IMG/VR virus record: IMGVR_UViG_3300045988_158434
Coordinates: 1-39,694 of that record
From: a virus
DNA: 39,694 nt
Strand: one strand, 5' to 3'
The position numbers were made by a program, and so were the translations under genes. Each line of letters begins with the position of its first letter. The first letter of the stretch is position 1. This document shows positions 1 to 39,694 of the stretch, in pieces. The notes under the pieces are model-generated. The model searched no databases, had not been told where the DNA came from, and worked only from the letters and a program-made list of their open reading frames with translations.

Positions 1-510
1 GTAGTCGCCGAGTTCGCAGTCGTCGCCGAGTTTGCAGTAGTTGCCGAGTTCGCAGCATTCGCCGAGTTCGCAGTCGTAGCCGAGTTTGCAGTAGTTGCCG
101 AGTTCGCAGCCGTCGCCGAGTTTGCAGCCGTAGCCGAGTTCGCAGCCGTAGCCGAGTTCGCAGTCGTAGATGAGTTTGCAGTCGTTGCCGAGTTCGCAGC
201 CGTTGCCGAGTCTGCAGTAGTTGCCGAGTTCGCAGTAGTCGCCGAGTTTGCAGCCGTCGCTGAGTTCGCAGCCGTAGCCGAGTTTGCAGCCGTCGCTGAG
301 TTCGCAGCCGTAGCCGAGTTTGCAGTCGTAGATGAGTTTGCAGTCGTTGCCGAGTTTGCAGCCGTTGCCGAGTTTGCAGTAGTTGCCGAGTTCGCAGCCG
401 TCGCCTACCTCAATCCCTCTTTGGGCAAATTCTTCCTCTAATTCGGAAATGTTGGTATACTGAAAAGCTGCCCAACCTATCCCATTGACTTGCAAATAAA
501 CAGTTTTCAT
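1..510 (-). CDS. N-terminal part of the wrap-around gene for Cys-periodic hexapeptide-repeat protein A (253 aa total; continues at 39391..39639)
   Basis: ATG (reverse complement) at 508-510. Translation MKTVYLQVNGIGWAAFQYTNISELEEEFAQRGIEVGDG is followed by 22 in-frame 18-bp units giving the hexads C[E/K/R]LG[N/D/Y][Y/G/D]. The ORF is open to position 1 and is not in the ORF track because it crosses the window edge. Confidence 0.6.
   Translation of the reverse strand, partial: MKTVYLQVNGIGWAAFQYTNISELEEEFAQRGIEVGDGCELGNYCKLGNGCKLGNDCKLIYDCKLGYGCELSDGCKLGYGCELSDGCKLGDYCELGNYCRLGNGCELGNDCKLIYDCELGYGCELGYGCKLGDGCELGNYCKLGYDCELGECCELGNYCKLGDDCELGDY
2..397. repeat. 22 tandem 18-bp units (5-nt variable spacer + gccgagttYgcag) inside gene A
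   Basis: Direct reading of the sequence. Units differ only at the 5-nt spacer, at ttc/ttt/tct, and twice at gccgag to gctgag or gatgag. Confidence 0.9.
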
Positions 511-527
511 TATCTTATTTTTTATTA

Positions 528-809
528 TTACACAAATTGATACCCGACATAACAATAGCTTCCCCAATTCTCGGCCCCATTTAGTAATGTTTCCTCGCAA
601 AGTTCCGGAACCTGTTCGCCGTTGTTTTCGCAGTACTCGCAAATTTCCTCGTAAGAGTCAAGAAGATCGAGCGCGAAACCATTGACTCCCCGATCCCAGC
701 AAGATCGAGCGCGCAAATAATTAAGACGTGTACGAATTTGATTTACTTCGTCCCTCCAAGAGCTGGAGAGCTTCGCAGCAGAAGCCGCAATATTTTCTGT
801 TTGTGACAT
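528..809 (-). CDS. hypothetical protein (Cys/acidic-rich, 93 aa)
   Basis: ORF with an ATG start, positioned in the early leftward operon. Confidence 0.4.
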   Translation of the reverse strand: MSQTENIAASAAKLSSSWRDEVNQIRTRLNYLRARSCWDRGVNGFALDLLDSYEEICEYCENNGEQVPELCEETLLNGAENWGSYCYVGYQFV

Positions 810-946
810 GGTAGTAAGTTTTTTTTACCTCTCCTACCCTACCCTATCCTACTATTCAAAATAATGCTAATTATAATTCAGTCGAACTTGAATTGATATT
901 ATGTTAAATAGTAGGATGTGGTAAGATTATCAGGTATTTTAATTAA

Positions 947-1222
947 TTAATTATAATAATAAGGCGTAGCGTCGATCTGATCGCCATCAATTATGTAGTC
1001 GTTATTCTCGTCGTCGACTACCATTTTTACCAATTCCACGCAATATACATCCCGCCAAGCTTCATCGCTATCCCCCCATTCCGAAATATCGGCGGGCTCA
1101 AACGCTGACAAATATTCCTTTTTTTTGTTGAAAAAATCGCGTGCCTTAGCTTCGTTTTCACTTGAAAAGACGGAAACCGAATCGGTGTAGCCGGCTTCAT
1201 TAACAGTAAACAAAGTTTTCAT
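947..1222 (-). CDS. hypothetical acidic protein (91 aa), first gene of the leftward operon
   Basis: ORF with an ATG at 1220-1222. It sits directly next to the control region. Confidence 0.4.
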   Translation of the reverse strand: MKTLFTVNEAGYTDSVSVFSSENEAKARDFFNKKKEYLSAFEPADISEWGDSDEAWRDVYCVELVKMVVDDENNDYIIDGDQIDATPYYYN

Positions 1223-1235
1223 TGTAGTAAGGTTT

Positions 1236-1262
1236 TAATTAGGGGGGGCTGTTCCCCCTTTT
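1236..1262. other. GC stem-loop (ggggg-ctgtt-ccccc) followed by a T-tract, lying in the 5' leader of the leftward operon
   Basis: Inverted repeat followed by ttttgcttta. Confidence 0.3.
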
Positions 1263-1691
1263 GCTTTATACAAAAATACAACACAATCACATGTTTTCCA
1301 AATTTTAATGCAAAAAATGCACCCAAATGCAATAGAAATTTGTTATAACGAAGCGAACAGATATAACGCTTTGTTATGACAGAAAGCGGCTTTACAAATG
1401 TAACCGAATTGGGCGCATTTACGCCTGAAAATCACATATATACAGAAATGACCTGAAGCACGAACACTATTGAAAATCGGATAGTATATCGGAACTGGAA
1501 TCGCCCCCAGATATTTTTTTTTATTTATACAGAAAAAAGCTGAAACGTTGGAAGTATAAGAAAGTTTTTGCATAGACATCAGCCCATGGCAGAATGTGAA
1601 CGTATAAGCTGCTGCCGGTTCTCTATGTTGTCGAGTGCTGATTGGCCGAGAATCGTAGTAATGTATACAGTATATATTCTTACTGATCTGG

Positions 1692-1836
1692 GCGCGTGCG
1701 TGTGCGTATGTGCGCCCGCGTATATATATTCCTTGTAATACGCGCGTGTGTGCGCGCAGGAAAGCTTTTGGCTTTGATTGTATATCAAGATACAGCGCGC
1801 ATGCGTGTGCGTGCGTCGTGCGCGTGTATACGTGTG
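1692..1836. repeat. three blocks of alternating purine/pyrimidine (CG/CA/TG)n, Z-DNA-prone and quasi-palindromic (1692-1730, 1737-1758, 1786-1836)
   Basis: Direct reading, e.g. gcgcgtgcgtgtgcgtatgtgcgc, cgcgcgtgtgtgcgcgca and gcgcgcatgcgtgtgcgtgcgtcgtgcgcgtgtatacgtgtgcgcatgtg. Confidence 0.85.
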
Positions 1837-2190
1837 CGCATGTGAATAGCATTTGTATTGATACTTGCAATAGTGAAATTGTATAGGCAATAATTATGTG
1901 TTGTTATTACTTTCCTGACGCCAAGAACGAGATACAGGTATAGATAGATCGTTGGTAAACAACCGCCCCCCGGTTCCACCATTGCTAATACTAACTATAC
2001 ATCCGGGGGTTTGTAAATCCGGGGGTGGTGTTATTTTTAGCGATGAGTTATTTTAATCGCATATATGTTTGTTTATTAGCGATTTTTTGCTATCTTTGTG
2101 GTTGATAAATCGTACATACTCACTCGTATACCCCAATTTATCATCTCACTTCAAGGCAGGTTTTCCCGTAGTAAGGTTTTTTCCTGCCGT

Positions 2191-2234
2191 ATCCTCGAAC
2201 TCGGAATATGTCCCCGGATTCGAGGATTTTTTTG
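2191..2234 (+). terminator. intrinsic terminator-like hairpin (atcctcgaa ... ttcgaggat) plus T7, 57 nt upstream of the first late gene
   Basis: 9-bp stem, 19-nt loop, then ttttttt at 2228-2234. A second 6-bp hairpin (ggcagg/cctgcc, 2156-2188) precedes it. Confidence 0.5.
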
Positions 2235-2261
2235 TTGTATGATTTATTAAAATTATATTTG
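2231..2261 (+). promoter_or_regulatory. candidate Bacteroides-type late promoter (TTTG-N19-TATATTTG)
   Basis: -33 TTTG at 2231-2234 and a -7 TAnnTTTG match (tatatttg) at 2254-2261. The ATG is at 2291. Confidence 0.3.
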
Positions 2262-2290
2262 TGATATTCTCATAAAAAAAACCTATATTC

Positions 2291-2641
2291 ATGGGGAGTT
2301 TGATGGATAAGTTGGTGGAGTTGCGGAGTGTGAAGGATGAGGTTACGGTATGCGAGGCGGAGGTTAGCGCAAGCAGTGGGAATATGCGATTCGATGCGGC
2401 TAAAGAGGCATTGGATAGCATGGGCATACTTCGGGATTTGGAGGCGATACGTCGGCAGTTGACCGATCCGTCGACGCAGATGGGAGATTTGGCGAAGCTG
2501 AAGTCGAAACTTGATGCCTACATGAAGTTCGTTAACATTTACAAGAGTGCGGGTAGCATTGTGAACAGCAAAGGTATAAGTTTGGGGGACAGCGACAGTG
2601 ACGACAGTTTTCAGGAAGTCAGCATATCTCTGAAGCGATGA
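2291..2641 (+). CDS. hypothetical coiled-coil protein, possibly the small terminase subunit
   Basis: Sits immediately upstream of terL and overlaps its start (ATGA). No motif was recognised, so the call rests on position only. Confidence 0.3.
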   Translation: MGSLMDKLVELRSVKDEVTVCEAEVSASSGNMRFDAAKEALDSMGILRDLEAIRRQLTDPSTQMGDLAKLKSKLDAYMKFVNIYKSAGSIVNSKGISLGDSDSDDSFQEVSISLKR

Positions 2642-4020
2642 ATATCAATTTAGACATACCGCTTAATCCGAAACAAGTGGAAATGTACAATCGTCTGAAC
2701 GACGATAAGTACAACGAATGCCTGTTTTATGGGTCGAGCCGGTCGGGCAAAACATTTCTGATATTATTCTGGATGATATCCCAATCTGTTATTCGTAAAG
2801 CCAACTGCCTGATTTTAAGAAATGTTCTTACTTCATTGCAGACGGGTATGATCCGTCAGACATTGCCTGCCGTTCTGAAATCTATCGCTTCTCACAACGG
2901 GCTGAATAAGGTAGAGGATTTGGTTGCGCCGAATGGTAAGCGATTTTGCGTGTACGACAAGAAGGAGAATATACTGCGCTTTTTCAACGGGGCATATATT
3001 CAGTTCGGGGCTATACGGGGATCGTCGGACGTATCGAGCACATACGACAAGATACTATCCACTGAATGGGGCCATATCTTCGTAGACGAATGTTCTGAAG
3101 TAGACGAGTTGGCTATCGACACCTTGCGGACGCGACTGGCGCAAAAGCTCGACGTGACCAATAAGATGATCTATGCGCTGAACCCGACAACCAAGTCGCA
3201 CTGGACATACGTCCGCTTCTTTAAGAGGGAAAATCGGGAGGGCCTGAAGCTCGAACCGGCCGTGACGGATCGATTCTTGGTCGTTCATTTTTCGGTGCTG
3301 GACAATCGAGAATATCTTTCGGCGGATTATGTAAATACCCTGTCCCAGCTTTCCGCCTTGCAGCGCAAGCGTTTCCTCTCGGGAGAATACAGCGACGAGA
3401 GCGAGGGAGAAATATTCGATCATATACCTTGGGGGCCTGTCCCGAGCCAGCTTTTCGACTGCCTGATATATACGGACCCGTCGGCAAAAGATAACGAGTC
3501 GTGCGACTACAAGGCATCCGTGTTGCTGGCGTCGGCCGCCGATAAGATATACTTGCTGGGCGTCAAGGCCGTAAAAGGGACTTCGCTGCAAATGATGTAC
3601 AATATCTTCGAGCTGTTCAAGATGTCTCCCGTTCCGCCGCGCATCGTCATGGAGAAAAAGCAAGTGCCTCTCGACTTCGACACGACTTTCGCCCGATTCC
3701 AAAGCGAGACCGGATGGAACTGTCCGCTGACGTGGGATACTCGCAATAACGGGAATAAGTTTATGAATATCGAGTCCACGCTCGAACCCCTCTTTCGCAA
3801 CGGCCGCTTCATCGTCAACGAGGAACTGAAGGGCTCGCCCGAGGGAGAATTGCTCGTCGAGCAGTTCATATTCTTTTCCCGCAAATACAACAAAAACCGA
3901 AAGGACGATATTCCCGACGCTACCGCAAAGGGCGCGTCTCTGTTAAACCGTGAAATGACATCGATGAAATTCACGCAATGGCCCATGTTCTACCGAAGGG
4001 GAACCCGAGTAACTTTTTGA
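2638..4020 (+). CDS. terL: terminase large subunit
   Basis: Walker A GSSRSGKT, Walker B FVDECSEVDE, and a C-terminal nuclease-like region (CLIYTDPSAKD...). Confidence 0.85.
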   Translation: MNINLDIPLNPKQVEMYNRLNDDKYNECLFYGSSRSGKTFLILFWMISQSVIRKANCLILRNVLTSLQTGMIRQTLPAVLKSIASHNGLNKVEDLVAPNGKRFCVYDKKENILRFFNGAYIQFGAIRGSSDVSSTYDKILSTEWGHIFVDECSEVDELAIDTLRTRLAQKLDVTNKMIYALNPTTKSHWTYVRFFKRENREGLKLEPAVTDRFLVVHFSVLDNREYLSADYVNTLSQLSALQRKRFLSGEYSDESEGEIFDHIPWGPVPSQLFDCLIYTDPSAKDNESCDYKASVLLASAADKIYLLGVKAVKGTSLQMMYNIFELFKMSPVPPRIVMEKKQVPLDFDTTFARFQSETGWNCPLTWDTRNNGNKFMNIESTLEPLFRNGRFIVNEELKGSPEGELLVEQFIFFSRKYNKNRKDDIPDATAKGASLLNREMTSMKFTQWPMFYRRGTRVTF

Positions 4021-4024
4021 CGCT

Positions 4025-4441
4025 ATGATACTTTCTCCCATGTATTTTGAAAAAGACCAGCTAAAGCAATGGCTTAGCGCACAACAGATAGCGCAGTTCG
4101 AGGGCATGTACTCCGACATCGTACAGACAGCGTACGAGAATGCTTTGGGACTTCTCTATTCCGAGGTAGGTCACATACTCGATCTGGATACCATGCTTTC
4201 CGAGACGAATCCCGACAAGAAGGATCCTACGCTGAAATGGGTGCTGCTCGTGATGACCGCCTTCAACATCGCATCCCCTTCGCTCAATGTCTCCGAGCCT
4301 CTGCGATACAACTACGAAAAAGTGCTCGCAAAGGTGAACGAGCTCAAAAGCGGCATGAGTTCGATATACGAGGCTCCGACCAAGAGCGAGCCGAACGCAC
4401 TCCCGCAAATGGTTTCCGTTCGAAACAAGTACATCGGATAA
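4025..4441 (+). CDS. hypothetical protein
   Basis: ORF between terL and the portal gene. Confidence 0.4.
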   Translation: MILSPMYFEKDQLKQWLSAQQIAQFEGMYSDIVQTAYENALGLLYSEVGHILDLDTMLSETNPDKKDPTLKWVLLVMTAFNIASPSLNVSEPLRYNYEKVLAKVNELKSGMSSIYEAPTKSEPNALPQMVSVRNKYIG

Positions 4442-4477
4442 ATCCAACTCGTCGATAATTCTTACAACTTCTCCCCT

Positions 4478-5848
4478 ATGGCTAAAAAATTCCATCCGTC
4501 CTCGCCGAAGCGGTTCCACCAACCGAAGGTGAACCCGTTCTCCGTGCCTAAGAAAGTGGGAGTCCCCAACCTGGTATCCAGATACCTTTTCAACGACTAC
4601 TACGTCGAATATACCCCGCAATGGTGGCGCGAGGCTATCGACCGGGCCATCAACTATTCCGATCTGACCTACGTCGATTCGATGTACTCCTTTACGATCC
4701 AGTCGTCCCCCTTCCTGTGCTCGCAGATCAACAAAAGGCTCGTCCCCATCAAGAAGATGAGAATCGTTCTCGAAGTAGACGGCAAGGAAGATATTCGGCT
4801 TACCGAACTGATCGTTCGCACAAGGTGGTTCGATCAGTTCAAGAGGGCATGCAGCCTGAGCAAGTTCTACGGCGTGGTCGTATTCGGCATAGACCCCAAA
4901 ACCGATTCGTGGCAGTATTATCCCATGCGAAACGTCGATCTGGAGAACAGGGCCCTCCGGTTCGGAACCTACGAGTATATGAATGTCGTCAATGTGGACG
5001 AATACGACAACATATTCTTCTTCAGACCCGAGACGGATCAAGATTTCGGCATGGGACTTCTTCAGCCCATTTCCCGAGCCATGATAGGAATCGTGGAGGC
5101 ATACAATAACTGGAGCATCCTCGGCAAGCGGTTCTCCTACCCTACTATGGTTATCGGATTCGACAACAACAACACGATTGCCCAGCAATTTGCGTCCGAG
5201 CTCGCCCGCAAGGTCGATATTATGGAAACGCCGATCATCCCGTTCTTCTATGACTCGGCGACAGGCGGTAAAAGCAAGTACATGGTCGAGGTGAATCCCG
5301 TGCAGACGCAGTCCTATCCAGATGCTTTCCGAGTATTCAAAGAGTACATATCCGAATACCGGTCCGAAATCATGCAGCTCGTAACGGGCGGCACGTTGCT
5401 CGGAGCTACCGAGAAAAATACGAATTCCGAGCAACTGGCGTCCATTCACATGGAATTGTATCAAGACATTATCGCCGACGACAAAAAATCGGTTCTCTCG
5501 GTGCTCAACGAGGGCGGCGCACTCAAGAAAATAGCCCGCTTGTACGGCGAACCGGCTCTCGAAAGGGCCCGAGCGGTCGAGGTGCCGGACCTGAGCATCC
5601 CTATCGACAAGGCCGAAATCATTATGAACGGCGCGGCCAAGATGGGAATACAGCTATCCGCCAATTTCTTTAAGAAAATCGGCCTCGAAGAGTCCGACAT
5701 CAACACGAAAGTCCGTAATAACTCGTGGAACGAGGTCCTTTCTGCCAAAATCGGCTCCATTTTCGGACGAAGCGGCAACAAAAAGACGACTCCGGACCCC
5801 AAAATCCACCCCATCGACCCGAAACAAGCCAAAAATAAGCTGTTATGA
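4478..5848 (+). CDS. putative portal protein
   Basis: 456 aa, immediately downstream of terL. The call rests on gene order and size. Confidence 0.5.
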   Translation: MAKKFHPSSPKRFHQPKVNPFSVPKKVGVPNLVSRYLFNDYYVEYTPQWWREAIDRAINYSDLTYVDSMYSFTIQSSPFLCSQINKRLVPIKKMRIVLEVDGKEDIRLTELIVRTRWFDQFKRACSLSKFYGVVVFGIDPKTDSWQYYPMRNVDLENRALRFGTYEYMNVVNVDEYDNIFFFRPETDQDFGMGLLQPISRAMIGIVEAYNNWSILGKRFSYPTMVIGFDNNNTIAQQFASELARKVDIMETPIIPFFYDSATGGKSKYMVEVNPVQTQSYPDAFRVFKEYISEYRSEIMQLVTGGTLLGATEKNTNSEQLASIHMELYQDIIADDKKSVLSVLNEGGALKKIARLYGEPALERARAVEVPDLSIPIDKAEIIMNGAAKMGIQLSANFFKKIGLEESDINTKVRNNSWNEVLSAKIGSIFGRSGNKKTTPDPKIHPIDPKQAKNKLL

Positions 5849-6075
5849 CCGAAAAACACCTTTGGATACTCGTCGTATCGATGCTCGTATCCGCATTTTT
5901 CGCCTCGACCCTATCGCTGGGATGGATTTCAGCCATCATAACGCTCGTGATCGCCGTGTGCTACGCCTTTTTCGAGAAAAACCGAAAGCCCGAGACCTCG
6001 GCGAAGGATATGTCGCTCTATGTCTACATTGCGCTGGCCGGAACAATGGCCATGAATGTCCTCGTAAGCTGTTAG
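5845..6075 (+). CDS. small membrane protein (2-3 transmembrane helices)
   Basis: Hydrophobic segments WILVVSMLVSAFFASTL, ISAIITLVIAVCYAFF and YVYIALAGTMAMNVLV. Confidence 0.35.
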   Translation: MTEKHLWILVVSMLVSAFFASTLSLGWISAIITLVIAVCYAFFEKNRKPETSAKDMSLYVYIALAGTMAMNVLVSC

Positions 6076-6081
6076 GCACGC

Positions 6082-6552
6082 ATGGCTGACATCGGCGATA
6101 TGATCCGAATGCTCGAAAGGGTAAAAAAGGCGCGCAATAGCTCCGTGCCGCCCAAGATAGCTACGCTGATGCTCCAAGAGACGCGCGAGAACTTCAGAAA
6201 AGAAGGGTATACGCAGGACGGAGGCATCAAAAAATGGCCCCAAAGAAGCCACGAATACATGCTCAACTATCCCATACTGGACTATACGGGCCGCCTCAAA
6301 AGAAGCCTTACACGCGATTTCTCGCCCCAATTCGCCCGAATCGGAGCAAACGCCTACTACGCGCAGGTACAGCAAGAGGGAGGACGCGCGCATAACGGAT
6401 TCTGGAGCCGCCGCCCGCCCTACTCTACCGAGCCATTCTCCAGCCGCATCGGCAAAATCATTCCCCGCCCCTTCTTGGGCGTCGGTAAAAAAACTTACGC
6501 GGGTGTGCGTAAGATATTTACCGAAGAAGTCAGAAAAGCTATCTACGGATAG
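6082..6552 (+). CDS. putative virion morphogenesis protein (Mu gpG / P2 gpS-like)
   Basis: 156 aa; ...ENFRKEGYTQDGGIKKWPQ...YTGRLKRSL resembles the Phage_tail_S family. Its position matches the Mu order. Confidence 0.4.
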   Translation: MADIGDMIRMLERVKKARNSSVPPKIATLMLQETRENFRKEGYTQDGGIKKWPQRSHEYMLNYPILDYTGRLKRSLTRDFSPQFARIGANAYYAQVQQEGGRAHNGFWSRRPPYSTEPFSSRIGKIIPRPFLGVGKKTYAGVRKIFTEEVRKAIYG

Positions 6553-6622
6553 CATTTTCTTATAATAAAATTTGTTATCATAAAAAAAACATATAATTTA
6601 GTGTCGAAAACCGTGCATCTCG

Positions 6623-7156
6623 ATGATTGGAACGCTTACCGACACATTCGTAGCCGCTCTTAGAGAGGCTCCCGTCGTGACGGAGAACGGTGTAAACGTC
6701 TCCGTGATGAACGACGAGGGGCAGGGACTGGTCAATACGCCCCTTCCGGCCGTCGTGGTGCATGTGCGAAACAGCAACAAGCCTACGGTATTTATTCGTG
6801 GGGGCATTTGCGATTGGTTCGACGTCTCGCTGAACGTACTTGTCGATTTCGATAACTACTCCGTGACGCCGGACGGCGGAATCCAGACCAAAATGCGTAA
6901 CATGGCCTACGAGATCCGCCGATACATCGAAAAGGTGAAAAGAGGCCCCCTATTCAGTACGCTGATTGACGAATACGACTTTTTCCCCCTCTATCGGGGA
7001 ATCGAAACCTATCAAACGGCCGCTTTCGTAGGTACTGTCGGAAAGGACATCGATGTGTTTCGCATTCTGTACCAATGCACGGCGCTCGACAAACAGAGCT
7101 TGGAGGACGAATACGTGATGTTCGATTCCAAGCAGATAAATTTGGTTCGAACATGA
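6623..7156 (+). CDS. hypothetical head-module protein
   Basis: ORF that overlaps the downstream start (ATGA). Confidence 0.4.
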   Translation: MIGTLTDTFVAALREAPVVTENGVNVSVMNDEGQGLVNTPLPAVVVHVRNSNKPTVFIRGGICDWFDVSLNVLVDFDNYSVTPDGGIQTKMRNMAYEIRRYIEKVKRGPLFSTLIDEYDFFPLYRGIETYQTAAFVGTVGKDIDVFRILYQCTALDKQSLEDEYVMFDSKQINLVRT

Positions 7157-9261
7157 TTAGGCAAATTCTGTCCGACGAGACGATGAACCGAAAAGGGTAT
7201 ATTACCCTGAACGACGGCGTGAATTGGGACGAGTATCGCAAGAATCCCGTCCTGATGCTGGAGCACGAGGACGACAAGCAGCCCATCGGCCGCATAGACA
7301 ATATCCGGTTCGAGGATAATGCTTGGTACGGAGACCTCGTATTCGCCGACACGGAAGAAGGCCGGGAGAAGGAAAAACTCTACAACGAGGGATTCTACAA
7401 TGCCGTATCCATCAGCGGTCTGGCCACCAAAGTCAAGCGCGAGGGCGTAGTGTACGCCGTGCAGTTCGACGTGTGGGAAGTGTCTCTGGTAGCTGTCCCG
7501 GCCAATCCGAACGCTATCGCACAGAGGACGTCCGACAAATCGACGCTCTCCGTATCGTTCAACGATGTGGACGACAAACTGATCGAGCCCGATTCTTTGT
7601 CGGCCTATCAAATCTCTACCATTAACAAATTCAAAGAAAACATGGAAGCAAACAACAAACCCGAAACGGAAGTCAAGGAGGAAGCCCTGAAGGCTCCCGA
7701 ATCCGTAGAGGCCGCCCCGGAGGAACCGAGTGCGGAGCATAAGGGCTTTATGTCCCGCGTCCTCTCGTCCCTTTCGGCCATTACGTCAATGCTCAACGAT
7801 CGCAAGGAAGAAGCGCAGGCACAGCCCGAGGCCGAGTCTTTGAAAGCCCCGGAGGCTGCGGAAGCTCCCGAGACGGAGAAGACGGAAACCGAGCAGGAGG
7901 CGCAAAAGGCACCCGAAGGAAAGGAAGAACTTTCGGCACAGCCCGAGCCCAGAATCTTCAACATTCACGAAAAAACACCGAAAATCAAGATGACCGCATT
8001 CAAATCTGTCAACGACTATCTGCGGAGCGACGAAGGTCAGTACAAGTTCCGCCAGATTCAGAAGCTGTCCGCCGTTCCGTCGAAGGAGCTGCGCCGTCCG
8101 GAAAACGCTACGCCGGTCGAGTTCGTCCGGGAGTATTCGGCCCTGATGGCTAACGACCCCGGATTCATGTCCTTTATGGGCAATGTAACTTTCCAGAACG
8201 CCGACGGCCCGAAGGAAGTTTTCAGCAAGACGCTGGATAAGCTCAATATCGGCGAGAATTCCATCGACTTCCTCGAAACGTCGCCCGATCTGGCGAAGAT
8301 TACGTGGCTCTCGCTGTTCTACCGCGTTCTGTTGCCCGAAAACAGTTGGGCCGACAGATGTATGCGCGTATCGGGCGACAGCCATGCCGGCGTCATCTGG
8401 ATCAACTCGGCGATGAATCCGAAAGTGTACGTGGGAAGCCGCGCTCCGCTGAACGCGAAAACCTCGTACTACGAGGACATCCCGGTCGCTTTGGCCGAGA
8501 AGGTATTCTCGATGGAACCCATCGGATGGCAGCCCGCAACGACGGACGTACTGGCATACAACAACCGCGCGACCGGACAGAGCGAGGCTATGCGCGTCGT
8601 GGTGAACAAAATCCACAACTATTGGTTGCAGATGTTCGCCGAGGCCGCATCGGTAAAGGTTCCCATGTCGGGTCCCGATACCTTCGCCGTCGATGCCTCG
8701 ACGTTCCCCATCAACGACGCCGCGACCGGTACGCTTCTGGAGTTCGCCCTCAAGAACATCACCCAGATGCAAAAGGGATTCATCAACCAGAACTACACGA
8801 TGGACTACAACGAGGCCGTCATGGTGATGGCCGCCGCGTACTTCGAGCAGCTTCAGAACGACCCGCTCATCACCTCGATCCTGTCGAAGCAGACGGGCCG
8901 CGTAGGTCCTATGACCGTTCAGTACAGCGGCTTCGAGGCTATGCCGCGCTCCACTGTCGCCGCATACGACACCGCATCGAGCAAGGTGGTGGATGCAGAG
9001 CTCTATTGCGACGGCAAGGTGAACGCAGACGGCACGATTCCGTCCTACACGGCGCCCGTGCTGGCCGCTACGGCCTACGACATCGCTCTGGGCTTCATCC
9101 CCGGCGAGGCCATCATCGCGCAGGGCAACACGAACGTACACATGGTACAGAATCCCAACGACTATTCTTGGGTTATGTCTATGGATATTCGTTCGGGAGC
9201 CGGAGCCGCTCGTAAAGACGGGCTCGGTATCGGCATCATCATTCCTGCCGTAAGCGCGTAA
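7153..9261 (+). CDS. prohead protease (S78) - scaffold-like linker - major capsid protein fusion
   Basis: The N-terminal domain has Peptidase_S78 motifs (VLMLEHEDDKQPIG, SISG, EVSLVAVPANPNA). Next comes a roughly 150-aa E/A/P/K-rich low-complexity linker, then a roughly 430-aa C-terminal domain of major-capsid size. The start is the internal ATG at 7153, overlapping the upstream stop. Confidence 0.55.
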   Translation: MIRQILSDETMNRKGYITLNDGVNWDEYRKNPVLMLEHEDDKQPIGRIDNIRFEDNAWYGDLVFADTEEGREKEKLYNEGFYNAVSISGLATKVKREGVVYAVQFDVWEVSLVAVPANPNAIAQRTSDKSTLSVSFNDVDDKLIEPDSLSAYQISTINKFKENMEANNKPETEVKEEALKAPESVEAAPEEPSAEHKGFMSRVLSSLSAITSMLNDRKEEAQAQPEAESLKAPEAAEAPETEKTETEQEAQKAPEGKEELSAQPEPRIFNIHEKTPKIKMTAFKSVNDYLRSDEGQYKFRQIQKLSAVPSKELRRPENATPVEFVREYSALMANDPGFMSFMGNVTFQNADGPKEVFSKTLDKLNIGENSIDFLETSPDLAKITWLSLFYRVLLPENSWADRCMRVSGDSHAGVIWINSAMNPKVYVGSRAPLNAKTSYYEDIPVALAEKVFSMEPIGWQPATTDVLAYNNRATGQSEAMRVVVNKIHNYWLQMFAEAASVKVPMSGPDTFAVDASTFPINDAATGTLLEFALKNITQMQKGFINQNYTMDYNEAVMVMAAAYFEQLQNDPLITSILSKQTGRVGPMTVQYSGFEAMPRSTVAAYDTASSKVVDAELYCDGKVNADGTIPSYTAPVLAATAYDIALGFIPGEAIIAQGNTNVHMVQNPNDYSWVMSMDIRSGAGAARKDGLGIGIIIPAVSA

Positions 9262-9316
9262 TCAACAGGGGCGGCTGACGCGGACTGTTCCCTTAAAAAC
9301 ATCATGTCCGGGTCAC

Positions 9317-9736
9317 ATGTCATACACGACCCTCCGCACGGCCGCCCCTTCTTTTACACCCATTCGTAAATACGTTACAGCTATGGTAAACTTTTCCGAC
9401 AGATATTATCAGAACCTCATTATCGCAACCGCCAAATACGGCACGCTCTACTGCTGCGAAGACGGCAACGTGTATCGGAACGAGGCATCGGCCAAAGACC
9501 GGTACAAAACCGCATTGGCCCTTAGAGGCCGCTGCCGCTATTGCAAGGTAGAGAAAGGCAAGGAGCCCGTTTCCAACGAGGAATTCGAAAACATGCTCCG
9601 CGCCTACGAGGACAAGCAGGCGCTGCCGCCCAAGAAGGCCGAAAAGCCGGATATGAGTCTGGAAAGCGCAGCCGAGATACTCGAATCACGCCGTAAGAAG
9701 AAGGCGGGCGCGAATGCTCAAAAGAAAGAAGATTAG
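9317..9736 (+). CDS. hypothetical protein with a Lys-rich C-terminus
   Basis: ORF; an alternative start is possible at MVNFSD. Confidence 0.35.
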   Translation: MSYTTLRTAAPSFTPIRKYVTAMVNFSDRYYQNLIIATAKYGTLYCCEDGNVYRNEASAKDRYKTALALRGRCRYCKVEKGKEPVSNEEFENMLRAYEDKQALPPKKAEKPDMSLESAAEILESRRKKKAGANAQKKED

Positions 9737-9756
9737 ATCATTTCACACAACCGAAA

Positions 9757-10980
9757 ATGGCACAAACTGGCATATATACCGAGCTCCTCGATACCGCCCT
9801 CGGCGGTACGGCTCAGGATAACAGCGTGTCGATGCTTTTCGCGCCGGGCGCTAAAGGCACAGCCCCCGGACCCGGCGGCGTTACTCTCGAAGTGGGTACC
9901 TCCTATATGCTCACCGGCTTAGAGGATGCCGTCAACCTCGGGATCAACGAAGAGTACGACACGACGAACAAAACGCCCCTGTACTTCAATATCAAGGAGT
10001 TCTACGACAAGGCCGACTCCGGAACGAAACTGTGGATTTACGTCTACGACAAGACGACCTACGCGCAGACGTCGAATTTTCTGCAAGCCCCCGACTTCCT
10101 GACGGCCGTCCGCTCGACTATGGAAACGCTGGAGAACAACCGCCCGCGCATCATCATGGTCGCTCAGGCAGAAGGTCAGGACACGCCGACCGAAGGCGGA
10201 TTGTCGGAAGACACTATCACCTGCTGCACGAATTTCGAGTCGGCTCTCGAAACTCTGTTCGGCGAAGGCATCCGCGCGGTCGGCATTCTCGATGCCGCCG
10301 TAGTATCGGGCATCTCCGATCTTCCCGACGTATCGGAATACAACGCCCCTCGCGTCGCGTTGCAGATCGTTACCTCGACCAAGACGCGGAACGCCTCTGT
10401 CGGACGCTCCGGCGGTATCGTATCGGCCCGCAATCTGGCCACGTCCATCGGGAACGTATCGATGGGCAGCGTAACGACCGCCGACTATCTCGTAGATTCC
10501 GCGTCCAACGCGCCTGTCAATACGCCTGTTACGCTCCTTACGCGCACGCAGACGAACGATCTGGGCGCGAAACAATACCTGTTCACGCTCCGGCGCAATG
10601 ACGTAGGTATCTGCTACAACGACGGCGCGACGATGAACTCGGCCGCCAATGCCCTCTCAAGCATCGATTTCGTCCGCGTAGCGAACGCCGTGTGCGACGA
10701 CTGCGACACCTTCTTTACGAAGCTGCTGAACGTCAATATCCCCGTACAGAGCAACGGTACGATCAACGCGGCGTTCAAATCCGGCACGCTGGCCAATCTG
10801 AGAAGCCTGTATATCGACCCGTATATCAACCGGGGCGACGCATCGCAGATCAACGTGGATTTCGAGGCCAAAGACGGCAATTTCGTACAGTCGCGGGCCC
10901 TCGAAGTAACCGTCGAGATTCTCCCGAACGCTCCTATGAGGGAAGCGTTTATTACCGTCATGTTCGTTTCATCTCTCTAA
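9757..10980 (+). CDS. putative tail sheath protein (P2 FI-like)
   Basis: 407 aa, at the head of the sheath-tube-chaperone-TMP order. Confidence 0.5.
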   Translation: MAQTGIYTELLDTALGGTAQDNSVSMLFAPGAKGTAPGPGGVTLEVGTSYMLTGLEDAVNLGINEEYDTTNKTPLYFNIKEFYDKADSGTKLWIYVYDKTTYAQTSNFLQAPDFLTAVRSTMETLENNRPRIIMVAQAEGQDTPTEGGLSEDTITCCTNFESALETLFGEGIRAVGILDAAVVSGISDLPDVSEYNAPRVALQIVTSTKTRNASVGRSGGIVSARNLATSIGNVSMGSVTTADYLVDSASNAPVNTPVTLLTRTQTNDLGAKQYLFTLRRNDVGICYNDGATMNSAANALSSIDFVRVANAVCDDCDTFFTKLLNVNIPVQSNGTINAAFKSGTLANLRSLYIDPYINRGDASQINVDFEAKDGNFVQSRALEVTVEILPNAPMREAFITVMFVSSL

Positions 10981-10990
10981 TCTAAAGACT

Positions 10991-11473
10991 ATGCCTAATT
11001 TAAGTGAGTATATCGTTCCGAGCAGCGACGTACAGATAAACATGACTTTCAACGGCATTCCGAGCATGAAACTCGACACGGGGTCGCGGCTCAACTGGGC
11101 CAACTCCCAGAGCGTGCAGGACATATTCGCTATCAGTCACGTAGACCCTATCGGAATCGTCGCGCTCAATGCCACGTACACCGCCTCGGTCACGATGCAG
11201 AGCGGAGAGTATAACGCGCTGATGGACGCGATCAACGCTGCCGCACCGGCGGGCCAACTGTACGCCTCCATGCTGGAAGTCGCCGGATTTACCCTGACGT
11301 GCGCCTACGCGCTCAAAAACGCAGGAACGCCCAAGTCGGCTATCGTCAACTTCCTGAACTGCCGGGTATCGGACGTCAGCGGCGACGTGGACGCCAACGA
11401 TCCGCAGACTCTCGTCACTATCTCTCTCCGAGGAACGGGTATTAAACGAGACGTATCTCCCATTACGGTTTAA
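10991..11473 (+). CDS. putative tail tube protein (P2 FII-like)
   Basis: 160 aa, between the sheath and the chaperones. Confidence 0.45.
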   Translation: MPNLSEYIVPSSDVQINMTFNGIPSMKLDTGSRLNWANSQSVQDIFAISHVDPIGIVALNATYTASVTMQSGEYNALMDAINAAAPAGQLYASMLEVAGFTLTCAYALKNAGTPKSAIVNFLNCRVSDVSGDVDANDPQTLVTISLRGTGIKRDVSPITV

Positions 11474-11490
11474 CATCCGTTTTTCGCTTC

Positions 11491-11925
11491 ATGTCTCAAC
11501 CGGGGACCCCTCGGGGTCCCCAAATTTTTAAAACTATGTCGCTAACTTACACCGTAAAAACAAGCTACTTTAGCTGGGTCCCCGACGTAGAGGGGAACAT
11601 GACCGAAAAGCCCACCGAGGCGGACGTCGAAATCCTGCACCTGCAACGCACCAATCCGGCCCATATGGCCGTCGCGCTGAAAATCCTCGAAGGATACGAG
11701 CATCTGGACCAGCTCGGGACTCTGTCCGTCGAGTTCTGCAAGTGCGTCATCAAGGACGACAAGCTGCGGGAGTCCATCGTCAAAGATATGGGCTGCTGCT
11801 TGGACATATTCCAATCCGAAGCCGTAGCGGAGGATATAGAAAATTTTCTATCGGGCTTGGGTTTCGTCCAAAAAATGATAAGAAAAGCCGAAAACCTGAG
11901 CCGGAAAGAAAAATCGACGAAATAA
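11491..11925 (+). CDS. tail assembly chaperone (gpG/E-like, short form)
   Basis: Positioned before the tape measure gene and overlaps a -1 frame ORF. Confidence 0.5.
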   Translation: MSQPGTPRGPQIFKTMSLTYTVKTSYFSWVPDVEGNMTEKPTEADVEILHLQRTNPAHMAVALKILEGYEHLDQLGTLSVEFCKCVIKDDKLRESIVKDMGCCLDIFQSEAVAEDIENFLSGLGFVQKMIRKAENLSRKEKSTK

Positions 11926-12107
11926 TCTCGGATTTTACCAAAAAAGACCCGTATCTGATAAAGAAAGCGGTTATTTCCCGGTATTTCCACGAGCCCTTTT
12001 CGGAGATAGTCGGCAAGTTTTCCGCCGATCAGATCGATAGCATGTTCTATGCCGCTCTGTACATGATATATCATTTCGATTGGGCTCCTTTTAACCAGAA
12101 AAAGTAA
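11491..12107 (+). CDS. tail assembly chaperone long form (GT/E+E'-like), made by a -1 programmed frameshift at G_GGT_TTC (11859-11865)
   Basis: ORF 11742..12107 is in the -1 frame relative to 11491..11925. A canonical XXXYYYZ heptamer, gggtttc, lies in the overlap. The fused product ends 3 nt before the tape measure start. Confidence 0.5.
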
Positions 12108-12109
12108 CT

Positions 12110-14230
12110 ATGGCGTCTCCCGTATATTCTGTGGTCCTCAATTTAGAGGGCAATATGAATAGCGTTCTCGATTCGGCTATCGCCAAGAGCCGTATCCTGA
12201 ACAGCGAGCTCGGCAAAGTGTCCCGAAACGCTTCTGCCGGATCGAGAACGCGGAGGCGAAAAAAGACCGGCGAGATATCTGAAGAAGATTTATTCAAGCG
12301 GTATCCCCATATTCCGTCCGGTTGGCAAAATAGAGTCTTCCGGTTTAATTCCAAGTTGGAACGATCTCCTTTATTATCGCATAATGGCTTCCTGCGTAAC
12401 GTAGATCGTACCTTCAAGAATCTGCAACAGTTTTCCAATGATTTCCTGCGCAACAGCTTTACGCTGTACGGCGTGCGCAAGAACTTCGGGAACGCGGTCA
12501 ATATCATATCACAGTTCGCTCATACGGCCGGAACGGCTTTCCCTGCTTTAGGTGCGGCAGGACGTATAGGAGGGGCTGCCGCCATAGGATACGGTGCTCC
12601 CGCTTTGGCCGGCGGTCTCGGCTACTGGGCCGGCATGCGCACACTGAAAAGCCAAAGCATGCAGGAGGCTGCCGCGAACAACATGCGGTACAACATGGCC
12701 CGGCACTCGCTCGGGGAAGGCTACGACGACGCCTTCCGGGCGGCCAGCGACATCGCCGTATCGACCGGTTCCTCCCGCGTGGGAACGCTGGACCTTATAT
12801 CGACCCTGACCGGCCTGAACGTAGGAGGCACATTATTGTCGCAGGAGCAAGCATCCTATTTGGCCAATATCACAGCCAAGTTAGCACATGCCAGTAATAG
12901 AGATATGGGCGTCGTCGGCCTGAACATGCAGCAGATACTCACTTCATGGCAGGGGATCGACATCAAGGAGCTCATCAAGAGCGTACCGCTTATCGGGAAA
13001 TTTCTCCAAGACGAGCGGAGAAAGGCGGGCAGCAACGAGGATATATACGCCTTCGTCCGGTCGAATCCCCAAGCGTTCTTCCGTGCGCTGGAGGAATTCA
13101 ACAAAACGGTCAAGATTTCCCCGGTGGCTATGGCCCGGGGGCAAATAGCCCTCAATCGGGAGAATTTCTTCCTGAAGTTAGAGAAACTTTTCGAGCCGGT
13201 CGCCGAAAGAATGGCCGACGCAAACACAAAACTCTACGATATATTAGGAGAGGCGGCCGAGGAATTTTTCTCGGAGCAGAACTTAAACAATGTCGATTCA
13301 ATTATCAATAACTTTCTGGAAGCCTCGAAAACATTACTGGGAGCCGCTGCCAAATTCGGTAATGCGGCAATCAACGTGGGCTCATGGACGGTGGAGAATC
13401 CGTGGACCACTATTGCCGGGCTATACGCGCTTTTCGGCAAAGGGTCGTTGCAGATGAAAGTGGCTACCATTATTGCGGGTAGTATTATAGATGGCAACAA
13501 AAAGGCGGACAATAAAGCAAAAGAAGTTGCAGGTAAAGAGCTTTTATCTCGACCTGAAAGATACATAGCTTTCAATGAAATGCTTGCAGCAAGCGGCATT
13601 CCTGCATCGAAGTATAAAGAAACGGCTGATTATGTTTTTTCACATCCGAACGACGAAATAAGCAAACAACTATTGGGAGCGACCGCAAGGTATATACACG
13701 GGAGTTCTTATCTCGATAGGTTAACATTTAGGGACAAGGGCTTTAGAGCAATCGAGCAAGAATATGGACCGTGGTCGTGGGAAATGATCCAAAACGCATT
13801 ACCCGACGCATGGAACATGGCTAAAATTGGTTTTTTTGAAAGACCAAATGTCGGCTTTAATGGAGTTCCCTATAAAATTCCTCCTTCAAAAACCAAAGAC
13901 CAAGAAAAAGCACAAGAAGATTTTAACAATGCAATTAAATACATTGTTCCCAATAAACATCCAGAAGACCAATATAAGGATTCTATCCAATCCCTAACCG
14001 ATTCTTTCGACACCCAGTCGGTCGGACAGTCCGATACCCAAACCATTCGGGGCATGTCCGGCACGACCCGGGCGCTCGTCATCAACTTTAACCGCGAGAT
14101 AGTCAGCATGCCCACGACGATCAACGCAAACGACGTGGAGGACATAAAGCAACAGTTGGAGCCCGCCATAGAGGACATGATCGTGCGCGGCCTTACCATT
14201 GCGCTAAACAATTCAACCCGCATGATATGA
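12110..14230 (+). CDS. tail tape measure protein
   Basis: 706 aa with a Gly/Ala-rich hydrophobic core (GAAGRIGGAAAIGYGAPALAGGLGYWAGM), in the canonical position. Confidence 0.7.
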   Translation: MASPVYSVVLNLEGNMNSVLDSAIAKSRILNSELGKVSRNASAGSRTRRRKKTGEISEEDLFKRYPHIPSGWQNRVFRFNSKLERSPLLSHNGFLRNVDRTFKNLQQFSNDFLRNSFTLYGVRKNFGNAVNIISQFAHTAGTAFPALGAAGRIGGAAAIGYGAPALAGGLGYWAGMRTLKSQSMQEAAANNMRYNMARHSLGEGYDDAFRAASDIAVSTGSSRVGTLDLISTLTGLNVGGTLLSQEQASYLANITAKLAHASNRDMGVVGLNMQQILTSWQGIDIKELIKSVPLIGKFLQDERRKAGSNEDIYAFVRSNPQAFFRALEEFNKTVKISPVAMARGQIALNRENFFLKLEKLFEPVAERMADANTKLYDILGEAAEEFFSEQNLNNVDSIINNFLEASKTLLGAAAKFGNAAINVGSWTVENPWTTIAGLYALFGKGSLQMKVATIIAGSIIDGNKKADNKAKEVAGKELLSRPERYIAFNEMLAASGIPASKYKETADYVFSHPNDEISKQLLGATARYIHGSSYLDRLTFRDKGFRAIEQEYGPWSWEMIQNALPDAWNMAKIGFFERPNVGFNGVPYKIPPSKTKDQEKAQEDFNNAIKYIVPNKHPEDQYKDSIQSLTDSFDTQSVGQSDTQTIRGMSGTTRALVINFNREIVSMPTTINANDVEDIKQQLEPAIEDMIVRGLTIALNNSTRMI

Positions 14231-15063
14231 GCAGAAACAAATATACATCCATATCGGGAGGCGGCCTGCTCAGCTCGGGGGTCGATTCGGTTATCAGCCG
14301 CATAGACAACGGCCTGATCGGCAGAGGCTATCAGACCGTGGGCAACTATGTCGAGGATGCGTACAACGCGGCCCAGCGGGGCTATAAGATCGTCATGGCC
14401 GAAGCGGGGATTGCCAAACAGCTACTGCGCGGCGGCGCTGCCTACTCTTACGACGAAATGGGCAATGTGGCCGTCACGGTAAACTCCCCCTTCGTGTCAC
14501 GGAACGACCGCTATTCCGCCGGCGGAGTCTCTTTGGGCCGGTACGACCCGAATCAGGACTACTATTTCAAGTGCGGCGACTACTTTCTGCCCCTCTCGTT
14601 CACCTATTCGGTCAATGCCAAGAAACACACGGCATCGTCCCAGTTGGTGGACGGACCCGTCATATTCGAGCGGGTGTATAAGGAGCCGAAGATCATATCG
14701 GTGAATATTCAGGTGCAGACCAAGCAGCTGTCCCCGGCTACGTCCAACCTGTTCGCGGCCTACGAAAGTACGGTCAACGATACCGAAGGCGACCCGTACA
14801 AGCTGGAATTGGAGAACCTTTCGAGCATGTTCAACGATCTTTTCGAGAATCAGGACGTGTTCCGGATCGTCAATACGTTCATCAACCAAAACCTGCATGT
14901 CAACTACGTGTATATGTCCGAATACGACGTGTCGCCACAAGCCGGGTCGCTGCTTACCGAAATACGCATGCAGTTGATCGAAGTGGACGTTACCTCGAAT
15001 GTCATATCGGAAGATGCGGCCAATGTCGTAACGACCGATACCGGCTTTGCCGTGAACGGATAA
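14227..15063 (+). CDS. tail/baseplate assembly protein (post-TMP)
   Basis: Position only. Confidence 0.35.
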   Translation: MSRNKYTSISGGGLLSSGVDSVISRIDNGLIGRGYQTVGNYVEDAYNAAQRGYKIVMAEAGIAKQLLRGGAAYSYDEMGNVAVTVNSPFVSRNDRYSAGGVSLGRYDPNQDYYFKCGDYFLPLSFTYSVNAKKHTASSQLVDGPVIFERVYKEPKIISVNIQVQTKQLSPATSNLFAAYESTVNDTEGDPYKLELENLSSMFNDLFENQDVFRIVNTFINQNLHVNYVYMSEYDVSPQAGSLLTEIRMQLIEVDVTSNVISEDAANVVTTDTGFAVNG

Positions 15064-15074
15064 CCATTACTGCC

Positions 15075-16178
15075 ATGACCGGAAACTACTTTGAATGCGG
15101 CAACGAAGTGATCGTCGAGGGATTCTCTCTCGGCCATTTCTCGTCATTCAACGTAAGCAACAGCAGGGATGTCATAGGAGCTACGGCAGAGATCAAAATA
15201 CCGCTCTACACCATTTCCGTCACCGACAAGCAGCGCCCCGTGGCAGACAGCCTGCGAATCGGCGTAGACGGAGCCCAGCTTGCGACGGGAGCCCGTATCG
15301 AGGTCTACGTGTGGTATAAGGACAATACGACCTTGCAGCATACGTTCCCCAAGATTCTCGCGTTCTCCGGGTTTATCCGCAAAGTGGTGAGCGGCTTTCC
15401 CACCACGATCAAATGCGAGGACAATTCGTTTATTCTCAAGTTTGGGCAAGTCAATAAAAGCTGGTCGAAAATGACTCCTTTAAAGGAGGTTATGAACGAA
15501 GTCGTCCCGATTGCCAACGACGCTTTCGCCAAATTCCGCAAAGAAGCCGGGCTGACCGGAGAGTTTCCGTCCCTGTCCGTAGCCGAATCGGAAAGCGCTG
15601 ACGTGGAATTCACGCTGAACGTCTGGAAGGCCATAGCGCCCTATGAGGCTATCTCCCGTTTCGCAGAGGAATATGTGCTGTACGGCCAAGTCAGCAATAC
15701 GGGGAAAGTCTATGTAGGGACAGGAGCGACCAATACGGACCGACCGACAATCAAGCTGAGCACCCGGCTGAACGTCATCAACAGGGACATTACGCCCGAA
15801 GACGGCCTCTTTACCGATTACTACGTCGAGATCAACGGATATGACGAAAAAGGCAACAAGATACAGGTTACCCGCGGAGATGAAACCAAAGGAGAGCCGG
15901 TCCGCCTTCCATTCTCTCCGGCCCGGAAACAGGAGCAACTGGAAACGATAGCCGACGCGGCGCTGGCGCGGCTCAAGGGAAACCGAAACAAAGGCTCTAT
16001 CACCACGCTGCTATATCCGTTCGTCTCGCTGTGGGATTTCATCGAATATGAAGACACCTTGTTTCCCGAACTGAGCAGCAACTACTATGTGATCGGGACG
16101 GAACTGAACTGCGACGACTCAGGCTACCATAATATCCTGAGCGTTACCGACGAAATGTTCTACTATGAGAAAGCGTAA
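15075..16178 (+). CDS. putative baseplate hub / tail protein D-like (P2 gpD / Mu gpP analogue)
   Basis: 367 aa, at the position equivalent to P2 gpD. Confidence 0.4.
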   Translation: MTGNYFECGNEVIVEGFSLGHFSSFNVSNSRDVIGATAEIKIPLYTISVTDKQRPVADSLRIGVDGAQLATGARIEVYVWYKDNTTLQHTFPKILAFSGFIRKVVSGFPTTIKCEDNSFILKFGQVNKSWSKMTPLKEVMNEVVPIANDAFAKFRKEAGLTGEFPSLSVAESESADVEFTLNVWKAIAPYEAISRFAEEYVLYGQVSNTGKVYVGTGATNTDRPTIKLSTRLNVINRDITPEDGLFTDYYVEINGYDEKGNKIQVTRGDETKGEPVRLPFSPARKQEQLETIADAALARLKGNRNKGSITTLLYPFVSLWDFIEYEDTLFPELSSNYYVIGTELNCDDSGYHNILSVTDEMFYYEKA

Positions 16179-16875
16179 CGAGACCTTTTCAGCCCGCGTC
16201 GCAGAAATAGGGCGACTGCTCGACCGTCGATTCACGATGGCCGAATCGGTATCCCTCGTGTATGCTACCGTCGACAGCGTAGACGAGGATAACAGAACCC
16301 TGAATGCCATTGTAGACAGTGACAAGACGATCAGCGACATAAATCTTGACATTGTCGTGAATGGGGACAATGGCATTCTTTTTATCCCCACCGTCGGCTC
16401 TACGGTGGTGCTCGGATTCGTGGAGAACCGGCCGGAGCTCCCGTTCGTCGTTTCCTTTACCCATCTCGACAAGATTGTCGTCAAATACGATTTCGGGAAC
16501 GAAGGAGCGACGGATGTCATCACGATCGACGCATCCAGCATATCGGCCCAAAGAGGGGATGCCGGTATGGAAATGCGGAACGGGTTATTGTCCCTGACCG
16601 TCGGATCGGCTTCCGTCGCGCTGGATTCCTCGGGAGAAAATCCGCTCGTCACCCTGAACGGAGGGGAAAAAGGCCCTACGGTGGTTATCGGAGAACTGAC
16701 TGCCCGGCTGAACAAACTGGTGGGGGAAATAGACAGCCTGAAAGAGTTCGTCAACTCCCACACGCATACAGCCCCATCCGGAGGCGGACCGACAAGCTCC
16801 CCTACTCCCGGATTCACGGGCTCCTTCTCTCAATTCTCCGACGATGAATACCAAAACGAAGACATAGTACAATGA
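16165..16875 (+). CDS. putative baseplate spike (gpV/VgrG-like) with an HxH tip motif
   Basis: 236 aa; the C-terminal Gly/Ser/Thr-rich segment ends ...NSHTHTAPSGGGPTSSPTP. Confidence 0.5.
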   Translation: MRKRNETFSARVAEIGRLLDRRFTMAESVSLVYATVDSVDEDNRTLNAIVDSDKTISDINLDIVVNGDNGILFIPTVGSTVVLGFVENRPELPFVVSFTHLDKIVVKYDFGNEGATDVITIDASSISAQRGDAGMEMRNGLLSLTVGSASVALDSSGENPLVTLNGGEKGPTVVIGELTARLNKLVGEIDSLKEFVNSHTHTAPSGGGPTSSPTPGFTGSFSQFSDDEYQNEDIVQ

Positions 16876-17189
16876 AAGACATACGATGGGACACTAAGGT
16901 AAACGACATTGTCATCGCCGACGGCGATTTCGCCATGACGGATCGGTGCTCGAACCAAAACGGCGCTCTGATCCTTATCAAGCGTGCCGTGAACATCACG
17001 AAGGCGCACATCGGCGTGGCCCTCGACGAGCTATATCCCAATCTGGCTCCGGGGGACTTCGATCTGCTCCTTACCGAAGGGATCGGGCAGATATATGAAG
17101 ACGGGGCCAAATACGTAGACGAGAAAACGATCCGCTCGGGCTGGCAAAACATATTCTCCACGGACGGATCGGTCATCTATAACGAATAA
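16872..17189 (+). CDS. putative baseplate wedge protein (gpW/gp25-like)
   Basis: 105 aa. Size and position fit. Confidence 0.4.
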   Translation: MKDIRWDTKVNDIVIADGDFAMTDRCSNQNGALILIKRAVNITKAHIGVALDELYPNLAPGDFDLLLTEGIGQIYEDGAKYVDEKTIRSGWQNIFSTDGSVIYNE

Positions 17190-17195
17190 CAAGCT

Positions 17196-17492
17196 ATGGC
17201 ATCCTATCAGGTTCAGGCATTCCAGACTATCTACGATATATGCTACAACGTATCGGGGTCTATCGTCGTGCTCGACAAGCTCATGGAGCTAAACGGCATA
17301 GAAAGCTATACTGCCGAGATCCCTTTCGGGACTCAGCTCGACATAACGGGCATACCCATCGTCAACAATGCCTGCGTATTGTGGGCCGGTCAATATCCGT
17401 TCTATTCCACCCGCCTGTCGGAAGAAGATTTGCAAAATCAGATCAATAACCTCGTAAATACAATGACCCAAAATGGCAAGTCAAACAGCTAA
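17196..17492 (+). CDS. hypothetical baseplate protein
   Basis: ORF in the baseplate block. Confidence 0.35.
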   Translation: MASYQVQAFQTIYDICYNVSGSIVVLDKLMELNGIESYTAEIPFGTQLDITGIPIVNNACVLWAGQYPFYSTRLSEEDLQNQINNLVNTMTQNGKSNS

Positions 17493-18330
17493 TCAGATAA
17501 AAGCCTATCTGGCCAATATCCTGCCGAATCTCAACTCCAGCGCCTCGGCAATCTGGACCCGGTTCGTAGACGTATTCTCCACGATCATCGACATACTGAC
17601 CGGAGAAATCGGCCGCTCGAATACCATCATAGAGACGGCCGCCCGCTCGCTGCGCGTCATGGGCCAGCAATACTACATCGACAAGGCGCTTGCCTATCAG
17701 GAGGGCGACGATTTGGTCGTAGTGAACGACGAAACATTAGCGATGGGATATGCCGAGACAGACACCAGCAAACAGATTATCAAGCAGGTGTATACATCCG
17801 TCCCGGATAACGGGGAAATATATCTGAAAGTAGCCACGACGGATTCGGACAACAACCTGATTCCGCTCACGACGCAGCAACTCGACGCATTCAAAGGCTA
17901 CATGAAAAACTGGGAGCCGGTGGGTATCGCTGTGACTGTGTTTAGTCAGGTCCCCGACCGGTTCGACTGCGCTCACCTGTACGTCAGATACTCGCGCGAC
18001 TACAACCTGATAGCCATTCAGGATAACATCAAAGCGCTGCTCGACCAGTTCCAGATGCAGCGCCTCAATCGCTCGGCTCTTTATATCAATGACATCGAGT
18101 CGGCCATCAAGGATATTACGGGCGTAAGGGACGCCTTTTTCGACGGCGTTACCATCAACCGGTGGGACACATCCGAAGGCGAGGGCAAGTACGTCCCGTA
18201 TGTTCCGGACGACGTGGCATCCAACCCCTATCAGGGAATCATCTACCTGTACGCCGGATATTTCAATTTCAACGACAATATTTCCGACTTTACGGCGGAT
18301 AGTCCCATAACCATCTTCGAATCGGTGTAG
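17473..18330 (+). CDS. putative baseplate wedge protein (gpJ/gp6-like)
   Basis: 285 aa, immediately after the gpW-like gene. Confidence 0.45.
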   Translation: MASQTANQIKAYLANILPNLNSSASAIWTRFVDVFSTIIDILTGEIGRSNTIIETAARSLRVMGQQYYIDKALAYQEGDDLVVVNDETLAMGYAETDTSKQIIKQVYTSVPDNGEIYLKVATTDSDNNLIPLTTQQLDAFKGYMKNWEPVGIAVTVFSQVPDRFDCAHLYVRYSRDYNLIAIQDNIKALLDQFQMQRLNRSALYINDIESAIKDITGVRDAFFDGVTINRWDTSEGEGKYVPYVPDDVASNPYQGIIYLYAGYFNFNDNISDFTADSPITIFESV

Positions 18331-18331
18331 T

Positions 18332-19771
18332 ATGAAATTCAGAGCTGTCGACATACCCAATCTGATTTATCAGATACTCCGGCCCAATTATGCCGTCACA
18401 TACGGGGACGAAAAGACGCTGCCGGCCCTCAATCAGACGTACAAGTTCCTGCTGGCATGCCTTTATCCGCTGCAACCCAAATGGAACGAATACGACGCGC
18501 TGAGGCGGAAGTATTACATGATCGCATCGTGCGAGCCGAACATCAGCAATGTTTCCAATGTCCTCAATCATCTTTTCGGGCAATACGGAGAGATCATCAT
18601 CTCCAATTCGAGCCTGAACCAGATGTACCTGTACGATTCGTACCCCGACGACGAGTCGAAACAAGTGTACCTGTATACCGAGGGAAGCGAAAACGCCCCG
18701 GTCTACTGGGGATTTCAGGGCGCTACGTCCAACGAGACTATCGTCAGCGTTCCCGTCGAGCTTCAGTACAGCGGAGCTCTCATCTATAACGCCGTATCCG
18801 TCCCGGGAGGACCTACTATCGCCATAAGCGACAAGACCGCCTACATAACCAATAACAACTGGCTATCCTATAAAACGGTCGTTCTGCCCAACAACGCGAG
18901 CGATACGGCGCTCTACAAGAGTATTACCTACTCAATCAAAGGATCGGACCAGACCCGGCCTATCATCGCTATCGGGGACGGCATATCGGCTATGTCCTTC
19001 GATATGGGCGAGACATGGAAGGCGGTCGATTTTCCGGAAGGGGACTACACGAAAGTCGTCGGCAGCTACCTGTCGAATGTGTCGATAGCCAACCACTACG
19101 CCATTGCCATTGGGGACGGGCTGCAACCGATGGCGATGTATCTGGACCTTCTGAACGGGACTCAAACTTGGAAACCGCTCGAAGGAATCGGCTCATCCTA
19201 TACATCGCTGTGCCCGTACAAAGACGGATTCGTTTTTATGAACGCTTCCCAAATGGAGCTCGTCGAGTTTGACAATAACTACCAAATCGTCAACTCGTCC
19301 GTCAAATCGCTCCCCTATGGACTGTATTACGATTGCGCAGCCGATTCTACGGGGACTCGTCTCGTATTCGTCGGCAAGGGATCGGCCTATGCGGCATCCC
19401 CCGACTACGATCCTGTCGCCTCGTCCTCTCCCATTCTGCCGGAATACGTATGCAAGTCCGTTACCTACGTTCCGCAGGACGGGTCGTTCCGCACATTTCC
19501 CTTCTACCGCTCTATGTTCGTCAGCAAAGACAACGGAAACACGTGGAGCATGCAGGAAATAGAGGGAATAGAGAAAGGCTCCTACCATACCATATACGGC
19601 ACGACGCAGGGATTCGGACTCGTAGGCAACGGCCAGATGTACTTCCAGAATCTGTCGGACGGGACCATCCAAACGAACGACGCGCCCATGTCCGATGTGT
19701 GGTGGGACTTCCTCGCAACGCTTAACTCGCTCATAATATACGGAATCAAATACACCATTAAAACATATTGA
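18332..19771 (+). CDS. baseplate / fibre-attachment protein
   Basis: 479 aa, between the gpJ-like gene and the fibres. Confidence 0.35.
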   Translation: MKFRAVDIPNLIYQILRPNYAVTYGDEKTLPALNQTYKFLLACLYPLQPKWNEYDALRRKYYMIASCEPNISNVSNVLNHLFGQYGEIIISNSSLNQMYLYDSYPDDESKQVYLYTEGSENAPVYWGFQGATSNETIVSVPVELQYSGALIYNAVSVPGGPTIAISDKTAYITNNNWLSYKTVVLPNNASDTALYKSITYSIKGSDQTRPIIAIGDGISAMSFDMGETWKAVDFPEGDYTKVVGSYLSNVSIANHYAIAIGDGLQPMAMYLDLLNGTQTWKPLEGIGSSYTSLCPYKDGFVFMNASQMELVEFDNNYQIVNSSVKSLPYGLYYDCAADSTGTRLVFVGKGSAYAASPDYDPVASSSPILPEYVCKSVTYVPQDGSFRTFPFYRSMFVSKDNGNTWSMQEIEGIEKGSYHTIYGTTQGFGLVGNGQMYFQNLSDGTIQTNDAPMSDVWWDFLATLNSLIIYGIKYTIKTY

Positions 19772-19772
19772 C

Positions 19773-21101
19773 ATGGCACTCGACCCCATCTACGATATGC
19801 TATTTCAGGACGGCACGGGCAATCCCGTGTTCATTACGGACCTGTCCAATCTGCCGCGTCAGATAAACTACCTGAAAGCCGCGATCAATCTGTTCGGCCA
19901 GAACATCGCCATACTGCACGGCTTCGACAAGAACGAGGACGGCACGTATACTCCCGGTATCATATTATATAAAGGTGTTATGTACTCCTATCCCGGGGAG
20001 AGCATTCCCGCCGGGTCGTACCTGCACAGCCGGGAAATACTGTACGGAGAACGAGTGGCTGAAAACGGCGTAATATACAACGCCTTCAAACGCTACGAAT
20101 TTGTCGCCAACGATGTGGACACGGGCGACGATCTGATTACCTCGGAGCCACTGACCGACGACTATGTGATGAAGCTCAAAAGCGCTCCTATCGGCCCTCA
20201 GATGATTGTAACCGACATGCTCAAGGACAAATCGGTTACATCGGATAAATTAGCCGACGGCGTTATCCCGGGAGCTACCCCGCCGACCGGTCCTGCCGGC
20301 GGCGATTTGGCCGGGACCTATCCTAACCCGACTATCGGCGACGGAAAGGTAACGACCGACAAGATTGCCGACGAGGCCGTGACCTCGGAGAAATTGGACC
20401 CCGATGTGCCGGGAGATATTCTGAACGGGATGATTACCAAAGTAAGCGACTTCAACAGCGCTCTTACTAACCGCTTATTCTATGCTCCCAGCTCAGCGGC
20501 CAATAAGCCTCTTACTGCCCTCTGCTCTTTTGTCGGAATTACCTTTTCCAATAGTTTCGACGTCACACCTTCCGCTGCAACCCAAATCGCCATGCCGTTG
20601 GATTGGGTGGGAGGCTCTCCATGGGGGAATAATACTCCTCCTTTGTTCATTAGGAACAATCGCGGCTACCCTTTGGATAATTGGAGCACATGGAAATGCG
20701 TCGCAGAATTTTTCCCGAACAATTTCGCTTCTCCCACCCAGTCTCTTACCCGAAAATTCAACGGCAGACCTGTCTTTTACCAGTATAAGTCGGCCGCGGC
20801 TTTCAACGTAACTACTTTGGGTACCGTCGAACTCGTGGACGACATGACCGGGAAGCATCTGATCGGCATAGAAGGATATCTGACCGGCCAATATGAGGAT
20901 AACGCGTCGGGAACCGGCACTATTATCGGCATGGAAATCCCACTCACCGGCGGAATGTCCAAGTATGTAGGCGAGACCAATATGGAGATTACGGCCTACA
21001 CGTATGAGAAGAACGACAAGCTATACATGAACATAACCACATCTTCAGGCCGGCAGGCCACGTTCACCTACCATATCGTAATGAAGTTCGACTACATATA
21101 A
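19773..21101 (+). CDS. tail fibre protein 1
   Basis: Its roughly 140-aa N-terminus is homologous to that of 21112..23595. It carries one copy of the GGDLxGTYPNPTIG-KVTTDKIAD motif. Confidence 0.55.
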   Translation: MALDPIYDMLFQDGTGNPVFITDLSNLPRQINYLKAAINLFGQNIAILHGFDKNEDGTYTPGIILYKGVMYSYPGESIPAGSYLHSREILYGERVAENGVIYNAFKRYEFVANDVDTGDDLITSEPLTDDYVMKLKSAPIGPQMIVTDMLKDKSVTSDKLADGVIPGATPPTGPAGGDLAGTYPNPTIGDGKVTTDKIADEAVTSEKLDPDVPGDILNGMITKVSDFNSALTNRLFYAPSSAANKPLTALCSFVGITFSNSFDVTPSAATQIAMPLDWVGGSPWGNNTPPLFIRNNRGYPLDNWSTWKCVAEFFPNNFASPTQSLTRKFNGRPVFYQYKSAAAFNVTTLGTVELVDDMTGKHLIGIEGYLTGQYEDNASGTGTIIGMEIPLTGGMSKYVGETNMEITAYTYEKNDKLYMNITTSSGRQATFTYHIVMKFDYI

Positions 21102-21111
21102 ATCTACCTCT

Positions 21112-23595
21112 ATGGCACTGAAACCCATACGCGAAATGCAATACGCCGAGAATATCGGCAATCCGGTATTTATAACCGACTTGGCCGTTTTGTCTCAGAA
21201 TATAGTAGAGCTCAAGGCCGCTATCAATATGTTCGGAAAGACTACGGCCATTATCTACGGCTTCGACAAAACGGAAGGCGGATATACTCCCGGCATCGTA
21301 CTCCATAACAAGCAGCTATATTCCTATGCTGCGGGGGATGTCATTCCTGCCAATACCTATCTGCACTCGGTCGTTCAGCAGACCACGCCGCGCATATTGG
21401 AGAACGGCTCCACATTCAATGCGTATGTCGAATATACGTTTATCGCCAACAGCACATCCACGGGCGACGACCTGATTACCTCGGAGCCACTGACCGACGA
21501 TTATGTCGCCGAGCTCAAGAATGCCGCGCAAGGTATTCCGCCCATAACTACCGATATGATCGCCGACGGAGCCGTGACAGCCGCAAAGATCGCAGACGGG
21601 GTTATTCCTGATGTTCCGAGCTCCCTGCCTCCGTCCGGCGCTGCCGGTGGCGATTTGACCGGGACCTATCCTAACCCGACTATCGGCACCGGGAAAGTGA
21701 CAACCGCAAAGATCGCCGACGGAGCCGTGACAGCCGCAAAGATCGCAGACGGGGTTATTCCTGATGTTCCGAGCTCCCTGCCTCCGTCCGGCGCTGCCGG
21801 TGGCGATTTGACCGGGACCTATCCTAACCCGACTATCGGCACCGGGAAAGTGACAACCGCAAAGATCGCCGACGGAGCCGTGACAGCCGCAAAGATCGCA
21901 GACGGGGTTATTCCTGATGTTCCGAGCTCCCTGCCTCCGTCCGGCGCTGCCGGTGGCGATTTGACCGGGACCTATCCTAACCCGACTATCGGCACCGGGA
22001 AAGTGACAACCGCAAAGATCGCCGACGGTGCCGTGACAGCCGCAAAACTGGCTGAACAGTATATTGTGAACCGGGGTGCTATTGCTAACTTGAATAACGC
22101 CACGACTTACGGATTCTATACCTACGATGCAACTACGCAGAACACGCCTACTTCTTACGGCAGCGTCATTGTCGTCGAAGGAACCGGGAGATCAGGAAAT
22201 TGGATACAGTTGGCCTTAGGATATTCTGCGGGCAATGTCAATCCGTCCGTTTTTGTCCGTTTCCGGCAAAGTCTGGAATCTTGGAGCGACTGGGTTAAAG
22301 TATGGAAATCCAATGATTTCAATCCGGACGACAAATTCGGGTTCAGCGCCGCTCAGCTCTCGGATTTGAACAATGCCCCGAACAATGCCTTCTTTGTCGG
22401 CGCACACAACGCGGCGAACGCTCCGGTTGCAGATAGTTGGTGCAATGGATTTACTATCGCTTATGGCAATAACCCCGATTTCCGCAAACAGTTCTGCTAT
22501 GCAGGCGACAAGTGGTGGACAAGAGGTCGAAACGGTACAACGTGGTCCAGTTGGAGCCAGATTTGGGATTCGGGAAACCTCACCCCGTCGTCTTTTGCTC
22601 AAACCAAAAAGGAGATCTTTCCCAGCGGCGGAATAGACAACATTACGGATTCAGATTTTACTGGGAATATACAGGCGCGTTTTCCGGAGAGAGAATATTC
22701 AAGCATCTGGCAGGGGAAGGATTTTATAGGTACGATTCTGCAACTCAAGTTGCGGGACTATGCCAACGAGCAATCCTTGATGTATCGTGGAAGCAAAACA
22801 AAAACATGGCTGAGGGTTTGGGACTCGGGTAACTTCAATCCATCCGATTATTTGTCGAAAGAGAATACAACGGTCTACGTGCCGACCGGAGAATACAACC
22901 CGGCTACAAAAGGGTATGTCGATTCGGCTGTGGAGAATGGAAGTATGAAGAAAGTTAATACCACTAATCTGAATACGCTTATTTCAAAGGGTACGTGCTT
23001 TTTCCAATTTGCCGCATCGACGACGAACGCTCCTATGCCTCAAGGAGGCGGAGGACTTCAAATAGTACTTACCGATAAAATCATACAGTTCGTTACCATT
23101 TTCTACTCGACATCATATGCCGGCCCTTCTTTCTATCGTACTTCCAATACGGCTTCAGCATCCACATTCTCCCCGTGGAGTTGCTTTGCGGAAAACAGCG
23201 ATTTCGGACAGAACGTCTATTTTGAACAACAATTAGACGCGACGCATTTCAACGACGCACCCGTTGTCAAGAAGCTCGTCAAAGGATCGTATACCAATAA
23301 ATACGGGCCTGCAACTGTTGCACTGGATAACTATGCCTCGACTCAATTCCCGGGAACGTACTCCCAATATGCGCCTATCGCTTTTCGCGGGTACGCTAAG
23401 TTCACGAACTATTCCACCAAAGCGACTTTGGCTATCGTACCCGTTAACAGCCAAAGTAATAATAACTATGCATTTTTTACCTATGTCAATCCGTCATCGA
23501 TATACCAAGTTATGGCCAATTTCACAGGCGGTTCGGCAACTGTTCGGGAACAAGTGGATTACTGGGTAGAAATAACCTATGGCAAAGTGGTATAA
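21112..23595 (+). CDS. tail fibre protein 2 (827 aa) with a 3 x 51-aa perfect tandem repeat
   Basis: Shared N-terminal domain. Repeat unit TAKIADGAVTAAKIADGVIPDVPSSLPPSGAAGGDLTGTYPNPTIGTGKVT x3. Long divergent C-terminal domain. Confidence 0.6.
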   Translation: MALKPIREMQYAENIGNPVFITDLAVLSQNIVELKAAINMFGKTTAIIYGFDKTEGGYTPGIVLHNKQLYSYAAGDVIPANTYLHSVVQQTTPRILENGSTFNAYVEYTFIANSTSTGDDLITSEPLTDDYVAELKNAAQGIPPITTDMIADGAVTAAKIADGVIPDVPSSLPPSGAAGGDLTGTYPNPTIGTGKVTTAKIADGAVTAAKIADGVIPDVPSSLPPSGAAGGDLTGTYPNPTIGTGKVTTAKIADGAVTAAKIADGVIPDVPSSLPPSGAAGGDLTGTYPNPTIGTGKVTTAKIADGAVTAAKLAEQYIVNRGAIANLNNATTYGFYTYDATTQNTPTSYGSVIVVEGTGRSGNWIQLALGYSAGNVNPSVFVRFRQSLESWSDWVKVWKSNDFNPDDKFGFSAAQLSDLNNAPNNAFFVGAHNAANAPVADSWCNGFTIAYGNNPDFRKQFCYAGDKWWTRGRNGTTWSSWSQIWDSGNLTPSSFAQTKKEIFPSGGIDNITDSDFTGNIQARFPEREYSSIWQGKDFIGTILQLKLRDYANEQSLMYRGSKTKTWLRVWDSGNFNPSDYLSKENTTVYVPTGEYNPATKGYVDSAVENGSMKKVNTTNLNTLISKGTCFFQFAASTTNAPMPQGGGGLQIVLTDKIIQFVTIFYSTSYAGPSFYRTSNTASASTFSPWSCFAENSDFGQNVYFEQQLDATHFNDAPVVKKLVKGSYTNKYGPATVALDNYASTQFPGTYSQYAPIAFRGYAKFTNYSTKATLAIVPVNSQSNNNYAFFTYVNPSSIYQVMANFTGGSATVREQVDYWVEITYGKVV
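21571..22040. repeat. 3 perfect tandem copies of a 153-bp unit (plus a partial fourth) inside fibre gene 2
   Basis: Unit starts at 21571, 21724 and 21877 and the copies are identical. Confidence 0.9.
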
Positions 23596-23606
23596 CAATC
23601 AGCACA

Positions 23607-24224
23607 ATGGAATACATCGCAGCGATCATAGCGGCCATCGGCACCATCATAACCGCATGGTTCAAATACAACCAGTACCGACGGGACAAGATGACCGACC
23701 TAAAGATATCCCAAATAAAGCAGGATATGTCGGAAACTTCCCTGCGTCGGGTAGACAATTCGGCAATCGTGTTCGGCGAACTGTGGGACATACTGTACAC
23801 GCTGGATGCCGACAGAGTATATATCATCCAGCCTCACCCGCTGGGCAACGAGGCTTACGTTTCGATCTACTTCGAGGTGAAGCGTAAAGGCATCGACGGG
23901 ATGAAACAATATATCCATGACATAAGCATGTCGGACATGCCTAAATTCTGTGCGGACCTGAACCGGAATCCGTACATCCACATATCCGACATCGAGACGC
24001 AAATGGACGATATGTATGCCCGTTCGCTCTTTTCCTCTCACGGCAGCTCCATATTAGGGATATACCGTATGAGCGACAACCAGCACGACTGGGTCGGCTC
24101 TATTGTTTGCGAACTGAGAAAAGATTCCAGCATCTCAGAATCTTTTCTCAGAAGCAAATTGCACGTAATCTCAAGAAACATTCAGTATATTTTGCCCAGA
24201 TATATTGGCTCTCACACTAATTAA
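23607..24224 (+). CDS. membrane-anchored hypothetical protein (N-terminal transmembrane helix)
   Basis: MEYIAAIIAAIGTIITAWF... Inserted between the fibre-related genes. Confidence 0.4.
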   Translation: MEYIAAIIAAIGTIITAWFKYNQYRRDKMTDLKISQIKQDMSETSLRRVDNSAIVFGELWDILYTLDADRVYIIQPHPLGNEAYVSIYFEVKRKGIDGMKQYIHDISMSDMPKFCADLNRNPYIHISDIETQMDDMYARSLFSSHGSSILGIYRMSDNQHDWVGSIVCELRKDSSISESFLRSKLHVISRNIQYILPRYIGSHTN

Positions 24225-24235
24225 ACTTTATTGCT

Positions 24236-24715
24236 ATGGTTAAGAAAATCACCAAATCCGATCTGCCTCCTATCCCGAGCATCGACAGGATGGCCAACAA
24301 AATCAACGAAAACTTCGAGTCCATCGAAGGGGGCGGCGCAACTCCGAGCGGCGCTGCCGGTGGCGATTTGACCGGGACCTATCCTAACCCGACTATCGGC
24401 ACCGGGAAAGTGACAACCGACAAAATCGCCGACAAAGCCGTGACCGCTGCAAAGCTGGCTGACGGGGTTATTCCGAATGTTCCGACTTCTCTGCCTCCGT
24501 CCGGTTCTGCTGGTGGCGATTTGACCGGAAGCTACCCGAATCCGACTATCGGGAACGCAAAAGTTACTCTGGCAAAACTCGCGTCGGACGTTACCGCCAA
24601 ACTGGTTACACCGCAGACCACGCCCACATGGGGTGCATCGGACACGGCCGAAGGCGTGCAGGCGAACCTGGTCCTGCTGGCAAACGCTCTGAAAACCGCC
24701 GGTATTCTGAAATAG
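24236..24715 (+). CDS. small fibre-motif protein (two copies of the GGDLTG(T/S)YPNPTIG motif)
   Basis: Shares a 70-bp exact DNA match (24350-24419) with each repeat unit of fibre 2. Confidence 0.45.
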   Translation: MVKKITKSDLPPIPSIDRMANKINENFESIEGGGATPSGAAGGDLTGTYPNPTIGTGKVTTDKIADKAVTAAKLADGVIPNVPTSLPPSGSAGGDLTGSYPNPTIGNAKVTLAKLASDVTAKLVTPQTTPTWGASDTAEGVQANLVLLANALKTAGILK

Positions 24716-24717
24716 CC

Positions 24718-25167
24718 ATGCTTCTATCTCTGAGGCGAATCTATTTCGCGCCCACTTATACCATCGGGCGTTTAAGCATCCCGTCGGCATCCTTCGAGTG
24801 CGATACGCTGGAAGATACCGACCGGGATGCCAACGCCAATGGCGTATTCGACGGTCAGGAAGTCAAGATATACGGCAAGACGGCTATCCCTTACGGTCGC
24901 TATCGAATCGCCATGACCCAGTCGCCCAAGTTCTCGCCCCGGTACGGCGGACGAAATGTCCCCCTGCTGCCGGATGTGCCTCACTTTTCAGGAATACTTA
25001 TCCATTCGGGGAACACGCCGGCCGACACGGAAGGTTGTATCTTGGTCGGAGAGAACAAGGTAAAAGGACAGGTCATCAACTCCCGGGCTACCCTGTTCCG
25101 CCTGCTCGACATTCTCGACGAGGCCGAATCCCGGGGCGAAGATATTTACATCACGATTCGGAAATGA
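24718..25167 (+). CDS. YkuD/L,D-transpeptidase-fold protein (putative peptidoglycan-active enzyme)
   Basis: IPYGRYRI...ILIHSGNTPADTEGCILVG fits the YkuD His...Gly-Cys catalytic signature. The start is the internal ATG at 24718. Confidence 0.4.
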   Translation: MLLSLRRIYFAPTYTIGRLSIPSASFECDTLEDTDRDANANGVFDGQEVKIYGKTAIPYGRYRIAMTQSPKFSPRYGGRNVPLLPDVPHFSGILIHSGNTPADTEGCILVGENKVKGQVINSRATLFRLLDILDEAESRGEDIYITIRK

Positions 25168-25466
25168 AAATCATCTACAACTCCCTGATCCCGTTTCGCG
25201 GATATAAGGCCATGATGCTGTTCGGGGTCATATTCGCGCGCAAAAAGTTCAAGCCCCTGAGCGCCGTTACCGTCAATCACGAATCGATCCATGCGGCCCA
25301 AGCCAAAGACTGTCATGGATATTTCCCGTATTACTGCCGATATATCTGGCAATGGATATGCCACGGCTACAAGGGTAATCCTTTCGAAATAGAGGCCAAA
25401 ACCCATGAACGGGATTTGAACTACCTCTACAACCGAAAGCCCGAGGCGTGGCGCGACATGATGTAG
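25164..25466 (+). CDS. small HExxH protein (candidate minimal zinc metallopeptidase)
   Basis: 100 aa with VNHESIHAAQ and a downstream EIEAKTHE. The start is the internal ATG at 25164. Confidence 0.3.
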   Translation: MKIIYNSLIPFRGYKAMMLFGVIFARKKFKPLSAVTVNHESIHAAQAKDCHGYFPYYCRYIWQWICHGYKGNPFEIEAKTHERDLNYLYNRKPEAWRDMM

Positions 25467-25504
25467 ACATTCGCAGCGGTTCTTTGACATATTGGAATTA
25501 CCGA

Positions 25505-25535
25505 GAACCGGGGGGATCATTGCGCCCCCCGGTTC
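25505..25535. other. perfect 11-bp GC stem-loop (gaaccgggggg-N9-ccccccggttc) at the end of the late operon
   Basis: Direct reading. No U-tract follows. Confidence 0.5.
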
Positions 25536-25781
25536 ATAATAGCTTGCGTACTCCACCAACAAATGCCTGGAAATTATAAGTTTGAGTTATACTCCGCCTG
25601 ATTCCATAAATATATAAAAACAGGGCGTGAGATAAAATTTCCTATGTTTGTATCGACATATGAATGGCGTTAGCTATTGTTTTGGGTAAAGAAAACGACC
25701 AATTTTATTTAGCCCCAAGAAACAAGTTGTGATTTGATGTAGAAAGCGGTAATTCCAATATTCGGAGTTACCGCCTTTTTT

Positions 25782-25817
25782 ATGCCCGGGCGGATAGGTT
25801 CGGGCATTTTTATTTTA
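25782..25817 (+). terminator. hairpin atgcccg-N12-cgggcat followed by ttttatttta
   Basis: Inverted repeat plus T-tract. It lies only 8 nt upstream of the 25825 start, so it could act as a leader or attenuator. Confidence 0.4.
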
Positions 25818-25824
25818 CTGAAAC

Positions 25825-26295
25825 ATGAAAAACGTTGTTATAGCTTTAGCCCTTATTGCAGCCGCATTTCTGCTGGGGCGACGGAGTGTGAAGCCGGAGA
25901 TCGTCAAGATCCACCGGACGGACACGGTGGTCGTGCGCGACACGGTCCGGGAAACTGTCCTCGTTCCCAAAGTCCGCTACCTGACCCGTGTCGATACGGT
26001 ACTTTTGCCTGTCCCGGGCGATACGGTGGAAGTCCCGGTACTGGTCCCGATTTCCCGGAAAGTATACGAAGGGGAGGATTACCGCGCCGTCGTGTCCGGT
26101 TTCCGCGCGTCGCTCGATACGCTCGATATTTTCCGAAAAACGCAGACCGTGACGAATACGGTCGTCCAGCGGGTCGAGGTTCCCGGCAAACCCAAGCGCT
26201 GGGGAATCGGTGTGAGCGCCGGATATGCCCTCACGCCGCAAGGCGTGAAACCTTATATAGGAGCCGGAATCAGTTACTCTTTTATCACATTCTGA
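25825..26295 (+). CDS. secreted/outer-membrane-like protein (signal peptide; C-terminal ...GAGISYSFITF)
   Basis: N-terminal hydrophobic signal and a C-terminal aromatic Phe as in outer-membrane beta-barrels. Candidate spanin or outer-membrane component. Confidence 0.35.
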   Translation: MKNVVIALALIAAAFLLGRRSVKPEIVKIHRTDTVVVRDTVRETVLVPKVRYLTRVDTVLLPVPGDTVEVPVLVPISRKVYEGEDYRAVVSGFRASLDTLDIFRKTQTVTNTVVQRVEVPGKPKRWGIGVSAGYALTPQGVKPYIGAGISYSFITF

Positions 26296-26296
26296 T

Positions 26297-26629
26297 ATGC
26301 CGAAAATATTCGTTAAACCGCTGACCGTAAACCGAGCATGGCAGGGTAAGAGATTCCGCACCTCCATGTATGATGCCTATACGACGGAGTGCCTATTGAA
26401 GCTGCCCGACATAGTGCTGCCCGAACCTCCATACGAAGTACACTATGTATTCGGGCTATCCACTTCTTTGGCCGACTGGGACAATCCGATCAAGCCCTTT
26501 CAGGATATATTGCAGAAAAGGTACGGATTCAACGACAAGGACATTTTCAGGGCCGTTGTCGAAAAAGTCAAGACACACAAAGGGGAGGAATTCGTTTATT
26601 TCGACATTAAGAACCTCACCGTACCATGA
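26297..26629 (+). CDS. rusA: RusA-family Holliday junction resolvase
   Basis: LTVNRAWQGKRFRTSMYDAY... and ADWDNPIKPFQDIL...NDKDI motifs. Confidence 0.65.
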   Translation: MPKIFVKPLTVNRAWQGKRFRTSMYDAYTTECLLKLPDIVLPEPPYEVHYVFGLSTSLADWDNPIKPFQDILQKRYGFNDKDIFRAVVEKVKTHKGEEFVYFDIKNLTVP

Positions 26630-26631
26630 AA

Positions 26632-27075
26632 TTATATAGATGAGCTTCCTTTCATGTCACCCAACAGCGAATTCAGGTGCATCACCCAAAATCTCAACTG
26701 GCTTGTGATATTGAGCAGATCGTTCTCGGTAGTCGGGTCGAATTTATCGGCATAGCATCCTTCATGGACGAGCGCGATGATTTTGTCTATCTCATCGCGT
26801 GTTTTTGCTACCATGTCCCATGTCGGCATGATTAATTTCTCGTCTTCCACTTTGGATTCAGAAATACACAACCCCATGCTGAACGGAGGAATCATTCTGA
26901 GCTGGCGGAATATCTCGCCCACCTTATCCGTCCCGTCGTCGAGTACCTTGTATATCTTATCGAACATTTTGTGCAGAGCCTCGTATTCGTGCCCTGTCAC
27001 CATCCAATGCCTTCCTTTCACATTGGACTTGGTTACCTGCATTGTAGCAAGTATCGTGTCTAATTCTTTCTCCAT
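26632..27075 (-). CDS. dps: Dps-like ferritin (DNA-protection-during-starvation family)
   Basis: NVKGRHWMVTGHEYEALHKMFDKIY and ...DDGTDKVGE match the Dps HW.V.G..F..LH and D-x3-E ferroxidase motifs. The track ORF begins with TTG; the ATG start at 27075 is used here. Confidence 0.6.
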   Translation of the reverse strand: MEKELDTILATMQVTKSNVKGRHWMVTGHEYEALHKMFDKIYKVLDDGTDKVGEIFRQLRMIPPFSMGLCISESKVEDEKLIMPTWDMVAKTRDEIDKIIALVHEGCYADKFDPTTENDLLNITSQLRFWVMHLNSLLGDMKGSSSI

Positions 27076-27081
27076 TTTCAA

Positions 27082-27327
27082 TCAAATCATTTTTTTCCCA
27101 TTCTTAAAAATCAGCCGTCCGGTTCCCACCCAAATCGTCTGATTATCCTCGGTCTGTATCTTCAGTCCATAATCATTGCCGTTTTTCCTTCCCTTCAAGG
27201 ATGTCAGAAAGAATTTGATACTCATTCCGTTTCCTCCATCCCTCCGGGCGAATTCCCGAATACACCGGTCAGGGACCAAGTCTGTCCGTAACTCGCATAG
27301 AATTGTTATTTTATCCTCGTTATCCAT
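27082..27327 (-). CDS. hypothetical protein
   Basis: ORF with an ATG start. Confidence 0.35.
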   Translation of the reverse strand: MDNEDKITILCELRTDLVPDRCIREFARRDGGNGMSIKFFLTSLKGRKNGNDYGLKIQTEDNQTIWVGTGRLIFKNGKKMI

Positions 27328-27357
27328 GAATTCATCGTTTCTACATCAAATCACAAC

Positions 27358-27600
27358 TCAAAATGACAGGTCACTGTCTTTTATCTGACCTATGTACTTA
27401 CCGTTCTTATCGTATAGCTTGATAACCCCTTTTTGCTTCTTTCCTCTCATTTTCAGCCGTCCCTGCTCATCATACACACGGATATTGTCCCGCTCTATTT
27501 CCACTCGTCCGACATTTCTACCGTCCTTATAAATGGTCTGTTTTTGTGTGGTCGGCGGCGCTGCCAGCCACATCAATGCAATCATTAGAATCGTTTTCAT
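27358..27600 (-). CDS. small secreted protein with repeated (Y/K)D(E/K)xG(R/K) motifs
   Basis: Signal peptide MKTILMIALMWLAAPPT. The start is the internal ATG at 27600. Confidence 0.35.
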   Translation of the reverse strand: MKTILMIALMWLAAPPTTQKQTIYKDGRNVGRVEIERDNIRVYDEQGRLKMRGKKQKGVIKLYDKNGKYIGQIKDSDLSF

Positions 27601-27736
27601 GTCTCTGCGTTTTAATTTAATGATTACCTTCCTTATAAAAGCGTGCCACAGTCCTTTCACACTGCTAAATATACGGAATTATTCTGGTATCGGACCGCCT
27701 GCGTCAGGCCGTACCGATCGTTAAACATCATCTTTT

Positions 27737-28171
27737 TCATATTTCGTCTATTTTTATCAGGCCCGCATTATCGTGGATGTTGCCGATTATTTCGCAACAT
27801 TGCGATAACCATGATGCGTTTTGCATTTCAGCAATAGAGGAATACGGATATACTGGTGCTCTATGGTCATAGCCGAATGCCACAGGATTATCCTCAAAAG
27901 CGAGTCCGCCGGGAACTCGGAAGATGGATCGCACAATTCCGCTATCATCTTCTTTGAATATATCCCCTTCCCAAAAGCTCTTGCCATTCTTGTCTTTCAA
28001 ACCCGTGTACTGGCCGACGGTGGCCGGATCGACTTCTACCGCAGCGACGGAGATGCGGCCGTTATCGTTCGTTGCTTGGTAAATGAAGGTCCGACCTTGA
28101 TTTTCGAGTAGGTATCCGCTCTCCCATTTCCCATTGTCGAGGCTCTTGCCTCTGAAAAGTATCTCTCGCAT
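27737..28171 (-). CDS. YopX-family protein
   Basis: N-terminal MREILFRGKSLDNGKWESGYL is typical of YopX. Confidence 0.5.
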   Translation of the reverse strand: MREILFRGKSLDNGKWESGYLLENQGRTFIYQATNDNGRISVAAVEVDPATVGQYTGLKDKNGKSFWEGDIFKEDDSGIVRSIFRVPGGLAFEDNPVAFGYDHRAPVYPYSSIAEMQNASWLSQCCEIIGNIHDNAGLIKIDEI

Positions 28172-28186
28172 GATTTACAATTTTTG

Positions 28187-28417
28187 TTAGTTATCGGTTT
28201 TAGATTTCTGAATCCCCTTGAGTATCTCTTGCGCCGGGATAAATCGACCTTCCTTTTCTGCGTCAACCGCCATTGCTCCGACGATTGCGAGGTCCATTAA
28301 TTCGGAAGGCGATAAAGTCTTCGCAAATTCTGGTACAGTCTTTCCATCGACGTACCTTACCCCATTGCGAACCTCGCATTCGTAAACCTTCCCTGAAATA
28401 GTTATTTTCCCTTTCAT
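28187..28417 (-). CDS. hypothetical protein
   Basis: ORF. Confidence 0.35.
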   Translation of the reverse strand: MKGKITISGKVYECEVRNGVRYVDGKTVPEFAKTLSPSELMDLAIVGAMAVDAEKEGRFIPAQEILKGIQKSKTDN

Positions 28418-28602
28418 TCTCCCTGTTTTTGATCGTTACGTTTCAATTTAATGTTGATAGGCCCGACAGATTCGATTTGGACAAAAGGCTTATACTGAGA
28501 CACCAATGTGGCGATAAGCGTGGCAACATCTTCTCTATCATCAACTTGAGAATAAAAAGCATTACCGTCTTCGTCTTCTGCAAAAACATATATTTTCCGC
28601 AT
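28414..28602 (-). CDS. hypothetical protein (start at the internal ATG)
   Basis: ORF. This start avoids overlap with 28608..28796. Confidence 0.3.
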   Translation of the reverse strand: MRKIYVFAEDEDGNAFYSQVDDREDVATLIATLVSQYKPFVQIESVGPINIKLKRNDQKQGE

Positions 28603-28607
28603 GATTC

Positions 28608-28796
28608 TCACTGTTTTTCGCCTTTCGGCTGTTCGTGTCTTATCTCCTCTACGCTGATCCATTTTTGGGCTTCGCCCACTTTGGCTATCGCAGAGGTATA
28701 GCCGGCAAGGAAAGCGTTGTATATATCGCGCCATTCATCATGCATAAATCCATTGTCGCTGGCATACTCTCGGGCTGCTTCTTCTGGTGTTTTCAT
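28608..28796 (-). CDS. hypothetical protein
   Basis: ORF; ATGA overlap with the upstream gene. Confidence 0.3.
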   Translation of the reverse strand: MKTPEEAAREYASDNGFMHDEWRDIYNAFLAGYTSAIAKVGEAQKWISVEEIRHEQPKGEKQ

Positions 28797-29101
28797 TTTA
28801 TCCTACGTTTTAACCGTTTAATAAAATTCCTTATATTCAGCGCCTGTTCGTAGTAGCAATCCTTCTCCACCACTATTCTCTCCTTGTAGAGAGGCAATCC
28901 GTCAAAGCCCATCGCACACTCCCGAATCACGTCGGCCGGCTTGATCTCGCCTGTTTTGTAGTTGAAAGAGAACAGAGTGTGCCCCGGTACCTTCTTCATG
29001 CGTCCGATCAGCTTCAACTCTTGCTGCTTTTTGATTTGGGCCTCGATGCGGGATTGTTCTCTTTTATCCCAAACTATGTCTGCATCAGGGATCATTTTCA
29101 T
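28793..29101 (-). CDS. hypothetical protein
   Basis: ORF. Confidence 0.35.
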   Translation of the reverse strand: MKMIPDADIVWDKREQSRIEAQIKKQQELKLIGRMKKVPGHTLFSFNYKTGEIKPADVIRECAMGFDGLPLYKERIVVEKDCYYEQALNIRNFIKRLKRRIK

Positions 29102-29322
29102 AGTTCATCACGCCTAAGAGCCATCATACAATCGAAACAGAAAAATCCACCAACAGCATCTATGATATCATCCGGCAATTCTTCTTCCGATTCAAAATCA
29201 CCTTCAACACATTCAGAACCAGTCGGTATACGTTCGTGGCGTTCCCTATACTTTTTGCCATTAAACAGAATGTCTGTCGTCCAGCCGTCTTGTGTGATTT
29301 CAATGTTAATTTTGTTTTTCAT
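29098..29322 (-). CDS. hypothetical Cys-containing small protein
   Basis: ORF. Confidence 0.35.
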   Translation of the reverse strand: MKNKINIEITQDGWTTDILFNGKKYRERHERIPTGSECVEGDFESEEELPDDIIDAVGGFFCFDCMMALRRDEL

Positions 29323-29360
29323 AGCTCATTCTTTAAAGTGTTTAATGTTTTTTAATGTTT

Positions 29361-29423
29361 CAGTTATTAAGAATTACTTAATAACTGGCAGATTTTCAGT
29401 TGTCAATTATTATTTGACAACTG
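29361..29423. promoter_or_regulatory. twin 27-bp palindromes with shared CAGTT...AACTG half-sites (putative operators)
   Basis: cagttattaag-N5-cttaataactg (29361-29387) and cagttgtcaa-N7-ttgacaactg (29397-29423), 9 bp apart in the 114-bp intergenic gap. A tttaatgttt direct repeat (29341-29360) is adjacent. Confidence 0.45.
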
Positions 29424-29436
29424 GAGGATGAAGCTG

Positions 29437-30081
29437 TCATTTATCCCGCACGCAACGCACGCTGAAGCCGAGGGTGATAAGGTTGATTTCCAACGGGCTG
29501 ACGCCGATCGAGCCTAAATGTAGTCTACCCGCATAGTCGCCTCTTTCGTCGTCCATCGACGAGGACCAATAGTAGCCGGTGAGACTCGTGCCGGCCAACT
29601 TTGCGCAATAGCCGAGGTCATTAGAATAGCCGAAGCCCGCAGCAGGCAGAAACAACGAGCCCTTGTGGTCTGTATCATGGTTACCTCCGAACCAACGGCC
29701 CTTAAGCTCATCGTCCCAAGTCGAGCCGAGATCGCATAATGCCTTCAATTCCTCCCGGGTCGGCAAGCGCTTCCCGACAGACTTCGCGGCATCCATTGCA
29801 TCCTCCCATGTGTAGTAATGGCGGCCGTCCTTCTCGTAACCGCCGATGGCCAAATTCTCTGTGTCCCACAGCAGGCCGCAAAGCTCTATGGAGTCGGACT
29901 CGGGATCGGACGCAGAATCGGCCGCAACCGGATTATCCTCCCTCCATTGAGCGCCGGTAATGAACCCGTCTATCCATTCATTGTGGCAAGCTTTATCTAT
30001 CATGTTGTAGATGGTCTTATCGTAATCCTCACCCAAACGAATCGGGCACAGTGCCTCGGCTACTTCACGTAATGTTTTCAT
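29437..30081 (-). CDS. Fibrobacter succinogenes major paralogous domain (Fib_succ_major) protein
   Basis: The C-terminal half, ...GKRLPTREELKAL...LPAAGFGYSN...GYYWSSS...GFSVRCVRDK, matches the TIGR02145-type signature. Confidence 0.5.
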   Translation of the reverse strand: MKTLREVAEALCPIRLGEDYDKTIYNMIDKACHNEWIDGFITGAQWREDNPVAADSASDPESDSIELCGLLWDTENLAIGGYEKDGRHYYTWEDAMDAAKSVGKRLPTREELKALCDLGSTWDDELKGRWFGGNHDTDHKGSLFLPAAGFGYSNDLGYCAKLAGTSLTGYYWSSSMDDERGDYAGRLHLGSIGVSPLEINLITLGFSVRCVRDK

Positions 30082-30302
30082 AATCGTCTCAATTTTTCAA
30101 TTTCCCTATTCTTGTCATCGATTACCTTGCGGGCTATTTCCTCGCGCTGCTTCGACTCGTCGAGGCAGATTTTCAGTTTGGCTATTTCTGCCTTCAGTTG
30201 ACGGATTTCCTCTTGGTATTCGTTTTCCGGACCGTATCTCCACTCAGGGAAAGAGTCGTCTGTTTGTAGGTAGCTCATACCTAATCCTGTCATCAGTTTC
30301 AT
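30078..30302 (-). CDS. hypothetical coiled-coil protein
   Basis: ORF; heptad-like EIRQLKAEIAKLK. Confidence 0.35.
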   Translation of the reverse strand: MKLMTGLGMSYLQTDDSFPEWRYGPENEYQEEIRQLKAEIAKLKICLDESKQREEIARKVIDDKNREIEKLRRL

Positions 30303-30303
30303 A

Positions 30304-31188
30304 TTATCGACTTAATTTCTCGTAAGCGTTGATCGTCTCGAATATCCGCAGCGCTACCTGCGGCACTATGGCGTTGCCGTAGGCTTTGACGGATTCCCTG
30401 CACCATGCAGGAAAGGTAACTCCGTCCAATCCGGCGGAAAGCCCATCATCTCTGCTAAGAACCGGGGATTGAGTCGGAAACCCGCTCCAGTCCGGTATTC
30501 GTCGCTCCGCATAGCCGTTTTCACCATTCCGCCATCTCTTTTGGCCTGACTCGGCGGGAGTGAAACGTTCCTCGCGTCGTTGGCTGTCGGCGTATGCAGG
30601 AGCCGCATCGGCATGAAGACCGTCTTCCCTTTGACACATATCTTCAGACCCTGAGTCTGCTCGGTGGGCAACAAACCACACCCTGTCCCTGCGATGGGGA
30701 GCGTCGACACCGCAAGCCGGAAGTACGAACGGTTGGACTTCGTAGCCCTCATTTTCCATGTCAGAACACACCTGCTCGAAAACCAGTCCCTCCGACCAAT
30801 CAATAATTCCGGGAACGTTTTCGCCCACGACCCAGCGGGGACGAATCTCCCGAATAGCTCCAAGCATCTCCGGCCAGAGATAGCGGTCATCTCCCGTGCC
30901 TTTTCTCTTACCGGCGACGCTGAACGGCTGGCACAGCTACGGGAACCCTCCGGTAAGGACAATGTCCTCATTCCTCCAGAGGGTTCCGTATCGTTTTGAA
31001 AGTTCAACGTCAATTGTCTCATAAGTCAAGGTGTGTATATCATCGTGATGGTATGCTTCGGGAAAGTGATACTGTAGTACCCGCCGACAAAAATTGTCTA
31101 TTTCACAAGTAACGAGCGTCCTCCATCCCGCCCAATGCGCGGCGAGGGCAAATCCTCCTATTCCCGAAAATAAATCTATGTGTATCAT
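30304..31188 (-). pseudogene. C5-cytosine DNA methyltransferase in one reading frame, interrupted by a single in-frame TAG inside the catalytic PCQ motif
   Basis: Motif I DLFSGIGG (ORF 30937..31188) ends ...GGFP, then TAG (30934-30936), then LCQPFS...ENV...QPFVLPACGVDAPHRRDRVWFV...GNAIVPQVA (ORF 30304..30867). All parts are in the same frame. Confidence 0.6.
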
Positions 31189-31586
31189 TTTCTTCGTTCA
31201 ATTTGATGCCTTCGCGTGTGTTCCGCTTTTGGGAAGCAAACTAAATTATCCCGGCGATTATCGGATTTATCCCCGTTGATATGATGGACATCCCAACCGT
31301 CCGGTATATCGCATATTTCTTTTTCCCAAACGTAACGATGCATCAAACATCTGTCATCGGTAGTTAAAGCATAATAACCATGATTCCGCAGGGTGAATTT
31401 TTTGCCATCGTAAATTTGGTAGTCAGAAGGTGCAGGAGTTCGCAACTTTAACCCTCGCTTTTTGAATGCCTTATATACACATTGCCTTGTAACGCCTATG
31501 CTCTTGGCTGTTTCTGCCAACGACATCCCTTTTGCGTACATCTCGACATATGCCTTGTCGTATATTGAATTTCTATGCGCTCCCAT
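31185..31586 (-). CDS. HNH endonuclease with an N-terminal HTH
   Basis: HRYVWEKEICDIPDGWDVHHINGDKSDNRRDNL is an HNH motif; MSLAETAKSIGVTRQCVYKAFKK is an HTH. Confidence 0.7.
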   Translation of the reverse strand: MGAHRNSIYDKAYVEMYAKGMSLAETAKSIGVTRQCVYKAFKKRGLKLRTPAPSDYQIYDGKKFTLRNHGYYALTTDDRCLMHRYVWEKEICDIPDGWDVHHINGDKSDNRRDNLVCFPKAEHTRRHQIERRK

Positions 31587-31589
31587 AAT

Positions 31590-32042
31590 TCAACAGTTTT
31601 TCAATGCCATTTCAAGTCTTGATTCAGTGGATTTACATTCGCCGGAATAGGCGCGTGAGAACTCGATGAACTCCGAAAGGAGGCCACAGGAAAGAATGAA
31701 CGCATAAGCCTCATTCTTGGGGTTCATTTCGATCTGGAATTTAGAATAGATGGATTCGCTCGTCTCGTGAGCCGGACGGTTTGATCTGGATGTAGTTTTC
31801 CCATTCAAACGCTTTTTCTCTGTGCAAGTCATAACAGATAATAGTGTTTGTTTAGTGGCATGAAAAAACGGCGCCACTGACCCGTTGACTTGCACCTTGA
31901 AGGCAGTCGGGCCATTAAGCACCGACACGGGGGTAGCGCCGTGTATATGCAGCGACAGGGCATAAAAAATGCCCGCTGCGAACAGGCAGAATATTCTGCC
32001 TTCAAGTATGCAAGTCGCTACAAATATACTCCAGTTTTTCAT
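31590..32042 (-). CDS. hypothetical protein (hydrophobic N-terminus)
   Basis: ORF. Confidence 0.3.
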   Translation of the reverse strand: MKNWSIFVATCILEGRIFCLFAAGIFYALSLHIHGATPVSVLNGPTAFKVQVNGSVAPFFHATKQTLLSVMTCTEKKRLNGKTTSRSNRPAHETSESIYSKFQIEMNPKNEAYAFILSCGLLSEFIEFSRAYSGECKSTESRLEMALKNC

Positions 32043-32124
32043 TTTTACAAAATTTATCGGTTTCTCTTATGCCATTCTGCGGCCAGATCGAAGCCGCCGA
32101 CACCGGAAAAAAGAGATGCGTGGG

Positions 32125-32334
32125 TCATGGCTTCAGCTTGTAATGCCCCCTGTCGTTTCGTATCAAGACCCCCTTTCGTACCAGTCGCAAGCAGATAGGG
32201 GAAGCCCAACAGCTATGGTGCGCTCCTCTATATCCGAAGGTTCGAGCGTGTTCCAAACCTATTGCCGACGGAGACACATAATCTTTGTCTTTGAGGTAGG
32301 CTATTATCCACTCCTCGTTTTTCGTCAGTTTCAT
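32125..32334 (-). CDS. hypothetical small protein (possible winged helix)
   Basis: The ORF-track version starts with TTG at 32406; the internal ATG at 32334 is used here. Confidence 0.25.
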   Translation of the reverse strand: MKLTKNEEWIIAYLKDKDYVSPSAIGLEHARTFGYRGAHHSCWASPICLRLVRKGVLIRNDRGHYKLKP

Positions 32335-32365
32335 TTCCTTCAAGTTTTTAAAGACAGATTTTAGT

Positions 32366-33361
32366 CTATTCCCTGAACCCTCGTATTCGGCCTTCTTTGG
32401 TGGCAATTTTCAATTTTCTCTGTTTGATGATATAATCCCTACCCTCGAATGCCAAAAGCGTAAAATAGGCGCTTCTATTTCGTTTTGTGGCCCCCTTGTT
32501 GCACATGGCTATAAGTAGCCGCTTCAAATCGTCCGGAGTCATGCGCTCGAAAATCCCCAGTATCTGACGGTCTGTCAACGGAAACTCCATGAGCGCCACC
32601 GAGGGCGTATACTGGGCTATCCACTCTCTCACGTTTTTCACGATCAGTTTTTTCGACGACTCCGCCCATCTCTCCATACCGTCCTCGCCTTCCTCGCGCG
32701 CGCACGAAGTGTTCTGTATATTTTTCAGTTTATACTGTGTGTGTGTATTATTCTTTTCTTTCTTATAATTCTTTATATATTGGTCATCTTTCGTTGTTGC
32801 CTTCGCGTTTCCTTCATGCTCGACATATCGTTTCCTTCGATCTTCGCACACCCCCTCTATTCCTACTGTTCCACAGTCATTTAAGCTTACACCTTCTGTT
32901 TCCTTCGTGTCAAGCGTTTCACTACCTTTCATTATCCCGCCATTGTTTCCTTCATAAAAGGAATTTCCTTCGTAGTTATTCGGGTCCTGATAATAATCGT
33001 ATTTACAGATAGTTACAATCATTCCGCCCGTTTCCTTCGTAACGGTAGCGACGCCTGCATCTCTCATCCGCCGGATGGATTTCGAGAGCTGAGATTTCGA
33101 GTATTTCATCTTCCTGAAACCGACTTTCCAACTCAAATCTTCCTGTATGTCCTCCAGCCGGAAGAACCCCGATCCCCGAGGCATAAGGTCGTGCTTATAG
33201 TAGTTTACACTTCGCAGAAAGTATTGCCACAGTTCTCTGTCTACCGGCGGATTGTGCGCCATGCTCCCCTCCTGTATGCACCGCGGCTGCAATATGTATC
33301 CCCCCTTTATCATGTCTCCTAAATTTTTATCTTCGTCAAAGGCTTGCCAGGTATCTCCCAT
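32366..33361 (-). CDS. putative DNA-binding / replication-initiation-like protein
   Basis: 331 aa, the largest early protein, with wHTH-like segments. No firm motif was found. Confidence 0.3.
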   Translation of the reverse strand: MGDTWQAFDEDKNLGDMIKGGYILQPRCIQEGSMAHNPPVDRELWQYFLRSVNYYKHDLMPRGSGFFRLEDIQEDLSWKVGFRKMKYSKSQLSKSIRRMRDAGVATVTKETGGMIVTICKYDYYQDPNNYEGNSFYEGNNGGIMKGSETLDTKETEGVSLNDCGTVGIEGVCEDRRKRYVEHEGNAKATTKDDQYIKNYKKEKNNTHTQYKLKNIQNTSCAREEGEDGMERWAESSKKLIVKNVREWIAQYTPSVALMEFPLTDRQILGIFERMTPDDLKRLLIAMCNKGATKRNRSAYFTLLAFEGRDYIIKQRKLKIATKEGRIRGFRE

Positions 33362-33537
33362 ACCTTGCCATACCGATTGCTCACTGCTAACACCAATCCG
33401 TTCTCCCGGATAATCTCGCGCCCCTCTCTCGCGCTTATAATGCTATGGTAATGGGGATATATTATTTCCCATACTTCCGTTACATCATCCGGCATTCCCT
33501 TCGGGTTAACATAGTATTTGGCAATTATGAACTTCAT
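33319..33537 (-). CDS. hypothetical protein
   Basis: ORF. Confidence 0.3.
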   Translation of the reverse strand: MKFIIAKYYVNPKGMPDDVTEVWEIIYPHYHSIISAREGREIIRENGLVLAVSNRYGKVWEIPGKPLTKIKI

Positions 33538-33668
33538 CGTTTCTACATCAAATCACGACACGTGATGCACGCAAATTTTCTCGCTATGTACCGGAGATAG
33601 CATTTTGATTACAGGGCAATACCCTATCCCCTGCTCCACGTCTTGGATGAATCGGCATGTCTCGCATT

Positions 33669-33950
33669 TTACTTTCGCCCTCTCACCCATTTTACGTATT
33701 CTTCCTCCCTTTCTCTTCTCCACCATTCTAATAATTCCTCATCTTCTTTGGCTTCTTGCTCCCTTTGTGCGTTGGTGTACGAGTGGGCCGCAATCATTGC
33801 GATTATGGGAGACAATACGATGAACAGCAGCCCTATAATATGAGTACAGATAACGAATATTATCTCTCTTACCGGGTCCTTTTCGCTCCAATCCGCCCAC
33901 TGCGCGAATTTGTCGAAGCACTTGTCTATTGTTTTGGGTTCTCCTTCCAT
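33669..33950 (-). CDS. small membrane protein (one transmembrane helix)
   Basis: IIFVICTHIIGLLFIVLSPIIAMIAA. The start is the internal ATG. Confidence 0.3.
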   Translation of the reverse strand: MEGEPKTIDKCFDKFAQWADWSEKDPVREIIFVICTHIIGLLFIVLSPIIAMIAAHSYTNAQREQEAKEDEELLEWWRREREEEYVKWVRGRK

Positions 33951-33951
33951 G

Positions 33952-34152
33952 TCAGTATTCTTTATCCAGTTTTTTCCGTATTCTCGCCGAAGGCAGGACG
34001 GGATATTGGGATATGTCGACAAACAGCACCCCATCTATATTTTCGGCTTTTATCTTTCCTAATGCTATTCTTTTCTTGACGCCGTTATAGGTTATTCCGG
34101 ACATCATGGCGTAAGTTTTCAGCCGGATCAGAACTTTCTCATCTTCCATCAT
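33952..34152 (-). CDS. small HTH protein (Xis/MerR-like)
   Basis: AMMSGITYNGVKKRIALGKI is a helix-turn-helix. Confidence 0.4.
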   Translation of the reverse strand: MMEDEKVLIRLKTYAMMSGITYNGVKKRIALGKIKAENIDGVLFVDISQYPVLPSARIRKKLDKEY

Positions 34153-34988
34153 TCATTCGTAATTTTTGCTACTATTTCGTCTACTTCCTTTTTTTCCGCC
34201 TCTTTGGCATCGACGCCATCCACATATATCGGATCGCAGGACTCTATGTCTTCGGAACTGGGAACGGATTGGTCGAATTTCAGCGCCGCCGTTATCTTGG
34301 GTTGCTGTTGGGGGTTGATCGGGCACCACTTTTTAATAATGCTTTTCAACACCGTCTTTTGCCCCATAGCTACGAAATCCGTTTGCCACAATCCATTCTC
34401 CCTGTAGAATGATTTGGAATACTTTGCCCCGTGAGTCTTGCATTCGTCCACCGTCATGTACAGATAGAAGTCCGCACCGGTCATCAGCTTCAGGTAAGAG
34501 ACGAATCCGTTCAGTATCGACCTGTCCGGATTGTTTAGATTGAATCGCATGTCGCCCGTAAAGGGATTTATTGCCTCGATGTCCCCTTCGTACACGTTAG
34601 CCACATTGATACGCGCTACGTTGCCCGTCCTGTGGGCGAGTTGCACATATCCGTTCTTCATTATCTGGAACTGCGCGACTCCACCGTAGGGAACCAATGC
34701 CGCCTGTCCCAGATTGGTATCTATCGACAGATTCGTATACGCCGCAACCAAAGAGGACCGGATAATCGATGTGGGATCGGCTTTCATCAGCAGCTTATTG
34801 TTTGTCGTGGCCGACAATATCGACTGCATAAAAGAGGGTGCGTACTCCCCCAACATCATCTCGAACCGCTTTTTGGTTTCCTCGTGGAACAGCGTTTTTT
34901 TTAGCTGCGTTAAAAACGATTGAGAGGCTATATACGGAGATCTCGACCTTCCCATCGAGGCCCGTGCCAATTCTTTTTCAGTTTCCAT
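34149..34988 (-). CDS. recT: RecT-family single-strand annealing recombinase
   Basis: AALVPYGGVAQFQIMKNGYVQLAHRTGNVARINVANVYEGD is the RecT core. Confidence 0.75.
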   Translation of the reverse strand: METEKELARASMGRSRSPYIASQSFLTQLKKTLFHEETKKRFEMMLGEYAPSFMQSILSATTNNKLLMKADPTSIIRSSLVAAYTNLSIDTNLGQAALVPYGGVAQFQIMKNGYVQLAHRTGNVARINVANVYEGDIEAINPFTGDMRFNLNNPDRSILNGFVSYLKLMTGADFYLYMTVDECKTHGAKYSKSFYRENGLWQTDFVAMGQKTVLKSIIKKWCPINPQQQPKITAALKFDQSVPSSEDIESCDPIYVDGVDAKEAEKKEVDEIVAKITNE

Positions 34989-34993
34989 AGCCG

Positions 34994-36205
34994 TTATTTT
35001 AGCCCTAACTTGATCTTGATCACTTCGGCAATAGCCATGTACTGCCTTTCGAATTCATTTCCCTGATGTGTCTTTTTGACTTGTTCCTCGAACTCTTCAA
35101 TAGAACCCCGAAAGCATCCGCAGATGATTTCAACTTTCCCTGATTGAGTTTTATAGGCATGGGTGTGACGATTAGCAGACCCAAAACAATCAAATCCACA
35201 ATGTTCATTATTATTTGACACCTTAGCATCGCCGGACACCTGAGCATTGCCGGACACCTTAGCATCGCCGGACACCCAAGCATTGCCGGACACCTGAGCA
35301 TCGCCGGACACCTGAGCATTGCCGGACACCTGAGCATTGCCGGACACCCAAGCATCGCCGGACACCTTAGCATCGCCGCACACCTGAGCATTGCCGTACA
35401 CCTTAGCATCGCCGTACACCCAAGCATCGTCGTACACCTTAGCATCGCCGGACACCTGAGCATCGCCGTACACCTGAGCATTGCCGTACACCTTAGCATC
35501 GCCGTACACCCAAGCATCGCCGGACACCTGAGCATTGCCGGACACCTGAGCATCGCCGGACACCCAAGCATTGCCGCACACCCAAGCATCGCCGCACACC
35601 TGAGCATTGCCGTACACCTTAGCATCGCCGCACACCTTAGCATTGCCGTACACCTTAGCATCGCCGGACACCCAAGCATTGCCGGACACCTTAGCATCGC
35701 CGGACACCTTAGCATCGCCGGACACCTGAGCATTGCCGGACACCCAAGCATCGCCGGACACCTGAGCATTGCCGTACACCTTAGCATTGCCGTACACCTT
35801 AGCATCGCCGCACACCTTAGCATTGCCGTACACCTTAGCATTGCCGTACACCTTAGCATCGCCGTACACCCAAGCATCGCCGGACACCTGAGCATTGCCG
35901 GACACCTGAGCATCGCCGGACACCCAAGCATTGCCGCACACCCAAGCATCGCCGCACACCTGAGCATTGCCGTACACCTTAGCATCGCCGGACACCTGAG
36001 CATCGCCGGACACCTGAGCATCGCCGGACACCTGAGCATTGCCGCACACCCAAGCATCGCCGGACAGGTTATCTTCTTTTTCAATATACCCACCAAGATC
36101 ACCTACATCGGCATGCTTGATTTTACGCGTGCATTTGATTTGTAACAACTTAATACCAAACGCGTTGATTATAAATTTGTCCGTTAATTCGAAATGTTTG
36201 TCCAT
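34994..36205 (-). CDS. hexapeptide-repeat protein B: about 48 tandem G[D/N]A[Q/K/W]V[S/Y/C] hexads with N- and C-terminal caps homologous to protein A
   Basis: 403-aa ORF with a near-perfect 18-bp DNA array at 35215-36065. N-terminal ...INAFGIK...ADVGDLGG and C-terminal ...IICGCFRGSIEEFEEQVKK align with protein A's VNGIGWAAF...IEVGDG and IQIGCKKHTISEWQKHFRE. Confidence 0.6.
   Translation of the reverse strand: MDKHFELTDKFIINAFGIKLLQIKCTRKIKHADVGDLGGYIEKEDNLSGDAWVCGNAQVSGDAQVSGDAQVSGDAKVYGNAQVCGDAWVCGNAWVSGDAQVSGNAQVSGDAWVYGDAKVYGNAKVYGNAKVCGDAKVYGNAKVYGNAQVSGDAWVSGNAQVSGDAKVSGDAKVSGNAWVSGDAKVYGNAKVCGDAKVYGNAQVCGDAWVCGNAWVSGDAQVSGNAQVSGDAWVYGDAKVYGNAQVYGDAQVSGDAKVYDDAWVYGDAKVYGNAQVCGDAKVSGDAWVSGNAQVSGNAQVSGDAQVSGNAWVSGDAKVSGNAQVSGDAKVSNNNEHCGFDCFGSANRHTHAYKTQSGKVEIICGCFRGSIEEFEEQVKKTHQGNEFERQYMAIAEVIKIKLGLK
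35215..36065. repeat. about 47 tandem 18-bp units (gcatYgccgKacacc-YRa-) inside gene B
   Basis: Direct reading. Higher-order duplicated blocks are visible. Confidence 0.9.
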
Positions 36206-36296
36206 AATATTGAGTGTTTTAAATTTGTCCTTAAAAACCCTCCGGGGCCGTCGCGGATGCGGTGGGAGTGAATCAACCTAAAACTAACCTGACAAC

Positions 36297-36569
36297 CTAC
36301 GACAGGTAGGGATCATTCTTGAGCCTCATGAGGTCGAAGTCGTTGGCAACCTCACCTTCGGGCAAGTAGGTTTTCAAATCGGCCGAGACGATGAACAGTC
36401 TGGGCTCCTTGAAGCGACCTTCGTAAATCATCACGGATATATTCAGATTGCTATAAAATCTGTCCGTGTTGTATTTGATCGTAGCGCAGAAGTCTCCCGG
36501 ATACTCACATGATTTGTCCTCGACCAGCATCGCCAACTGGTAGTAATCTTCGTTTGTCAAACGTATCAT
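36297..36569 (-). CDS. hypothetical protein
   Basis: ORF between repeat gene B and the exonuclease. Confidence 0.35.
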   Translation of the reverse strand: MIRLTNEDYYQLAMLVEDKSCEYPGDFCATIKYNTDRFYSNLNISVMIYEGRFKEPRLFIVSADLKTYLPEGEVANDFDLMRLKNDPYLS

Positions 36570-36574
36570 AATGT

Positions 36575-37504
36575 CTATTTAAATTTCAGCATTCTGTAAC
36601 TCGATTCTACCGTGCATTCGCTGACTATGTTCGGATATTTCAATCTCAGCATTTCCGTATCCAGCTTTTTGCGGCAATAGGATTTAAAGGTGGCGATAGT
36701 GGTTCCCTCGTACTCCATGCTGTCCTGCTCTCCGAATCTTAGGATCATCTCGCCCTCTATCTCCTTTTTCTCTCGCTCCAGTACCTTGATCGCCTTATTC
36801 AGTTTCCCCAGACGCTCGTACCTCGAAAACATATCTTTCCCTACCCTCACGATACCTTCCTTGCTCTCCGGGTATGTTTCCCGAATGTCCTGCGCAGTGG
36901 TAGGTTCCGGTTGTTCGCCCCCGATTATGTGCTTCTGAAACCAGTCGGTCGCCTTGCGCATATTCGTGAGCGTCCAATCTTTATCGAAAGTATAATGTCC
37001 GTATTTAAGCTCTTTTCTACCGTCGCAAATGACCAGAAAGGCGTTTTTTCGGCCCATCACGGCCATTTGAAACTGGACCTGCGCATACCACTCTTTCGGA
37101 ATGCTATCTGCGTCCATATCGTCTATTATTCGCTTCGTGTCTTTTATCTCCACCACCGGACGGTCCTCCCATTCCTGTTTGAATGCCTCCCGATCCGGCG
37201 AGCATTCCACGAAGTCCGGGAACTCGTCGTTGGTATACACATCGTATGATGCCGAGCGCTTTATAATCTCGCAACCGGTCTCGCTCTCGAACCATTTGGC
37301 AATCGCATCCTCCATGAATATCCCCCGGTGCATATTCGCGTTCATCTCATCGCTTCCCTTCGTCTTGCGCTCCCAATACTGCAAAGGCGTAACGTACTCG
37401 CTCAAGCCGAGTATTATCCCGAAATCCGAGCTGCCGAGAACCGGCCGGCTCTCCCTGCGCTCCAGCCATTCCGCTCTGGTTTTAAATGTCTCTTTCCGTA
37501 TCAT
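36575..37504 (-). CDS. YqaJ-like (lambda Exo family) recombination exonuclease
   Basis: VLGSSDFGIILGLSEYVTPLQYWERKTKG...NMHRGIFMEDAIAKWFESETGCEI...VEIK matches the YqaJ PD-(D/E)xK signature. Confidence 0.75.
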   Translation of the reverse strand: MIRKETFKTRAEWLERRESRPVLGSSDFGIILGLSEYVTPLQYWERKTKGSDEMNANMHRGIFMEDAIAKWFESETGCEIIKRSASYDVYTNDEFPDFVECSPDREAFKQEWEDRPVVEIKDTKRIIDDMDADSIPKEWYAQVQFQMAVMGRKNAFLVICDGRKELKYGHYTFDKDWTLTNMRKATDWFQKHIIGGEQPEPTTAQDIRETYPESKEGIVRVGKDMFSRYERLGKLNKAIKVLEREKKEIEGEMILRFGEQDSMEYEGTTIATFKSYCRKKLDTEMLRLKYPNIVSECTVESSYRMLKFK

Positions 37505-37979
37505 CGATTATCAATTTTATGTATTTCATTAGTTTTTCCTCTGAAAAGCCGAGGCCGTCGGTAAATGTGTCTTGCGTGGGGATATATTTGGCTCGGACTT
37601 TCCAACTATTTATGCACACTCCCCGCAAATGCCTGTCCCACGAAGGGGACACGCTTAATTCGATGTCGATATACATATCCTCGACTTCCTCGTCGTATTC
37701 TATCGTATACGTCCCCTCGCGCCCATATCGCAACTCTATTTTTTCCGCGAGCATATTCGCTATCTTGCACATATCCAGATCGTCGAATCGGAACAGCTCG
37801 TAACACGCCATACGCGTCCGTCCTCGCTTCATCATGCGTGACACAACCGCGTGCCCGTCATGGCGAAGACGCTGTACCACAGCACTCAGACGATGTACCC
37901 CGAACATTTCGGCCGCCGAAAATATCGTAACCGTTTCTCCGCGCTGCAATTCCTGCAAAATCATTTCTTTCTGTGTCAT
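37482..37979 (-). CDS. putative winged-HTH DNA-binding protein
   Basis: ILQELQRGETVTIFSAAEMFGVHRLSAVVQRLRHDGHAV. The ATG at 37979 is used; the track start is TTG. Confidence 0.35.
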   Translation of the reverse strand: MTQKEMILQELQRGETVTIFSAAEMFGVHRLSAVVQRLRHDGHAVVSRMMKRGRTRMACYELFRFDDLDMCKIANMLAEKIELRYGREGTYTIEYDEEVEDMYIDIELSVSPSWDRHLRGVCINSWKVRAKYIPTQDTFTDGLGFSEEKLMKYIKLIIDDTERDI

Positions 37980-37980
37980 G

Positions 37981-38553
37981 TTACATTCCTTTGCATTCGA
38001 CAAATTCCCCGTTCTTGAGCCTGTAAAAAGTGTTTACTTTAATGCGGTCGCCGTCTACCTGCGTACTTTTCACATCTATCACTTTCTTTGATCGGCACTC
38101 GGCCAACACAAGCCAGCATCCTAATGCCCCTTTAGCTTTTGAGCGCCATCCGATAGATATGGCGACAGACTGATCCCCCGAGACAATCGCCTCGGTGCCT
38201 TTTTTCGTAGTGACGGCTACCGATCTGTTTTTTTCGGATACGATGCTTTTAGATGTGTTTATACCTTCCCTAATGATTTTTTCTGCGGCCTCGGCAATAT
38301 CGTCCAGCCCCATATCCTCAATCACACGCAATTCCGATGTATTTACATGGTGCCCCTGCTTGTCTGCCTTATTGTCCGGGCTTTCAACTCGGGAGTATCC
38401 GCTATCACATGGCGGATAGTACCTTAAAACATCCAGCGGATTATCGAAAAATGATAATTTGCCGCCAATTACGGGGCGTCGTGTGTAAACACGCCCAACT
38501 TCTAACCGTAATTTATTGTCTTTGTAATTTTCAAAACCTATATACCCTTCCAT
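37981..38553 (-). CDS. hypothetical protein
   Basis: ORF. Confidence 0.35.
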   Translation of the reverse strand: MEGYIGFENYKDNKLRLEVGRVYTRRPVIGGKLSFFDNPLDVLRYYPPCDSGYSRVESPDNKADKQGHHVNTSELRVIEDMGLDDIAEAAEKIIREGINTSKSIVSEKNRSVAVTTKKGTEAIVSGDQSVAISIGWRSKAKGALGCWLVLAECRSKKVIDVKSTQVDGDRIKVNTFYRLKNGEFVECKGM

Positions 38554-38556
38554 GTC

Positions 38557-38838
38557 TCAGATCAATAATAATGTTACAATAGCGCCGAATACGCATCCAT
38601 ACAGAAAAGACAAAACCCACGTTCTAACTACTTTAGAGGCTGCCGATTTTTGCGATCTGCTATCCATAAACACGGCGGACCTCTCGTCGTCCCATTCGGT
38701 CAGGCAACTGGCGACGATATCGACGGACTCCTTTCTGAATCGGTTACCCTCCCACTTCCCGGTATTCTCGTTCTTGGTGGGTCGGGCCATGAAGGAATAG
38801 ACGTCGCCGTTTTTATCTTTTGAAAAATATATCATCAT
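38557..38838 (-). CDS. hypothetical protein with a C-terminal transmembrane helix
   Basis: VLSFLYGCVFGAIVTLLLI. Confidence 0.3.
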   Translation of the reverse strand: MMIYFSKDKNGDVYSFMARPTKNENTGKWEGNRFRKESVDIVASCLTEWDDERSAVFMDSRSQKSAASKVVRTWVLSFLYGCVFGAIVTLLLI

Positions 38839-38842
38839 GGCT

Positions 38843-39118
38843 TCAAAGTATTTCGTAGATTCTGATTCGGTCGTTTTGAAAGTTGTAAAATCGAGATTCG
38901 GACAAGATCGTATCCTTTTTCTCCGATTCGGTGAGAATATTATGGCGTCGGAGCTGGTAATATGCCGAGTTAACCCTGAAAGGAGATTCTGGCCTCGGCC
39001 GGTCGTAATACTCCAGTATTTTTATCGGCCTGTTGCGGCATACTTGGTATATTCGGACATGGAAACAGGTGTTTTCTTCCGAATTAGTCGGCCGACATGT
39101 AAATACAAAGGTTCTCAT
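38843..39118 (-). CDS. hypothetical protein
   Basis: ORF. Confidence 0.3.
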   Translation of the reverse strand: MRTFVFTCRPTNSEENTCFHVRIYQVCRNRPIKILEYYDRPRPESPFRVNSAYYQLRRHNILTESEKKDTILSESRFYNFQNDRIRIYEIL

Positions 39119-39378
39119 GGCTCATTCAGGTTTTCCAGACGTTCAAAAATCCATCCTATGACCATATCCCTATCGCTTTTACATAATCGGCGGTCTTCCT
39201 CCACTTCTTTTACTAAGTCCCGCGAAACGTCGAACATATTCCGGTTTACATCGGTATCGAGGTTATCGATGCACTGGCCGTAATAGTCCAAAATACTCTC
39301 GTTCTTAAAGGTCCGCGAACAAGTGGAGCAACTGGAAACGAGCAGGCATATAATGGCCGTTAAAATCGATTTTCTCAT
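39115..39378 (-). CDS. small lipoprotein (signal peptide plus LVSSC lipobox)
   Basis: MRKSILTAIICLLVSSCST. Confidence 0.45.
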   Translation of the reverse strand: MRKSILTAIICLLVSSCSTCSRTFKNESILDYYGQCIDNLDTDVNRNMFDVSRDLVKEVEEDRRLCKSDRDMVIGWIFERLENLNEP

Positions 39379-39390
39379 AGTTAATGGATA

Positions 39391-39694
39391 TTATTTCTGC
39401 TTGACATTCCACCTGCCGTGAAGTTTGGCAATAAGGTCTATATAAGACCCATATTCATCGATTTGCTCCTCAGAATAACCTTCAGCCTTCCCAATTTCGC
39501 GGAAATGCTTTTGCCACTCCGAAATAGTATGTTTTTTACAACCTATTTGGATAGCATCGTACCCCCAGTATGAAACGGAGTGCTGGGAGGCCGATATGAA
39601 TAATGATTTAGGTACTTTGCAGCCGTAGCCGAGTTCGCAGTAGTCGCCGAGTTCGCAGTCGTCGCCGAGTTTGCAGTAGTTGCCGAGTTCGCAG
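39391..39694 (-). CDS. C-terminal part of repeat protein A (stop TAA, reverse complement, at 39391-39393)
   Basis: Reading the - strand from the repeat units at the window end gives ...CELGYGCKVPKSLFISASQHSVSYWGYDAIQIGCKKHTISEWQKHFREIGKAEGYSEEQIDEYGSYIDLIAKLHGRWNVKQK*. The frame is continuous with the 1..510 segment once the 55-bp terminal overlap is collapsed. Confidence 0.6.
   Translation of the reverse strand, partial: CELGNYCKLGDDCELGDYCELGYGCKVPKSLFISASQHSVSYWGYDAIQIGCKKHTISEWQKHFREIGKAEGYSEEQIDEYGSYIDLIAKLHGRWNVKQK
39640..39694. repeat. 55-bp terminal redundancy identical to 1..55 (circular-contig overlap)
   Basis: A 55/55 exact match between the window start and end. A gene reads across the junction. 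Confidence 0.8.

Follow-up and report, generated by a model that had tools for sequence, protein, structure and literature searches.

The spacer upstream of the terminase genes in a gut Bacteroidota phage carries a cluster of tracts in which purines (R) and pyrimidines (Y) alternate strictly, and this cluster is genuine and lies far beyond chance. Tentatively, and at slightly less than even confidence, we read it as a structural DNA element recognized at the level of the duplex: a Z-prone, deformable group of tracts beside a TA-rich block and between promoters. The evidence comes from the tracts themselves, from their variation in related phages and from the calculated energetics of the B-to-Z transition.

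Alternating tracts in a divergent spacer

The cluster comprises four long tracts, A, B, C and D, and a short one, A2 (Table 1). The original prediction had placed three alternating blocks at 1692–1836; the alternation stands, with 114 of the 144 steps in that interval alternating (about 110 of 145 nt had been claimed), whereas the count was too low and the last tract ends at 1844. Elsewhere in the window, that is, the whole 39,694-nt stretch analysed, the longest alternating run is 14 nt. Chance expectation was taken from 300 dinucleotide-preserving shuffles, in which the longest run had a mean of 15.2 nt and a maximum of 22 nt, against 28 nt observed. Runs of at least 20 nt number four in the window, compared with a shuffle mean of 0.023, and the maximum number of bases in runs of at least 12 nt per 160 nt is 108 (shuffles: mean 17.6, maximum 37). 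The rarity proposed for such tracts was borne out: nothing comparable occurs elsewhere in the window, about 1.17 Mb of related loci contain none of similar length except in the homologous spacer, and RY patterns are generally suppressed in prokaryotes according to a survey (PMC4060949). Alternating runs of 12–13 nt inside the DnaD-like and YqaJ genes were judged to be incidental by-products of coding.

Table 1 Features of the spacer and its borders, in order of position.
Feature	Position	Strand	Length	Sequence	Remarks
Predicted Bacteroidota-type promoter, leftward, early operon	1271-1302	-		TTTG-N20-TATTTTTG	Faces the first leftward gene, 947-1222
TATACAG, three direct copies	Starts 1439, 1526, 1664 (span 1439-1670)	+		TATACAG	Left half of the spacer
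TA-rich block	1655-1680			GTAGTAATGTATACAGTATATATTCT	Just upstream of tract A; counterpart of the (TA)n-rich block of other lineages
Alternating tract A	1692-1715		24 nt	GCGCGTGCGTGTGCGTATGTGCGC	Maximal strict R/Y run
Short mixed tract A2	1717-1729		13 nt	CGCGTATATATAT	CG-type alternation passing into TA-type
Alternating tract B	1738-1758		21 nt	ATACGCGCGTGTGTGCGCGCA	Maximal strict R/Y run
Alternating tract C	1795-1816		22 nt	GCGCGCATGCGTGTGCGTGCGT	Maximal strict R/Y run
Alternating tract D	1817-1844		28 nt	CGTGCGCGTGTATACGTGTGCGCATGTG	Single Y-Y step between C and D
Motif	1954-1973			GGTAAACAACCGCCCCCCGG	Window version of the cross-lineage GGGGTAAACAGGGGG[CT]GGGGG; 110 nt right of the tracts
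Predicted Bacteroidota-type promoter, rightward	2068-2098	+			Pattern match
Second predicted promoter, rightward	2231-2261	+			Just upstream of the 116-aa ORF (2291-2641) and TerL (2638-4020)

On the + strand the tract purine is nearly always G, which gives (GY)n, and the dinucleotides are an irregular mixture of GC and GT with some AT and AC and few TA steps. The sequence signature of Z-DNA, uninterrupted alternation over at least about 12 bp with CG and CA/TG steps dominant, is present in runs of 24, 21, 22 and 28 nt. The pure tandem units of 1–6 nt that define a microsatellite are absent, and a tandem-repeat search (TRF) returned a weak 6-nt period alone (1803–1826, score 32). Two of the short palindromes noted earlier are true ones (TGCGCGCA, 1751–1758, and CGCATGCG, 1798–1805), whereas within gtgtatac only GTATAC is palindromic; such palindromes are present because alternation yields them automatically.

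The surrounding spacer, about 765 nt long and without credible genes, has divergent promoters on either side, one leftward and two rightward, in keeping with the phage control region first proposed. These promoters were called by pattern match, not from mapped transcription start sites; the pattern TTTG-N18-22-TANNTTTG has five matches in the window against 0.35 expected. From the promoter at 2068–2098 a structured leader, about 130 nt long and ending at a hairpin and T-run (2191–2240), is predicted to be transcribed; the fold of 2104–2242 reaches −36.1 kcal/mol (z = −3.3), and its terminal hairpin is an inverted repeat. TATACAG occurs seven times in the window (2.7 expected). Three copies fall in the left half of the spacer, the first two of them within 22-nt direct repeats, and these spacer copies are candidate iterons or operator-like sites. 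Open reading frames over the tracts (1343–1870 and 1579–1890 on the − strand, three on the + strand) were rejected as coding and, as had been suspected, are spurious: strain indels of 1, 4, 5, 8 and 10 nt across 1450–1640 in contig L011 mean that the tract-crossing frames are broken, and the translations are of low complexity. No tRNA or tmRNA was found.

The phage is abundant, its 116-aa protein being indexed as an exact sequence in 3,513 assembly-collection blocks, and it occurs both free and as a prophage (prophage context coming from exact-protein look-ups), so that experiments are feasible once the host is identified. A prophage search of representative genomes with the TerL profile returned no true relative. 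As a separate observation, no integrase is encoded by the phage, whose attP is dif-like.

Variation within and between lineages

The W group, that is, the window and its close relatives, was sampled as 10 IMG/VR contigs, drawn from several datasets, and 17 contigs from ENA that differ in assembler and sample. The same tracts appear in these 27 independent contigs, integrated prophages among them. An assembly artefact is thereby ruled out, and the low-coverage explanation raised as a possible refutation of the original prediction fails. Tract lengths are identical in 26 of the 27 sequences, including one with 86.6% spacer identity. Tract A is constant in length throughout and changes by transitions alone, and A2 shows no variation at all. 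Tract B carries two transitions in L011, with alternation kept; the variants of tract C (L004, L251, L011 and L249) are transitions only; and in tract D one contig, L248, has an internal deletion of 16 nt, an even length. Over 10 W-group sequences, 7.4% of tract columns vary compared with 20% of flank columns (p = 0.0015), with seven transition and no transversion columns in the tracts against 104 and 94 in the flanks (p = 0.016). At the flank rate, the chance of finding no transversion among the 95 tract columns is 7e-5. When all 27 sequences are considered, 10 tract columns vary, each by transition. In the W group no other part of the spacer is conserved as well as the tract region.

Comparable tracts occupy the same place in four of six lineages of relatives whose TerL is 50–60% identical, so the refutation that would have followed from their absence in related genomes also fails. 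The tract-bearing lineages are W, L054, L066, L025 and L081, and in each of them a TA-rich block adjoins the tracts within the divergent spacer. This location is conserved, whereas the distance to TerL downstream varies from 0.85 to 7.7 kb; tract number ranges from one to five and length from 13 to 28 nt. The L085/L087 lineage retains the TA-type block alone, and in L026 no tract was found in the flanks examined. The conserved motif GGGGTAAACAGGGGG[CT]GGGGG lies 110–390 nt rightward of the tracts across lineages.

In the L054 lineage (15 contigs) nine tract alleles sit within an otherwise invariant 130-nt core, next to a (TA)n-rich stretch of about 50 nt that is perfectly conserved. Twelve of its 23 tract columns vary, by transitions only, and its indels are 2 and 10 nt long; the flanks have 89 transition and 141 transversion columns (p = 1.9e-5 versus the tract), and the chance of no transversion in 23 columns at that rate is 8e-4. 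L066 and L081 add five variable tract columns, all transitions. In the four tract-bearing lineages other than L025, all 27 variable tract columns are transitions, and indels have even lengths. The L025 lineage departs: transversions affect four of its seven variable tract columns, a flank-like proportion, and one sub-lineage has decayed to 14 nt. The constraint on alternation is therefore not universal. Pooled, tracts have 27 transition-only and 4 transversion columns against 244 and 298 in the flanks (p = 3e-6). Strand polarity also flips, the tracts being (GY)n in W, L054 and L066 and (CR)n in the L025 lineage and in the L056, L060 and L084 alleles. Length polymorphism, absent from all but one W-group sequence, is seen in L054 and L025.

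Judged from these alignments, the substitution pattern argues for purifying selection under which only R-to-R and Y-to-Y substitutions are tolerated. Because polarity is not conserved and the interior of the L054 tract is hypervariable, the constraint would be on duplex structure rather than on a base-specific protein site or an RNA. Transitions and dinucleotide slippage nevertheless keep alternation automatically, and part of the pattern could therefore be mutational. It is not simply decay by deamination of 5-methylcytosine, given that the genome-wide CpG observed/expected ratio is 1.31, and deamination as the sole cause is weakened accordingly. A methyltransferase-like ORF at 30366–31022 matches a PHROG only.

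Competing explanations

A somewhat unlikely alternative is that the tracts are origin iterons, used by an initiator and a DnaD-like helicase loader, or operators of an early regulator, with the TA-rich block as the unwinding element. The four long W blocks align as direct repeats with 76–88% identity at spacings of 50, 55 and 27 nt. This identity is inflated, however, because any two (GY)n strings agree at every second base, and the likeness is what any (GY)n would give; the block centres, at 44.5 (A–B), 57.5 (B–C) and 25 nt (C–D), share no common helical phase. GCGTG occurs six times within 130 nt, always on the + strand (59 copies in the rest of the genome against 80 expected), and the tracts adjoin AT-rich DNA suitable as an unwinding element (1655–1680, a second TA-rich stretch, TATATATAT, at 1721–1729, and the block of about 50 nt in L054), with the TATACAG repeats close by. 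The strong conservation of the tract region in the W group would suit such sites, as would an origin-like polarity: to the left of the TA-rich block (100 nt) GC skew is negative and to its right positive in six of seven lineage representatives, the window being the exception. Among the phage proteins are a DnaD-like loader, a wHTH protein and further small DNA-binding candidates, yet the DnaD-like gene (32366–33361) lies about 9 kb from the tracts on the circular map, neither in nor next to the putative origin, and DnaA boxes are not in excess. The L054 interior, moreover, is the most variable part of an invariant core, the opposite of a base-specific site, and polarity flips among lineages and alleles. 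Together with the automatic origin of the palindromes, this weakens the earlier suggestion of binding sites for a dimeric regulator. A shape-reading protein needing alternation alone could conceivably act here and would merge protein binding with the structural reading. Less probable still is that the tracts have no function of their own, being an unstable CpG-rich, dinucleotide-like repeat whose length changes by slippage, whose sequence drifts by transitions and which persists only because that part of the non-coding spacer tolerates it. Even-step lengths (23, 21 and 13 nt in L054; 28, 22 and 17 nt in L025; the 16-nt deletion in L248), tract substitutions that are all of the CpG to TpG/CpA type, the lack of visible constraint in L025 and the sporadic occurrence of mixed CG/TG tracts, in gene contexts of all kinds, among at least 120 unrelated IMG/VR contigs all speak for it. 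Against it, the W tracts vary less than their flanks and keep their lengths in all sequences but one, the absence of transversions in W and L054 is improbable at flank rates, the tracts are not pure repeats, and the CpG ratio speaks against deamination pressure. Tracts also recur at a shared location in five lineages between which the spacers otherwise fail to align, and retention or repeated origin is therefore needed.

We consider it very unlikely that the tracts serve packaging or end protection, either as pac/cos DNA next to the conserved motif of GGTAAACA and a G-run or as a Chi-like cluster that stops a host exonuclease coming in from the packaged end. The motif is indeed conserved near the tracts across lineages, in W the distance from the tracts to the downstream terminase genes is about 0.8 kb, and blocks A, B and D contain GCGCGTG, the Chi sequence of Lactococcus lactis, in a single orientation. 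In L081, however, the module of tract and motif stays in the divergent spacer, 7.2–7.7 kb upstream of TerL; tract orientation, which in a Chi cluster would be fixed relative to the DNA end, varies between lineages and alleles, and such flips do not fit orientation-dependent functions. No physical end was located, and there was no evidence of genome ends at or near the tracts, contig ends in the region being 55-nt circular overlaps, Nextera adapter remnants and G-rich breaks. Scarcely credible is a part in a structured non-coding RNA or transcribed regulatory leader. With DNA parameters the single strand has a somewhat more stable fold than its shuffles (z = −2.3), and tracts C and D could pair with each other, but no promoter-like site is directed into the tracts, strand polarity varies, and C–D pairing leans on G-T wobble in self-similar sequence; a cruciform formed by C and D is weak for the same dependence on G-T pairs. 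Rfam 15 covariance models gave no gathering-score match in the window and, in 1200–2300, only sub-threshold, low-complexity hits to eukaryotic (GT)n-rich families. Avoidance of restriction sites, or a decoy for them, found no support, as GCGC, CGCG, TGCGCA, GCATGC and GTATAC are not notably depleted genome-wide, and a relation to the dif-like attP was rejected as a general explanation, as the other tract-bearing lineages lack a dif-like site in the 2–10 kb examined upstream of TerL.

Superhelical energetics and known systems

For the structural reading, the cost of the B-to-Z transition was calculated with our own single-run implementation of the SIBZ energy table (PMC3024258 Table 1). The tracts cost 1.1–1.3 kcal/mol per dinucleotide, with a critical σ of −0.036 to −0.042 (tract A: 13.2 kcal/mol, −0.036 to −0.040). 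At σ = −0.06 in a 10-kb domain the tract region has a ΔG of −24.8 kcal/mol, compared with −8.1 kcal/mol at the next best site, and thus ranks first genome-wide by a wide margin. By this model, the strongly Z-forming composition that had been claimed holds up. The predicted transition would fall within physiological negative superhelicity, reachable by total or transcription-driven supercoiling. Unconstrained steady-state superhelicity in bacteria is usually about −0.025 to −0.03; a critical σ near −0.04 lies beyond this level, and Z formation would therefore need local stress driven by transcription. Such supercoiling is said to arise upstream of and between promoters in the Liu–Wang twin-domain model.

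We infer that Z-DNA may form in vivo and have consequences there. Divergent transcription and gyrase would load the spacer with negative supercoils; once local σ passed about −0.04, one or more tracts would switch from B to Z, and a switch of the full 95 bp would take up about 20 helical turns. The tracts could in this way buffer or gate torsional stress, which might set both the ease with which the AT block opens, and so origin firing, and the strength of coupling between the two promoter sets. A supercoil-sensitive switch and an origin, both put forward originally, are each compatible with the data. The fuller proposal, that a family of gut Bacteroidota phages keeps, by selection on alternation, a Z-prone 'torsional capacitor' beside an AT block between early and late promoters, whose flipping sets origin opening or insulates the promoter sets, is speculative and rather doubtful. 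In a search for a phage-encoded Z-alpha-like protein, two small wHTH candidates showed no sequence similarity to any solved Z-DNA-binding domain.

Z-DNA-forming sequences are physically well understood, but there is to our knowledge little evidence of selection for them in bacteria or phages. According to a 2025 survey (bioRxiv 10.64898/2025.12.30.697008), study of Z-DNA in viruses and prokaryotes 'remains limited'. If the 'torsional capacitor' proposal is true, this would be, as far as is known, the first natural phage cis-element selected for Z-forming potential. The locus offers a natural test case: its substitution pattern points to selection on alternation itself, it lies between divergent promoters, where the torsional stress that the transition requires is expected on theoretical grounds, and many natural alleles, including the decayed ones of L025, allow direct comparison.

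The closest parallel is with Z-forming inserts in supercoiled plasmids, reportedly used by Rahmouni and Wells in 1989 as in vivo probes of transcription-driven negative supercoiling. Like those inserts (energetics in PMC3024258), the phage blocks alternate purine and pyrimidine over 20–28 bp each with CG and TG/CA steps dominant, have a calculated transition at σ of about −0.04 and sit where divergent transcription concentrates negative supercoils. The inserts are engineered, or isolated natural sites, whereas the phage has a natural five-block cluster with a TA-rich block, apparently selected in a phage family, its Z-DNA being a calculated property. Origins built of iterons and an AT-rich unwinding element (DUE) are known from phages and plasmids, lambda ori among them, and share with the spacer several repeats of about 20 bp beside AT-rich DNA in a non-coding control region and, in relatives of the phage, a change in the sign of GC skew; iteron sequences, however, are conserved, and iterons are usually found within or adjacent to the initiator gene, whereas tract interiors are free to change by transition, polarity is not fixed and the DnaD-like gene is distant. 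Dinucleotide microsatellites and contingency loci show the same even-length indels, the instability evident here in the 16-nt deletion, and the high allelic diversity seen in one lineage, but the tracts have no pure unit, their lengths are nearly fixed in the W group and, unlike at contingency loci, there is no evident ORF or promoter spacer whose phase would switch. We know of no dedicated non-B-DNA element in supercoiling-coupled divergent bacterial promoter systems. As in such systems ('Inter-sigmulon communication through topological promoter coupling', PMC5175336), the predicted promoters flanking the tracts do not overlap and lie a few hundred base pairs apart, an arrangement in which supercoiling driven by transcription may couple the two sides.

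Alternating tracts in a divergent control spacer

The first 55 nt of the window are identical to its last 55 nt and independent contigs span the end junction; the record is thus a complete circular map of ~39.6 kb. Because the - strand genes run left from 1222 and the + strand genes right from 2291, 1223-2290 is a divergent intergenic region. Five matches to the Bacteroidota promoter pattern TTTG-N18-22-TANNTTTG occur in the window (0.35 expected), and three of them bracket this region. The tracts lie in the 765 nt separating the innermost promoter elements, a spacer in which no promoter-like site aimed at them was found. Searches for tRNAs, tmRNAs and Rfam families gave none.

Between 1692 and 1844 there are five maximal strict purine/pyrimidine (R/Y) alternations, in which the + strand purine is G almost throughout. 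Outside them, alternating runs reach at most 14 nt in the entire 39,694-nt window. Shuffling the sequence 300 times with dinucleotides preserved gave a mean longest run of 15.2 nt (maximum 22). Four runs of at least 20 nt are observed against a mean of 0.023 per shuffle, and in the densest 160 nt 108 bases fall within runs of at least 12 nt, against a shuffle maximum of 37. The original prediction correctly put about 110 of 145 positions in alternation (114 of 144 steps alternate) and dismissed the overlapping ORFs as spurious. Its three blocks are in fact four long and one short, the last extending to 1844 rather than 1836, and two of the three palindromes that it quoted are genuine.

The pentamer GCGTG is scarce genome-wide (59 observed, 80 ± 8 expected; at least 59 in 100/100 shuffles), despite which six copies, all on the + strand, occur within 1694-1826. 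The short alternating runs of the DnaD-like gene sit in a low-complexity linker of the protein and were judged incidental.

Features of the window and of related lineages (each lineage named after its representative locus)
Feature	Position	Strand	Description
Tracts A, A2, B, C, D	1692-1715, 1717-1729, 1738-1758, 1795-1816, 1817-1844		24, 13, 21, 22, 28 nt
Gene block	2291 to ~27.1 kb	+	116-aa ORF, TerL (Terminase_3/6N type), Mu-type portal, tail and baseplate proteins
Gene block	1222 leftwards over junction to ~27.4 kb	-	YqaJ/RecE-like exonuclease, RecT, DnaD-like helicase loader, HNH, wHTH protein, YopX
Promoter match	1271-1302	-	pattern; faces first leftward gene
Promoter match	2068-2098	+	pattern
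Promoter match	2231-2261	+	pattern
Candidate operator pair	1339-1380		TTTGTTATAAC and TTTGTTATGAC, 31 nt apart; first overlaps palindrome GTTATAAC
Predicted structured leader or small RNA	2104-2242	+	~130 nt, z = -3.3; ends at hairpin and T-run
Joined attachment site	882-909		TCGAACTTGAATTGATATTATGTTAAAT
Window variant of GGGGTAAACAGGGGG[CT]GGGGG	1954-1973		G-run replaced by its complement
Short alternating runs	32695-32706, 32736-32748	-	CGCGCGCGCACG, TGTGTGTGTGTAT; 12-13 nt, in DnaD-like gene
18-nt tandem repeat	1-405 and 39630-39694		22 copies, 54-nt super-period
C-[KE]-L-G-x-x repeat protein gene	39391..510 over junction	-	252 aa
Hexapeptide-repeat protein gene	34994-36205	-	403 aa, almost all G[DN]A[QKW]V[SYC]
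L054 lineage (15 contigs)	~860 nt upstream of TerL		single 23-nt tract after (TA)n-rich block
L066 lineage			two tracts, 22 nt and 13 nt
L081 lineage	7.7 kb upstream of TerL		17- and 19-nt tracts either side of AT-rich centre
L025 lineage			(CR)n tract, 28 nt
L085/L087 lineage			TA-type alternation only
GGGGTAAACAGGGGG[CT]GGGGG in relatives	L054 ~5690, L066 ~6182, L080 ~96, L081 ~2754, L085 ~6393
GC-skew flip sites	L025 7300-7930, L054 5100-5700, L066 5700-6200, L081 2200-2800, L085 5900-6420

The candidate operator pair lies directly upstream of the leftward promoter, and the predicted leader between both rightward promoters. In two contigs (L005, L011) the interior of the leader's terminal hairpin is inverted with the stem retained, and a relative with 58% identical TerL (L013) has an analogous promoter-hairpin-promoter arrangement. 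At the record's ends, the 18-nt repeat encodes the C-[KE]-L-G-x-x hexapeptides; the protein is predicted at 156 to 276 aa among contigs, and several assemblies break there. The 403-aa protein matches Pfam YdcK beta-solenoid and bactofilin and spans 247-409 aa among contigs. Three public IMG/VR contigs (L041, L044, L074) start with a Nextera adapter remnant (...AGATGTGTATAAGAGACAG).

Conservation within the species and across lineages

The region was found in 10 IMG/VR and 17 ENA contigs of the window's own species, from various samples and assemblers and in some cases 50-473 kb long. An assembly artefact, which the original prediction had allowed for, is excluded by the recurrence of the same tracts across these 27 contigs, the 50-473-kb ones included. 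The best-conserved part of the spacer is 1640-1850, also in L011, a contig whose left spacer half (1450-1640) has strongly diverged. Exact lengths of all four long tracts are held in 26 of the 27 sequences, the sole exception (L248) having a 16-nt deletion within tract D. In a 10-sequence alignment, 7.4% of tract columns vary compared with 20% of flank columns (p = 0.0015). All seven variable tract columns are transitions, whereas the flanks have 104 transition-only columns and 94 with a transversion (p = 0.016); at the flank rate, the probability of no transversion column in 95 is 7e-5. Across all 27 sequences ten tract columns vary, every one by transition.

Relatives were collected by a TerL profile scan of IMG/VR, which gave 80 loci with TerL 50-100% identical. 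In ~1.17 Mb of these loci, alternating runs of at least 15 nt lie nearly all in the homologous non-coding spacer. Comparable tracts are present in the L054, L066, L081 and L025 lineages, so related genomes do not lack them, the other outcome against which the original prediction had been set; in the L026 lineage the tract is absent from the fetched flanks. Gene maps show that the spacer divides a leftward operon from a rightward module in related lineages too, and that this operon opens with a conserved small protein related to that of window 528-809. The tract module lies 110-390 nt left of the cross-lineage motif GGGGTAAACAGGGGG[CT]GGGGG. This motif is kept between lineages that show no other alignment in their spacers. 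Outside the window's lineage, GAGCGAGCGAAG-type repeats come before it, within several hundred nt of G-rich sequence.

Of the lineage comparisons, that within L054 is the most informative. A ~130-nt core, CTATATATTATATATATTATTACTATATATGAATTGTATATATATACATA...ATACATTCATAAC[tract]GCGCGCAGTTCTG, is invariant in 15 contigs. The tract interior has nine alleles, with 12 of 23 columns varying, all by transitions, indels of 2 and 10 nt, and in some alleles a change of polarity from GY to CR; the flanks have 89 transition-only and 141 transversion columns (p = 1.9e-5 versus the tract). The L066 and L081 lineages add five variable columns, transition-only. The L025 lineage is an exception, with transversions in four of seven variable tract columns, as in flanks, and a tract decayed to 14 nt in one sub-lineage. 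Pooled, the tracts have 27 transition-only and 4 transversion columns, compared with 244 and 298 in the flanks (p = 3e-6).

At the AT-rich block the GC-skew sign flips sharply, from about -0.1 to -0.4 in the 100 nt on the left to +0.1 to +0.7 on the right. This local flip, which looks origin-like or R-loop-prone, occurs in six of seven lineage representatives; the window, already positive on the left, is the exception. In loci with tracts on both sides of the block, tract polarity matches the side.

Prophage state and a dif-like attachment site

Bacterial contigs of 50-473 kb encode the identical 116-aa protein too, and in them the phage is an integrated ~40-kb prophage. It is flanked by PGM, HIT and an HTH_19 gene on one side and on the other by a SusC/SusD locus, which indicates a Bacteroidota host. 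The window yielded no integrase. Both prophage junctions share TTATGTTAAAT (L243-L252, L265-L268). The right arm of the joined site is the XerD arm of E. coli dif, GGTGCGCATAATGTATATTATGTTAAAT (dif sequence from PMC3025954), and the host-side partner ATGAATCATAATTAGTATTATGTTAAAT also has the ...CATAA inner half of the left arm. Because the junction sequence is identical to this XerD arm, the attP is dif-like; this seems to be a tailed phage whose integration relies on host XerC/D (IMEX). To our knowledge, known IMEX examples are filamentous phages and islands. In the 2-10 kb of fetched DNA upstream of TerL, no dif-like site was found in other tract-bearing lineages, and thus the tracts are not an attP accessory.

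Integration here would detach the leftward early operon from the 1271-1302 promoter. Such integration (window 897-909) parts that promoter, and the 91-aa gene (947-1222) if present, from the remaining early operon, moving the 93-aa gene (528-809), the repeat protein, YqaJ, RecT and the DnaD-like gene to the opposite prophage end. No further full promoter match lies within 810-946. In the lysogen, this split could keep early genes silent with no need for a repressor. The 91-aa gene is missing from about half of strains, so that their dif-like site is only ~55 nt from the homology starting at window 1249; a mosaic breakpoint lies there (~1249), at hairpin GGGGGGGCTGTTCCCCC (window 1223-1250 versus L001, L002, L006, L008, L009, L243, L245-L247, L252). 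Two more copies of TTATGTTAAAT, in reverse orientation (L245 621-631 and 1708-1718; likewise L244, L246-L252), lie on either side of an HTH_19 gene (160-176 aa) that separates the host HIT gene from the prophage, and may mark a second small element at the same site.

Substitution pattern, torsional stress and known systems

Across sequences the alternation is kept, but neither base sequence nor polarity; from a base-specific protein site or an RNA one would expect both sequence and strand to be kept. That the tracts are iteron or operator sites is unlikely: iteron features are lacking or ambiguous, the sequence being unconserved and the initiator gene not adjacent. An RNA element is scarcely credible. 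Packaging recognition or Chi-like end protection seems very improbable; the module moves with the spacer, not with TerL. Because neither transitions nor dinucleotide slippage disturbs alternation, mutation bias accounts for part of the pattern, and the tracts might, at a stretch, be a by-product of that bias. We argue that it is not the whole story: transversions are improbably scarce given the flank rates, tracts vary less than flanks within the species, and genome-wide CpG observed/expected is 1.31, so that a deamination signature is absent. Since the alternation alone persists and mutation bias seems insufficient, a duplex-level property depending on R/Y alternation appears, from the alignments, to be under selection. 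Z-DNA potential is the best-known such property; YR-step deformability is related.

Dinucleotide B-Z energies and junction cost were taken from PMC3024258 (Table 1) for a simple single-run model. For the tract blocks the model gives a B-Z cost of 1.1-1.3 kcal/mol per dinucleotide and, over domain sizes of 5-40 kb, a predicted critical sigma between -0.036 and -0.042. With a 10-kb domain at sigma -0.06, delta-G is -24.8 kcal/mol for the best tract segment and -8.1 kcal/mol at the genome's next best site; joint second place in the scan goes to both DnaD-like-gene runs and two stretches of the 34994-36205 repeat gene. By the helical parameters of that source, a flip of all 95 bp would take up ~20 turns, which is much of the supercoiling of a 5-10-kb domain. 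The unconstrained steady-state superhelicity usually quoted for bacteria falls short of the calculated critical sigma, so Z formation would need local transcription-driven stress. In the twin-domain model this stress is highest between divergent promoters, and the tracts sit between divergent promoter matches.

On sequence, conservation and calculation together, we tentatively suggest a module that responds to supercoiling, set in a control or origin-like spacer, with the tracts as its Z-prone part. The module would combine the TA-rich block with the alternating GC/GT tracts, which may buffer or gate torsional stress; such gating could affect opening of the AT block and the coupling of early and late promoters. 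Origin-like traits (the AT-rich block, neighbouring TATACAG direct repeats and, in the six representatives other than the window, the GC-skew change) are present but do not decide the matter.

Literature searches turned up general surveys but no account of a Z-prone element conserved in the control region of a phage. Runs of (GY)14 or longer occur in at least 120 other, unrelated IMG/VR viral contigs (L123-L202) with heterogeneous gene contexts, so the tracts are rare, as the original prediction held, but not unique. Many of these runs mix CG and TG irregularly over 30-250 nt; they are frequently split into two or three blocks and frequently located at contig ends. Compared with known systems, the tracts do not behave as pure microsatellites, Rfam families or orientation-dependent Chi clusters, and resemble iterons ambiguously at most; in sequence and in calculated energy they agree with Z-DNA-forming sequences.

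Follow-up and report, generated by a model that had tools for sequence, protein, structure and literature searches.

Two adjacent tail-fibre genes and a small gene downstream of them carry copies of the same 51-aa repeat in this phage genome, which raises the question of whether these copies recombine and what kind of variation this would produce. The window (the whole stretch of DNA analysed, 39,694 nucleotides) was assembled from short reads and represents a complete circular phage genome, ~39.6 kb in size, with a 55-bp terminal overlap. The phage is uncultured and gut-derived, its host association is probably with Alistipes, and its tail is probably contractile. The genes for fibre 1 (F1) and fibre 2 (F2) lie directly after the baseplate genes, and S, a small DUF5907 gene, is found two genes past F2, with a 205-aa gene between them (Table 1).

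Table 1. Positions of the fibre-locus features and recombination genes in the window.
Feature	Position	Strand	Match or remark
F1, 442 aa: N-terminal anchor, one DUF5907 unit, knob-like domain, own tip	19773..21101	+	
60-nt homology block at anchor-domain end (GDDLITSEPLTDDYV), F1 copy	20120..20179	+	88% identical to 21459-21518
Single DUF5907 unit of F1 (GPAGGDLAGTYPNPTIGDGKVTTDKIADEAVTSEKL)	20289..20396	+	
F2, 827 aa: anchor, three DUF5907 units, knob modules, constant tip	21112..23595	+	
60-nt anchor-end homology block, F2 copy	21459..21518	+	
Tandem array of 153-bp (51-codon) DUF5907 unit, 3.2 copies	21558..22046	+	PF19264, 32.8 bits (cut-off 27)
First knob module of F2, ends ...KSNDFNP	22047..22329	+	collinearity of relatives breaks at ~22329
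Knob module M5, 87 aa, ends WDSGN(L/F)(T/N)P	22330..22590	+	presence/absence varies among relatives
Knob module M7, 85 aa, ends WDSGNFNP	22591..22845	+	
F2 linker and tip (module M2), ends ...VEITYGKVV	22846..23595	+	constant in all complete F2 proteins examined
205-aa protein, N-terminal hydrophobic helix	23607..24224	+	phrog_38864 (a family of unknown function), 5e-80; missing in deletion variants
S, 159 aa: 41-aa N-terminus with helix, two DUF5907 units, C-terminal helix	24236..24715	+	PF19264, 36.1 bits
70-nt block in S, identical to F2 units	24350..24419	+	crossover site giving the 296-aa fusion
RecT single-strand annealing protein	34149..34988	-	PF03837, 112.6 bits, E 2.3e-32
YqaJ-type exonuclease	36575..37504	-	PF09588, 71.9 bits

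The locus encodes two fibres with a common N-terminal anchor and DUF5907 shaft unit and with differing tips. A preliminary description of this DNA had assigned them a common N-terminal domain of ~140 aa and unrelated C-termini. The homology is real but extends further, since F1 and F2 were 57% identical over ~224 aa (E 1e-73), a stretch that takes in one repeat unit of each. Their C-termini are mostly unrelated, as described, apart from a weak knob-like similarity. F1 was strongly conserved (92–100% identity, nearly always 442 aa; >120 clusters). In relatives, F2 ranged from 437 to 1083 aa, with at least 12 architectures; shaft length and knob content varied, and ~85-aa knob modules were shuffled at conserved W-x-S-G-N-F-N-P ends. 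Some relatives had a collagen-like G-X-Y shaft in place of the DUF5907 units. The AF2 model of F2 had a pLDDT of 34, so its domain assignments were made from the sequence.

The preliminary description had reported a 70-bp block in each of three F2 repeats and in S, and we found exactly four copies in the window (starting at 21637, 21790, and 21943 in F2 and at 24350 in S), with a match in 0 of 100 shuffled sequences. The exact tract around this block is 71 nt, and the 70–71-bp block forms the core of a 153-bp (51-aa) DUF5907 repeat, which is a fibre-shaft repeat. TRF analysis of F2 gave a period of 153 bp, 3.2 copies, and 99% matches at 21558–22046, and a 318-nt exact self-match at an offset of 153 revealed that the array is perfectly periodic over 21558–22028; the number of perfect units, three, comes from a short-read assembly and may be wrong. 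Within-array identity was 100% at all synonymous sites, versus ~95% for the best match in another genome. S contains two units, one at 24350 and the other 153 nt further on, at 24503. The units of F2 are nearly identical in DNA sequence to each other and to those of S, so homologous recombination can use these copies as direct repeats; the F1 unit is less alike, with exact identity to the F2 and S units over 29 nt. The F2 blocks lie 2407–2713 nt from the S block, and the ORF at 23607–24224 is located inside this interval. The 205-aa product of this ORF has a hydrophobic segment at residues 3–19 (Kyte-Doolittle 17-residue mean, 2.05) and matches, at 51% identity, a 'GAF domain-containing protein' from Bacteroides phage BS-TP1. 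S orthologues are 108, 159, or 210 aa long, corresponding to one, two, or three units, and the AF2 model of S (pLDDT 73) placed helices at residues 16–28 and 138–154.

We compared the unit counts of the three genes among 21 + 6 loci. F2 had 0–4 units, F1 1–2, and S 1–3; every variant was taken from a short-read metagenome assembly, and individual counts may be wrong because contigs end inside the repeat (L002, L003, L008, L027, L038, and L039) or have 100-N gaps there (L024–L026). In one pair of relatives (L022 and L023), F2 was alike except for the presence of one unit versus three. DNA comparison at the unit level revealed that the F2 units and the first S unit gave cross-locus best matches between genomes: the first S unit of L011 was closest to the first F2 unit of L014 (99.1%), and the first F2 unit of the window was closest to the first S unit of L015 (95.4%). 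The last S unit always grouped by position, as did the F1 units across genomes, with the exceptions of L014 and L015. Genomes that were 96–98% identical and collinear on both sides showed their breaks within the array and where modules end. In addition, L019 carried an F1::F2 fusion with its crossover in the 60-nt anchor-end block. Together, the unit-number changes that relatives show in F1, F2, and S indicate that the repeats are recombination substrates, consistent with the earlier proposal that recombination could change repeat number. The cross-phage comparison of fibre loci suggested in the preliminary description thus found the repeats present, along with number variants and deletion variants.

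That description had also proposed that recombination could delete ~2.7 kb including the membrane-protein gene, and such an in-frame deletion was detected in nine metagenome samples (among them ERZ913277 and ERZ27268462). In these natural fusions, the N-terminus of F2 is joined to the C-terminus of S to give proteins of 245 or 296 aa (P0246, P0359–P0364, P0367, and P0368), replacing the distal part of F2, the 205-aa gene (not present in L040–L048), and the N-terminus of S. In the fusion stub, the F2 anchor is followed by one or two units and then by the C-terminal helix of S; F1 is kept, and the gene order is F1, fusion, DUF5675. The junctions occupied at least four different positions. A crossover simulated in the 70-nt block of the window produced a 2713-nt deletion and a 296-aa ORF, which was 96–99.3% identical to six natural proteins. 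The fusions are scarce: they make up ~11 of the 19 sequences in the P0246 cluster, whereas free-standing S has ~500 member sequences.

The phage encodes both RecT and a YqaJ-type exonuclease, which is the usual partner of RecT. Compared with RecA, RecT/exonuclease pairs recombined short and diverged homologies 20–100 times better during lytic growth (PMC3945230). The phage's own pair is likely to be the catalyst, host RecA and replication slippage being the alternatives. The events themselves are seen in the relatives: units have been added or removed in each of F1, F2, and S, and they have been swapped between F2 and S and, in a few cases, with F1. Crossovers joining F2 to S delete 2.4–2.7 kb, so that F1 remains together with a stub of 245 or 296 aa. 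A crossover in the 60-nt anchor-end block has joined the F1 anchor to an F2 shaft and tip, and the knob modules of F2 are reshuffled at their W-x-S-G-N-F-N-P ends. A unit of 51 codons, placed in the same frame in all three genes, keeps every product in frame. We consider it probable that this is a recombination-prone modular fibre locus that gives rise to standing structural polymorphism among the phages of a population and is not a programmed reversible switch.

The same features could be read as an adaptive contingency locus, in which the repeats and S are kept since recombination yields host-range variants as a form of bet-hedging, with S supplying a spare C-terminal cap, in frame, so that a truncated F2 could still assemble. 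All products are in frame, junctions are recurrent, deletion variants were assembly-dominant in several samples, the array is more uniform at synonymous sites than its best match elsewhere, the phage has its own RecT/YqaJ pair, and the predicted helix at the end of S could cap a trimer. Nevertheless, we regard this reading as unlikely, because the deletions are irreversible without a co-infecting donor, fusions are rarely found, a recent duplication could account for the identity within the array, and the repeats have an evident structural function, DUF5907 occurring in tail fibres of unrelated phages, which by itself accounts for their retention. It corresponds to the "built-in" host-range variation mechanism of the preliminary description, a wording that goes too far: the deletion is one-way, neither an invertase nor a reverse transcriptase was detected in the ORFs scanned, and few of the sequences seen are fusions. 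Since the F2 tip never varied in the set examined, a host-range effect is not obvious.

Short-read mis-joins across the repeat are a rather improbable source of the varying copy numbers and of the F2::S and F1::F2 fusions; on that view, all real genomes would contain the full cassette. Many contigs do stop or have N-gaps in the repeat, recurrent Logan contigs of ~21 kb suggest a systematic break at the locus, and L040 and L041 are short (L040 with a coverage of 3.9). However, the fusions lie within 26.9–37.6-kb contigs from nine samples and several assemblers (MEGAHIT, with k of 99–141 in the contig names, and SPAdes), and the three longest fusion contigs (37.1–37.6 kb) are ~2–2.5 kb shorter than the 39.6-kb full genome. 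The longest exact match between F2 and S in 11 full-length genomes was 14–95 nt, and the alignable stretch in the 245-aa class is at most ~93 nt. As these matches are shorter than k, a unitig crossing the junction should need real junction k-mers from reads. Mis-joining is also at odds with the four different junctions and with the single-unit S of 108 aa, which was found in hundreds of member sequences.

Reversed polarity, in which the short protein (F2 anchor, unit, and S C-terminus) is ancestral and the common form arose by insertion of a cassette (knobs, tip, 205-aa gene, and small-gene N-terminus) into its repeat, appears very unlikely. Cassettes do move: the unit and knob modules have 90–96% nucleotide identity with fibres of otherwise unrelated phages (L016–L018, L009, and L010), M5 matching the fibre of the otherwise unrelated L016–L018 at 94–96%, and homologues of the 205-aa gene occur in crAss-like phages. 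Against this, the fusions have two lengths and several junction positions, and they were rare and scattered among full-length lineages in an NJ tree of ~1 kb, a stretch that may itself be recombinant; the donor-type L016 has neither an S-like gene nor a 205-aa gene beside its fibre. A programmed tropism switch, site-specific (Mu G or P1 C inversion, shufflon) or reverse-transcriptase-based (DGR), is effectively refuted, for beyond alternative fibre ends and repeats nothing points to it, whereas the repeats are direct, the variants are indels and fusions and not inversions or adenine-directed substitutions, no sizeable inverted repeats flanking the fibre ends were found, and no ORF scanned had an invertase, integrase, or reverse-transcriptase domain.

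The recombination-prone modular locus can be compared with several known systems. In work attributed to Tetart et al. in 1996, T4 reportedly expanded its host range when short-homology recombination duplicated a small adhesin domain of gp37 in tandem. Here too, a small fibre segment changes copy number in frame via short repeats; unlike in gp37, where the duplication lies in the receptor-binding tip and was reportedly shown to affect host range, the units here are in the shaft and are described at the sequence level. The invertible fibre segments of Mu (G) and P1 (C) are reversible and DGR-targeted fibres (BPP-1 Mtd) mutagenic, requiring an invertase or a reverse transcriptase, respectively. 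Variation is likewise concentrated in one genome's tail-fibre genes here, but neither enzyme was found in the ORFs scanned. Phages of the K1-5/SP6 type carry dual tailspikes. The T5-like phage DT57C has branched LtfA/LtfB fibres, two receptor-binding proteins with a shared anchor (PMC4728585). As in these phages, F1 and F2 are adjacent paralogues whose attachment parts are related and whose distal parts differ; unlike in the systems as described there, either tip is lost naturally through fusion.

In the antireceptor genes of Streptococcus thermophilus and lactococcal phages, collagen-like repeats flank a variable region (Duplessis & Moineau 2001, via PMC5601072). As in the S. thermophilus antireceptors, short in-frame repeats part domains, and they are regarded as points of module exchange and length change. 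By comparison with that account, the repeat here is a 51-aa DUF5907 unit, the tip is constant with no repeat-flanked variable region, and the repeat is common to three genes, which leads to gene fusion and loss of the genes between. Relaxed homologous recombination by phage Rad52-like/RecT recombinases is a source of phage mosaicism (PMC3945230). The present locus resembles this in its RecT and exonuclease, in mosaic boundaries within short, partly diverged homologies (29–95 nt exact), and in the swapping of small gene fragments instead of whole modules; it differs from the phage–prophage exchange measured in E. coli in that its best-documented events, deletions between direct repeats and changes in unit number, take place within one genome, and for these the enzyme is proposed from the gene content. 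The locus is an instance of repeat-mediated fibre mosaicism, a known phenomenon, in a new form, and the resulting changes in shaft length and knob content and the loss of one fibre may alter adsorption.

The preliminary description had proposed that identical DNA shared by two paralogous tail fibres (F1 and F2) and a small gene (S) could recombine. The 70-nt block quoted in its support was indeed present in four exact copies, three within F2 and one within S, and 0 of 100 shuffles matched it. The exact tract around this block is 71 nt, and the block belongs to a 153-bp (51-aa) unit that was detected by Tandem Repeats Finder in 3.2 copies with 99% matches; since a 318-nt exact self-match occurs at an offset of 153, most of the F2 array is perfectly periodic. 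S contains two units with a spacing of 153 nt. The six units of the window share the core motif GGDLxGxYPxPxI. In F2 and S it recurs every 51 aa, and across 43 aligned sequences its columns show at least 90% conservation.

Positions in the window of the fibre cassette, its repeats and other features discussed in the text
Feature	Position	Strand	Description
Terminal overlap	1-55 = 39640-39694		55 bp, exact
Second 18-nt array	4-405 + 39619-39694		>22 copies, across circular junction
Segments collinear with relatives	15001-~21750; ~22817-27000		96-98% identity
479-aa protein gene	18332-19771		directly upstream of F1
F1	19773-21101	+	442 aa
Block at the F1/F2 join	20120-20179; 21459-21518		60 nt, 88% identical
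F2	21112-23595	+	827 aa
153-bp array	21558-22046		Tandem Repeats Finder
Perfectly periodic part of array	21558-22028
70-nt block, exact copies (starts)	21637, 21790, 21943 (F2); 24350 (S)
Segment shared with unrelated phages	21928-22932		90-96% DNA identity
205-aa protein gene	23607-24224	+	between F2 and S
S	24236-24715	+	159 aa
Insertion hotspot	25629-25726		between 100-aa ORF after DUF5675 and DUF6808
C-5 cytosine methylase fragment near HNH_3/HTH endonuclease ORF	30304-30867; 31185-31586	-
RecT gene	34149-34988	-	PF03837
YdcK beta-solenoid/bactofilin-like ORF	34994-36205	-	403 aa
18-nt (hexapeptide) array	35217-36066		47 copies
YqaJ exonuclease gene	36575-37504	-	PF09588

F2 (32.8 bits) and S (36.1 bits) matched the Pfam family PF19264 (DUF5907) above its gathering score of 27 bits, and F1 scored 17.3 bits, under this cut-off. 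The F1 unit lies in the 57%-identical stretch, where it aligns with an F2 unit, and is clearly homologous despite its sub-threshold score. The paralogy of F1 and F2 had been placed in a shared N-terminal domain of about 140 aa; the relationship held (57% identity, E 1e-73), but the shared stretch extends over ~224 aa and comprises the N-terminal domain plus one unit. The distal parts of the two fibres are essentially different, as had been described. tblastn searches with F1 and F2 found relatives among deposited phages via the repeat region only, at 30-37% identity. Since these matches were tail-fibre-like proteins of T7-like cyanophages and of Marinitoga and Gordonia phages, DUF5907 is a fibre-shaft module of wide distribution. 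Literature searches for "DUF5907" and for an Alistipes phage carrying such fibres returned no papers and nothing relevant, respectively.

The cassette lies in the tail module, where a phage tail fibre is expected, with genes for a baseplate hub (phrog_4930), a gpV-like OB domain and a Baseplate_J-like protein directly upstream of the fibres and a lysis-type module (DUF5675 and DUF6808) downstream. The 479-aa protein preceding F1 shows weak BNR/Asp-box signals and is 482 aa long in some relatives, which have an additional "EGI" triplet repeat; it may also be part of the baseplate or take part in receptor binding. F1, F2 and S matched PHROG tail-fibre families, including phrog_892 (4e-15) and phrog_28766 (2e-12), both annotated "tail fiber protein", and every similarity to known tail-fibre proteins was confined to the DUF5907 region. 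A 38-sequence alignment gave an AF2 model of F2 too poor to use (pLDDT 34). The model of S (pLDDT 73, pTM 0.28) was elongated, with terminal helices and confident units; Foldseek found no match for it in PDB and nothing below E 0.01 in BFVD. The predicted structure fits a short fibre-like protein whose C-terminus could end an F2 stub. The 205-aa protein has an N-terminal hydrophobic helix and belongs to phrog_38864. Homologues at 39-51% identity are encoded by the crAss-type phage cr52_1 and by BS-TP1, a 112-kb Bacteroides phage whose copy bears a GAF-domain annotation. Pfam returned no meaningful hit for the 205-aa protein at E up to 5, and PDB sequence searches with it and with F2 gave no match.

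The exact terminal overlap shows the window to be a complete genome of ~39.6 kb, assembled from short reads and circularised; no integrase was found in it. The host is probably Alistipes, since the same proteins occur in records labelled Alistipes ihumii and A. putredinis (proteins P0356 and P0357); this call comes solely from Alistipes-labelled records. The full cassette was also found near one end of L049, a 133,934-bp contig (ENA and NCBI) whose F1 protein is labelled Alistipes ihumii, and another copy was seen on a 386-kb scaffold (L023); on such contigs the phage could be integrated, plasmid-like or mis-binned. The cassette had no Megablast match among cultured or deposited phages, two scans of species-representative genomes, one with F1 and one with the large terminase, yielded no relatives, and the F2 anchor by itself, when used to scan IMG/VR, brought up no further architectures.

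Relatives from IMG/VR and ENA contigs lost collinearity with the window within the 153-bp array and at a few sites midway along F2. Elsewhere in these relatives, an insertion hotspot with flanks of 94-99% identity held 0 to ~4 kb of extra genes, including those for tRNA_anti-like OB-fold proteins, Bro-N and SocA_Panacea. Their C-5 cytosine methylase gene was either intact (282-316 aa) or split around an HNH gene, an arrangement that suggests a homing-endonuclease insertion.

A change in repeat number had been predicted, and comparison of the relatives bore this out: the units numbered 0-4 in F2, 1-2 in F1 and 1-3 in S, the last giving forms of 108, 159 and 210 aa. In the related loci L022 and L023, F2 is alike except for its units (one versus three). 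F1 was almost invariant across the relatives, unlike F2. At the DNA level, the F2 units and the first S unit formed a single intermixed pool, in which S unit 1 of L011 is 99.1% identical to F2 unit 1 of L014 and the best foreign match of the window's first F2 unit is S unit 1 of L015; the last S unit and most F1 units clustered by position. F1 of L015 has acquired an F2-type unit and that of L014 is partly converted. The units of the window's array are 100% identical, including all synonymous sites, whereas their best match in another genome is ~95%, which points to recent duplication or conversion rather than to protein-level selection alone.

The predicted deletion of about 2.7 kb was likewise found in nature, as in-frame fusions on contigs from nine samples. 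A query combining the F2 anchor and repeats retrieved proteins of 245 and 296 aa (P0246, P0359-P0364, P0367 and P0368) in which one or two units link the F2 N-terminus to the S C-terminus. Their genes stand in the order F1, fusion, DUF5675, and the contigs (37,589, 37,205, 37,130, 35,577, 31,892, 26,853, 8,037, 2,101 and 1,980 bp) lack the distal part of F2, the 205-aa gene and the S N-terminus; the 205-aa protein is dispensable in the deletion variants. A simulated crossover in the window's 70-nt block, between the first units of F2 and S, removed 2713 nt and left an in-frame ORF of 296 aa with 96-99.3% identity to six natural proteins. Junctions fell at no fewer than four positions (within GGDLTG|SYPNP, within AEGVIP|NVPTS, in the unit-1 body and after two F2 units), and deletion events are therefore recurrent. 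In a tree of the 1-kb flank, which may itself be recombinant, the fusions were scattered among full-length genomes, a weak signal, and they made up a small minority of the sequences. Together, the natural variants, in unit number and as fusions, have their breakpoints in the array and at module ends, as expected of repeat-mediated fibre variation.

The repeats are direct and lie in one reading frame in three genes, and the natural products break within them. A likely catalyst of their recombination would be the phage's own RecT (112.6 bits) and YqaJ exonuclease (71.9 bits), whose genes are both present, as in a RecET-like module, with a hexapeptide-repeat ORF between them. During lytic growth, RecT/exonuclease pairs are far more effective than RecA at recombining short, diverged homologies (PMC3945230). 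Host RecA or replication slippage is the alternative agent and could still account for the recombination. The ORF between the RecT and YqaJ genes contains an 18-nt array, and a second 18-nt array spans the circular junction.

Assemblers are defeated at this locus, where contigs end in the repeat and scaffolds contain N-gaps, so that any single unit count is uncertain, including the window's three. That all the fusions are assembly artefacts is nevertheless very unlikely, given the short exact homology relative to assembly k, junctions well inside long contigs, and three longest fusion contigs that are ~2-2.5 kb shorter than the full genome. The longest exact match between F2 and S was 14-95 nt in 11 full-length genomes, and the alignable F2/S stretch in the 245-aa class was at most ~93 nt. 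The fusion contigs had been assembled with MEGAHIT (k 99-141) or SPAdes; since the homology is shorter than the final k used by MEGAHIT, no unitig could span the junction without k-mers from real reads, and we infer that the junction k-mers have this origin.

Recombination was also seen beyond F2 and S. The related locus L019 encodes a single 509-aa fibre in which the F1 anchor (residues 1-133) is joined, at a block shared by F1 and F2, to an F2-type linker, and a collagen-like shaft then leads to the F2 tip. F2 itself is built from successive knob modules of ~80-90 aa, each ending in W-x-S-G-N-F-N-P, and occurs in at least 12 architectures of 437-1083 aa, some with a collagen-like shaft replacing the DUF5907 units; the same tip ends all F2 architectures examined. 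Otherwise unrelated phages (L016-L018, L009, L010, L020 and L021) encode a fibre of 735-956 aa (e.g. L016, 7062-9932) that differs from F2 in its N-terminus and tip, and contains one DUF5907 unit and knob modules with 90-96% DNA identity to those of F2. In one such phage the fibre is 955 aa long. The homology begins at the DUF5907 unit, and this sharing represents recent horizontal transfer of shaft modules.

Adsorption might change with shaft length, with knob content and when one tip is lost. The structural part of the original proposal, repeat-number change and deletion, was right; its functional part, variation in host range, may hold, but calling the mechanism built-in goes too far, as the deletion cannot revert unaided, fusions are rare and the F2 tip is invariant. 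A programmed switch of the Gin/Cin inversion, shufflon or DGR type was rejected, as the repeats are direct and no such enzymes were found; invertase, integrase and reverse-transcriptase domains were absent from the ORFs scanned, a set that omitted some ORFs below ~150 aa. We also considered a toggle, operated by RecT/YqaJ at the population level, between virions with two fibres and virions with one, for which S would be kept as an in-frame "cap" for F2. Unit recombination would continually shed distal F2 and the 205-aa membrane protein, the anchor would remain occupied by a properly terminated stub, and distal F2 would be regained from co-infecting full-length phages via the same repeats. We regard this as improbable, and read the locus as recombination-prone and modular rather than as a built-in switch.

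Domain duplications in T4 gp37 are a close known case, and the principle seen here is shared with them, with the collagen repeats of S. thermophilus and with RecT/Redβ-driven mosaicism. The collagen-like repeats of S. thermophilus antireceptors are among the closest known cases (PMC5601072), and RecT/Redβ-driven mosaicism is another (PMC3945230). In contrast to these three cases, the repeat here is DUF5907, it is spread over three genes and thereby fuses genes and deletes those between them, and the predicted products are directly evidenced in metagenomes.

Tail fibres decide which bacteria can be infected, and phages of gut Bacteroidales are difficult to cultivate. The cassette shows concretely, at sequence level, how a single short shaft repeat shared by three genes makes a fibre locus a recombination hotspot, with natural recombinants already present in public metagenomes and, because the junction sequences are known, exact testable predictions. 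It also serves as a warning that such loci are systematically mis-assembled or broken in short-read viromes, and it supplies natural module boundaries for fibre engineering, at the DUF5907 unit and at the knob ends (W-x-S-G-N-F-N-P). If fusion and full-length phages differ in host range, the locus would be a simple model of tropism variation that arises by recombination and needs no dedicated switch enzymes.

What the first reader, a model, noticed from the sequence alone, without database searches (positions are those of the whole stretch)
34994..36205. A second, paralogous tandem-hexapeptide gene inserted between RecT and the YqaJ exonuclease
The 403-aa protein is about 48 hexads G[D/N]A[Q/K/W]V[S/Y/C], encoded by an 18-bp array with internal higher-order duplications. 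Its N-cap (INAFGIK...ADVGDLGG) and C-cap (IICGCFRGSIEEFEEQVKK) align with those of the wrap-around protein (VNGIGWAAF...IEVGDG; IQIGCKKHTISEWQKHFRE). The phage therefore carries two paralogues with different repeat alphabets but a shared scaffold. Gene B splits the normally adjacent RecT / YqaJ-exonuclease pair. The Asp/Asn-decorated hexapeptide solenoid is reminiscent of DNA-mimic beta-helices (for comparison, pentapeptide-repeat proteins). An anti-defence decoy or a recombination-associated function are both plausible, and I cannot tell which from sequence.
Basis: partly seen in the sequence, partly recalled or inferred. Interest (0 to 1): 0.8.

Follow-up and report, generated by a model that had tools for sequence, protein, structure and literature searches.

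The report
Length-variable capped beta-solenoid phage protein
This early phage gene encodes a rod-shaped repeat protein from a large phage family of unknown function, and its 18-bp repeat array changes greatly in length (2 to at least 47 units) between nearly identical phages.

Summary
The ORF is real: window 34994-36205 (-), 403 aa. It has a 48-aa N-cap, 47 perfect hexads G[DN]A[QKW]V[SYC], and a 73-aa C-cap.

It belongs to a known, uncharacterised phage family: the Pfam YdcK beta-solenoid repeat, PHROGs 7964/5070/20532, and relatives of Sfi19 orf229. Homologues occur in phages of many phyla.

The main new result concerns array length. Phages about 98% identical in the flanks carry the gene at the same YqaJ-orf90-B-RecT locus with only 2-6 hexads. 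Two other samples carry at least 35 and at least 42 hexads, each interrupted by an assembly gap. The exact count of 47 is therefore uncertain, but long alleles are real.

The wrap-around gene A (252 aa, 23 hexads) shares a homologous C-cap (hhalign P=1.2e-5; chimeric architectures exist). Its N-cap shows no detectable similarity, and its repeats are a different hexapeptide subtype. A and B are distant relatives, not recent paralogues.

Linkage to RecT/YqaJ is specific to this lineage. SSAPs lie downstream within 4 kb in 7 of 44 non-redundant loci, with 5 weaker upstream matches.

Charge (net -11) gives no support for DNA mimicry, and no enzyme signature is present.

Best reading: an accessory early protein in which conserved caps are joined by an unstable, variable-length beta-helix spacer. 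Its function is unknown and probably involves host interaction.

The parts
34994..36205 (-). Gene B: 403-aa capped beta-solenoid protein (YdcK-type repeat; PHROG 7964/5070/20532)
   Evidence: ORF list. Pfam PF18836 9.5e-48 and PHROG 7964 8.7e-166. PDB YdcK 2f9c E=3.4e-16.
36062..36205 (-). N-cap, residues 1-48 (MDKHFELTDKFIINAFGIKLLQIKCTRKIKHADVGDLGGYIEKEDNLS). Homologous to the N-terminus of YdcK.
   Evidence: Cap-only PHROG hits to 20149/5070/7964. The alignment to 2f9c starts at residue 22. AF2 pLDDT 79-88 in the short allele. pN/pS about 0.2.
35216..36061 (-). Array of 47 in-frame 18-bp units encoding G[DN]A[QKW]V[SYC]. Only 4 of the 18 nucleotide positions vary.
   Evidence: TRF. Hexad and codon tables. 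AF2 pLDDT 80-92, with a regular strand every 6 residues.
35477..35630 (-). First copy of the 154-bp exact higher-order repeat. The second copy is at 35837-35990, offset 360 bp (20 hexads).
   Evidence: Exact-repeat scan.
35837..35990 (-). Second copy of the 154-bp exact higher-order repeat.
   Evidence: Exact-repeat scan.
34994..35215 (-). C-cap, residues 331-403 plus stop (…HCGFDCFGSANRHTHAYKTQSGKVEIICGCFRGSIEEFEEQVKKTHQG…). A small alpha/beta domain with no assigned fold.
39391..39694 (-). Gene A, 3' part: the end of the array plus the C-cap and stop. Continues from window 56-510 across the circular junction.
   Evidence: Circularisation. PHROG 5353 and 32789.
56..510 (-). Gene A, 5' part: N-cap and most of the 23-hexad array C[EKR]L[GIS]xx. 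Bases 1-55 duplicate 39640-39694.
   Evidence: Pfam Hexapep 1.4e-36.
34149..34988 (-). RecT-family single-strand annealing protein, immediately downstream of gene B.
   Evidence: Pfam RecT 2.3e-32 and PHROG 148.
36297..36569 (-). 90-aa ORF of unknown function between YqaJ and gene B. Conserved in the sister phages.
   Evidence: No Pfam, PHROG or NCBIfam hit.
36575..37504 (-). YqaJ/RecE-like recombination exonuclease, upstream of gene B.
   Evidence: Pfam YqaJ 8.8e-20 and PHROG 434 1.8e-53.

Best explanation
Gene B is an accessory early protein of a temperate-type tailed phage, probably of Alistipes or another Bacteroidales host. It belongs to the widespread 'gp229/YdcK-like' family.

Architecture: a conserved N-terminal cap and a conserved C-terminal alpha/beta cap are joined by a non-enzymatic beta-helix built from perfect hexads.

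Array dynamics: the helix is encoded by an 18-bp tandem array that expands and contracts in whole units, so the reading frame is kept. The mechanism is inferred to be slippage or unequal recombination, and the phage's own RecT/exonuclease is a plausible driver. Near-identical phages therefore carry rods from less than one turn (2 hexads) to about 16 turns (47 hexads).

Variation within the array: it sits only at the three outward-facing residues of each hexad. It comes from a small alphabet inherited from a few founder units and reshuffled.

Function (inferred, low confidence): the activity lies in the caps, with the solenoid acting as a variable-length spacer or display surface. The C-cap in particular also occurs alone and on other solenoid types. 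The role is probably a dispensable host-interaction, counter-defence or host-takeover function, rather than catalysis, DNA mimicry or an obligatory step of RecT/YqaJ recombination.

Gene A is a distant relative. It has a homologous C-cap on a canonical hexapeptide helix and is co-transcribed in the same early operon.
For: Shown:
- Family membership and YdcK homology, including the N-cap.
- Homologues in 91 phage records across many host phyla and 586 IMG/VR stretches. They are rare on plasmids: 10 of 72,556 records.
- Sister phages about 98% identical in the flanks carry the gene at the same locus with 2-6 hexads. The 3-hexad allele is on at least 24 contigs, some from k=141 assemblies. There a 54-bp array must be spanned by real k-mers, so the short alleles are genuine.
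- Independent scaffolds carry at least 35 and at least 42 hexads, each with a 100-N gap.
- Family lengths range from 105 to 442 aa, and 15 of 80 contigs end inside the array.
- Only 4 of 18 nucleotide positions vary, and every variant changes the amino acid.
- The family-wide consensus is G-[ND]-A-[RQWEK]-V-[SYFC].
- Codons for the invariant G, A and V differ between lineages but are 95% uniform within an array. This indicates concerted evolution together with a protein-level constraint.
- The caps are under purifying selection, pN/pS about 0.2.
- AF2 models the array as a regular solenoid with pLDDT 80-92.
- The A and B C-caps are homologous.
- B-type N-cap and repeats occur fused to the A-type C-cap. 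Stand-alone C-caps and a period-5 repeat carrying the same C-cap also exist.
- Neighbours are early and DNA-metabolism genes: methylases, SSB, antirepressors and SSAPs.
- Published precedent for hexad-number alleles: PMC3296602.
Against: - No experiment or annotation gives a function for any family member.
- The claim that function lies in the caps and the helix is a spacer is inference only.
- Some family members lack a C-cap (BF10P2_39, L030, L063) or are split by frameshifts (Vibrio phage 1.139.B). The caps may therefore not be essential, or these copies may be decaying.
- The high surface content of Trp, Tyr and Phe could mean that the solenoid surface itself is the functional part.
- The exact length of this allele depends on a short-read assembly.
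Confidence: 0.5

Rival explanations
1. DNA-mimic or anti-defence decoy. The Asp/Asn-decorated solenoid imitates DNA and sequesters a host nuclease or DNA-binding defence protein, as pentapeptide-repeat proteins, Ocr or ArdA do.
For: - The gene sits in an early operon beside recombination genes, where lambda carries gam (own knowledge).
- In other phages the neighbours often include DNA methylases: 9 of 115 downstream ORFs.
- Cap-sized structural matches occur in phage proteins annotated as pentapeptide-repeat proteins.
- The array is mildly acidic, pI 4.25.
Against: - Net charge is only -11 over 403 aa.
- In relatives the variable position 4 is Arg in 29% of hexads and Trp in 23%.
- The commonest alleles in the sister phages have 2-6 hexads, at most two helical turns, which is too short to imitate a DNA duplex.
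- There is no match in PADLOC.
Confidence: 0.12
2. Accessory recombination factor. The protein works with the flanking YqaJ exonuclease and RecT, for example as an end-protection or loading factor.
For: - It lies between YqaJ and RecT here and in all sister phages.
- In cultured phages, homologues sit just upstream of four different SSAP families: RecT in Javan174, Gam-like plus Rad52 in phiRM10, Gam-like plus Sak4 in Sfi19, and ERF in phiNJ2.
Against: - In 44 non-redundant IMG/VR loci, SSAP families were found within 4 kb downstream in 7, with 5 matches upstream, of which the two RecT hits are weak.
- None of the 80 closest IMG/VR relatives has window-like RecT/YqaJ flanks.
- Gene A and many relatives lie elsewhere.
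- A 20-fold length polymorphism is hard to reconcile with a stoichiometric partner.
Confidence: 0.12
3. Assembly artefact. The 47-hexad array is an over-expanded or chimeric path through a repeat graph, and the true allele is short like those of the sister phages.
For: - The window ends overlap by exactly 55 nt, which suggests a k=55 short-read assembly.
- The array contains exact repeats of 154 and 59 nt.
- Two other long alleles could only be scaffolded with 100-N gaps.
- The exact protein is not on record elsewhere.
Against: - 691 of the 796 55-mers in the array are distinct, so roughly 700 bp or more of distinct array sequence must exist in the reads.
- Independent samples carry at least 35 and at least 42 hexads at the same locus.
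- Family members with 20-45 hexads are common.
- 15 of 80 contigs break inside the array.
- This rival concerns the exact count (about 0.35 chance it is wrong) more than the existence of a long allele (about 0.1 chance it is not long).
Confidence: 0.1
4. Bactofilin-like polymer. The protein self-assembles into filaments that organise phage replication or perturb the host cytoskeleton.
For: - The Pfam Bactofilin score is 61.8 bits, above the 27.9 cut-off.
- Several homologues are annotated 'polymer-forming cytoskeletal protein'.
- The surface is rich in aromatic residues.
Against: - The YdcK-repeat model scores far higher (156 bits) and the N-cap aligns to YdcK.
- Both helix ends carry folded caps. 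From own knowledge of bactofilin end-to-end assembly, this would be expected to block polymerisation.
- The Bactofilin match is most simply a periodicity match.
Confidence: 0.08
5. Hexapeptide-repeat acyltransferase. This is the annotation given to some homologues.
For: Some phage records name homologues 'putative acyltransferase' or 'transferase'. Weak NCBIfam matches to LpxA, GlmU and NeuD repeat regions exist.
Against: - Pfam Hexapep scores 12.9 bits against a cut-off of 27 for gene B.
- All enzyme-family scores are 5- to 20-fold below their cut-offs.
- The array consists of perfect hexads with no inserted loops or extra domain that could form an active site.
- Length varies from 2 to 47 hexads.
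Confidence: 0.03

Closest known systems
YdcK (Salmonella/E. coli; PDB 2f9c, 2pig; Pfam PF18836 B_solenoid_ydck; NCBIfam NF040481)
   Different: Gene B scores 109 bits against the YdcK equivalog cut-off of 350. YdcK is a chromosomal 326-aa protein with irregular repeats. Gene B has perfect, recently amplified hexads and a different, phage-specific C-cap.
Phage 'gp229-like' proteins: S. thermophilus phage Sfi19 orf229, Ruminococcus phage phiRM10 gp34, Streptococcus Javan prophages, and Liberibacter prophage CLIBASIA_05650 (PHROGs 7964/5070/20532)
   Same: Full-length architecture of N-cap, G[ND]AxVx hexads and a C-cap with the GCF…EF core. Located in the early region. Intragenic hexad-number alleles (18 versus 22) are published for CLIBASIA_05650 (PMC3296602).
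   Different: The range of lengths among near-identical genomes is far larger here (2 to at least 47). This copy sits between YqaJ and RecT. The Bacteroidales subfamily has extra conserved Cys/His residues (HCGFDC…RHTH…CGC…TH) that are absent from the streptococcal ones.
Gene A family (PHROG 5353/32789): canonical hexapeptide helices carrying the 'GSRHxVxYWGxDxIxIGCxxxTIxEW…' C-terminal domain
   Same: Homologous C-cap: hhalign prob 81%, P=1.2e-5. Same plan of cap, solenoid and cap. Same length instability: 126-156 aa in the sister phages against 252 aa here. Chimeric proteins exist with a B-type N-cap and repeats fused to an A-type C-cap.
   Different: Different repeat family (PF00132, with the Gly in a different register). 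The N-caps are unrelated. The A-type C-cap has no conserved Cys/His cluster.
Pentapeptide-repeat DNA mimics (Qnr, MfpA). The comparison is from own knowledge.
   Same: A repeat-encoded beta-helix with Asp/Asn at a fixed repeat position. Some phage pentapeptide-repeat proteins appear to carry a similar cap domain.
   Different: The period is 6, not 5. The charge is only mildly acidic. The length is very variable. No functional evidence exists.
NeuO, the prophage CUS-3 polysialate O-acetyltransferase (PMC3046976, abstract seen)
   Same: A prophage-encoded hexapeptide-repeat protein whose gene contains a variable-number tandem repeat.
   Different: NeuO is a true enzyme with phase-variable expression (per that abstract). 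Here the variable repeat is the helix itself, all changes are in frame, and there are no enzyme features.

Membership tests
YdcK-type beta-solenoid repeat (Pfam PF18836) | Repeat matches above Pfam's gathering score | tested here: met
   156.4 bits against a cut-off of 30, in 8 stretches, E=9.5e-48.
YdcK family proper (NCBIfam NF040481, equivalog) | Whole-protein score at or above the curated cut-off of 350 bits | tested here: not met
   109.1 bits. The short allele P0003 scores 28 bits.
YdcK family proper | N-terminal region homologous to that of the solved YdcK structure | tested here: met
Phage gp229-like proteins (PHROG 7964/5070/20532) | Full-length profile match including both caps | tested here: met
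   PHROG 7964 8.7e-166. The caps alone also match: N-cap 8e-9 to 7964 and 5e-10 to 5070; C-cap 2.7e-23 to 20532.
Hexapeptide-repeat acyltransferases (LpxA/GlmU/NeuD-like) | Pfam Hexapep above the gathering score, and an enzyme-family model above its cut-off | tested here: not met
   Gene B scores 12.9 bits on Hexapep against a cut-off of 27. The best enzyme model is NeuD at 37.6 bits against 160.8. Gene A passes Hexapep (123 bits), but its enzyme models score at most 58 bits against cut-offs above 200.
Hexapeptide-repeat acyltransferases | Trimer with active sites at subunit interfaces, formed by loops or an extra domain | not testable with these tools
   No oligomer modelling was available. 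The sequence shows 47 uninterrupted perfect hexads with no inserted loops.
Bactofilin (Pfam PF04519) | Domain score above the gathering threshold | tested here: met
   61.8 bits against 27.9. This is weaker than, and overlaps with, the YdcK-repeat match, so I read it as a periodicity match.
Bactofilin | Polymerisation through uncapped helix ends | not testable with these tools
   Both ends carry folded caps in the AF2 model of the short allele. No assembly test was possible.
Pentapeptide-repeat DNA mimics (Qnr/MfpA) | Five-residue repeat period | tested here: not met
   The period is 18 bp, or 6 residues.
DNA-mimic proteins in general | Strongly anionic surface that imitates the phosphate backbone | tested here: inconclusive
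   Net charge is -11 over 403 aa. The array has pI 4.25 but contains 17 Lys. Relatives have 29% Arg at position 4.
Paralogy of gene A and gene B | Significant profile-profile similarity of the C-caps | tested here: met
   hhalign prob 81%, P=1.2e-5, score 29.1 over 51 columns. The reversed control scores 9.9 and 40 column-shuffled controls score at most 12.6.
Paralogy of gene A and gene B | Significant similarity of the N-caps | tested here: not met
   BLASTP finds no alignment. hhalign gives P=0.04 over 10 columns, prob 1.3%.

The most novel reading that the evidence does not exclude
The 18-bp arrays of genes A and B act as contingency loci. In-frame expansion and contraction, possibly driven by the phage's own RecT/exonuclease, tune the length of a rigid beta-helix. 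Reshuffling of hexad cassettes over a small Trp/Tyr/Ser/Asp/Asn/Lys/Gln alphabet alters its surface. The helix carries a previously undescribed effector domain, the 'GC…[ST]xxE[FW]' C-cap, which has no Pfam model and has more than 800 clusters at 50% identity. Phage populations would thereby hold a standing repertoire of variants of a counter-defence or host-targeting protein.
Probability: 0.12. Interest if true: 0.75.

Novelty: new member of a known kind. Interest (0 to 1): 0.45.

Why it matters
- The family is one of the more common 'hypothetical' early genes of tailed phages, across Firmicutes, Bacteroidota, Proteobacteria and Actinobacteria. No function is known for it, and its C-terminal domain has no Pfam model.
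- Near-identical gut phages differ more than 20-fold in the length of this protein, and a second related gene in the same operon behaves the same way. This makes it a clear candidate for an experimentally tractable, rapidly evolving host-interaction factor.
- It is also a practical warning. These arrays break or collapse short-read assemblies: 15 of 80 contigs end inside them and others carry 100-N gaps. They also produce spurious overlapping ORFs and have been annotated as CRISPR spacers.

Tried and rejected
1. Megablast of 9.7 kb of the window against 50,697 phage records found no match, so there is no cultured close relative.
2. Pairwise BLASTP of the caps and cap-only scans of PHROGs and Pfam gave no cross-family hit. 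Only profile-profile comparison with broadened alignments gave a signal, and only for the C-cap.
3. The first hhalign run used only Bacteroidales B-type caps and was not significant (P=0.07). The profile needed more diverse members.
5. I first suspected a conserved link to the recombination module, from five cultured-phage contexts. A census of 44 non-redundant IMG/VR loci and a tblastn for the window's flanking genes did not bear this out.
6. A DNA-level role for the array, such as iterons or an origin, was considered and rejected. Between lineages the amino-acid pattern is conserved while the codons differ.
7. A universal zinc site in the C-cap was considered and rejected. The Cys/His cluster is invariant in the Bacteroidales subfamily but absent from the streptococcal and A-type caps.
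8. The 5' region upstream of gene B showed no structure beyond chance (z=-0.02), and promoter and terminator counts matched the shuffles.
9. PADLOC gave no hit.
10. Literature searches for YdcK, gp229/orf229 and polyvalent-protein solenoids found no functional study.
Full report
**The sequence.** Window 34994-36205 (minus strand) is an intact 403-aa ORF. Tandem Repeats Finder reports an 18-bp array at 35217-36066 with 47.2 copies, 87% matches and score 1112. In protein terms there is a 48-residue N-cap, then 47 uninterrupted hexads G[DN]A[QKW]V[SYC], then a 73-residue C-cap. Only four of the 18 nucleotide positions in the unit vary (nt 4, 10-11 and 17). Apart from three single-unit changes (one Gly-to-Asp, one synonymous Ser codon), all variation changes one of the three alternating residues, D/N, Q/K/W and S/Y/C. 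Twelve of the 18 possible combinations occur. A 154-bp exact repeat at 35477 and 35837 (offset 360 bp, 20 hexads) and a 59-bp repeat at offset 180 confirm the higher-order duplications. The 360-aa ORF in another frame (35020-36102) is a by-product of a stop-free repeat unit.

**The contig and gene A.** The window's first and last 55 nt are identical. It is therefore a circular contig of 39,639 bp, probably from a k=55 assembly, and it was opened inside a second 18-bp array. Removing the overlap gives an intact 252-aa gene A, complement(join(39391..39694, 56..510)). It has 23 hexads C[EKR]L[GIS]xx. The longest exact repeat in the closed A array is 49 nt, shorter than the overlap, so the closure is unambiguous as assembled. 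The phage encodes a terminase, a Mu-type portal and a DUF2586 protein. Close homologues of A and B are named from Alistipes, Phocaeicola and Barnesiella, so the host is probably Bacteroidales.

**Family membership.**
- Gene B matches the Pfam YdcK beta-solenoid repeat (PF18836, 156 bits) and, more weakly, Bactofilin (62 bits). It matches PHROGs 7964, 5070 and 20532 over its full length; all are of unknown function.
- The only solved relative is YdcK (2f9c/2pig, E=3.4e-16), and the alignment starts inside the N-cap.
- Gene B does not reach the NCBIfam YdcK equivalog cut-off (109 versus 350 bits), and no acyltransferase model comes close to its cut-off. PADLOC gives nothing.
- tblastn finds homologues in 91 phage records from Streptococcus, Bacteroides, Vibrio, Xanthomonas, Bacillus, Mycobacterium, Liberibacter and others. 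They are annotated as hypothetical, 'glycerol kinase', 'acyltransferase' or 'polymer-forming cytoskeletal protein'.
- An IMG/VR scan found 586 relatives. Plasmids hold only 10 in 72,556 records.
- The family includes S. thermophilus phage Sfi19 orf229. Through the label 'interrupted gp229' it also includes Liberibacter prophage gene CLIBASIA_05650. That gene's 18-bp/hexapeptide repeats and its alleles with 18 or 22 hexads were described in 2012 (PMC3296602). No paper gives a function.

**Length polymorphism.**
- A search with the C-cap found proteins with 99-100% identical caps but only 133-157 aa.
- Their contigs are sister phages about 98% identical to the window on both sides of the array. 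They have the same order YqaJ, orf90, B, RecT.
- They carry 2, 3, 4, 5 or 6 hexads. The 3-hexad allele is on at least 24 contigs, several from k=141 assemblies. Every 141-mer of such a contig occurs in the reads, and a 54-bp array plus both unique flanks fits within one k-mer. The short alleles are therefore real.
- Two 'truncated' hits are scaffolds in which the same gene has at least 23+12 and at least 29+13 hexads around a 100-N gap.
- Across IMG/VR, complete family members range from 105 to 442 aa (3-45 hexads), and 15 of 80 contigs end inside the array.
- Gene A behaves the same way: 126-156 aa in the sister phages, 204 aa in one, and 252 aa here.
- The window's array has 691 distinct 55-mers out of 796, so it cannot be a loop through a short array. 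Because it contains exact repeats of 154 and 59 nt, the exact number 47 should be treated as provisional.

**Selection.**
- Against other Bacteroidales relatives both caps show pN/pS of about 0.2, with synonymous sites near saturation.
- Over 765 hexads from 44 non-redundant loci the pattern is G-[ND]-A-[RQWEK]-V-[SYFC].
- The codons used for the invariant Gly, Ala and Val differ between lineages (15 dominant triplets among 39 arrays). Within an array they are 95% uniform.
- This is the signature of concerted evolution of an array whose amino-acid pattern, not its DNA sequence, is conserved. It argues against a DNA-level role such as iterons.
- The six hexads of a sister allele already contain every variant state seen in the 47-hexad array. 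Amplification plus recombination within units explains the combinatorial pattern without any special mutational mechanism.

**Structure.**
- With an alignment of 24 short alleles, AF2 gives confident caps (N-cap pLDDT 79-88, C-cap 75-90). The C-cap consists of four short strands followed by two helices.
- The full-length protein, folded from its single sequence, is modelled as a regular solenoid with a two-residue strand every six residues and pLDDT 80-92 over residues 50-300.
- In BFVD the model matches family members. It also gives cap-sized matches to phage proteins annotated as pentapeptide-repeat proteins and to stand-alone proteins of 82-86 aa.
- That the helix is left-handed is inferred from the homology to YdcK and from own knowledge of its classification. 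It was not tested here.

**Are A and B paralogues?**
- Pairwise and sequence-to-profile comparisons of the caps are negative.
- An exhaustive search with the A-type C-cap found 822 cluster representatives. The domain (consensus GSRHxVxYWGxDxIxIGCxxxTIxEW…GYTxEQIxEY) is C-terminal to hexapeptide helices of many flavours, to a period-5 repeat (P0341), or stands alone.
- Eight of the top 150 representatives combine a B-type N-cap and YdcK repeats with the A-type C-cap.
- Once the B-type profile includes diverse phage members, hhalign aligns the two C-caps over 51 columns. Probability is 81%, P=1.2e-5 and score 29.1. The reversed control scores 9.9 and 40 column-shuffled controls score at most 12.6.
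- The shared core is [IV]x[IV]-G/C-C-x3-[ST]-x2-E-[FW] followed by two helices.
- The N-caps show nothing (P=0.04 over 10 columns), and the repeats are of different subtypes (PF18836 versus PF00132).
- A and B are therefore distant members of one modular superfamily, not recent duplicates.

**Context.**
- In five cultured or sister contexts the gene lies just upstream of a single-strand annealing protein, and these come from four different families: RecT, Rad52, Sak4 and ERF.
- A census corrects this impression. In 44 non-redundant IMG/VR loci, ORFs of at least 130 aa within 4 kb downstream include 7 SSAPs (ERF 2, RecT 2, AAA_24 2, Sak 1). Upstream ORFs include 5 (ERF 3, RecT 2 weak).
- The same ORF sets include DNA methylases (9 downstream), SSB, antirepressors and helicases.
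- None of the 80 closest IMG/VR relatives has RecT/YqaJ flanks like those of the window.
- The gene is a mobile accessory cassette of early and DNA-metabolism regions. Its position inside the YqaJ/RecT pair is specific to this lineage.

**Function.** Nothing tested here identifies one.
- The protein is only mildly acidic (net -11, pI 5.0). Relatives carry Arg and Trp at the variable position, and common alleles have less than two helical turns. DNA mimicry is therefore unsupported.
- Enzyme signatures are absent.
- The caps are conserved and modular, and the C-cap occurs on its own.
- My best inference is that the caps carry the activity and the helix is a spacer or display surface of unstable length, in a dispensable early protein that interacts with the host.
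- The aromatic-rich outward positions (Tyr/Phe 48% at position 6, Trp 23% at position 4) leave open that the helix surface itself binds something.
- I put about 0.85 confidence on the structural and evolutionary account. I put about 0.25 on the functional guess.

**Verdict.** The gene is a new, unusually long allele of a known but uncharacterised phage family. The points of interest are the extreme in-frame length polymorphism between near-identical phages, which affects two related genes in one operon, and a widespread C-terminal domain that has no Pfam model and no assigned fold.

Noticed in passing
window 1-55 and 39640-39694: The first and last 55 nt of the window are identical. The contig is therefore circular (39,639 bp), probably from a k=55 assembly, and was opened inside the tandem array of gene A.
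   Followed up: yes
window 21558-22046: A 153-bp tandem repeat (3.2 copies, 99% identical) lies inside the 827-aa ORF 21112-23595. That ORF has a weak DUF5907 repeat match and is probably a tail-fibre-like protein. It is another in-frame (51-aa) repeat that may vary in copy number.
   Followed up: partly
L014 (Vibrio phage 1.139.B, MG592511.1) locus 3453-4256: The homologous 18-bp array is annotated in GenBank as six 'CRISPR spacers'. The gene there is split into two CDS (N-cap plus repeats, and repeats plus C-cap), apparently by a frameshift inside the array. Several other Vibrio phage records carry the same spacer annotation.
   Followed up: partly
window 35020-36102 (-) and short + strand ORFs at 35607-35891: Long ORFs in other frames across the array (for example the 360-aa 'AMLRCPAML…') arise because the repeat unit has no stop codon in those frames. 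In Sfi19 a similar overlapping ORF (orf129) is annotated inside orf229.
   Followed up: yes
L030/L031, L063 and L001 (Bacteroides phage BF10P2 gene 39): Some family members end inside or just after the array (…VCK*) and have no C-cap. One of these is in a cultured, completely sequenced Bacteroides phage. Whether they are functional cap-less variants or decaying copies is not known.
   Followed up: no
P0314 (606 aa) and P0356 (243 aa): The A-type C-cap also occurs twice in a 606-aa protein that has no hexapeptide repeats and no Pfam match. In P0356 it is followed by a LuxR/HTH_23-type helix-turn-helix. These are fusion partners that could hint at its function.
   Followed up: partly
window 37981-38553 (-): A 190-aa protein in the same operon has a weak N-terminal DUF7666 match (below the Pfam cut-off) and a C-terminal region matching PHROGs 27197/4433 of unknown function. 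It is conserved in all the sister phages.
   Followed up: no
L006-L012 versus window about 29400-32300: The sister phages differ from the window by cassette swaps downstream of the replication genes: Lcl_C/Fib_succ_major-like ORFs at only 79-81% identity, and DUF3268 present or absent. The flanks are 97-99% identical. This is a mosaic accessory region.
   Followed up: no
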